A DNA stretch of 35,466 nucleotides from an uncultured Iamiaceae bacterium (GCA_964626395.1 CAZVFF010000001.1:1-35466); one strand, 5' to 3'; positions 1 through 35,466 are shown, counted from the stretch's first letter. Notes: generated from the sequence alone by a model not told the origin. Numbers and translations: made by a program.

Positions 1-497
1 GTGCGTGCGGACAACCGGTTCCCGATCTGTCGGCCGACGACGATCGCGAGTCCGTCGGCGGCGACCATCCCCAGGGTCGATCCGAGCCAGGTGCCCACCG
101 GACCGTGACTGGTCGCCAGCGTGATGGTGGCCAGCATCGTCTTGTCGCCGAGTTCGGCCAGGAAGAACGTCGCCCCGACGGTCCACAGCACCGACCGGGT
201 GGTGCGCGCGGCGCGGGCTTCGTCGTCGTCGTCGAGTTCGTCACCCCGCAACGTCCAGGCCGCGAACCCGAAGAAGGCGATGCCCGCCACGATCGAGATC
301 ACGTCGGTGGGCAGCGCCGTGCCCAGCGCCGCGCCGAACACCACGCTGACCAGGTGCACCACGGCGGTGGCGACCGTGATCGCGATCAGGATCGTCACGG
401 CCCGGTAGCGGGTGGCGAAGGTCAGGGCCATCAGTTGGCTCTTGTCGCCCAACTCGGCGACGAAGATGATGCCGAAGCTGATCAGGAAGGCGTCCAC
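1..497 (-). CDS. GDT1/UPF0016 (TMEM165-like) family membrane cation transporter, 3' end cut by window edge
   Basis: Absent from the ORF track because it runs off the window. Reverse-strand GTG at 497 has GAGGA 5 nt upstream. The translation VDAFLISFGIIFVAELGDKSQLMALTFATRY...ATFFLAELGDKTMLATITLATSHGPVGTWLGSTLGMVAADGLAIVVGRQIGNRL carries the two E-x-G-D-K-[ST] signature motifs in hydrophobic segments, separated by an acidic loop (DELDDDDE). Confidence 0.8.
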   Translation of the reverse strand, partial: MDAFLISFGIIFVAELGDKSQLMALTFATRYRAVTILIAITVATAVVHLVSVVFGAALGTALPTDVISIVAGIAFFGFAAWTLRGDELDDDDEARAARTTRSVLWTVGATFFLAELGDKTMLATITLATSHGPVGTWLGSTLGMVAADGLAIVVGRQIGNRLSAR

Positions 498-739
498 GGG
501 GGTCCTCGGAGGTGTCGGGCCCGGAGGACGAGCGAGACGCCGTCGACCGGGCATCGGATGATGCCTGGTCGAAGGTCTTGCTCGTCCGCCGGCGGGCGGC
601 GGATCCGGGGACCGGGGCGTTCTGGGCCCAGCGTGTCGATCGTCCGGCGTGGAGCTACTCCCCTTCGCCACCGGCGAGCGTAGCCCACGCCGGCTCCGGC
701 CCGGGCCCGTTGGGTCCGGTGCCCACTAGCGTCCGGGGC

Positions 740-1501
740 ATGGACGTCGGATCCCCGGAGGTCGCGTTGGCCCGTGTCCTGGTGGGCGCGGCCGAACGAA
801 TCGTGGTGTTGACCGGCGCGGGGATCTCCACCGACAGCGGGATCCCGGATTTCCGTGGCCCGAACGGGTTGTGGACGAAGAACCCGGGGGCGGAGAAGGC
901 GTCGGACATCCGGCACTGGTTGGCCGATCCGCAGGTACGGCGGGCGGCGTGGCGGTCGCGGGTGGCGGCGGCCGACCTGCCGGCGCCTCGTCCGAACGCC
1001 GGTCACCGTGCCCTGGTGGATCTGGAAGGTAGCGGGCGGGTGCTGTTGACGGTGACCCAGAACGTCGACGGGCTCCATGCGGCGGCGGGTGCTGCGCCCG
1101 GACGTCTGGTGGAGATCCACGGCACCACCGCGGATGTGGTGTGTCTGGCGTGCGGTGACCGCATGCCCACTGCGGTGGTGTTGGAACGGGTGCGGGCCGG
1201 CGAGGACGATCCGATGTGTGTCTCGTGCGGCGGGTTGTTGAAGTCGGCGACGATCAGTTTCGGGCAGAACCTGGTCACCGCGGACCTGGAGCGTTCCGAG
1301 GCAGCGGCACGCGCGTGCGACCTGTTGTTGGCGGTGGGTTCGACGTTGTCGGTGTTCCCGATCGCGGCGATGGTGCCGGTCGCGGTCGAGGCGGGCGCAC
1401 GGTTGGTGATCGTGAACGGTTCGCCGACCGAGTTCGACGACCTGGCCGACGTGGTGGTGCGCGGGTCGATCAGCGAGCTGCTGCCCCGCCTGGTGGCCTG
1501 A
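740..1501 (+). CDS. Sir2-family NAD-dependent protein deacylase (canonical sirtuin)
   Basis: In-frame ATG at 740 inside track ORF 512..1501; the upstream part is low-complexity and lies in the divergent promoter region. Signatures: GAGISTDSGIPDFRGPNGLW, TQNVDGLH, catalytic EIHG, Zn ribbon CLACG...CVSCGG, VIVNGSPT. Confidence 0.88.
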   Translation: MDVGSPEVALARVLVGAAERIVVLTGAGISTDSGIPDFRGPNGLWTKNPGAEKASDIRHWLADPQVRRAAWRSRVAAADLPAPRPNAGHRALVDLEGSGRVLLTVTQNVDGLHAAAGAAPGRLVEIHGTTADVVCLACGDRMPTAVVLERVRAGEDDPMCVSCGGLLKSATISFGQNLVTADLERSEAAARACDLLLAVGSTLSVFPIAAMVPVAVEAGARLVIVNGSPTEFDDLADVVVRGSISELLPRLVA

Positions 1502-1543
1502 GCCGCGCCCGAGGGGTGGGCCGGGCGGTGCGGACCGGTTACA

Positions 1544-2509
1544 CAGGTGGTCGAGCAGGGCCTGTTTGATCGCGGGGCGGGACCCGAACACGAGCAGGAA
1601 CATCGATTCGCGCAGCAGGCGTTGGGCGTGCTGGTCGGTTTCGATGGAGCGGCTGCCGACGGTGACCACCAGGATCGTCGCGGCCCGGTTGGCGAAGGCG
1701 GACGCGGCGGCCCGGGCGGCGGCCATGTCGGTGTCGCCGGCGTGGTCGAGCCGGTCCCGGACGGTGTCGAGTTCGTCGTCCAGCGGTGACGGTCCGAGCA
1801 GCGCACAGCAGCGTCGGGCGACCCCGAGCGACAGCGAGCCGTTCAGACGCAGGCGCGCCCCGCCGGCGGCGGCCGGGTCGTGGGGGGTGACACTCACCAC
1901 GCGGTCGTCGGCCACGTCGTCGAAACCGAGGCGCACGGTGCCCGACGCGTCGAGGGCGGCCAACCGGTGCCGGGTGGCTCCCAGGCCGGGGTGTGCGAGG
2001 TCGTCGACGACGACGGTGACCACGGTGTCGTCGGGGCCCCGGGCGGCGACCTGCAACGTGTCGATCCGTCCCCACCCCGACACCCACGGGGCGTCGCCCT
2101 GCAGGAGCCATCCGGTCCCGGTGCGGACCGCCTGCAGCGGGGACGGGCCGGGGATCAGCCCGGTGAACACGATCCCGGACCGCCGTCGGCCCCGGCACAG
2201 GTCGGCGAGCAGTTCGTCGCGCAGCGGGTCGGGTCCGAGCAGCAGGTTGCCGACCAGGCCGTGGTGTTGCATCCACACCAGCGCGGTGGTGAGACATCCC
2301 GACGCGACATGTTCGACGATTGCACAGGCGGTGTCCAGGTCGGCGGCCCAGCCGCCGGATTCGACCGGTCCGAACATGCCGTACAGGCCGGCGTCGGCGA
2401 GCGCGTCGAGGTTGGCGCGGGGCAGCAGGTCGGCGCGGTCGGTTTCCAGCGCGGCGGGTAGCAGCACGTGTTCGGCGATGTCCGCTGCCGCGGCGACCGG
2501 TTCGTTCAC
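1544..2509 (-). CDS. acyl-CoA dehydrogenase-fold family protein (3' end unresolved, no in-frame stop)
   Basis: GTG at 2509 has GAGGAG 5 nt upstream. The 322 codons have an ACAD-like layout (LDALADAGLYGMFGP, GWLLQGDAPWVSGWG, C-terminal AQRLLRESMFLLVFGSRPAIKQALL). The frame stays open to 482 as the antisense of the sirtuin gene. The 1544 end marks where protein-like sequence stops, not a stop codon. Confidence 0.6.
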
Positions 2510-2789
2510 GTGCGCTCCTCGTTCCTGGGGGGCCGGGTCGATGGTGGTGTCCGCTGGTCGTTCACGGACCGTGCGGTGCGGACCGTCCGGGGTCGGTGCG
2601 GTCATGGTGACATCGGCGGGTCGGTGAGGACACATCCTGGTCGAGGCGTGGCGGAGCGTCCCCCGACGACCCGCCACGGTCACTAGATTCTGCGGGACAC
2701 CGCCCGTGGGAGACCGCACCGCGACGCGTCGGGGATCGACCGTCGGGAATCGGGACCGCGGCGAACCCGTCGGTGAACATTCGAGGACG

Positions 2790-3347
2790 ATGACCACGAA
2801 CCACAGCACGACCAACGAACCGACGGGACCGGCGCTCCGGCGGGCACGCACGGGACGCGCGCCCCGGTCCCGGCTCGTCGGCCTGGTGGCCGGGGTGGCC
2901 CTGGTCGTGTCCGGGGCAACGGCGTGTTCGTCGGGGTCGCCGTCGAAGGCCGAACGCAACCGTCAGGCGACCGAGGCGGCCGCCCAGGTGCTGGGTCTGC
3001 GTGCTGCAGGGAAGACCGGTCCGGCGTGGCAGCGCCTCGTGCCCGTACAGCAGGCGGTGCTGGACGAGCCGACGTTCACCGACTGTGTGCCGTCCCGGAC
3101 GATCACGGATTTCACCGCCGAACGTGACGACATCGGCGACGAGACGATCCGCGTACCGGGTACGGCGCAGACGATGGATTCCAAACGGGTGGTGATGGAC
3201 GTGTCCGGCCACGCGGACGGTGACGTGGTCGACGAGCAGGTGGCGATCACCATGATCCGTGACGGCGACACGTGGTTCTGGGCGTTGGATCCCGCCGAGA
3301 TCGTGGACTGTCCGATCCCCGAACCCGAACTCGACGACGAACCCTGA
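2790..3347 (+). CDS. putative secreted lipoprotein, function unknown
   Basis: ATG 2790 has GAGGA upstream. Basic N-region (RRARTGRAPRSR) and hydrophobic LVGLVAGVALVVSGATA are followed by Cys (lipobox-like), then an SSGS linker. GC3-rich frame. Confidence 0.6.
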   Translation: MTTNHSTTNEPTGPALRRARTGRAPRSRLVGLVAGVALVVSGATACSSGSPSKAERNRQATEAAAQVLGLRAAGKTGPAWQRLVPVQQAVLDEPTFTDCVPSRTITDFTAERDDIGDETIRVPGTAQTMDSKRVVMDVSGHADGDVVDEQVAITMIRDGDTWFWALDPAEIVDCPIPEPELDDEP

Positions 3348-3398
3348 CACCCGGGCCCCGGCCCCGCCGGGCCCCGGGCGACCCGTACCGGCGGGCCG

Positions 3399-6300
3399 TC
3401 AGTGCGGTAGCAGGAACGTCTGGTCGGTGTACCCGGGAGGGCACTGCTGGTCCGCCACACCGGCTTCGACGTCCTGTTTCAGGACGTACACGTCGTCGGG
3501 TGGGATCGCCGGCGGCACCCCGGGGAAGTGGCAGCGGTGCAGGTGGGTCGAATGATTCACCGACCCGGTGTTGCCGACGGCGAACGGTTTGGGGTTGCCC
3601 CGGTCCCACGAGCAGTTGCTGATCGCCAGGTTCCCGCCGATGAACTGCGTGCCGGTGACCGTCACGTCCGACGACACCGGCGTGAGCAGCCCGCAACCAT
3701 GGTTGGCCCGGATCGCGGTGCCGGCCTGGTTGGTGATCGTGGCGTTCGAGACGTGCACGGTCGACCCGCCGTTCGCCTCGATCGAACCCTTCAGGACCAT
3801 CGTGGTCCCGGCGAAGGTCGCGTTGCCGTGCACGGCGATCGGGTAGTCGACGAGCAGGTGCGCGGCCCCCACGGTCAACGACGTCCCCGCCGGTACCGTC
3901 ACACCGGCCAGACGGTGGGTCTCCACCAGGTCGGTCGGCGCGATCTCCCAGCCGCCGCCGACCACGGCGTTGGTCACTTCGATCGTGCGTTGTGTCGGGG
4001 TCGTGCCGACCGTCCGGTTGGTCGGGGCGAACCCGGACACGTCGGCGACATCGCTCATCCGCAACGGCAGGTCGGTGTCGTACCAGGTGTTGTCGTCGAT
4101 GTCGACGGTCCGGACGGTGTTGACGGTGATCGGTGACCGGTGGAACTCGTTGCCGGTCAGGGCGAGCCGGTCGGGCTGGCTGACGTACACGTCGGCGTCC
4201 TCGACGACGCTCGAGGCGATCGACACGTCGTAGCGACGGTGTTCGGGGGCGGTCAGGCCGTGGATCCGCAGGTCGACGCCGCGCACGAGGGCGGCGTCGA
4301 TGTCGAGCCGGGACGTCGACCGGTCCGAGTGGTTGCTGTAGCCGATGGCCGCCTTGGTGGCGTACGGGCCGCAGCCGGCCTGCATCCCGGCGGTGACGTC
4401 GACGAGCGACGTGTCGCACACGGTGGTGACGGTCGCCCCGGTGGCACGGAAGGTGCCACCGTTGGCGACCTCGAGTTCACTCTCGGCGAGGAGCAGCAGC
4501 GCACCGGGCCCGGCGTGCAGGGTTCCGCCGTCGCGGACCCGCAACCCGGCGACGTGGGTGACCATGTCGTCGGCGGCATCGAGGTTCCAGGTGCCGGTCA
4601 CACCGGAGATCGACACGGCCTGGACGCGTTGGATGTCGGTGCCTTCGGCGCGGTTGCCGGTGATGCCGGACACGTCGTCGACCAGCGTGACGATCATCGC
4701 GGGGCCCGGGTCGCTGTCGGATCCCACATGGCGTGCGTCACTGAACGTGTTGCCGGTGACGGTGACGGCGTCGGTGGCGTGGAACCGCACCGAGCTGGAT
4801 TCGATGGTGTTCCCGACGAGCGCGATGGTCCCGTCGAAGTCGGCGACGGTGTCGTACACCGTGGAGTGCTGCATCGAAAGCGACGGGTCCGTGCCGAGGG
4901 ACTGGCGGACGTAGAGGTCGATCGACCGGACGCCGGCCCCGGTGAACAGGGCGGTGGCGTCGTCACTCACGGTCACCATCGGACGCGCCGTGTAGGGGCG
5001 GGTCATGTCGCACCCGTCCAGGGTGCGGTACGTGGCGTCGTAGTGGCCGACCAGGTGCACCAGGGTCGTGTCGCACACCGAGGTGATCGTGCCGGTGGCG
5101 AGCAACGTGGCGGTGTCGTGCACCGTGATGCCCTCGCCGGCCCCGGGGAAACCGACGTGCAGGTCGGCGCCCGCGCCCACGACCACCATTCCGCCACCGA
5201 CGACCTTCAGGTGGGCGACCAGGGTGATCGCGTCGGCACTCGGGTCGATCGTCCAGGTGCCGGTCACCTGCGAGGAGGTGACCTCGACGACCCGTTGGAT
5301 GTGGTCCCCCGAAGTCGTGTTGCCGTGGATGCGTGCGGTGTCGCCGAGGCGTTGCGCGACGAGTGCCGGGACCTGCCGCGGGTCGATGTCGTCGGGTTCG
5401 ACGGCATCGATGAACGTGTTGCCGGTGACCGTCGGCGCGGGCGCGTCGGCCACGACGGTGCGGGACCCCTCGAAGGTGTTGTCGGTGACCCGCACCGCGC
5501 CGCGCAGGTCGAGCGTGGTGTCGACGAACCGGGAGTCCGCGATCGTCTGCACGCCCGGAGCGATCCCACCGATGTGGCTCCGGGTGACGTCGGCTCCGTG
5601 GAACGTCGCGGTGCCCCGGATCTGCCAGGTGCCCACGGGTCGCCACGGTGCGGGCTGGTCGCACCCGTACGGCGGGTCGCCGGGCAGGGCGGTGTCGCAC
5701 AGGTCGACCAGTGCGGGGTGGTCGTCACCGGCGGAGGCGACCAGGAGGCGTCCGCCCGGATCGACGGTGACGTTCCCGGCGGCGACGGTGGCGTCACCGA
5801 CGATCGCCAGGGTCACCCCGTCGGGAACGGTGACCGGACACTGGTGGAGCACCACGGTGCCGGTCCAGACGGTGTCGGCTCCCAACGTGCCGCACGCCGG
5901 TGCGGACCCGGCGGCCGGGGTGGCGGTGGCGACCGGTGACGGCTCGCTCGGCGTCGCGCCATGTCGTGCCCGCACCCGATACGACACGGCGGTGCCGTTG
6001 GTGAGGCCGTCATCGACCAGCCAGGTGGTCGTGGCGTCGGTGTCGGCCAGCGCGGTCCACGGCCCGGACGGGTCGGCGGCGTGTTCGACGACGTGACCGG
6101 TCGCACCCGGAACGTCGGTCCACTCCAGGGCGACGACGCCGTCACCGGGGGTCGCGTGCAGTTCGGCGGGCCCCGTGGCCGGGTCGGTTCCCCCGGTCGG
6201 TTCACCGGTCACCTCGGTGGTCTGTCCGGCGAGGACCGTGACGGTTCCACACGGTGGCGGCTCCCAGCCGGGCGCCGGGCCGAAACACACCTCGTGGTCA

Positions 6301-7202
6301 CCGACGGGAACGTCGGTCCACACGCCCCAGGCGTTCGCCGGGTTGCCGTCGATGCTGATCGTCGACGCCGCGGGTGGGTCGGTGGTGACCCGCAACGTGC
6401 CGTGGGGGGCGAAGGTGCCGACGACCTCGGCGGTCTCCCCTGCGGTGACGGTCACGGTTTCACACGGTGGGGTGCCGTGGCCTTCGACGTCGCCGAAACA
6501 CACCTCGTGGTCTCCGGGGGTGGTCTCCAACCAGTCCAGGCCCCAGGTGTCGGCGTCGTGGCCGTCCAGGACGATCCGGGCGGGCACGGGCGGGGCGGTG
6601 GTCACCCGCAGCAGTCCCACGTCGGTCGCCCCCGGGGCGCCCGGGTTCGGCGTGTAGTCGCCGGTGAGGTGCGCGGTGGCAGCGACGGGGACGGTGACGG
6701 TTGCACACGGCGGCGGGTCGTGGTCGGCGACCGGTCCGAAACACACCTCGTGGGTGCCGGCGGGCCGGTCGGTCGAGGCCGCCCAGTTGTCCACGGGGTG
6801 CCCGTCGACGGTGATGCGGGCCGCGACGGGCGGGTCGGTGGTCACCCGCAGGTGCCCACCGGGGGTGAACATCCCGACGGTGGCGGTGGTTTCGCCGGCC
6901 TGGACGGTCACGGTGTCACAGTCGGGGGTGGTGTGCATCGGCACGTCGCCGAAACACACCTCGTGGTCTCCGACCGCGACCTCGACCCAGTCGAGGCCCC
7001 AGGTGTCGCCGATGTTCCCGTCCACGGTGATCCGTGACGGCACGGGCGGCGCGGTGGTGACCCGCAGCAACCCGGTTTCCGTCGGTGCGGGTGCGCCCGA
7101 TGCGGTTGCCGGGGGAACGGCCACGACGGCGACGGTGAGCACGGCCAGGACCGCGGCGATACACGTCACCCCGATGAAGGTCGCCGCCCGCTTGGTTTGC
7201 AC
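3399..7202 (-). CDS. large secreted multidomain protein: signal peptide, 4 PEGA-like Ig-fold repeats, FN3, three right-handed beta-helix-like modules
   Basis: GTG 7202 (AAGGCGGA upstream) begins KRAATFIGVTCIAAVLAVLTVAVVAVPPATA/SG. The upstream 88 codons of track ORF 3399..7466 are Arg/Pro-rich and would run into the divergent ABC gene. Four LRVTT-PP...VDG...G-HEVCFG units are followed by an FN3-like segment (VALEWTDVPGATGHVVEH...VSYRVRA). Then come long Gly/Thr/Val/Asn-rich repeats containing VTGNTF / ITGN motifs. Confidence 0.85.
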   Translation of the reverse strand: MQTKRAATFIGVTCIAAVLAVLTVAVVAVPPATASGAPAPTETGLLRVTTAPPVPSRITVDGNIGDTWGLDWVEVAVGDHEVCFGDVPMHTTPDCDTVTVQAGETTATVGMFTPGGHLRVTTDPPVAARITVDGHPVDNWAASTDRPAGTHEVCFGPVADHDPPPCATVTVPVAATAHLTGDYTPNPGAPGATDVGLLRVTTAPPVPARIVLDGHDADTWGLDWLETTPGDHEVCFGDVEGHGTPPCETVTVTAGETAEVVGTFAPHGTLRVTTDPPAASTISIDGNPANAWGVWTDVPVGDHEVCFGPAPGWEPPPCGTVTVLAGQTTEVTGEPTGGTDPATGPAELHATPGDGVVALEWTDVPGATGHVVEHAADPSGPWTALADTDATTTWLVDDGLTNGTAVSYRVRARHGATPSEPSPVATATPAAGSAPACGTLGADTVWTGTVVLHQCPVTVPDGVTLAIVGDATVAAGNVTVDPGGRLLVASAGDDHPALVDLCDTALPGDPPYGCDQPAPWRPVGTWQIRGTATFHGADVTRSHIGGIAPGVQTIADSRFVDTTLDLRGAVRVTDNTFEGSRTVVADAPAPTVTGNTFIDAVEPDDIDPRQVPALVAQRLGDTARIHGNTTSGDHIQRVVEVTSSQVTGTWTIDPSADAITLVAHLKVVGGGMVVVGAGADLHVGFPGAGEGITVHDTATLLATGTITSVCDTTLVHLVGHYDATYRTLDGCDMTRPYTARPMVTVSDDATALFTGAGVRSIDLYVRQSLGTDPSLSMQHSTVYDTVADFDGTIALVGNTIESSSVRFHATDAVTVTGNTFSDARHVGSDSDPGPAMIVTLVDDVSGITGNRAEGTDIQRVQAVSISGVTGTWNLDAADDMVTHVAGLRVRDGGTLHAGPGALLLLAESELEVANGGTFRATGATVTTVCDTSLVDVTAGMQAGCGPYATKAAIGYSNHSDRSTSRLDIDAALVRGVDLRIHGLTAPEHRRYDVSIASSVVEDADVYVSQPDRLALTGNEFHRSPITVNTVRTVDIDDNTWYDTDLPLRMSDVADVSGFAPTNRTVGTTPTQRTIEVTNAVVGGGWEIAPTDLVETHRLAGVTVPAGTSLTVGAAHLLVDYPIAVHGNATFAGTTMVLKGSIEANGGSTVHVSNATITNQAGTAIRANHGCGLLTPVSSDVTVTGTQFIGGNLAISNCSWDRGNPKPFAVGNTGSVNHSTHLHRCHFPGVPPAIPPDDVYVLKQDVEAGVADQQCPPGYTDQTFLLPH
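3612..5429 (-). repeat. three tandem ~200-220-aa beta-helix-like modules inside the large secreted protein
   Basis: Each module starts at VTGNTF(I/S)DA, VTGNTFSDA or LTGNEFHRS (ORF residues 680, 903, 1103). All share the order ...IQRV-(V/Q)-V(T/S)-S-VTGTW-(T/N)-(I/L)D...TVCDT(T/S)LV... Confidence 0.6.
6189..7073 (-). repeat. duplicated two-domain unit (A-B-A'-B') of PEGA-like repeats, ~72-80 aa each
   Basis: GLLRVTTAPPVPSRITVDG...GDHEVCFGDV / GHLRVTTDPPVAARITVDG...GTHEVCFGPV, then GLLRVTTAPPVPARIVLDG...GDHEVCFGDV / GTLRVTTDPPAASTISIDG...GDHEVCFGPA. Confidence 0.75.
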
Positions 7203-7370
7203 GCCGGATCCGCCTTGTGGGTCCACGGGGGTTCCGCACCCGCCGCTTCCGATTCGATTCGGTGGTGCCCGCAGAATAGCCGGGTCCGGTCGGGTGTGCA
7301 CCGCGAACGTGGTCCGTTCGGGAACCGGTGGCGACGGTGACCGCCCGGCGGGGCTCGGTACGCTGCTCCG

Positions 7371-8294
7371 GTGACCGTGACCGACCCTGCGATCGTCGTC
7401 GAGGGGCTGTACAAGGCCTACGGCGACACCGCCGCGGTGGACGGGTTGTCCTTCGAGGTCGCCCACGGTGAGTGCGTCGCGATCCTGGGCCCGAACGGGG
7501 CCGGCAAGACGACCACCGTGGAGATCCTGGAAGGGTTCCGGACCCGTGATGCGGGTCGGGTCGAGGTGCTCGGCTTCGACCCGGGCTCCTCAGCGGCCGC
7601 GTTCCGGGAACGGATCGGGATCGTGTTGCAGTCGTGTGGGATCGAACGGTACCTGTCGGTCGGTGAGGTCCTGGAGTTGCACGCCGGCTACTACACCGAC
7701 CCGCTCGACGTGGACCACGTGTTGCAGGTGACCGGGCTGGGGGCGAAAGCCGGTGACCGGATCAAGACGTTGTCCGGCGGTCAGCAACGCCGGGTGGATC
7801 TGGCGTTGGGGATCATCGGGAACCCGGAGCTGATCTTCCTGGACGAACCCACCACCGGGTTCGACCCGTCCGCTCGACGGGCCGCGTGGGACGTGGTCGA
7901 CAACCTCCGGGCGATGGGCCGCACGGTGTTGTTGACCACCCACTACATGGACGAGGCGCGGCATCTGGCCGACCGGTTGGTGGTGGTCGCCCGGGGGCGT
8001 GTGGTCGCCGAGGGGACCCCGGACGAGTTGGCGGCCCGGACCCACCGCGACGCCCGGCTGCGGTTCTTCCCACCCGAGGAGCTCGCGTTGCCGCCACACC
8101 TGGCGGGGAGGTTCACCGCGGACGGCCACACCGGCGCGTTGGTGGCCGAGACGGCCGCGCCGACGGTGCTGGTGCACGAGCTGACCGCGTGGGCGGTCGA
8201 GGTGGGCGTCGAACTGGACGGGTTGTCGGTGAGCCGGCCGGACCTGGAGGACGTCTACCTGGAGTTGGTCGCCGACGCGACGGGGGCGACGTGA
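7371..8294 (+). CDS. ABC transporter ATP-binding protein (ABC-2/DrrA-like exporter ATPase)
   Basis: Walker A GPNGAGKTT, signature LSGGQQRR, Walker B LIFLDEPTTGFD, H-loop TTHYM. Confidence 0.93.
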   Translation: MTVTDPAIVVEGLYKAYGDTAAVDGLSFEVAHGECVAILGPNGAGKTTTVEILEGFRTRDAGRVEVLGFDPGSSAAAFRERIGIVLQSCGIERYLSVGEVLELHAGYYTDPLDVDHVLQVTGLGAKAGDRIKTLSGGQQRRVDLALGIIGNPELIFLDEPTTGFDPSARRAAWDVVDNLRAMGRTVLLTTHYMDEARHLADRLVVVARGRVVAEGTPDELAARTHRDARLRFFPPEELALPPHLAGRFTADGHTGALVAETAAPTVLVHELTAWAVEVGVELDGLSVSRPDLEDVYLELVADATGAT

Positions 8295-9112
8295 ACGCCT
8301 CGCGGGCCGCGGGTCTGGTGCGCCGCCAGCTCGTCGCCGAACAGAAGATGTTCTGGCGCAACCCGTCGTCGGCGGGGTTCACGATCGCGTTCCCGTTGAT
8401 GTTCCTGACGATCTTCAGCCTGGTGAACGGCAACGACGAGATCGCGATCCCCGGCGTCGGGCTGGTCCAGTTCGCGGATTTCTACCTGGCCGGCATCATC
8501 GTGATGGCGGTGTTGTCGGCGAACTTCATGTCACTCGCGGTGAGTCTGGTGATCCGCCGCGACGACGGCGTGTTGGAACGCAAGCGGGGCACTCCCCTGC
8601 CGCCGTGGGCCTTGTTCGCGGGCGTGATGGCCTCGATGGCGATCGTGTCGTTGATCATGCTGGCGGCGACCACGGCGATGGCGATGGGGTTCTTCGGGGT
8701 GCCGTTCCCCCGGCATCCGGTGCTGGTGGTGGCGATCACCCTGTTCGGTTCGGCGATGTTCGCCGCGATCGGCCTGGCGGCCACGGGCATCATGGCCAAC
8801 GCGGACGCGGCGCCGGCGATCGTGAACGTGGTGTCGTTGCCGATCCTGTTCCTGTCGGGGGTGTTCTTCCCGATCCCGACCGAGTGGGTGTCCAACGTGA
8901 GTCGGGCGTTGCCGGTGGCACCCATGCGGAACCTGTTGTTCGAGGCGTTCGCACCGCCGATCCGGAACTGCGTGCAGGCGGTGGGTTGCGAAGCACCGGT
9001 GACCCACCCGACGGGGTTGTCGTGGGTCGACGCCGCGGTGCTCCTCGCCTGGTTGGTGGTGGCCGTTCTGGTGGCGTCCCGGGTGTTCCGCTGGACCCGT
9101 TCGGGCGACTGA
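8291..9112 (+). CDS. ABC-2 type transporter permease
   Basis: GTG 8291 overlaps the ATPase stop (GTGA). About six hydrophobic spans (FTIAFPLMFLTIF, YLAGIIVMAVLSANFM, ALFAGVMASMAIVSLIMLAATTAMAMGFF, VLVVAITLFGSAMFAAIGLAATGI, VSLPILFLSGVFFPI, AAVLLAWLVVAVLVA). The upstream part of track ORF 7886..9112 is an out-of-frame shadow of the ATPase gene. Confidence 0.85.
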   Translation: MNASRAAGLVRRQLVAEQKMFWRNPSSAGFTIAFPLMFLTIFSLVNGNDEIAIPGVGLVQFADFYLAGIIVMAVLSANFMSLAVSLVIRRDDGVLERKRGTPLPPWALFAGVMASMAIVSLIMLAATTAMAMGFFGVPFPRHPVLVVAITLFGSAMFAAIGLAATGIMANADAAPAIVNVVSLPILFLSGVFFPIPTEWVSNVSRALPVAPMRNLLFEAFAPPIRNCVQAVGCEAPVTHPTGLSWVDAAVLLAWLVVAVLVASRVFRWTRSGD

Positions 9113-9243
9113 GCGGACGCCCGGACGACGGCCCGGGCCGGTCGGTGCCGTCGGAGCGCGTGACTCCGCACCTGCGGGGCGCGTCGGCGCTTGGATCGAC
9201 CGCCGGCGGGCTGCGCGACGTCGGTCGTACCCGGCTAGACAGG

Positions 9244-10518
9244 ATGCTTCGCAACCGACCGATCGGAGTCGTCGTGGCAGTACGCAGATCCAGCCTCGCG
9301 GTGGTGTTGGCGGCGACCGCCCTGGTGGTCGCCGCGTGCGGCGGTTCGTCGTCGTCGGCCGGGGACACGACCGCGCCGGCGTCGACGTCGCCGACCACGG
9401 CGGCCGCGGCGGACTGTGAATCGTCGGTTCCCTACACCTCGGGTGACGACGGTTACGACACGTTCCGCATCCCCGCGGTCGTCCGGACCGATGCCGGCAC
9501 CCTGGTGGCCTTCGCCGAGGGTCGCCGCGACAGCGCCTCCGACGCGGGTGACATCGAGACGTTGGCTCGCCGTTCCACCGACGGGGGCTGCACCTGGGGG
9601 GAACTGCAGGTGGTGACCTCCGAGGCCGGGTGGAACCGCAACAACCCCGCACCGGTGTACGACCCGGGGTCCGGGTCGATCGTGTTGTTGACCCTGGGGC
9701 GTTCCGACGCGGTCGACGAGGACGCGATCCGCACCGGCGCGGTGCCGCCCGAGCAGAGCATGCGGGTGTTCTCCCAGACCAGCACCGACGACGGCGCCAC
9801 GTTCACCGACCCGGTCGACATCACCGACCAGATCAAGCGCGACGACTGGCGTTGGTACGCGGTCGGTCCCGGGCACGGCATCGTGCTGGCCGACGGGGAA
9901 CACGCCGGGCGGATCGTGATGGGCGCGAACCATTCGGTCGCCCCGCCGGAGGGTTCCGAGCAGACCGGCGGTGAGAACGAACTGCTGGCGGCGCACCTGA
10001 TCTACAGCGACGACAGCGGCAAGACGTGGCACATCGGGTTCGTCCAGGACAACACCGACGGGGTGGTCAACGGCAACGAGACCACGGTGGCCGAACTGCC
10101 CGACGGCACCGTGTACGTGAACACCCGCAACCAGTACGGTTCGGCGCCGAGCAACCGGGCCGACGGGTTCTCCGACGACGCGGGCGTGTCCCTGGTCGCA
10201 CCGTTGGCGGCCCAGGAGACCCTGGACGTGATCCCGGTCGTGGAGGCATCGGTGCTGCAACCGTCGGCCGAGGCCGCGCCGTTGTTGTTGTCGGCACCGT
10301 CGGATCCCGACGCCCGTCGGGCGATGGCGATCTTCTCCAGCACCGACGGTGGCGTGACCTGGGACGTGGCGACGACGATCTCCGAAGACCCGGCGGCCTA
10401 TTCGGATCTGGTGCAGCTCGACGACCACACCGTCGGGTTGTTGTACGAGACCGGCACCGATTCGGAGAACGAGACGATCACGTTCCTGCGGATCCCGTTG
10501 GCCGACCTGCTGGGCTGA
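9244..10518 (+). CDS. exo-alpha-sialidase (GH33, BNR/Asp-box), lipoprotein
   Basis: ATG 9244. Signal LAVVLAATALVVAAC followed by GGSSSS. FRIP motif (YDTFRIPAVV). Four Asp-boxes: STDGGCTW, STDDGATF, SDDSGKTW, STDGGVTW. Confidence 0.88.
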   Translation: MLRNRPIGVVVAVRRSSLAVVLAATALVVAACGGSSSSAGDTTAPASTSPTTAAAADCESSVPYTSGDDGYDTFRIPAVVRTDAGTLVAFAEGRRDSASDAGDIETLARRSTDGGCTWGELQVVTSEAGWNRNNPAPVYDPGSGSIVLLTLGRSDAVDEDAIRTGAVPPEQSMRVFSQTSTDDGATFTDPVDITDQIKRDDWRWYAVGPGHGIVLADGEHAGRIVMGANHSVAPPEGSEQTGGENELLAAHLIYSDDSGKTWHIGFVQDNTDGVVNGNETTVAELPDGTVYVNTRNQYGSAPSNRADGFSDDAGVSLVAPLAAQETLDVIPVVEASVLQPSAEAAPLLLSAPSDPDARRAMAIFSSTDGGVTWDVATTISEDPAAYSDLVQLDDHTVGLLYETGTDSENETITFLRIPLADLLG

Positions 10519-10608
10519 GCGGAGCCCGCGTCACGGCCGATCGGGCCGGCGTCGGTCGTCGGCGTCCGCAGGCCCACCCCGGCACCCCGGAGCACGGGTG
10601 CGGCCGGT

Positions 10609-11346
10609 TCAGCGGCGCAGCCGGTCCCAGGCACCCGCGCCGTGGATCGGGCGTCCGTGGCCGGGCAGCAGGTGTTCCACGGGCAGGTCCAACAGGCGAC
10701 CCATCGACGCGGTCGCGTCGGCCAGGTCGACGTGTTCGGGGGTGAACCGGGCCCGCCCCCGGGCGGTGAGCACGGCGTCGCCGCTGAGCAGCGTGGCCGT
10801 GTCGGCGTGCCAGAGCGCGACGCTGTCGTCGGTGTGTCCGGGCACGGCGAGCACCCGCCACTGCGCCGCGCCGGGCAGGGCGTCGCCGTCGGCGAGGCCG
10901 CCCACGGGCGCGGGACCGTCCCAGGTCATCGATCCGGTCAACGCGTACCCGGCGACCTTCGGGCTGGCCAGGAACCCGCGCAGCCCGGTCAGGTCGAAGG
11001 GCTGGTCGAACAGCGTGGGTAGCAGACGCCACGCCTGGGTGGTCCTGCCCTGGCGGGGGGTTTCGCCGTCCAGGTAGGGCAGGGACCGTGCGGGCAGGTG
11101 GGCGCGCACGCCCCAGCGGCGGGCAAGGCCCGGTACGCCGGCCACGTGATCGCAGTGGCCGTGGGTGGCCACGACCGCGGTCGGGGTGCGGTCCCCGAGC
11201 CGCCGGGCCAGGTCGGCGGCCACCTCGGGCAGGCCGGCGTCGACGACGACCGGTCCGTCGTCGCCGTCGAGCACGTAGCAGTTGAAGATCCACCGTGACA
11301 GGCGGGTGACGCCGATCCGGGGCAGGTGTTCGACGACGACGCTCAT
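10609..11346 (-). CDS. MBL-fold metallo-hydrolase
   Basis: HxHxDH motif (VATHGHCDHVAG) with further metal ligands (VPGHTDDS, LPGHG). Whole-length GC3-rich ORF. Confidence 0.88.
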   Translation of the reverse strand: MSVVVEHLPRIGVTRLSRWIFNCYVLDGDDGPVVVDAGLPEVAADLARRLGDRTPTAVVATHGHCDHVAGVPGLARRWGVRAHLPARSLPYLDGETPRQGRTTQAWRLLPTLFDQPFDLTGLRGFLASPKVAGYALTGSMTWDGPAPVGGLADGDALPGAAQWRVLAVPGHTDDSVALWHADTATLLSGDAVLTARGRARFTPEHVDLADATASMGRLLDLPVEHLLPGHGRPIHGAGAWDRLRR

Positions 11347-11426
11347 CGGGCCGCAGCGTACCGGTGCCGGGCCCGTCCCGCAGTCCGTCCGACCGGCCCG
11401 GGTGGCGATGCGATGATGGTGGGTGC

Positions 11427-13304
11427 ATGCCCACCCGTCCGCCGCCGTCGACCGGCCCGCCGCTGGATCCGGGTGACGTGTACCTGTACGCCCACGGTTC
11501 GGGGGCGATCAGCCTGGCCCGGGGTGACGGTTCCCGGGAGCCGATGGTGACCCTGGCCGACGCCCGGTGGGCCGCCGAGGTGACGAACCTGGCCGGCGAC
11601 ACGATGTGGGTGGCCGGTGACGACGCCCCGTTGGCGGTCGACACGTTGTCGTCGACGGGTGGCCCGGGCATCCACCTGGAACCGTTCGCGGCGCGGGCGG
11701 CACCGTGGGTGTGGGTGGACGGTGCGACACCGGTGATGCAGGCGATCGTCGACGGGCGCGCCGACCTGTTGGAAGATCTCGTGGCCCGTGGCGCGGACGT
11801 GCGCGCCGCCGATGACGCCGGGTTCACCGCGTTGCACCACGCCGCGGTCGCCGCCGACCACACCGCCATCGGGATCCTGCTCGCGGCCGGTGCGAACCCG
11901 GGCGTCCGCAGCCGGTCGGGGCTGACCGCTGCCGGGTTGGCCGAACGGTGGGGTGACCCGGCGACGGCCCGACTTCTGGACCCGACCCGTCCCGGGCCGG
12001 TCGACGACCGGAGCATCGGCGGGGAGCAACGCTTCCACCAGAACCTCTGGTTGGGTGTGGCCGCGGCGACGACGGTCGGCATCGTGGTCGCGTTCGGCAG
12101 TCCGATCGTCGCGTTGTGCGTGTGGGCGGGGATCCTGGGGCTGTTCTTCGTCTTCGGGCCGGCGACGGTCACGATCCTGCGGGCATGTCCACCGCATCGA
12201 CTGGAGGGAACCGACCTGTGGGTGCGGTATCCGTTGGGCGCGGAGAAACGGATCGACCTGACCGGGGTGACCGCCGCGGATTTCGTCGCGCACCACACGC
12301 CCGGTGCGGTGGAATCCTCGGCGCAGGTGCTGCGGCATCTGCTGCTCGCCCATCCCGACGGGCGGGTGCTGGGCCGCTGGACCCGCCGGGTGATGCGGCT
12401 CGACGACGACCACTACGCGCTTCTGGCCGGCGATTCGGGTCGGGTGGTGATCGTGCCGACCCCCGCGAAGAACGCCGACGCCCCGGGGCTCGCCGTCGGT
12501 GGGTTGTTGGAGTCACGTGGCACGCGGATCCTGCCCGGTCTGCGTGGCCTGCTCCGCCGGGCCCGCTGGTCGACCGGGTTTCCCGGTCGGCGCCCGCCGC
12601 GTGCCGTCGACGTCGCCGACCTGGAGGTCGACACGACGGACGACCCGGGCGGCGATCCGGCGTCCGAACCGGACCTGATCGGCGACATCGACTTCCCGTC
12701 GACCGGGATCCGTTACGCCTGGTTCGCGCTTCTGCTGGTCGTGTTCGGGACCGTCTTCGGTGTCGGGATCGGCTGGCTGGTCGCCCGCGACCAGGGGCTG
12801 GTCGACGGGCTGTTCGCGTCCCTGGGCGGGCTCATCTTCGCGGTGGGTGGGATCCTGATGTTGCCTGCCGCGTTCCGGGGTTCGCCCCGTCGGTTGCAGG
12901 GCGACGAGCTGGAGTTCGCGCGACCGTTGGTCGCCGACCGGGTGGTGGATCTGACCCGCGCCACCGCCATCGCCGCGACCACACCCCGTTGGGTGCCGGG
13001 CACCCGGTACAGCCCGGCTGCCTACGTGTGGTCCGTCGTGATCGCCCACCCCGAGGGGCGGCGGATCGACCGGAAGCACCTCGAGGCCCTGGAGTTGCCC
13101 GCCGACGCGTTCGGCGCCGGGGATCCGGCCGACATCCGGGTGCTGGCGCTCGACCTGTCGGACCCTCCGGGGGTGCCGATCACCCGCTCCGTGGGCGAAC
13201 GGGTCGCGCTCGCCGGTGGCCACGTGGACCGGTCGGTCGTCGATGCGATCACCGCGGCGTCGGTCACCCTGGGGATCATGGGCGACGAACCACCCGACGG
13301 GTGA
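11427..13304 (+). CDS. ankyrin-repeat membrane protein with duplicated (2-TM hairpin + soluble module) C-terminal half
   Basis: ATG 11427; GTG 11364 is also possible but lies only 18 nt from the divergent MBL start. ANK consensus: DAGFTALHHAAVAADHTAIGILLAAGANPGVRSRSGLTAAGLA. Two TM hairpins: LWLGVAAATTVGIVVAFGSPIVALCVWAGILGLFFVFGP and YAWFALLLVVFGTVFGVGIGWLV...LFASLGGLIFAVGGILMLP. Confidence 0.7.
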   Translation: MPTRPPPSTGPPLDPGDVYLYAHGSGAISLARGDGSREPMVTLADARWAAEVTNLAGDTMWVAGDDAPLAVDTLSSTGGPGIHLEPFAARAAPWVWVDGATPVMQAIVDGRADLLEDLVARGADVRAADDAGFTALHHAAVAADHTAIGILLAAGANPGVRSRSGLTAAGLAERWGDPATARLLDPTRPGPVDDRSIGGEQRFHQNLWLGVAAATTVGIVVAFGSPIVALCVWAGILGLFFVFGPATVTILRACPPHRLEGTDLWVRYPLGAEKRIDLTGVTAADFVAHHTPGAVESSAQVLRHLLLAHPDGRVLGRWTRRVMRLDDDHYALLAGDSGRVVIVPTPAKNADAPGLAVGGLLESRGTRILPGLRGLLRRARWSTGFPGRRPPRAVDVADLEVDTTDDPGGDPASEPDLIGDIDFPSTGIRYAWFALLLVVFGTVFGVGIGWLVARDQGLVDGLFASLGGLIFAVGGILMLPAAFRGSPRRLQGDELEFARPLVADRVVDLTRATAIAATTPRWVPGTRYSPAAYVWSVVIAHPEGRRIDRKHLEALELPADAFGAGDPADIRVLALDLSDPPGVPITRSVGERVALAGGHVDRSVVDAITAASVTLGIMGDEPPDG

Positions 13305-13325
13305 CGCCCGCGCCGCCGGGCGGAT

Positions 13326-14891
13326 TCAGGTGGCGTTCGCCGTACCGGCCGGCGGGCTGGTTTCGACGAGGTCGACCGCGTTCCGCAGCGTCTGCTCCAC
13401 GGGCCGGTCGGTGGTCAACCCGGTCGCTTCGGGCCACGGGTCGGCGGCCTTCGCCATGGCGGCCGCCACGTGTTCGTCGGCGTCGGAGGCGTCGGTGCCC
13501 CGGGCGGCCCGGGCACGGATCCGTTGAGTGGTGACCTCGGCCGGGGCGACACAGCACATCTCGATCAGGTCGGCCACGGTGTCGTCGGCGAGACGGCGTG
13601 CCCGGTCACGCTGCGCGGCGTCGGACCACGACGCGTCGAGGATCACCGTCGCACCGTGGGTCAGTTCGTGGCGGGCCCGTGTCAACAGTTCGTCGTAGGT
13701 GGCGGCGGTCGCTTCGGCGGTGTACAGGCCTTCGCCGAACGCGGCGCTGCCGTGTTGGTCCGGGGCGAGTCCGGCGAGTTGTTTCCGGATCACGTCGGTT
13801 CGCAGCACCACGGCGCCGGTTCGTTCGGCGAGGCCGGCGGCGACGGTGGTCTTGCCGGTGCCGGGCAGGCCGCCGACGAGCACCAGCCGGACCCGTGCGG
13901 CGTCCAGGTGCCGGTGCGCGATATCCAGCAGCCGGCGGGCTTTCTGCCCGGCGTCGGGGTCGCCCTGGTCGGCGCGGATGGCGAGCACCTTGGCGCGCAC
14001 CTGGGCCCGGTAGGCGATGTGGTGGTGCGCCAGCGAGGCGGGCCAGGTGTCGTCGGCGTGGCGGCGGTACGCGTCGAGGAACCTGCCCGCGAGGTCGGGT
14101 CGGCCGAGACGTTCCAGGTCCATGGCCAGGAACGCGGCGTCGGCGAGGCCGTCTTCGTGGCGCAACGCGTCGTCGAACTCCAGGCAGTCCAGGATGCGTG
14201 GCCCGTCGTCGAGCAGGAAGATGTCGTCGGCGAGCAGGTCGCCGTGGCCGTCGACGGCCCGTCCCGCGGCGATCCGTGCGGCGATCAGCGGGGCCCGTCC
14301 GGCCAGGTAGCGGGCGGCGAGCCGGTCGATGGCGGCGACGACGTCGGCGTCGACGATCCCGCCGGTGAACGGTTGCAGTTCGGCGGTGTTGTCGGCCCAA
14401 CGTCGGCCGAGTGCATCGGGTCCGGCGGCGCGGTCCACGTCGGGGCCACGCTCCGCGGTGGCGTGGAACTCGGCGAGGATGCGGCCGAGGTCGTCCACGG
14501 CATCGCCGACGTCCGCGCCGCCCTCGACGAGGGTGGCCAGGCGCCGGTCTGGTGGCATGCGGCGCATGACCACGAAATGTTCGACCGGTTCCCCGTCGGG
14601 GTCGACCAGGTCGTCCACGCCCAGGTACACGTCCGGGGCGAGGCGTCGGTTCAGTTCGACCTCCCGATGGCAGGCGTCCCGGCGAGCGGCCCGGTCCCGG
14701 AAGTCGAGGAACCCCAGGTCGACGGGTTTCTTGGCCTTGTAGGCACGGTCGGCGAAGAAGAACACCACCCCGGAGTGGGTTTCGATGACGTCCGGGTCGA
14801 ACCGTGCCGGTTCCATGTCGGGCCGGTCGCCGCCGGCCGGCCGCGGTTCATCGACCGGTTCGTCCTTCCCGGGCCCGGGTGGGGAGGTCAT
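13326..14891 (-). CDS. bifunctional aminoglycoside-phosphotransferase-like kinase / P-loop (AAA_33, zeta-toxin-like) ATP-binding protein
   Basis: The N-terminal two-thirds has an APH/choline-kinase-like catalytic region (VDGHGDLLADDIFLLDDGPRILDCLEFDD). The C-terminal third has Walker A GGLPGTGKTT. The start is uncertain: ATG 14891 or ATG 14816. Confidence 0.8.
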   Translation of the reverse strand: MTSPPGPGKDEPVDEPRPAGGDRPDMEPARFDPDVIETHSGVVFFFADRAYKAKKPVDLGFLDFRDRAARRDACHREVELNRRLAPDVYLGVDDLVDPDGEPVEHFVVMRRMPPDRRLATLVEGGADVGDAVDDLGRILAEFHATAERGPDVDRAAGPDALGRRWADNTAELQPFTGGIVDADVVAAIDRLAARYLAGRAPLIAARIAAGRAVDGHGDLLADDIFLLDDGPRILDCLEFDDALRHEDGLADAAFLAMDLERLGRPDLAGRFLDAYRRHADDTWPASLAHHHIAYRAQVRAKVLAIRADQGDPDAGQKARRLLDIAHRHLDAARVRLVLVGGLPGTGKTTVAAGLAERTGAVVLRTDVIRKQLAGLAPDQHGSAAFGEGLYTAEATAATYDELLTRARHELTHGATVILDASWSDAAQRDRARRLADDTVADLIEMCCVAPAEVTTQRIRARAARGTDASDADEHVAAAMAKAADPWPEATGLTTDRPVEQTLRNAVDLVETSPPAGTANAT

Positions 14892-15060
14892 GGTGGGCTC
14901 ATTTTCGCATCTTCGGGGCGCGCAATCGAGCGAACGATGCCGATCGGGCCCGACGGTTCACGTGGAGGCGTCGAGCCGGCCGGCAACTGGTGGACCGCCG
15001 GCTCCACGAGGACTAGGGTCGAACAGGCATTCGATTCGACCGCCAATTCGGAGAGCCGCC

Positions 15061-15651
15061 ATGACCTGGACTGCTGCAGACACCTACCGGGAGGGCCTGG
15101 ATTTCTTCACTGCCGTGGTCGACGGCGTGCCGGCCGACGCGTGGCAACACACTGCGCCGTGTGAGGGGTGGCGGGCACTCGACGTGCTCGGTCACGTCGG
15201 TGAGGCGACCGGCATGGGCGCCCGGATCCTGCGTGGCGACGACATGCACTTCGAACGCGTCGATCCGCCTTCGGCCGCGGTGGACGGCGACCCGGGCCGC
15301 TGGTGGCACGGGCTCGCGGACGACGCCCGTGACGCGTTGGCGAATGTCGACGATCTGGACCGTGAGGTCGACTCGCCGATGGGTCGTCGCAGCGTGCGTG
15401 AGGGCCTGTCGTTCCCGGCGGTGGACCTGTTCATCCACGGTTGGGATCTCGCCATCGCCACCGGTCGGCCCGTGACGATCCCCGACGAGGCGGTCGCGTT
15501 CACCCGCGCCATGTTCGAGCACATCCCCGACGAGGTCGCCCGTCGACCCGGGGTGTTCGCCGACCGCATCGAGCCACCCGCGGGCGCGTCCGCGACCGAC
15601 CGGCTCATCGCGTTCACCGGCCGGGATCCGAAGTGGGCGCCGCCCGGCTGA
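15061..15651 (+). CDS. DinB/MDMPI-like, TIGR03086-type protein
   Basis: ATG 15061 has GGAGAG upstream. N-terminal WRALDVLGHV (DinB-like His) and C-terminal DLFIHGWDLAIATG...DRLIAFTGRDP. Confidence 0.78.
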   Translation: MTWTAADTYREGLDFFTAVVDGVPADAWQHTAPCEGWRALDVLGHVGEATGMGARILRGDDMHFERVDPPSAAVDGDPGRWWHGLADDARDALANVDDLDREVDSPMGRRSVREGLSFPAVDLFIHGWDLAIATGRPVTIPDEAVAFTRAMFEHIPDEVARRPGVFADRIEPPAGASATDRLIAFTGRDPKWAPPG

Positions 15652-15755
15652 AACCGCGTGTCAGGTGCTCAGCGACACGCGCAGACAGATCGTGACGGGA
15701 AGCGGCCGATCGCACCGGCGGACGGCGCGTGTCCGCAATAGGTATCGTTGGAGGC

Positions 15756-15980
15756 ATGTCGCTGCTCGATCGAATCACCGTCGATACCGACGTTGTTCAC
15801 GGTCGCCCGGTGATCCGCGGTACTCGTATGAGGGTTGCCGACGTCTTGTCGTTGCTGGCAGCGGGCGCCGACGAGGCTGAGATCCTCGCCGACTACCCGT
15901 ACCTGACGAGAGACGACATCCGGGCGAGCCTCGCGTTTGCCGCGGCACAGGCCGATCGTGCCGTCGTCATCGCTTCGTGA
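15756..15980 (+). CDS. DUF433-family putative antitoxin
   Basis: MSLLDRITVDTDVVHGRPVIRGTRMRVADVLSLLAAGADEAEILADYPYLTRDDIRASLAFA matches the DUF433 pattern (GxPxIxGTR...DYP-L). GTG 15729 is an alternative start. The stop overlaps the next gene's start (GTGA). Confidence 0.8.
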   Translation: MSLLDRITVDTDVVHGRPVIRGTRMRVADVLSLLAAGADEAEILADYPYLTRDDIRASLAFAAAQADRAVVIAS

Positions 15981-16315
15981 CCGCGACCCGTTTTCTGGTC
16001 GACGCCCAGCTCCCGCCGGTACTCGCCGACATGCTGCGGGCCCGGGGGTACCCAGCAGAACACATCACGGATATCGGTCCAGCCGATGCCACCGATCAAC
16101 AGTTGTGGCAACACGCACTCGAAAACAACGCGGCGATCATCACCAAAGATGAGGATTTCGCGAACATGGTCACCTTGGGCTTGCCCGGACCGACAGTTGT
16201 GTGGGTTCGCGTCGGCAACACACGTCGGGCGGCCCTCATCGACTGGTTCGAACCGCGCATCGACGACCTCGCGACGTTGGTGGGGACCGGTAGGCGCCTC
16301 ATCGAACTCCGTTGA
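15977..16315 (+). CDS. DUF5615-family PIN-like putative toxin
   Basis: RFLVDAQLPPVLADMLRARGY...ATDQQLWQHALENNAAIITKDEDF is typical of the DUF5615 partner of DUF433. Start and stop overlap by 4 nt with the upstream gene. Confidence 0.8.
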   Translation: MTATRFLVDAQLPPVLADMLRARGYPAEHITDIGPADATDQQLWQHALENNAAIITKDEDFANMVTLGLPGPTVVWVRVGNTRRAALIDWFEPRIDDLATLVGTGRRLIELR

Positions 16316-16336
16316 CCTCGCGCGGGACCGGAAGCG

Positions 16337-16738
16337 TCAGCCCTTCTCGCTCGCGTGCTGTTCGCCCAGCAACGTGTCGACGGAGAACAGGTCCCGCATG
16401 GCGACCATGCCGACCAGTTCGCCGGTGAGTTCGACCACCGGCAGGTGCCGGACCCGCCCGTCCACCATGCGGCGCGCCGCGACCGTCACCTCCGCGGCGG
16501 GTTCGACGCTGAGCACCTCGGTGGTGGCGTGGTCGGCGGCCACGGCACGATCCGGGTCGGACCCTTCGGCGATCGCCACGGTGATGTCCCGTTCGCTGAC
16601 CACCCCCAGCAGGCGGCCGTCGGCGACGACCAGCACGATGCCGGTGTCGTCATCGCGGATCGCACGGGCGACGTCGCGCAGTGACGCATCGGGCGGGCAG
16701 ATGGTCAGCCCGGTGCGGTAGACGTCCTCGATCAGCAC
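16337..16738 (-). CDS. CBS domain pair protein
   Basis: Two CBS motifs: DTGIVLVVADGRLLGVVSERDI and VRHLPVVELTGELVGMVAMRDL. Confidence 0.85.
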   Translation of the reverse strand: MLIEDVYRTGLTICPPDASLRDVARAIRDDDTGIVLVVADGRLLGVVSERDITVAIAEGSDPDRAVAADHATTEVLSVEPAAEVTVAARRMVDGRVRHLPVVELTGELVGMVAMRDLFSVDTLLGEQHASEKG

Positions 16739-17011
16739 GGGACACTCCCTTCTCGAAACGTGTCGGCGGTGATCGGGAACTTCACCGGGTCACCGTGCCC
16801 CAATCATGGCGCGATTGGTGCGTTCCTGCTCACGTACCCGGGCCGGGCGTGGGAGGCGGCGCGGGTCGTCGTCTCCGATGCGCCCGGCAGGCTCGGGTCC
16901 CGCGTCGGACCAACCCGGGGACCGGGGTCGCGTCCGGGGACATCTCGAATCCGTGCCGCGGCGGTCCGCGGTTAGGTTCGGGCTGGTCCGACCACTCGTC
17001 GAGAGGGAACA

Positions 17012-18679
17012 GTGGCACAGATCCATCCGGCCGACAGGGAACCCGAACACGATTCGGAACGTCGGGTGCTCGACGCGTTGCGGCGTCTCGGCGACGACTG
17101 GCACGTGTTCCACAACATCAAGTGGCAGGCGTTGCGGCGGGACCGACAGGGTGACGGCGAAACGGACTTCGCGTTGTTCCATCCCCGGGCCGGGATTCTG
17201 GTGATCGAAGCCAAGGGCGGCGAGGTGGCGTTGCGTGACGGCGAGTTCGTGCGGCTGTTGTCGGGCGGACGGGAGAAGGCGATAACGAACCCGTTCGACC
17301 AGGCCGCGGCGTGCAAACGCCAACTCCGGCACTTCCTGGCCGGGTCGGTGCCGGGGTTGGACCGCACCCCACGGGTGGGCCACGCCGTGGCGTTCCCCCA
17401 TGGTCGGGTCACCGACGACCTGGGTCCGCAGGGGCCACGGCAGATCATCATCGACGCGGACGATCTGGACGACATCGTCGGCGCGTTGGAACGCATCTCG
17501 GCGCACTGGGATCCGCCGACCCGGTTGGACGACGACCAGTTGGCAGCGATCCGGGATCTGTTGTTGCCGTCGGTGCGGGTGCGGCGCCTGTTGGCCGACG
17601 CCGTGGCCGACGCGCACGAGTCGATCATCGAGTTGACGGCCGAACAGTTCGACGTGCTCGACGGGTTGTCGGCCAACCGGCAGGCGCTGGTCACCGGCGG
17701 GGCGGGCACGGGCAAAACGGTGTTGGCGGCGGAGAAGGTGCGGCGCCTGGCGGGTCTGGGGGCCGACGCCCGGGTGTTGTTCGTGTGTTTCAACCGGCCG
17801 TTGGGTGACGCGTTGGCGGCCGAGTTCGCCGACGTGGCGAACGTGACCGCCGGCAACTTCCACCGGATCGTGCGCAACATGCTCGCCGACGCCGGGGTGG
17901 CCTTCCCGGAGACGCTGACCCCCGAGTGGTGGGCGCACGACGCGGTGGAACAGTTCCCCGACGCCGCCGCGCAGCAGGGTTTCGAGGTGGATGCGGTGGT
18001 GATCGACGAGGGTCAGGATTTCCGGTCGAACTGGTGGGACGCGTTGCGGCTGGTGATGCGGGACCCCGACGACGGGTGGTTCTACGTGTTCGCCGACGCC
18101 CAGCAGGCGGTGTACGTGGAGGACTGGTCGCCGCCGTTCGACGGTCGGGTCGCCCGGTGGACGTTGACGCGGAACTGTCGGAACACCGATCAGATCGCGG
18201 CGAAGGTGGCGTCGTTGTTCGGTGGTCCGGTGCGCACCCTGGGGGTGGCCGGGCCGGACCCGAAGTTCCACGTGGCGAAGAACCGTGACGTGTTGGCCGA
18301 CCGGTTGGCCGAACGGGTGGCGGCGTTGCTGGCCGACGGGGTGCCGGCGGCCGACATCCAGGTGTTGTCGTCGTCCCGCACCCTGGTCGACGAGTTGGTG
18401 GCGCGGCTGGCCGGTGACCGGCCCGTCGATGGGGACGCCACGGCAGACGGCGGTGACGACGAGAGCGGGGTTGGTGCCGGCAGCGGCGTCGCGGTGGAGA
18501 CGATCCAACGGTTCAAGGGCCTGGAGGCGCCGGTGGTGCTGGTCGTGTTGGCCGACGACCTCGGCGACGAGGATCTGCCGATCGCCTACACCGGGTTCAG
18601 TCGGGCCCGGGCGATGCTCGAGGTGTTCGGCACGCGGGCGACGTTGCGCACGGTGCGTTGGGACGTGGCGGGTTCGTGA
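17012..18679 (+). CDS. NERD-domain nuclease fused to superfamily-1 (UvrD/PcrA-like) helicase
   Basis: GTG 17012 has GAGAGGGAA upstream. NERD-like N-terminus: ERRVLDALRRLGDDWHVFHNIKW...GETDFALFHPRAGILVIEAKGG. Helicase motifs: I GGAGTGKTV, II VVIDEGQDF, III FADAQQ, IV TRNCRNT, V ETIQRFKGLEAPVV, VI YTGFSRAR. Confidence 0.85.
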   Translation: MAQIHPADREPEHDSERRVLDALRRLGDDWHVFHNIKWQALRRDRQGDGETDFALFHPRAGILVIEAKGGEVALRDGEFVRLLSGGREKAITNPFDQAAACKRQLRHFLAGSVPGLDRTPRVGHAVAFPHGRVTDDLGPQGPRQIIIDADDLDDIVGALERISAHWDPPTRLDDDQLAAIRDLLLPSVRVRRLLADAVADAHESIIELTAEQFDVLDGLSANRQALVTGGAGTGKTVLAAEKVRRLAGLGADARVLFVCFNRPLGDALAAEFADVANVTAGNFHRIVRNMLADAGVAFPETLTPEWWAHDAVEQFPDAAAQQGFEVDAVVIDEGQDFRSNWWDALRLVMRDPDDGWFYVFADAQQAVYVEDWSPPFDGRVARWTLTRNCRNTDQIAAKVASLFGGPVRTLGVAGPDPKFHVAKNRDVLADRLAERVAALLADGVPAADIQVLSSSRTLVDELVARLAGDRPVDGDATADGGDDESGVGAGSGVAVETIQRFKGLEAPVVLVVLADDLGDEDLPIAYTGFSRARAMLEVFGTRATLRTVRWDVAGS

Positions 18680-18981
18680 CCGACGGCGTCACGGGTCGAA
18701 CATCGGGATGGGTGGGCGGAACCCGCCTGGACCGTTCCGGTACCTGTCGCTGCCACTGGAGGTGGCCAGGACGTTGGACAACGACCTGTTGCGGCTGGTC
18801 GGGTTCAACCGCTCTTCGATGGGCATGGGTTCCTGGGGTGGCCGTCAGGATCCGCTCGCCTCCGTGAAACCCGGTGAGCGTTCCGCCGGTGTGATGCCGG
18901 ACGCGCGTGCCGAGGTGGACCGCACCGACGACCCCGACGCGGTGCTTGGCCGGCTGCCGCGGGAATCGTCAGCCGATCATC

Positions 18982-19386
18982 TCAGTGGGCGTCGCCGGGG
19001 AGCCGAGCGAGCTGCCTGGACACCAGGTCGGCCACGTCGCAGCTGACCAGCTCTGCGCCGATGCGGTCCGCGGCGGCCACATAGGCGGCGTCGTAGACGC
19101 TTAGGGATGATCCGGCCGCGATCGCGACAGCTTCCGAAAGCAGCGCAGGGTCGCAGCGGACGACTCCCCGATCGTCTGCGATGGCGTCGATGATCGCGAC
19201 GAGCCGGTCGGCGACCTCGGGTGCGTTCCATGCTCGAACCGCCACGTTTGCAACTTCGTAGTACGCGAGGTCCAGAACGGCGAGCGGCTCGATGCCGGTG
19301 AGCAGACCGACGGCTGGGCCGTGGTTCGAGTCGTCGGTGTCGTGGCTGGCGAGGATCACGCTCGCGTCGAGCAGCCACGTCGTCAT
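18982..19386 (-). CDS. vapC: type II toxin VapC (PIN-domain ribonuclease)
   Basis: ATG 19386 inside track ORF 18982..19713. The translation starts MTTWLLDASVIL (first acidic residue). Later acidic residues sit in LAYYEVANV and SVYDAAYVAAA. The start overlaps the antitoxin stop (ATGA). Confidence 0.87.
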   Translation of the reverse strand: MTTWLLDASVILASHDTDDSNHGPAVGLLTGIEPLAVLDLAYYEVANVAVRAWNAPEVADRLVAIIDAIADDRGVVRCDPALLSEAVAIAAGSSLSVYDAAYVAAADRIGAELVSCDVADLVSRQLARLPGDAH

Positions 19387-19616
19387 CGGTGCGGCCGGTG
19401 TTCTTTGACCAGTGTGGCGACGTTCCCGCCGCGGCCGGTGGGTTCCGAGGTGGCCATCAGCGCGGCGATACCTTCGGCGCGCGCCCGGCTGCGCCGCCGC
19501 AAGTGCACTTCGGCGAGTTTGCGGAGATAGCCACTCCGAGTGTCCCCGTCGCGTTGGGCCGCCGCGTCGAGTTCCGCCAGCAGTGCGTCGGGAAGTGACA
19601 CCATGACCTTGGCCAT
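19383..19616 (-). CDS. vapB: type II antitoxin VapB, ribbon-helix-helix (CopG/MetJ-like)
   Basis: MAKVMVSLPDALLAELDAAAQRDGDTRSGYLRKLAE is an RHH signature. ATG 19616 (ATG 19604 is an alternative). The rest of track ORF 19383..20081 is a shadow of the mcrC 3' end. Confidence 0.8.
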   Translation of the reverse strand: MAKVMVSLPDALLAELDAAAQRDGDTRSGYLRKLAEVHLRRRSRARAEGIAALMATSEPTGRGGNVATLVKEHRPHR

Positions 19617-19875
19617 GAACAGAGTATACCCGGTATTGCCGTGTGTGGGCCCGGGGCGCTTCGCAACCGTCATGGCGCACCCATACCCTCCTCTCACAAG
19701 CCTGAAACCCCACGAGAGCGAAGCGAAAGCCCGATCGCGCTCACCCGACGCGGCCGGACGTGCCGGGCCATCGACCTCGCCGAAGGCCCCGGGGTCGGAC
19801 TCGTCGGGACGCACGGATCCACGATCAGCCCGGTCATGGAGACTCCACGAACACTTCGCCATGTGGACGGTCCGT

Positions 19876-21123
19876 TCACGACACCGGCCGCAGCCGTTGG
19901 TCACGTCCCGGACGCACGTAGGCTCGCACCCGGTCGGCGAGGAGTCCCAGCCCGGTGTCGATGTCCTCGATCTTCCCGCGTAGGTCCACCGGCCACAGGT
20001 GCACGTCGGCGCTGCTGCGTCGCACGGTGAGCTGGTCCGGAACGGTCGTCGCCTCGCCAGCGATGCAGGTGATGAGCGCACCGGCCGGTAGCCCGAGGAT
20101 CGTCGCGTAGGTGTGCAGCTGGTTCAGGTCGGCCGTTGCCACGCTGTCCAACGAACCGTGGTTCTTGTATTTCACGTCGGCGACGAACACGGGGCGACCG
20201 GCCCGCCGGAAGACCAGGTCCGGGTACAGGTCCACTCGACCGTCGACGTCGAACTTCTCGTGTGCCTGCTCCTGCACCTCGATGACGTCGTGGAGATGGC
20301 GGCGTAACCGGTCGCCGATGAACGCCTCGACGAGTTTGTTCATGTCGAGAAGGAACGTCCGTCCGGTCCACCCGCCGGCTCGATCCACCGGGCTGGTCTC
20401 GCCGACGATCAGCTTCGCAATCGGGACAACGGCCCGGTAGTGCTCGTCGAGTCGTGTGGGGTTCCAGTCACGCACCGCCTCGATCGTGTCGGGCTCCAGC
20501 GACACCCCTTCGAAACGGCCGAGGTGTCGTCGCAGGGTCACCCGGTCGGGGCTCGGCACCCCGGGTACCCGCAACGACCGATCGGTGGCGGCGAGCAGCA
20601 ACCGGTTGAGCGCGATGTCGGCTGTGTACTCCTCGTACCGGCACGGCACCCACATCCCGGGCCCCGGGCGGGTCGCGAGGCCCGCGAAGTCGAGCCGCCC
20701 CCGGATGGTCCGCAACCGTTCGGCACGGCCCTGGTAGTCACGACGCATCCCTTTGGCCAGCAGGTCATCGAGGCGGTGGCGGAACAGACGCACCAGGGCG
20801 ACGAGCAGGTCGGGCTCGGTGTCAAAATCGAACAGATCATGGCCGATCGTCAATGACCCGACGTCGACGTCCAGCAACGCGAACAGGTTTCGCATCCCGA
20901 TCTTCGGACGGATCGAGAACCGCCACTCCCCGACCGCCACGACCCCGACCATCTGGGATGGACGAAACAGCCATCCCCCACCCGCCGGTCGGACCTCGAT
21001 ACCCCACCCTCGGTTCGCGGCAAGGGTCTCGGCGACCTGCCGCGGCACGTCGACCGGCTCAGCGGTCCAGCGCCATTCGACGAGCTCGACGACCCGATCA
21101 CCACGGTCGTTCGGATGGGTCAC
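19876..21123 (-). CDS. mcrC: McrC-family restriction endonuclease subunit
   Basis: GTG 21123 overlaps the mcrB stop (GTGA). C-terminal PD-(D/E)xK: VDLYPDLVF...VFVADVKYK. Size and position immediately downstream of a McrB-type AAA+ GTPase fit. Confidence 0.85.
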   Translation of the reverse strand: MTHPNDRGDRVVELVEWRWTAEPVDVPRQVAETLAANRGWGIEVRPAGGGWLFRPSQMVGVVAVGEWRFSIRPKIGMRNLFALLDVDVGSLTIGHDLFDFDTEPDLLVALVRLFRHRLDDLLAKGMRRDYQGRAERLRTIRGRLDFAGLATRPGPGMWVPCRYEEYTADIALNRLLLAATDRSLRVPGVPSPDRVTLRRHLGRFEGVSLEPDTIEAVRDWNPTRLDEHYRAVVPIAKLIVGETSPVDRAGGWTGRTFLLDMNKLVEAFIGDRLRRHLHDVIEVQEQAHEKFDVDGRVDLYPDLVFRRAGRPVFVADVKYKNHGSLDSVATADLNQLHTYATILGLPAGALITCIAGEATTVPDQLTVRRSSADVHLWPVDLRGKIEDIDTGLGLLADRVRAYVRPGRDQRLRPVS

Positions 21124-24041
21124 CGAGGTGCATCTCCGGCCGGGAGCGACTCGGCGGCGTCTCCGAGTTCGGCAGCGTCGTCACCGGGCACGAGGGGTAC
21201 GGCATCACCGATGGCGAGCTCGTCGCCTCCCGAGCCGGCCCACATCGCGTCGAAGGAGAACCGCTTCTGCATCTCGGGGTTGCCGAAGAACAGATCCTCG
21301 ATCAGAGGGCGGATCTGCAGGTCCCAGATCTCCCGCAGCATCGTCTCGTCGATCGCGAGTCGCATGAAGTAGCTGGGCCCCAACACGAGATGCCGGCCAC
21401 CCAGCGCGTCGGCAAGGCTGTTGTTGACCCGGTCGACGAAGTCCGGCAACACCTCGAGTTGGCCCTCCTCGTCGACCCACCGTTCCAGGACCCGGGCGAT
21501 GGGGTTGTTGCCCTCCACGTCGGGGGTGAAGTCGATGAAGCGGAACCGGCGACGCATCGCGGCGTCGATCAGTGCGACCGACCGGTCGGCGGTGTTCATC
21601 GTGCCGATGATCCACAGGTTCTCCGGGAGTTCGAACGCCTCCTCGGGTCGGTAGAGCAGGTTGGCCGAGCGGTCGCGGTATTCGAGCAGGAAGAGCAGTT
21701 CACCCAGAACGCGCGGCAGGTTGGCCCGGTTGATCTCGTCGATGATGAGGATGTGCGGTCGCCCCGGTTCGGCGCGGGCGGCCTCGGCCATACGCACGAG
21801 CGGCCCCGGGAACAGCTGGTAGGTGAAGCCGTCGCCGTCACGGTTCGGGACGGGCCGGTAGCCCTCCACGAAGTCCTCGTAGCCGTACGACGGGTGGAAC
21901 TGCACCAACATCCGGTGGCTGTCCTCGGGGGCGATCGCTTTGGCCATCTCCTGGGCGATGTGGGTCTTGCCCGTCCCGGGTGGCCCGTAGAAAATCACCT
22001 GCCTCGTGGTCCGCAACTGGTCGTACCAGGCGAGCAGATCCTCGGGTTCCAGGTACAGCTTCGGGGCGAGCGCGGTGAGGTTCGCGATCGCACCGGTTTC
22101 CGTGTCGACGTCCGCTGCGTCGGTTTCTGCGTCGTCGACGCGTTCCTCCAACAACCAGTAGAGGAAGCGACTCTGGCCCCACAGGTCGCCGGGAAAATGC
22201 GGGTCGAGGAGGCCGCGAAGGATCCGGTTCGATTCGACCTGCCGCCGACCGGGCATGAGCTCCATGTCCGGGACGGGGAGCCCCAGACGCGTCAACATCC
22301 CGGCTTTCCCACTGTCGCCGGTGAACGGATAGACGGGGATGATCTCGTCGGGCCGGGTGACCGCGAGCAGCTTCATCGTCATGGCCTCACCCAGGCCACT
22401 GACGTTCACGGGGTCGTCGTGGTCGACGATCCGGTCGATACGCCGGGCGAGATCGTCATCGCTCCAGAGCAGGTATCGGATCGACTGGATGATCCGCGTC
22501 CATTCCTCGTCGTCGGCTTCGTTGATGACGCGATGCAGGTGCGAGTGCGGACCCGGGTTGCCGTAGCGGGGTGCGATCAGGGCTTTGAGGTGCTGCTTGG
22601 ACAGCGCCCCCAGGACGGCTCTCTGGAACGGCGCCGCGAGAGCTGCGGCTTCGGCTTTGCGGGCGAGGTCGTCCCCACCCGGGTATCCGGTTGCGGCGCG
22701 GAAGGTCCCGACCAGGTCGGTGAGATCGTCGGTATCGCTCGTCTCGGCGGTGGCGGCACCGGCGCTGATCCGCTCGTGGGCGCGGTGGAACGGCTCGGCG
22801 AGTGTCTCGACGGCGGCACGAACTTGGGCACGCAGATCGTCGATGGCGGCGATGGACGACACATCGAGCTCGACGGCGGCATCGGTCCAGTCCCGATCAT
22901 CGGGAACGAACACACCATCGCCGCCGTCCCAGACCTGCTTGTACAGCGACACGCCGTCGGGGAATTCACCTCCGAGTGCCTTTCGGAGCTCCCGGGTGTA
23001 CCCGCCTTTCCCACCGACGTGGTACGTGTGCACCGCGACCGTCACGCGTTCCCGATCGACACGGAACCGAACCGGCGGGTGGGTCTGGGGGTCCTCGACG
23101 AACTGCCAGCGGACGTACTGGTCGTTCCGGGCGGTCACCTTCTCCGGTGAATTCACCCAGTAGGGCGAGACCACTTGCGACCTCATCTCGCCACCGAGCA
23201 CGTCTTCCACCACCGGTCGGAGCTGCTCACCGACGCGCTCGACGTCGAGGAGCATCTGTTCGGCGTTGCGGAGACGTGCCGTCCACGCCGTGTGTGCCGC
23301 GACGTCATCCGGTGAGGGTTCCGATGACGGGATCGTCGTCACCCACGCGTTCCGTTCGATGATGGTCGGGTCGAGTCCGAGCACGGCCCGGTGTTCCTCG
23401 GTCCCGAACCACGACAGGACGTGCCAGGCGTGCTGCCGGTCGTCGTCGAGTGCCGCGAGGAGGTCGTGGTAGGCGCGGTAATAGTCGCCGGGGTTGTCCT
23501 TGTCGTCGACGAGCCACCCGAACGCGAGCAGACCGTTCTTCGCGTTCGTCCACATGGGTTGCCAGCCCGAGCGGTCCTGGAGCCACCAGAACCAGGACGC
23601 GAAGAACGGCACCCGGCCGATCTGGACACCCGACCCGGTCCGGCGGAGGGCCACCACCCACTCGGCGAACTCCTCGAGTTTCGCGACGGCGTCATCGAGA
23701 TCGGTCGGCACCGTGATCACCCGGCGCAGCGGCCCCTCCGCATCACCAGCCGGGGCGTCCTTCACCATCTGGTTGAGGCTCATCGCCCCGGCGAAGCCGG
23801 AGAAGCCGAACAGTGGCTTGCCGGCCGTCCAGCGCTGGATTGCGTCCCGTAGCCCTTCAGCCGATTCCGCCCCGGCGAGGAACGCCTCGACGGTAGTGAG
23901 GAGCTCGGGGCGTTGCGCTGCGCGGATTCGCTCTTCGTCCTCCACGTCGATCCCACTCCGCTCCCGGAACGTCGGGACCAGTTGCCGTTCGTACCGCTCA
24001 CGGCGGAACTCGATCTCCCGCGGATGCCACGTCTGCCTCAT
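21120..24041 (-). CDS. mcrB: McrB-family AAA+ GTPase with a ~650-aa unassigned N-terminal region
   Basis: Walker A FYGPPGTGKTH (about 21963..21986). ILIIDEINRANLPRVLGELLFLLE and IIGTMNTADRS are typical of the McrB/AAA_5 core in the C-terminal third. I recognise no motif in residues 1-650. Confidence 0.87.
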   Translation of the reverse strand: MRQTWHPREIEFRRERYERQLVPTFRERSGIDVEDEERIRAAQRPELLTTVEAFLAGAESAEGLRDAIQRWTAGKPLFGFSGFAGAMSLNQMVKDAPAGDAEGPLRRVITVPTDLDDAVAKLEEFAEWVVALRRTGSGVQIGRVPFFASWFWWLQDRSGWQPMWTNAKNGLLAFGWLVDDKDNPGDYYRAYHDLLAALDDDRQHAWHVLSWFGTEEHRAVLGLDPTIIERNAWVTTIPSSEPSPDDVAAHTAWTARLRNAEQMLLDVERVGEQLRPVVEDVLGGEMRSQVVSPYWVNSPEKVTARNDQYVRWQFVEDPQTHPPVRFRVDRERVTVAVHTYHVGGKGGYTRELRKALGGEFPDGVSLYKQVWDGGDGVFVPDDRDWTDAAVELDVSSIAAIDDLRAQVRAAVETLAEPFHRAHERISAGAATAETSDTDDLTDLVGTFRAATGYPGGDDLARKAEAAALAAPFQRAVLGALSKQHLKALIAPRYGNPGPHSHLHRVINEADDEEWTRIIQSIRYLLWSDDDLARRIDRIVDHDDPVNVSGLGEAMTMKLLAVTRPDEIIPVYPFTGDSGKAGMLTRLGLPVPDMELMPGRRQVESNRILRGLLDPHFPGDLWGQSRFLYWLLEERVDDAETDAADVDTETGAIANLTALAPKLYLEPEDLLAWYDQLRTTRQVIFYGPPGTGKTHIAQEMAKAIAPEDSHRMLVQFHPSYGYEDFVEGYRPVPNRDGDGFTYQLFPGPLVRMAEAARAEPGRPHILIIDEINRANLPRVLGELLFLLEYRDRSANLLYRPEEAFELPENLWIIGTMNTADRSVALIDAAMRRRFRFIDFTPDVEGNNPIARVLERWVDEEGQLEVLPDFVDRVNNSLADALGGRHLVLGPSYFMRLAIDETMLREIWDLQIRPLIEDLFFGNPEMQKRFSFDAMWAGSGGDELAIGDAVPLVPGDDAAELGDAAESLPAGDAPR

Positions 24042-24186
24042 GGGCCCACGGTTCTACCAGCCGCCACGGACAGGGAGCTCTCGCTCCGCCAAGATCACGG
24101 GATCCGTACATTGAACCGGCGCATCAGCACGGTACCGAGCGAGTGATACACCATCCCGGCTGCGCGATCGGTGGCAGAATTCGGCG

Positions 24187-26310
24187 ATGACGGGCCATCT
24201 GTTCATAACTCGTGGCGACCTGCTGCATCTGCACTGTGATGCGATCTTGATCCCGAGCGGAACCGATGCCATGGGGAGGTACGGACATCTCGTGTCTCCG
24301 TGGCGGGCGATACCGGGGTTGCCGGTCGATGCCACGGACTGTCTCCGCACAGCTCCCACCGACGAGGAGCGTGCGGTGGAAGTGATCGCTGGGTCGGAGT
24401 CGAAACGGGCGGTCTGGGCTGCGCACTCGGGCGACCTGGGAAAGCCGCCCGCGTGGTATGCGGAGCCGTACGAGGCGTTCATCGCCACTGCGGCCGGACG
24501 ATGCACCGTTCCCGGCGAGATGCTCGGCGCCGCACGCCCACTGCTGGGAGTCCCGCTGCTGGGCACCGGTCACGGTGGCAAGAGGCACGAACGTGGACAG
24601 GTGATGGAGGTGGTGATCGGACGGCTCATGGACATCCTCGGCAACGACGCGATACATGCCGACGTCGTCCTGGTCACGAACGACGAGAACTCGTACTGCG
24701 CGGCACAAGCGGCCCGCGCGAATTGGATCCGGGCGAGCAACACCGCCGATGTCCTCTCGGACATCGAACACGAAACGGTCGAACGACTCACTCGTGAGGC
24801 AAAGGCGGGCCGGCTCGTGTTGTTTCTCGGCGCAGGCGTGAGCATTGGCGCCGGCCTGCCGTCGTGGAACAAGCTGTTGACCAACCTCGCCGACAAGACC
24901 GACCTCAGCAGTGCCGAGCGCGCCCAACTCGAGACACTCGACCCTCGTGACGCGGCAGCCGTGATCGAGCGTCGTCTCGAAGGTGGCGAAGCTCCTGAAG
25001 GCGGTGGTCTCCGCGCCGCGATCGAGCAGATCGTCGATCGGGATCCACTCCGGGTTTCCCTGCTCCATCAACTGCTCGCGGCGCTGCCGAGTACCGAGGT
25101 GCTGACGACCAATTACGACCGGCTCTTCGAGCAGGCATGGGAAGACGCCGAGCGCGAGCCAACCGTTGTCCCGAAGGATCTGGGCGAGGAGGGGCCCGCC
25201 GGGACAGGACGGGCAGAGTGGATCGTGAAGTTGCACGGATCGGTCGACGACAAGTCCGGCCGCCCACTCGTCCTTTCGAGAGGTGATTATCTGCGCTTCG
25301 AGACGTCGGGTGCCGCGTTGGCAGGGATCGTCCAGGCCATGTTCCTCATGCGTCACCTGTTGTTCGTCGGGTACTCGTTGTCGGACGACAACCTGCACCG
25401 CATCGTCCACCAGGTGCACGAGACCATCGCCACCGCGGCGTATCCACGGGGGCACATGGGCAAGTTCGGAACCGTGCTGACCGACCAGGAGCCACGGTTG
25501 CAGGACAAGATCTGGGAGGACGAGCTCACGTTCTTGTCGACGCACACCGGCGGCGGCGACACCGATGCGATCCGTCGCGTCGCGATCATCCTCGACGAAC
25601 TCGCTGCCGCGACAGCTCCCCAGGGTCGCTACCTGGAAGATCCTTCGTTCGACGCCATGTTGAACGACGAGGAGATCGCGGTGCGAGAGCACCTGCACGC
25701 CCTGCGGAAGGCTACACACGCCCCTGGGGTCGGGGTTGCGATCCGAACCGCGATCGAAGGGGCCCTGTCGGCATTCGGTCTCGCACGCGATGACCTGTTC
25801 CCCACCACGCGGTACGAATCATTGACAATCGCATCGGGTCGTCACATCGAAATCGGTGTGGTCGAGCACGAGTTCCAGGAGTGGCGCGGCACTCCCCCAG
25901 CATGCTCGTACGGTCGGAAACCGGCAGTCGAGTTCGCAGGGCAAGGCGTCTTCGCCGAGATCGTCATCGTGCGCCTCTGTCAGCAGGCCGGTTGGGACGC
26001 GCTCTGGGCATCGACGTACGGCGGTCTCCGCTACTTCGACCAGCAACCCTTGGCCGACCGATCGAACACCGCAACGGCGCCAGGGCATCTCGACAAGATG
26101 GTCCACCGTATTGCCGAGGCAAAGGACGGGAAGGTCGCCGGTACGTTCGACGTGATCGCGTGGCGCGGTGACGAGTTCCGATTCATCGAGGCGAAACGCT
26201 CGGGCCGCGACCGGGTTCGCGAGACGCAGATCCAGTGGCTCGCCGCGGCACTCGACCTCGGCTTCGACATCGGCGACTTCATGCTCTTCGAATGGCGGCT
26301 GAAGCACTGA
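24187..26310 (+). CDS. three-domain fusion: Macro/SLOG-like N-terminal domain + defence-type SIR2 (SIR2_2) + C-terminal VRR-NUC (PD-(D/E)xK) nuclease
   Basis: aa 1-175: ITRGDLLHLHCDAILIPSG and PLLGVPLLGTGHGG. aa 205-470: LVLFLGAGVSIGAGLPSWNKLL, TTNYD (N309, nt 25111-25113), IVKLHGS (H350, nt 25234-25236), LLFVGYSLSDDN. aa 585-705: FAEIVIVRLCQQAGWDALW...TFDVIAWRGDEFRFIEAKRSGRDRVRETQIQWL (D655, E668-x-K670, Q681). Confidence 0.85.
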   Translation: MTGHLFITRGDLLHLHCDAILIPSGTDAMGRYGHLVSPWRAIPGLPVDATDCLRTAPTDEERAVEVIAGSESKRAVWAAHSGDLGKPPAWYAEPYEAFIATAAGRCTVPGEMLGAARPLLGVPLLGTGHGGKRHERGQVMEVVIGRLMDILGNDAIHADVVLVTNDENSYCAAQAARANWIRASNTADVLSDIEHETVERLTREAKAGRLVLFLGAGVSIGAGLPSWNKLLTNLADKTDLSSAERAQLETLDPRDAAAVIERRLEGGEAPEGGGLRAAIEQIVDRDPLRVSLLHQLLAALPSTEVLTTNYDRLFEQAWEDAEREPTVVPKDLGEEGPAGTGRAEWIVKLHGSVDDKSGRPLVLSRGDYLRFETSGAALAGIVQAMFLMRHLLFVGYSLSDDNLHRIVHQVHETIATAAYPRGHMGKFGTVLTDQEPRLQDKIWEDELTFLSTHTGGGDTDAIRRVAIILDELAAATAPQGRYLEDPSFDAMLNDEEIAVREHLHALRKATHAPGVGVAIRTAIEGALSAFGLARDDLFPTTRYESLTIASGRHIEIGVVEHEFQEWRGTPPACSYGRKPAVEFAGQGVFAEIVIVRLCQQAGWDALWASTYGGLRYFDQQPLADRSNTATAPGHLDKMVHRIAEAKDGKVAGTFDVIAWRGDEFRFIEAKRSGRDRVRETQIQWLAAALDLGFDIGDFMLFEWRLKH

Positions 26311-26361
26311 CACCGACTGTCGGTTCATCGACGAACCCCTCGACAAGCGAATAATGTAAGG

Positions 26362-26733
26362 GTGAAGCGCCCCGGGTTTTGTGGAGGCTGTGGTGTGTCC
26401 CGGGACGCTTCAGACAAGGGCGACATCGTCGGTATCGAAGAGGACTTCGAATTCGTCGGTGGAAAAGATGTCGACGGTTGGGAGCTGTGGCTCACCTGCG
26501 CCGTGGACACATCGATGGGCAAGGTCGCCGCGACCGAGCTCGACATCGCCTACTGCGATTTCGATGGTAGGACCGTCGCCAAGATCAGTGTCGGGCCGAG
26601 CCCCCGTCCGGTGTTCGCGCTCCACCCCAAGGGCGAGAAGCGCCAACGGTTCCTTGCACGCACCAACAATTCAACCGAGGAACTCGAGGGCGAGGAACTT
26701 CTCGACTACAAGGCACGGAGATGGCCGGAGTGA
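26362..26733 (+). CDS. small ORF resembling the C-terminal two-thirds of an AlbA_2/Schlafen-type DNA-binding domain (possibly a 5'-truncated remnant)
   Basis: GDIVGIEEDFEF...DGRTVAKISVGPSPRPVFALHPKGEKRQRFLARTNNSTEELEGEELLDYKARRW follows the AlbA_2 pattern (V-V-PS--PV ... F--R-GNST--L---E). It lacks the N-terminal E-x-K / NT-GG segment. The GTG start is weak and local GC is lower. Confidence 0.45.
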   Translation: MKRPGFCGGCGVSRDASDKGDIVGIEEDFEFVGGKDVDGWELWLTCAVDTSMGKVAATELDIAYCDFDGRTVAKISVGPSPRPVFALHPKGEKRQRFLARTNNSTEELEGEELLDYKARRWPE

Positions 26734-26970
26734 CCGAGCACGCTTGACGCGAGCCGTCGCCCGTGCCCGCCGGACAACGGCCGTGCACCCCTTCGGGCGA
26801 CACCGGCCGACCGGCACGCGCTGCATCGGGAGGACTGATTGTCACAGCGCCCACCTACGATCATCGACGTACGCCGCTGGCTCGTCGAACTGATCGGTCT
26901 GCGGCGCCGGCAAAGCAAGCCGTAGCAGGCCTCGGTCGTCGACCACCGTCTGCTCGGAGGGAGGGAACCC

Positions 26971-27840
26971 ATGAGTGACATCAACCGACCCGATGGACGA
27001 GCCGACCACGACCAGACACCTGAACCGACCGATGATCTGGTCGCCAGAATCGAACGCCTCGTCGAACTTCGTCAGGTCGGACACCTGACAGATGAAGAGT
27101 TCACGCAGGCGAAAGCGGCGCTGATCGCCGAGGCCGGACCAACCTCTGGTCCAACGCCCAGTCCCCCACCCCGAGCATCGGAGATCCGCAGCGCTGGTTC
27201 AGATTCGGGGACGACGATCGGTTCCGGTGAGTCGACTCCGCCCACTACGCCATGGCCCACCCAGACCCCGACCTCGGGGACACCGCCCATCACACGACCG
27301 GCATACGAGCAGGCCGGGTGGGCGTCCGATGTGGACCCGCCGCCGATCGGCCCCGGGGAAGCCGACAGCGAGGTGTCGGCGGTGACCGAGGAAGCGAAGT
27401 CCCGCAAGAAGATCGTGATCGCGCTCATCCTCGTCATTCTCATAGCGCTCGGCGGAGCCGTCGCCTACATGATCCGGAATTCTCGGACCCCTCACCAGAC
27501 CGTCGAGGGGACGTTCACGATTCAGAAAGGTAGCTACTCATCGCCGAACTTCTCCGGAGGAGCCTTCGGGTGCGAAGGAGACGGCGGGTACGGCGATCTG
27601 AACTCGTCGACCCAGGTGGTCGTCAAAGACGACAACGGCGATGAAGTTGCCCGGACGGAGTTGGGCACGGGGAAAGACACGAGTGATGAGCTCTTCGGCG
27701 GTTGCGAATTCAACTTCGAGTTCGACGTCAGCAAAGGCCCCGAGTACTTCGTCGTATCCGTGGGCCGACGGGGAGAGTCCAAGTACACTTACGACGAACT
27801 CGCCGAGCCTGAAGCGATCCAATTGACCATCGGTTCTTGA
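26971..27840 (+). CDS. SHOCT-domain single-pass membrane protein
   Basis: ATG has GGAGGGAGGGAA upstream. SHOCT-like RIERLVELRQVGHLTDEEFTQAKAALI is followed by a Pro/Ser/Thr linker, a TM span (IVIALILVILIALGGAVAYMI) and a ~110-aa extracytoplasmic beta-rich tail. Confidence 0.7.
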   Translation: MSDINRPDGRADHDQTPEPTDDLVARIERLVELRQVGHLTDEEFTQAKAALIAEAGPTSGPTPSPPPRASEIRSAGSDSGTTIGSGESTPPTTPWPTQTPTSGTPPITRPAYEQAGWASDVDPPPIGPGEADSEVSAVTEEAKSRKKIVIALILVILIALGGAVAYMIRNSRTPHQTVEGTFTIQKGSYSSPNFSGGAFGCEGDGGYGDLNSSTQVVVKDDNGDEVARTELGTGKDTSDELFGGCEFNFEFDVSKGPEYFVVSVGRRGESKYTYDELAEPEAIQLTIGS

Positions 27841-27858
27841 CGAACGGTCCACGCTGTC

Positions 27859-28729
27859 TCAGCGGAGAATGGCCGCCAGGTACGGCCTGACGCCTTGCCC
27901 CACGGCCTCGAGCTCGAGATCGATGCCCGGCATTTCACCCAATAACCGCGGGTGCGGCAGTCCGACCAACCACGGGTTGAAGTTGCGGGCCCTGTCGTTC
28001 CAGATGTCGGGGGCGGCCATACGCTCGACCCGACCCTGGGTTCGCATTCGTTCTGGGGACCTCGTCACCATCAGACGGGCCAGGTTCCGCAGGCGGCTAC
28101 CGATCCGGATGGGCGACCGTGTATCCCATCCGTTCGAGTTGTTCGATGGCTGTTACCGGGTCGTTACGTACTGCCGTCCGCAGCTGGGCCCGTAAGCTGA
28201 TCAGCTCTACCCAACCCCTACCGAGGGCCAAGCAAAGGAAATCCTGAGAGTACACGTCCTCGATCAAGGTGAATCGTTCACCGTCGAACCCCCAAAGTAC
28301 GACCTCGCAGGCGTCTGTTTGTCCGACGCGATCCCCGCCAAGCCGGCCTCGGCGTGGCGACGCATTGCGCGCCATTCGTGATGGTACCGTTGACGACCTC
28401 GGCCAGGATCGAAACGAACTTCTCGACCTCGGCGATCAGGTCCGCCACGCTGTCCAGACAGGTGCCAGCACGCCTCGGGTTATGAGCCACATGTCTCGAA
28501 GCTCATCGCTTTCGAACTCGTCAATGTCCGCCGCGACGAACTCCTCGATGGTCATACCGCAGCGCCCGAGGACCTCTTCGACGAGGCGCCGAAGTCCGTG
28601 GGGTGTGAGAGCCGAGGTCGTCATGTCGCCGAACGTATCTGGTTGCGGTGACACCACGTCGGAGAATCGCCAGTGAACTCGGACATTTTCGGAATATCGA
28701 GCCGCGCGGCGCTGGTGCGGACCCTTCAC
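27859..28729 (-). pseudogene. string of short same-strand ORFs in alternating frames; possibly a frameshift-decayed gene or 3-4 very small genes
   Basis: Protein-like segments switch frame: MTTSALTPHGLRRLVEEVLGRCGMTIEEFVAADIDEFESDELRDMWLITRG (frame a), CLDSVADLIAEVEKFVSILAEVVNGTITNG (frame b), ACEVVLWGFDGERFTLIEDVYSQDFLCLALGRGWVELISLRAQLRTAVRNDPVTAIEQLERMGY (frame a), MAAPDIWNDRARNFNPWLVGLPHPRLLGEMPGIDLELE (frame c). I recognise no family. Confidence 0.3.
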
Positions 28730-28860
28730 GGTTCTCGGCGGTTCTGCAACAGATCCTCCGCGAACGACCGGAACGGAGCGAGTGACCTCAATGGCGGACC
28801 CGGTGGTTGAACTCCAACGGTCGGGGGTCGCACCGATCCGGCGGACTGTGGCTGGTCGTT

Positions 28861-29484
28861 TCAGCAGATCACCCGGGATCCCCCGAGTGCGTCTTCCAGA
28901 TCGTCCAACGGAAGCGGCGCGGCGGCTTCGTCGTCTCGGTCACCGAACAGCAACCAGTCGTCACCGATGATCTGATCGTCACAGAGACCCCAGGAATCCT
29001 GGATGTCGAGTGCCTCTTGCAACGCCGCATGATCCTCGTAGATGTTCACGTTGATGAGCTGTCGACCACTCGTCCCATCCAGCACGCACCGGAAGGACTT
29101 TTCCGGTCGAAACTCTTCGATGGCCTCGAAACTGGTGTCCTCTTCCTCGAAGTCGGTACAACCGAGACCGGCCTCGACCAACGCGTCCTGGAACTCCTGC
29201 ACCGAGGTGAGTGTCACCTCCGACGCCGCCCCCTGGTCGTCGACCTCGTCCGTGACGTCCTCCGGTTCCGGCACCGTCGTCGATGCTGTGGTGGCGGGCT
29301 CATCGTCTTCATCGATTGCGGCCGGTGCATCCTGAGATCGATGGATCGATGTGGAAGCCTGGTCGGTCGAACCAGCGCCGCCGCAGGCGCCCGCGATCAA
29401 CCCGAGTATGACGATCATCAACATCGGCCCAAGTTGTACACCGACACGTCCAGCCCGTTTCGGGTAGATGCGATTCACGACCAC
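28861..29484 (-). CDS. acidic secreted lipoprotein, function unknown
   Basis: Basic N-region (KRAGR), hydrophobic MLMIVILGLIAGAC with lipobox IAGAC followed by GGAGS. The mature part is Asp/Glu-rich and contains several Cys. Confidence 0.65.
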   Translation of the reverse strand: MVVNRIYPKRAGRVGVQLGPMLMIVILGLIAGACGGAGSTDQASTSIHRSQDAPAAIDEDDEPATTASTTVPEPEDVTDEVDDQGAASEVTLTSVQEFQDALVEAGLGCTDFEEEDTSFEAIEEFRPEKSFRCVLDGTSGRQLINVNIYEDHAALQEALDIQDSWGLCDDQIIGDDWLLFGDRDDEAAAPLPLDDLEDALGGSRVIC

Positions 29485-29612
29485 GTCATTTCACCTTCCA
29501 GTGACTGTCGACGCGGCAGGGTAGGCCCTACGTTGTCCTTTCGTCATCGTCACGACGTCACGTCACCGTGCACGGCGCGTCCGTCCTCCCGCTTTGTGTC
29601 ACCCAGACATGT

Positions 29613-31778
29613 TCAGGGATGCAGATCGCGGAGCTCGACACCATCCCGGCTCCAGGCTTGCCAACCATTGACGGAAGTTCCCCCGTTGACTGCTCGTCCC
29701 GCGGCACTCGGACTCGAAAATCGATGGCCATCTTCGAGGATGATGCCGGCGCCATCGACGCGTCCGACGTAGGTGATCCCGTGTACCCGGTATTCGATGG
29801 GTCCATCGGGAACATTCGCGAGCGAACGGTTGAAGGTGCGCCTGGGTCCTCCAGTGGTTGTCCGAGCAGTCCGAGCCGGTCGCGGACGCGGAGCGTGCAC
29901 TGAAGCCGGTGAGGCCGATACTGGTGGTTTCCTGGCCGACGTCGGCGCGGACCGCGACGTAACCAAGGCAGTGCCGCTTGGATACCCATCGGCAGGATCA
30001 GTGCCTCGGGCACCGGTTTCGGAACCAACCCCGGGCTCGTTGCCGGTGTCGAGCAGCTCGCCGAGACGGCCGATCATGCGCGCACGCCGCTGATCGTAGA
30101 ACCTCGAAAAGGATGCGATGTCGTCGGGGAGGTCGTGCATGTCGTTCTCGGCCAGGTATCCCGTTCGCGCACCAGGATCGGGGAATCGGTCACGCGCCCA
30201 GTCCATGGGAAGCATCGCTTGCTTGGAGGTGTTGACCGATCCTCGGAGGAGTTGGAGGTTCCCGAGCCGGTCGAAGACGTCGCGCAGGTCGTCCATCACC
30301 GCCGGATCGACACCGGCTGCACCGAGGGCACGCTTGGTGAAGAGCTTCTTCGGGAAGACGTGGTCGACGTGCAGGTCGTTGCCGATCGCGGCGGCCGGGT
30401 AGAGAAGCGACAGAAGTACGTATGCGCGGCTGTTGCGTGACTTCGTGTCGGCGAGTTGTTCAATGTGTTCTCGGGTGAATACGAGCGATTTGCCCATCTG
30501 CGCAATCGTCCTCTCCAACTCCCGTGCGGGGAAGCCCCCTGTGCCGTGCTCCTGGATCACTGCGCGCATGAGGGTGATCAACTTGTTGAGGTTCGAGCCC
30601 CACATTCCGGGCGCGAGCAGCATCCGAAGCACCCATTGTCGGACGACCTCACGGTCGGCACGGTGGCCAGCGGACGTCACATACGCGTAGTCGAGGCCAC
30701 GGACGTCGAAATAGGTGGCGAGCGGAAAGATGATGCTCGCCGCCGGCAGTGTTCTGGCGGAAAATCCAAACGCGTCGAGTAGGTGCACGGCGTTGCGCAA
30801 CGCTGCTTCGATCCGGTCCCACGATTGGTCGATGAGCGCAACCGACTCGGGAGTGAGCGTCTTCGGCTCGACCGCGACCGACGGGCGGTTCGTCAGCAAC
30901 AACCCGGCTTTGAGCACCCGGTCCTTGGTGAACGAGAAACCTCGCCCTGTCGCATTGAGGTCATCAACGAGGCCGTGGATGGTTTCGCGGGCATCCCGTT
31001 CGGTGAAGCGGGCGGTCGCGACACTCAGCAGCAGATCGGATTTCGACAGGACGGTCCCCCCGCTGTTGACGCGGATGAAGATCTCGAGAACCTTCGTCAG
31101 GTCCGTTTCATCGAGTTCGAAGTAGCTGATGCAGGGAACCTGTGTGATGGCTTCCCACAACGAGTAGAGCGTGTCGTAGGCGGTGGGATGATCGGCGAGG
31201 CCGGCGGCCTGGATCCGTCGGTTGATTTCGCGTCCGCTCTCCATGTGGAACGCGTCGGCAGCCAGGAACCATGCGTGGCCCCGGGCGCGCTGGGCTTCCT
31301 CGTCGGGCAGGAATCGGAACAGGTACTTGACGCCACTCTCGTCGCCCTCTTCGGGATCGTGGGTGAGGTCCAGGTACATGCGGGTGACGGGGTGGGTGTC
31401 ACCGCTCGCGCCTGCCCGTGCTCGCTTCACCGCATAGGAGCCGTTCAGGGCGATGTTCAACGTCGTGAGGCGTTGTTGCCCGTCGAGGATGGCTGTTACC
31501 GGCCGCCCAGCCGGGAACTCGATGACCGGGGAGTGCGAGTTCTTGCGTTCGTGGTAATCGCGCATCACCTCGTAGAACCGGTAGTCGGCCGAATCGTCGG
31601 GGCTGATGCGCCAGAACAGGAACGTGCCGATCGGGTACCGGCGCAACAAACTGTCGAACAGGCTGCACATCTGGGCCGGCGCCCACACGAACTCGCGTTG
31701 GATCGCCGGGATCACGTATTCCTGGTTCTCGATCCGCTGAAGAACCGTCTTGATCGTGAGCGGTGTCTGGTAGGCCAT
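29613..31778 (-). CDS. GmrSD-type (DUF262 + DUF1524 His-Me finger) modification-dependent restriction enzyme with C-terminal RAMA/DUF4357-like module
   Basis: ATG 31778. DUF262: IPAIQREFVWAPAQMCSLFDSLLRRYPIGTFLFW, DGQQRLTT. DUF1524: HVDHVFPKK...LGNLQLLRGSVNTSK. A Pro/Ala/Arg-rich linker leads to the tail GITYVGRVDGAGIILEDGHRFSSPSAAGRAVNGGTSVNGWQAW. Confidence 0.87.
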   Translation of the reverse strand: MAYQTPLTIKTVLQRIENQEYVIPAIQREFVWAPAQMCSLFDSLLRRYPIGTFLFWRISPDDSADYRFYEVMRDYHERKNSHSPVIEFPAGRPVTAILDGQQRLTTLNIALNGSYAVKRARAGASGDTHPVTRMYLDLTHDPEEGDESGVKYLFRFLPDEEAQRARGHAWFLAADAFHMESGREINRRIQAAGLADHPTAYDTLYSLWEAITQVPCISYFELDETDLTKVLEIFIRVNSGGTVLSKSDLLLSVATARFTERDARETIHGLVDDLNATGRGFSFTKDRVLKAGLLLTNRPSVAVEPKTLTPESVALIDQSWDRIEAALRNAVHLLDAFGFSARTLPAASIIFPLATYFDVRGLDYAYVTSAGHRADREVVRQWVLRMLLAPGMWGSNLNKLITLMRAVIQEHGTGGFPARELERTIAQMGKSLVFTREHIEQLADTKSRNSRAYVLLSLLYPAAAIGNDLHVDHVFPKKLFTKRALGAAGVDPAVMDDLRDVFDRLGNLQLLRGSVNTSKQAMLPMDWARDRFPDPGARTGYLAENDMHDLPDDIASFSRFYDQRRARMIGRLGELLDTGNEPGVGSETGARGTDPADGYPSGTALVTSRSAPTSARKPPVSASPASVHAPRPRPARTARTTTGGPRRTFNRSLANVPDGPIEYRVHGITYVGRVDGAGIILEDGHRFSSPSAAGRAVNGGTSVNGWQAWSRDGVELRDLHP

Positions 31779-32010
31779 GTGGAATCCCCCCGAGTGCGGT
31801 GCGCCGTCGATGGTAACGGCAGTCTCGTGGATGACTCGGCGTTCCGGGACCCCCAGTACCGGCACCGACACTCCGTGACCGCGCAAAACCGGGCCGCTCA
31901 CCGTCCGGAGAGGAGCCCGCTTCACTTCCTCGGGCTACTGCCCTCGGCAGTGTCGAGTGTTGCCTGTTCTCGAGGCTCCCGCAACCTGGGCCTCGGTACG
32001 TACAGACAAG

Positions 32011-32029
32011 CACGTTCGACGCGAACGTG
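32011..32029 (-). terminator. perfect 8-bp inverted repeat (CACGTTCG-nnn-CGAACGTG) 31 nt downstream of the HTH gene stop; hairpin or operator
   Basis: cacgttcgacgcgaacgtg read directly. On the transcribed strand it is followed by CTTGTCTGT (only weakly U-rich). Confidence 0.35.
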
Positions 32030-32059
32030 GGATCTGTCGATCAACGCGGTCAGCGCTAA

Positions 32060-32503
32060 TTAGACAAGTCCGGCGTTTCTCGCTGCCCGAGCTCGACGGC
32101 GATCATCGGCGGTCGCGGCAGCTTCACGGGCGTCGGTCTTCGCCGCGCCCCGTGCGGTCAGGGTCCGCATCACTTCTTCGGCGGGCACACGCCGCGCTGT
32201 GCCGACCATGAAGTTCTCGATGTGGCCCTCGTCGCAAAGTCGGGTCAGGTGGGTACGTGACATGCCAAGGACGCTGGCGGCTTCGGTCGTGGTCAGAGGT
32301 TTCCCTGTGGTGACCGTAGCGACGGTTTCACCGCGCAGGTACGCCTCGAGCGCCGACTGAAGTTGTTCACGTACCGCAACCGGCAACGACGCAAGGTCGA
32401 TCACGCCACTGGACGACACGTCGTCCGCGACGGTCACGAGTCGTTCGCGCTCATCGTCGGCGAACTCGGTCGGATCGACGACGTTCACCGGTGAGTTACG
32501 CAT
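32060..32503 (-). CDS. excisionase/MerR-type helix-turn-helix DNA-binding protein
   Basis: ATG 32503 inside track ORF 32060..32866. HTH: LTTTEAASVLGMSRTHLTRLCDEGHIENFMVGTARRV. Basic/Ala-rich tail. Confidence 0.75.
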   Translation of the reverse strand: MRNSPVNVVDPTEFADDERERLVTVADDVSSSGVIDLASLPVAVREQLQSALEAYLRGETVATVTTGKPLTTTEAASVLGMSRTHLTRLCDEGHIENFMVGTARRVPAEEVMRTLTARGAAKTDAREAAATADDRRRARAARNAGLV

Positions 32504-32717
32504 GGTCCGCTGTTCCTCGCGCGAGACGCCCCATAAGTGCCACAACTGTTGTAAGTGTGCCAAAGTTTGCCCATGTTCACGTGCACATCGACAGACCGCG
32601 CAGCAACACCACCAACGATCGGATATTCGTGAACCATGAAACACACCGCTGCGCTCACCTTGATGTTGCCCTCGTTCCTCAGCACACGAACCCGTGAGAG
32701 ACCTCCTCGAAGCGTTC

Positions 32718-33329
32718 TCAGCGACGAATCGAGTCGATGAGTCTCCAGACCGACGAGCTCGGGTTCGAACCACCGGGTGAGCCGTCGCCTGCGTGCTTCT
32801 CGTCCAAGCGGATCGCGCGTTCTCGCGCAGCATCGAATCGATCGAAGAGCGCAGACTGGGCGTCAACCGTCAGGTTCTTGCGACATCCCAGCAGCTCCCC
32901 CGCTGCCTTCTGTACGTCGTGTCGGTCGATGAACGCTGCCTGGTCGACAAAATGCAGCACGAACCACAGCTCAATACAGGGATTCGAGATTGCCAGGTGG
33001 ATGCCATTTTCAGCGGCCTTCCGTCGTGCCTCGGGCAGGCGGGCATGGGCATCGACGTCGAACAGGCACCAGATTTCGTCATGGGCGCGGCCACGCCCGC
33101 GTTCTTCCTCTCGAAGCTCTTGCTTGCGTACACCGGCTGCGCGCTTGACCAGTTCCATCGGCGGACCGTGGAACGGGTCGACACTGACGAGCACGGTGCC
33201 TCGGTAGGAACGTCGCCACGGAAGCAGATAGCTCTCCTCGGTCTTCGTGCCTTCGGTGAACACGAGAATCTCGCGCCGCTGTGCCGCCTTGGTCGGCCGT
33301 CTCGGCCGACCTCGGCTGGGCCTACTCAA
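32718..33329 (-). CDS. RloB-family (Toprim-like) protein, AbiLii-like
   Basis: TTG 33329 overlaps the upstream ATPase stop (TTGA). ILVFTEGTKTEESYL, DEIWCLFDVDAH and ISNPCIELWFVLHF are RloB hallmarks. The longer track ORF (to 33644) would overlap the ATPase by 300 nt. Confidence 0.83.
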   Translation of the reverse strand: MSRPSRGRPRRPTKAAQRREILVFTEGTKTEESYLLPWRRSYRGTVLVSVDPFHGPPMELVKRAAGVRKQELREEERGRGRAHDEIWCLFDVDAHARLPEARRKAAENGIHLAISNPCIELWFVLHFVDQAAFIDRHDVQKAAGELLGCRKNLTVDAQSALFDRFDAARERAIRLDEKHAGDGSPGGSNPSSSVWRLIDSIRR

Positions 33330-34675
33330 TGGTCGTCCGCCGACGCCAGATCGAGCGCGGCGGCAAACTCCTCGCGTGAGAGGATCGGCGTGGCCCCGTA
33401 GCGACCCTCGAGATACCGCTTTCCGATTGCTTCCTGCTTGCGCGGGTCGAGATCGATGAGCGGGTACAGCCGGGTGTTGCCGTCGCCGTCCTTCTCGGTG
33501 AACCAGATCTGATCTCGCCCGATCAGCCGGTCGCCAACCGAGCCACCGAGCAGCGTCGAGTCGTGCGAATTGAAGATGAGCTGTGCCCGATGCGGGTTGG
33601 TGTCCTCGCGTTGGAAGAGACCGACAAGTTCGGCGACCAACCACGGATGCAAGCTCGCGTCGATCTCATCGGCCAAGAAGACCGAGCCAGTTTCGAGTGC
33701 CCTCACGACCGGGCCGATAACTCCGAACCAGACCAACGTGCCGAGCGACTCGTCCTCGGCCGGCAAGGTGACGTCCTTGTCGTTCGTGCCGCGGTGCACG
33801 AGGTCGACCCCGAGGTCCTCGAACTGCGGCCCCTCGTCGGCCTCTGGTTCCTCTTCGAGGCCGTTGAGAATGCGAACCGCTCTGCGCATCCGTTCTTGCA
33901 TCACTGGATCGGGGGCACGCTTGTGTGCATCCACGACACCGAGATCGGCAGCGCGTAGCAGCGCGAGCACGCGTGCACGATGCTCAGGATCTTCAAGCAT
34001 CTCGGTGGTAACGGCCTGACGCCAGGGACGAGATTCTGCTTGCGCCAGCACCAGGTTCCGACCGAACCACGCATAGAGCGGTGCCAGCGCGGCGTGGTTC
34101 GCCGAAGCTGCGGTGGACAGGAAGAGGGCGTTCGAGCGGAGTAGTTCGGTCACCGCACGAGTCTTGGATCGCTCGACCGCGCCGGCTTCGATGTTGTCAC
34201 CGTCTCGTCGGAAGATCAGCGCGGCGCGACCCTTTGGGTACCAGTACGCCCACTCGGTATGGACCCGTTCATCGTCGATGAGGAAGCCGTACTCGTGTCG
34301 GACCCCGTCGAGGATGAGGTCGATCTCGAACCGTGACGGCGCGGACGGGGTGTCGTCGTCCAGAAGAAAGGGACGCCGGGGAATGCGACCACCCGGGACG
34401 CCCAGCCGGAACGAGTGCATGACGAGACTTCGCATGTCGCCCATCACCCGCAGCAGGTTGCTCTTACCTGACGAATTGGCCCCGAAGACCCCAGCGACGG
34501 TGAGAACGCCGAGCGACGCATCGCCGTCGCGCCAAGGTACCTGTCGAACGTGGCCCGGCTCGGCCATGGAGGTCGCGAGCAGCGAGAACTCGGCAAGATC
34601 CCGGTACGAGCGGACGTTCTCGACCCGGAACCCCAGCAACACTGACGGCCGGGAGGATGATTGAGTGAGGGTCAT
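33326..34675 (-). CDS. AAA_21/ABC-type ATPase, AbiLi-like
   Basis: Walker A FGANSSGKSNLL, Walker B/D-loop VFLADEIDASLHP, QLIFNSHDSTLL. ATG 34675 is chosen; ATG 34708 is possible but lies in the AT-rich leader. Confidence 0.85.
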   Translation of the reverse strand: MTLTQSSSRPSVLLGFRVENVRSYRDLAEFSLLATSMAEPGHVRQVPWRDGDASLGVLTVAGVFGANSSGKSNLLRVMGDMRSLVMHSFRLGVPGGRIPRRPFLLDDDTPSAPSRFEIDLILDGVRHEYGFLIDDERVHTEWAYWYPKGRAALIFRRDGDNIEAGAVERSKTRAVTELLRSNALFLSTAASANHAALAPLYAWFGRNLVLAQAESRPWRQAVTTEMLEDPEHRARVLALLRAADLGVVDAHKRAPDPVMQERMRRAVRILNGLEEEPEADEGPQFEDLGVDLVHRGTNDKDVTLPAEDESLGTLVWFGVIGPVVRALETGSVFLADEIDASLHPWLVAELVGLFQREDTNPHRAQLIFNSHDSTLLGGSVGDRLIGRDQIWFTEKDGDGNTRLYPLIDLDPRKQEAIGKRYLEGRYGATPILSREEFAAALDLASADDH

Positions 34676-34741
34676 GAGTCGATTATTGCAGATATTTAGC
34701 GATATCAAGCGTCAGAGTCGAGATTCTGCCGCTACATTGGT

Positions 34742-34767
34742 TACAGCGGTGGAATTCCATCGCTGTA
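34742..34767. promoter_or_regulatory. 26-bp near-perfect palindrome centred on GAATTC in the divergent promoter region
   Basis: TACAGCGGTGGAA|TTCCATCGCTGTA has 12 of 13 positions complementary. It lies 67 nt upstream of the ATPase start and 61 nt upstream of the nucleotidyltransferase start. Confidence 0.5.
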
Positions 34768-34827
34768 GTACCCGGTCGGAACTTCCCGGCGCCAGCCCTC
34801 AATTGCAGCAATCGGAGGATTCCCTCG

Positions 34828-35466
34828 ATGTCCAAAGTCCACGACCTTCTCGATCACGTCCGGCGCGAGATCGCACCGAGCGACGAAACGCTCAGCGCGG
34901 CCCGACAACACAGAGATACCGTCTTGTCTTCGGCACTGTCTTTCGACGGGGCTCTACGCGCCTATCGCTCCGGATCGATCGCGCACGGAACCGCCAACGA
35001 CGACACCGACGCCGACTGCGGAGTCGTGCTGGATCGGCGCAGCTGGTGTTCACTCGGGCCAGATGGCGACGGCGAGGGCCCCGCCGACGTGGTCGAGCAG
35101 GTGCGCTCGAAGGTCCGCGCTGATCTGAACGCAGCCGGCTGGAACGTGGGAACGCGACTGAGCAAGCGCGCGATCACCGTGACGTTCCCTGATGGGCCGA
35201 GTGTGGACCTCATCGTCGGGCTGACCCGCAAGGAGGAATCGGGCATCTGGATCCCGAATCTTGCTGCACGCCGGTGGGATGCGTCTGATCCCGAATGTCA
35301 CACCGAATTGCTCACAGCCGATCCCAAACCATTGCGGGTCACACGGGCGCGCACGATTCGGCTCGCGAAGGCATGGAACAAGCAGTGGACCGAGCCCGGG
35401 ATGTGCAGCTTCAATATCGAAGCATTGGCGCTCGCGGCAGTGGAACCCGGAATGGGAGTGCCGAAC
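34828..35466 (+). CDS. SMODS/CD-NTase-like minimal nucleotidyltransferase, 3' end cut by window edge
   Basis: Absent from the ORF track (no stop in the window). ATG 34828 has GGAGGA 8 nt upstream. Pol-beta NTase triad: YRSGSIAHGT (G49-S50), DTDADCGVVL (D61, D63), SVDLIVG (D127). Then IWIPN...RRWDASDPECH, as in SMODS-type enzymes. Confidence 0.7.
   Translation, partial: MSKVHDLLDHVRREIAPSDETLSAARQHRDTVLSSALSFDGALRAYRSGSIAHGTANDDTDADCGVVLDRRSWCSLGPDGDGEGPADVVEQVRSKVRADLNAAGWNVGTRLSKRAITVTFPDGPSVDLIVGLTRKEESGIWIPNLAARRWDASDPECHTELLTADPKPLRVTRARTIRLAKAWNKQWTEPGMCSFNIEALALAAVEPGMGVPN

Follow-up and report, generated by a model that had tools for sequence, protein, structure and literature searches.

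A Macro-SIR2 protein with a fused VRR-NUC-like nuclease module: a candidate single-chain immune effector in an uncultured Iamiaceae bacterium

A Macro domain, a SIR2 domain, and a nuclease module are joined in one 707-aa chain encoded in the genome of an uncultured Iamiaceae bacterium, a three-module architecture that is confirmed as real and lies far beyond chance. SIR2 NADases form a major arm of bacterial immunity, and to our knowledge every characterised example relies on a separate sensor, be it a TIR-fed SLOG domain, HerA, Argonaute, large helical domains, or KomAB. Two points go beyond the sequence-only reading: the Macro+SIR2 core represents a widespread bacterial family that carries no name, and the nuclease fusion was found only in the window, by which we mean the entire 35,466-nucleotide stretch of DNA analysed here. 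We see about an even chance that the protein is an immune effector of the abortive-infection type that works as a single chain and builds on the Macro-SIR2 core.

The complete gene (24187-26310, plus strand; ORF list), whose extent the sequence-only reading had given correctly, starts with ATG and was read directly from the window. It diverges from an McrB-like gene on the minus strand, and the 145-bp intergenic region that separates them (24042-24186, from ORF coordinates and sequence) is presumed to hold the promoter; no sigma-70 consensus was found in it. GC3 of the gene is 0.78, and composition is even over all three modules. The gene sits inside a low-GC defence island, among neighbours that include a NERD-helicase, PIN toxins, McrBC, GmrSD/HEC-05, an AbiL-like AAA_21 protein, and a CBASS cyclase; a separate canonical CobB-type sirtuin is also encoded in the window. 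The scanned ORFs of the window include no TIR, HerA, or short Argonaute/APAZ gene, in agreement with the sequence-only reading, and the window likewise lacks genes for ARH, phosphatase, Nudix, and TY-Chap proteins. That reading had also put forward a CD-NTase 8.5 kb away as a candidate signal synthase. Several defence genes on the opposite strand intervene, however, and SMODS does not recur beside homologues of the 707-aa protein, which together make the CD-NTase an unlikely partner.

The middle module is the SIR2_2 (defence-type sirtuin) domain at aa ~196-500. A helical C-terminal tail extends it to aa ~531, where the Macro-SIR2 family stops (24772-25779, plus strand; Pfam, PADLOC, PDB phmmer, Foldseek, AF2). 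Its motifs are LFLGAGVS..GLPSW at aa 211-227, TTNYD with the catalytic Asn N309 (codon 25111-25113, plus strand), KLHGS with the catalytic His H350 (codon 25234-25236, plus strand) 41 residues on, and FVGYSLSD at aa 393-400. Both catalytic residues are invariant in 60 relatives, with TTNYD aligning to its counterpart in SeThsA and KomC, and KLHGS to KLHGD of SeThsA and KFHGD of KomC; the suggested ThsA-like spacing of Asn and His was thereby borne out. Pfam SIR2_2 (PF13289) matches at E=7.4e-26 (91.4 bits vs a 24.5-bit cut-off), and the PADLOC ThsA1 model at E=1.2e-28, through the SIR2 portion only (model positions 8-214 of 478). Matches in the PDB by phmmer comprise SeThsA (7uxt), KomC (8zsf), ThsA (6lhx), and DSR2 (8k98), with E-values down to 2e-14, and Foldseek returned ThsA (8bto), KomC, and DSR2 at E~1e-13. 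PADLOC Aga_SIR2 matches to the 707-aa protein are weak and partial, and the domain's sequence shows no Cys tetrad of the Zn-ribbon kind. AF2 pLDDT in the domain is mostly >90, and the full-length model places the Macro and SIR2 domains in a confident shared arrangement over residues 1-530 (pTM 0.79). With ThsA, KomC, and DSR2 as its nearest relatives and N309 and H350 intact, the domain is, as first suggested, of the defence type and belongs to the ThsA/DSR/KomC NADase branch, and NADase activity is predicted.

The N-terminal domain (aa 1-190; 24187-24756, plus strand) required more sensitive methods. Searches with the single sequence against Pfam, NCBIfam, PADLOC, and the PDB gave nothing significant, the sole phmmer match being macroH2A at E=0.15, so a family profile was required. 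Against the PDB, this profile matched the Capsaspora macroH2A macrodomain (7ny6) over the entire domain at E=2.6e-8. Modelled with AF2, the domain reaches a pLDDT of 92.6, and the top Foldseek matches of this model are all macrodomains (YmdB, macroH2A, alphavirus/viral, MacroD, and Af1521) with TM of 0.6-0.7; ThsA macrodomains are absent from the best 50 structural matches. Of the two identities originally entertained, Macro or ThsA-type SLOG, the former stood, and the SLOG identity was ruled out, as profile and fold searches gave macrodomains only and Pfam gave no SLOG match. The quoted motifs of the protein all lie at the claimed positions, among them GDLL at aa 10-13, CDAILIPSG at aa 17-25, and PLLGVPLLGTGHGG at aa 118-131, save that the spacer between the first two is three residues, HLH, and not four. 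Positions conserved in the family are H4, F6, G10, D11, C17, D18, P23, W39, P123, G126, G128, G130, G131, D159, Q174, and R177. Conservation is highest at the Asp of the CDA motif, which contacts adenine, and in GTGxGG, the Gly-rich phosphate loop, with D18 and G126/G128/G130/G131 conserved at >=90% among Macro-SIR2 relatives. In the segment corresponding to the MacroD NAAN...GGGVD motif, the family consensus reads DA[IW]L.P[ST][GD]...G..V..W, which puts I, L, or V at the first Asn of NAAN by manual motif alignment only. Because of this hydrophobic residue, and because macroH2A, which only binds, gives the best match in sequence, the domain presumably acts as a sensor rather than a hydrolase.

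Macro+SIR2 proteins of ~520 aa, devoid of the nuclease, populate 245 clusters and gave 246 matches among species-representative genomes. They are patchy over phyla at 30-47% identity, and the core defines a widespread, usually standalone, unnamed bacterial family. When the Macro profile was used to look for different architectures, it recovered eight Macro-SIR2 fragments, most of them truncated or frameshifted, and no alternative effector fusion. Close relatives lie among R-M, AIPR, Abi, integrase, transposase, and Fic genes. Around the wider family, enrichment of defence genes was not demonstrated: batch annotation of the 124 nearest neighbours revealed no clear defence enrichment and neither a dominant nor a universal partner, and PADLOC gave generic kinases only. 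TIR is not among the families matched by at least two of these 124 neighbours, and in the six homologue loci that were annotated no TIR gene lies within +/-8 kb. SMODS adjoins a single, frameshifted homologue (L086), and phmmer searches with the two SMODS proteins brought up no further SMODS beside homologues; a CBASS link was accordingly set aside as island co-location. A phage origin was likewise discarded, for the nuclease has no phage matches and the core has only SIR2-domain-level matches on phages and plasmids. The neighbours that do recur are Nudix/NrtR-type regulators, TY-Chap, ARPP-1, and rhodanese or DSP phosphatases, with ARH genes beside 9 of the 83 homologue loci and Nudix genes beside 7; one homologue (P0046) is itself fused to a DSP-phosphatase and an ARH. 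The Pfam PTP-SAK family is said to have been defined by Burroughs and Aravind in NAR Genom Bioinform in 2023.

In the mechanism that we favour, the Macro domain would serve as a regulatory sensor that binds an ADP-ribose-containing ligand, which would arise in infection either as a free derivative of ADPR or attached to a macromolecule. Binding would turn on the SIR2 domain, probably by oligomerisation as in ThsA, KomC, and DSR2; the activated SIR2 domain would then hydrolyse NAD+ and arrest the infected cell. The fused VRR-NUC-type nuclease would add an activity aimed at DNA, either cleavage or recognition of branched or phage DNA, and this would answer to the same switch. We infer both the dual-effector function and the sensor role of the Macro domain. 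Speaking for the effector view are the Macro fold and profile match, the intact ligand-binding and catalytic residues of all three modules, the proximity of the SIR2 domain to the proven NADases ThsA, KomC, and DSR2, the confident Macro-SIR2 arrangement in the AF2 model, the precedent of Macro sensors in type II Thoeris, the defence island, and the defence and mobile-element surroundings of close relatives. Speaking against it are the lack of a linked signal-producing enzyme in the window, the low-confidence model of the nuclease, the failure of TIR to recur near homologues, with SMODS in one locus, the singleton status of the fusion, the frequent location of distant homologues beside housekeeping genes, and the ARH, Nudix, and phosphatase neighbours and fusions, which fit an ADP-ribosylation writer/eraser logic at least equally well.

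Under such a logic, writer and eraser would reside in one chain: the SIR2 domain would ADP-ribosylate a protein or a nucleic acid in the manner of SirTM sirtuins or DarT, the Macro domain would reverse or limit the modification in cis in the manner of the SirTM-linked macrodomain or DarG, and the VRR-NUC module would tether the protein to DNA, with NAD+ depletion not the point. This is possible but unlikely. Besides the ARH genes and the P0046 fusion, the Nudix/NrtR, TY-Chap, ARPP-1, and phosphatase neighbours are modules of the predicted ARG-centric systems (PMC9503650, section 3.8), and there are known cases of sirtuins linked to Macro domains that ADP-ribosylate proteins (PMC12700824; PMC9503650). 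Yet the SIR2 domain falls on the SIR2_2 NADase branch with ThsA, DSR, and KomC rather than with SirTM or canonical SIR2; the MacroD-type catalytic Asn/Asp positions appear to be missing by manual motif comparison, macroH2A being the best match; the ARH linkage concerns a minority of loci and is not seen in the window; and a constant eraser in cis would render the writer futile. The ARG-centric systems (Iyer et al. 2022) are predicted to counter ADP-ribosylation. By definition they have no sirtuin or ART coupled to them; they are described with variable Macro and restriction-endonuclease-fold effector modules and comprise ARPP and TY-Chap as defined in the same work (PMC9503650). Their ARH, R-P phosphatase, Nudix-HTH regulator, TY-Chap, and ARPP modules adjoin or fuse to a subset of Macro-SIR2 genes, but their core of ARH, R-P phosphatase, and Nudix/WYL regulator is absent from the window.

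The 83 Macro-SIR2 loci fetched, with no linked signal synthase, pose the question of which ADP-ribose-type ligand is sensed and who makes it. One answer, bolder than the effector reading itself and in our judgement rather doubtful, is that Macro-SIR2 would be a TIR-independent, single-gene immune sensor of host macromolecules bearing ADP-ribose, or of free ADPR species, made by phage ARTs or by other NADase systems. The SIR2 domain would then remove the NAD+ that those phage enzymes need, and the same switch would drive the nuclease here, in the first such example. If phage ADP-ribosyltransferases do supply the ligand, the family would offer a direct host sensor of a long-known phage strategy and a tie to the predicted ARG-centric systems.

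The C-terminal module (aa ~545-707; 25819-26307, plus strand) is delineated by an exhaustive phmmer family, conserved columns, and Pfam VRR_NUC matches at the family level. Whereas a word-indexed homology search with the segment gave no matches, an exhaustive phmmer scan of 1.84 billion representatives with the C-terminal 178 aa recovered 756 cluster representatives (360 at E<=1e-10), mostly standalone proteins of 170-190 aa (~175 aa). The conserved positions are K578, E591, D655, E668, K670, and Q681, of which the last four are invariant or nearly so across 50 family members. Segment alignments place the catalytic block, numbered there D126, E139, and K141, at 26149-26196 on the plus strand (D655, 26149-26151; E668, 26188-26190; K670, 26194-26196). 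The 707-aa protein itself scores 20.4-23.0 bits with Pfam VRR_NUC, just under the 23.8-bit cut-off; 18 of the 50 family members match at E<0.01, and the member P0123 exceeds the cut-off with 30.8 bits. Profile searches of the PDB returned only FAN1 and NucS, both below significance, and the catalytic block aligns weakly with FAN1. The AlphaFold model that had been suggested as a check is confident for Macro and SIR2; at aa 559-707 pLDDT is <50 and the model unreliable, because the alignment used has no depth there. Family-level matches and the conserved D...ExK...Q pattern nonetheless point to a divergent VRR-NUC-type PD-(D/E)xK nuclease, the identity originally proposed, with predicted activity. 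The module shares the D...E-x-K...Q block with VRR-NUC (PF08774: the FAN1 nuclease domain, phage and bacterial VRR-NUC) but represents a divergent branch distinguished by a conserved ~45-residue N-terminal extension (W566, K578). Genomic contexts of the standalone relatives were sparse: the viral scan gave none, the metagenome scan three short contigs, and direct look-ups two informative contexts.

VRR-NUC members such as FAN1 are structure-specific nucleases, and the module could instead be the sensing or targeting element, recognising branched or replicating phage DNA, in the way of VRR-NUC and Holliday-junction-resolvase-type nucleases, and localising or activating the SIR2 domain, with the Macro domain providing ADPR feedback. 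That hosts tolerate the small standalone relatives argues for structure-specific rather than indiscriminate nuclease activity, and the resemblance to FAN1-like members, weak as the alignment is here, points the same way. A nuclease-family HMM run against six-frame translations of the 83 Macro-SIR2 loci matched the window only and found no neighbouring nuclease gene, and the top-ranked members of the family also lack the module, so the Macro-SIR2 core presumably works without it. However, the catalytic residues are all kept, although mere binding would not require them, and a singleton fusion offers no comparative support; we rate this arrangement as improbable.

At the fusion junction (aa ~532-545; 25780-25821, plus strand), located by homologue end points and the open frame, the Macro-SIR2 family gives way to the standalone nuclease family with no linker between them. 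In query coordinates, Macro-SIR2 homologues stop at aa 532-542 and standalone nucleases begin at aa 530-536, and neither a stop codon nor a composition break occurs there. The nuclease is joined to the Macro-SIR2 core by an end-to-end, linker-less fusion of whole genes. The Macro-SIR2-nuclease fusion is represented by one cluster on one contig, that of this window, with no further case among the best 150 of the 756 nuclease-family matches. This rarity, the absence of a nuclease-family gene beside any of the 83 related loci, and the direct abutment of the two families might suggest an error of sequencing or assembly, or else that two genes have only just become fused by read-through, with loss of a stop codon and spacer, such that the three modules do not form a functional unit. 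We consider this very improbable: the frame is open and composition and GC3 are even over the junction, both halves retain every conserved catalytic or ligand residue, and an exact in-frame join of two whole genes is improbable as a random error. Taken as genuine, the fusion is a natural experiment on the coupling of two effector activities.

A non-immune, housekeeping role in NAD+/ADP-ribose metabolism or regulation would accord with the many distant homologues that neighbour ALAD, ribosomal protein L13, peptidases, and transporters, and with the locus (L002) in which a Macro-SIR2 gene has an NMN transporter, an AAA_28 gene, and an NrtR-type regulator close by, but is scarcely plausible for a gene that lies within a low-GC defence island, whose close relatives are surrounded by R-M, Abi, and mobile-element genes, whose family is patchy over phyla with a SIR2 domain of the defence branch, and whose window already has a canonical CobB-type sirtuin.

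The proposed immune effector is best appreciated alongside systems already described. No PADLOC or NCBIfam model covers all three modules, and the claim of an undescribed architecture holds for the nuclease fusion; it fails for the widespread Macro+SIR2 core, a pairing already noted in two surveys (bioRxiv 10.1101/2024.09.18.613514; PMC12700824). ThsA of type I Thoeris (SIR2-SLOG), the best PADLOC and Foldseek match, shares the SIR2_2 domain and the spacing of catalytic Asn and His, and possibly the logic of a nucleotide-binding sensor domain joined to a SIR2 NADase. Its sensor, however, is a C-terminal SLOG domain that binds cADPR isomers, as opposed to an N-terminal Macro fold; it is accompanied by the TIR gene ThsB, for which there is no equivalent in the window or recurrently near homologues; and it lacks the extra C-terminal nuclease. 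ThsA of type II Thoeris (TM-Macro, activated by His-ADPR) employs a Macro domain as the module for an ADP-ribose-derived ligand, as would the present protein, and in that system the sensing of ADPR-type immune signals by Macro domains is well established (PMC11204291; bioRxiv 10.64898/2025.12.03.692087). Its output relies on N-terminal transmembrane helices and a TIR partner, whereas the 707-aa chain starts with the Macro domain, carries SIR2 and a nuclease, and has no TIR.

DSR1 and DSR2, which contain homologous SIR2 NADases, are standalone genes that deplete NAD+ upon direct sensing of phage components; they carry ~1000-aa helical sensor regions in place of the Macro domain, and the NCBIfam DSR equivalogs NF041818 and NF041819 score 44.6 and 37.9 bits vs a 1400-bit cut-off, through the SIR2 part only. 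KomC (Kongming), with its homologous SIR2 domain, requires the partners KomA and KomB, and SIR2-HerA and the pAgo-associated SIR2 (SPARSA) need HerA or a short Argonaute/APAZ partner, neither of which is encoded in the window. An NAD-using enzyme is also paired with a Macro domain in SirTM operons and in DarT-DarG (PMC12700824; PMC9503650). SirTM, though, belongs to another sirtuin class, being a protein ADP-ribosyltransferase with its Macro eraser as a separate gene, in contrast to the SIR2_2-Macro fusion here, and DarT is an ART-fold enzyme where the 707-aa protein uses SIR2_2. The same SIR2_2 and Macro pairing is found in the SIRim(SIR2_2)-Macro fusions of eukaryotes, suggested to mirror Thoeris (bioRxiv 10.1101/2024.09.18.613514), and in SIR2_2-Macro labels on an SIR2_2 phylogeny tree (PMC12700824). 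These are survey observations, none with a nuclease, and the bacterial Macro-SIR2 family parallels the SIR2_2-Macro proteins of eukaryotes.

The open reading frame at 24187..26310 (+ strand) begins with ATG, encodes a 707-residue product, and has a codon-position GC content (GC1/2/3 = 0.69/0.47/0.78) of a pattern typical of a real gene. Its three modules, namely, Macro, SIR2, and nuclease, are confirmed, and the residue positions of the motifs cited in an earlier sequence-only reading were verified with a sole slip, the spacer from GDLL to CDAILIPSG comprising 3 residues as opposed to 4. The interpretation attached to them is partly supported; we regard the protein as a putative SIR2-based immune effector built on a widespread Macro-SIR2 family. 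In the reading we prefer, with belief and doubt about evenly weighed, the protein would act as an effector of abortive infection in one chain: its Macro domain would bind an ADP-ribose-type ligand, the ligand-bound domain would gate the SIR2 NADase, and the fused VRR-NUC nuclease would contribute a DNA-directed activity.

Judged from its sequence, the SIR2 module is a defense-branch sirtuin with an intact active site, and it is predicted to act as an NADase. Pfam SIR2_2 covers residues 304–428 (E=7.4e-26), and the top PADLOC model is ThsA1 (E=1.2e-28), matched only in its SIR2 half (model positions 8–214 of 478); the NCBIfam equivalogs for Dsr1 and Dsr2, which require 1400 bits, reach about 40. 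By phmmer against PDB sequences, residues 196–412 align with SeThsA (7uxt), KomC (8zsf), BcThsA (6lhx, 8bto), and DSR2 (8k98), and TTNYD and KLHG coincide with the catalytic motifs. The full-length AF2 model (pTM 0.79; pLDDT >90 for most of residues 1–530) finds its best Foldseek matches in ThsA, KomC, and DSR2 (E~1e-13). Together with N309 and H350, conserved without exception in an alignment of 60 family members, these matches bear out the earlier claim of a defense-type SIR2 domain.

The N-terminal domain had been described as Macro or SLOG-like, and the Macro half of that description stands. Searched as a single sequence, it gave no Pfam match and, as the best phmmer match, macroH2A (E=0.15); a profile from 32 family N-domains matches the Capsaspora macroH2A macrodomain (7ny6; E=2.6e-8, profile positions 4–170). 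The AF2 model of residues 1–190 is confident (pLDDT 92.6, pTM 0.89), and nearly all of its top 50 Foldseek matches are macrodomain entries with TM-scores of ~0.6–0.7, including YmdB, macroH2A1.1/1.2, VEEV and CHIKV nsP3, Oceanobacillus MacroD, PARP14 macro 1 and 2, Af1521, and a T. brucei macrodomain. A SLOG identity is ruled out by these profile and structural matches. Conservation within the domain is highest at the CDA-motif Asp, the adenine-contact position of macrodomains, and at the Gly-rich loop GTGxGG. Since, in a manual register, a hydrophobic residue stands where MacroD enzymes have the first Asn of NAAN, we favor a putative binding or sensor role over that of a hydrolase.

The Macro-SIR2 core is a widespread family. 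A full-length search returned 245 clusters, the best 120 of which are all limited to query residues 1 to ~531; they are usually 505–545 aa long and are named in databases at most "SIR2 family protein." Scanning one genome per species yielded 246 relatives, the best 80 of which occur in Actinomycetota, Myxococcota, Planctomycetota, Chloroflexota, Acidobacteriota, and others, with none of these 80 reaching the nuclease region. The target falls outside Thoeris types I and II, DSR1/2, SIR2-HerA, and SPARSA as these are defined, its sole functional likeness to them being the predicted use of a SIR2_2 NADase. Known ThsA effectors are of the SIR2-SLOG and TM-Macro types, and the type II ThsA Macro domain has ADPR or His-ADPR as its ligand (PMC11204291; bioRxiv 10.64898/2025.12.03.692087). 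SIR2_2 ("SIRim")-Macro fusions have been reported in a eukaryotic clade (bioRxiv 10.1101/2024.09.18.613514), and a SIR2_2 tree bears a SIR2_2-Macro label (PMC12700824). The literature searched contained neither the term "Macro-SIR2" nor a biochemical study of the bacterial family. Of the architecture previously put forward as a candidate undescribed one, the nuclease fusion is unique so far, whereas the Macro-plus-SIR2 pairing has already been seen in surveys.

The neighborhoods of relatives bear on the main rival, an unlikely one, in which the target would be a writer/eraser module of ADP-ribosylation; the ARH (ADP-ribosylglycohydrolase), Nudix, and phosphatase links of relatives favor it. 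In the annotated loci of close relatives, the Macro-SIR2 gene stands alone amid variable genes. Individual loci place near it a DUF6361-helicase system with an adjacent ARH (L001), NaeI R-M, Vsr, and an integrase (L084), or transposases and Fic (L085). At L003, AIPR, a DNA methylase, and Vsr lie beside P0046 (8001–11555), a 1184-aa protein of four modules centered on ADP-ribose, in which the Macro-SIR2 core is followed by a DSP-type phosphatase (PTP-SAK, a Pfam family reportedly defined by Burroughs and Aravind in 2023) and then ARH. In Actinomarinicola tropica (L002 9637–15992), the Macro-SIR2 gene precedes TY-Chap3, His_Phos_1, HNH_2, and AAA_28, and the array continues with an NMN transporter, a Nudix-NrtR regulator, and an ARH+PTP-SAK gene, an arrangement that recalls the predicted ARG-centric systems with NAD salvage added. 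Neighbor clustering over 83 loci revealed no partner common to all; ARH occurs in 9, Nudix/NrtR-like proteins in 7, a ~1300-aa Ser/Thr-kinase/AAA_16 (STAND-like) protein in 9, and a large helicase in 6. This minority ADP-ribose theme matches ARG-centric systems, which are described as carrying variable Macro and restriction-endonuclease-fold modules and were predicted by Iyer et al. to counter phage ADP-ribosylation (PMC9503650, section 3.8).

The ~1300-aa protein (L015 6048–10004, L016 6120–10004, L023 6108–10004, L080 5946–10004, L042 6518–9964) has a Ser/Thr-kinase-like sequence with a P-loop, the families matched among the neighbors being Pkinase and AAA_16, which we read as STAND-like. 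It precedes the Macro-SIR2 gene in Polyangium, where the pair shares a 4-bp overlap and is translationally coupled, and in one planctomycete MAG, and may be a clade-specific sensor partner. A SMODS (CD-NTase-like) gene lies immediately upstream of Macro-SIR2 at L086 (4871–7490) alone among 86 loci, with a Cap17-like_N gene close by and the Macro-SIR2 gene itself frameshifted near 6627–6723. When the two closest genes on either side were annotated in batch at 31 loci, the result was low counts of ARH, ARPP-1, TY-Chap, rhodanese, and DSPc beside many housekeeping singletons, and PADLOC recovered generic kinases only. On these counts, the defense-island enrichment of the wider family expected under the sequence-only reading is not demonstrated.

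On family-level matches and conserved catalytic positions, the C-terminus is accepted as a probable PD-(D/E)xK nuclease of the VRR-NUC type that keeps its catalytic residues. A word-indexed protein search with this module gave zero matches; exhaustive phmmer over 1.84 billion representatives gave 756 relatives at E<=1e-3 and 360 at E<=1e-10, mainly standalone proteins of 170–190 aa with a few 300–400-aa fusions, and none of the best 150 of the 756 is long enough to contain SIR2. The conserved columns are K578, E591, D655, E668, K670, and Q681 (full-protein numbering). These residues, a Pfam VRR_NUC match in 18 of 50 family members, and the score of P0123 (30.8 bits, over the 23.8-bit cut-off) back the earlier VRR-NUC assignment; the target itself scores 20.4–23.0 bits, slightly under that cut-off. 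When profiles were run against the PDB, the D...ExK...Q block lined up with FAN1, and once with NucS, without significance. The AF2 model of this module is unreliable because the input alignment lacks depth there. The nearest relatives, P0122 and P0123 (52–53% identity), each continue into a second domain of ~240 aa at the C-terminus, with a D...E-x-K-like motif in P0122. P0123 (L094 3685–4812) shares its integrative element with an integrase, Prim-Pol/AAA_25, and a family A DNA polymerase (PolA), and another standalone relative adjoins Fic and a methyltransferase. That the module serves as a DNA-structure sensor rather than a second effector is the second rival, which we consider distinctly improbable.

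Macro-SIR2 homologues stop at query positions 532–542 and standalone nucleases start at 530–536; with the two families abutting, the target is an end-to-end fusion of two complete genes without a linker. The fusion is a singleton across the databases searched and unique so far, and the nuclease-family HMM found no match in the relatives' loci. Base composition is even across the junction (GC 0.64–0.66, GC3 0.77–0.79), and a fusion artefact or non-functional read-through is very improbable.

We give slightly less credence still to a housekeeping role in NAD metabolism. The left half of the window holds housekeeping genes at ~70–72% GC (0.70–0.72 over 1–15 kb), among them ABC ATPase, BNR, MBL, ankyrin, AAA_33, mycothiol-type MDMPI, and CBS genes and a canonical Sir2/CobB-type sirtuin (512–1501, + strand; Pfam SIR2 E=6e-37) unrelated to the target's SIR2_2 domain. 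Defense-type genes extend rightward from ~15.7 kb, and the GC content falls to ~63% after 24 kb (0.62–0.65 over 24–35 kb), consistent with horizontal acquisition of island DNA from ~24000 on. No tRNA gene was found across the whole window.

The island runs through DUF433/DUF5615, PIN, NERD-UvrD helicase, McrC, McrB-like, and target genes to GmrSD/HEC-05, an HTH protein, an AbiL/AAA_21 ATPase, and a CD-NTase. Its left edge holds a toxin-antitoxin-type pair of DUF433 and PIN-like DUF5615 (15729–16315, +) and a separate PIN-domain protein (18982–19713, −). The NERD and UvrD-like helicase (17012–18679, +) matches PADLOC RTasNERD-Hel (DRT; E=7e-62), with no reverse transcriptase gene seen nearby. 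The overlapping genes of an McrBC-type system (19876–24041, −) encode McrC (415 aa) and a 973-aa McrB-like protein with AAA_5 at residues 681–832; its first ~660 residues match no family and may make up a DNA-recognition region of an unusual kind. The McrB-like gene and the target are divergently transcribed, 145 bp apart. Further right, a GmrSD-type type IV restriction enzyme (29613–31925, −; PADLOC HEC-05 E=9e-186) carries an extra C-terminal RAMA/DUF4357 domain. The CBASS CD-NTase (34828–35466, +; PADLOC Cyclase E=1e-82, Pfam SMODS weak) is cut by the window end, and several genes on the opposite strand stand between it and the target; the effector of the CD-NTase presumably lies outside the window. 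Family scans of the window ORFs confirmed the earlier statement that TIR, HerA, and Argonaute genes are absent there, as are ARH and Nudix genes. Starting 52 bp past the target stop codon, beyond a promoter-like site (26328–26355) and a weak terminator-like hairpin (26360–26372), a 123-aa ORF without a family match (26362–26733, +) may represent either the remains of a gene or a small accessory one.
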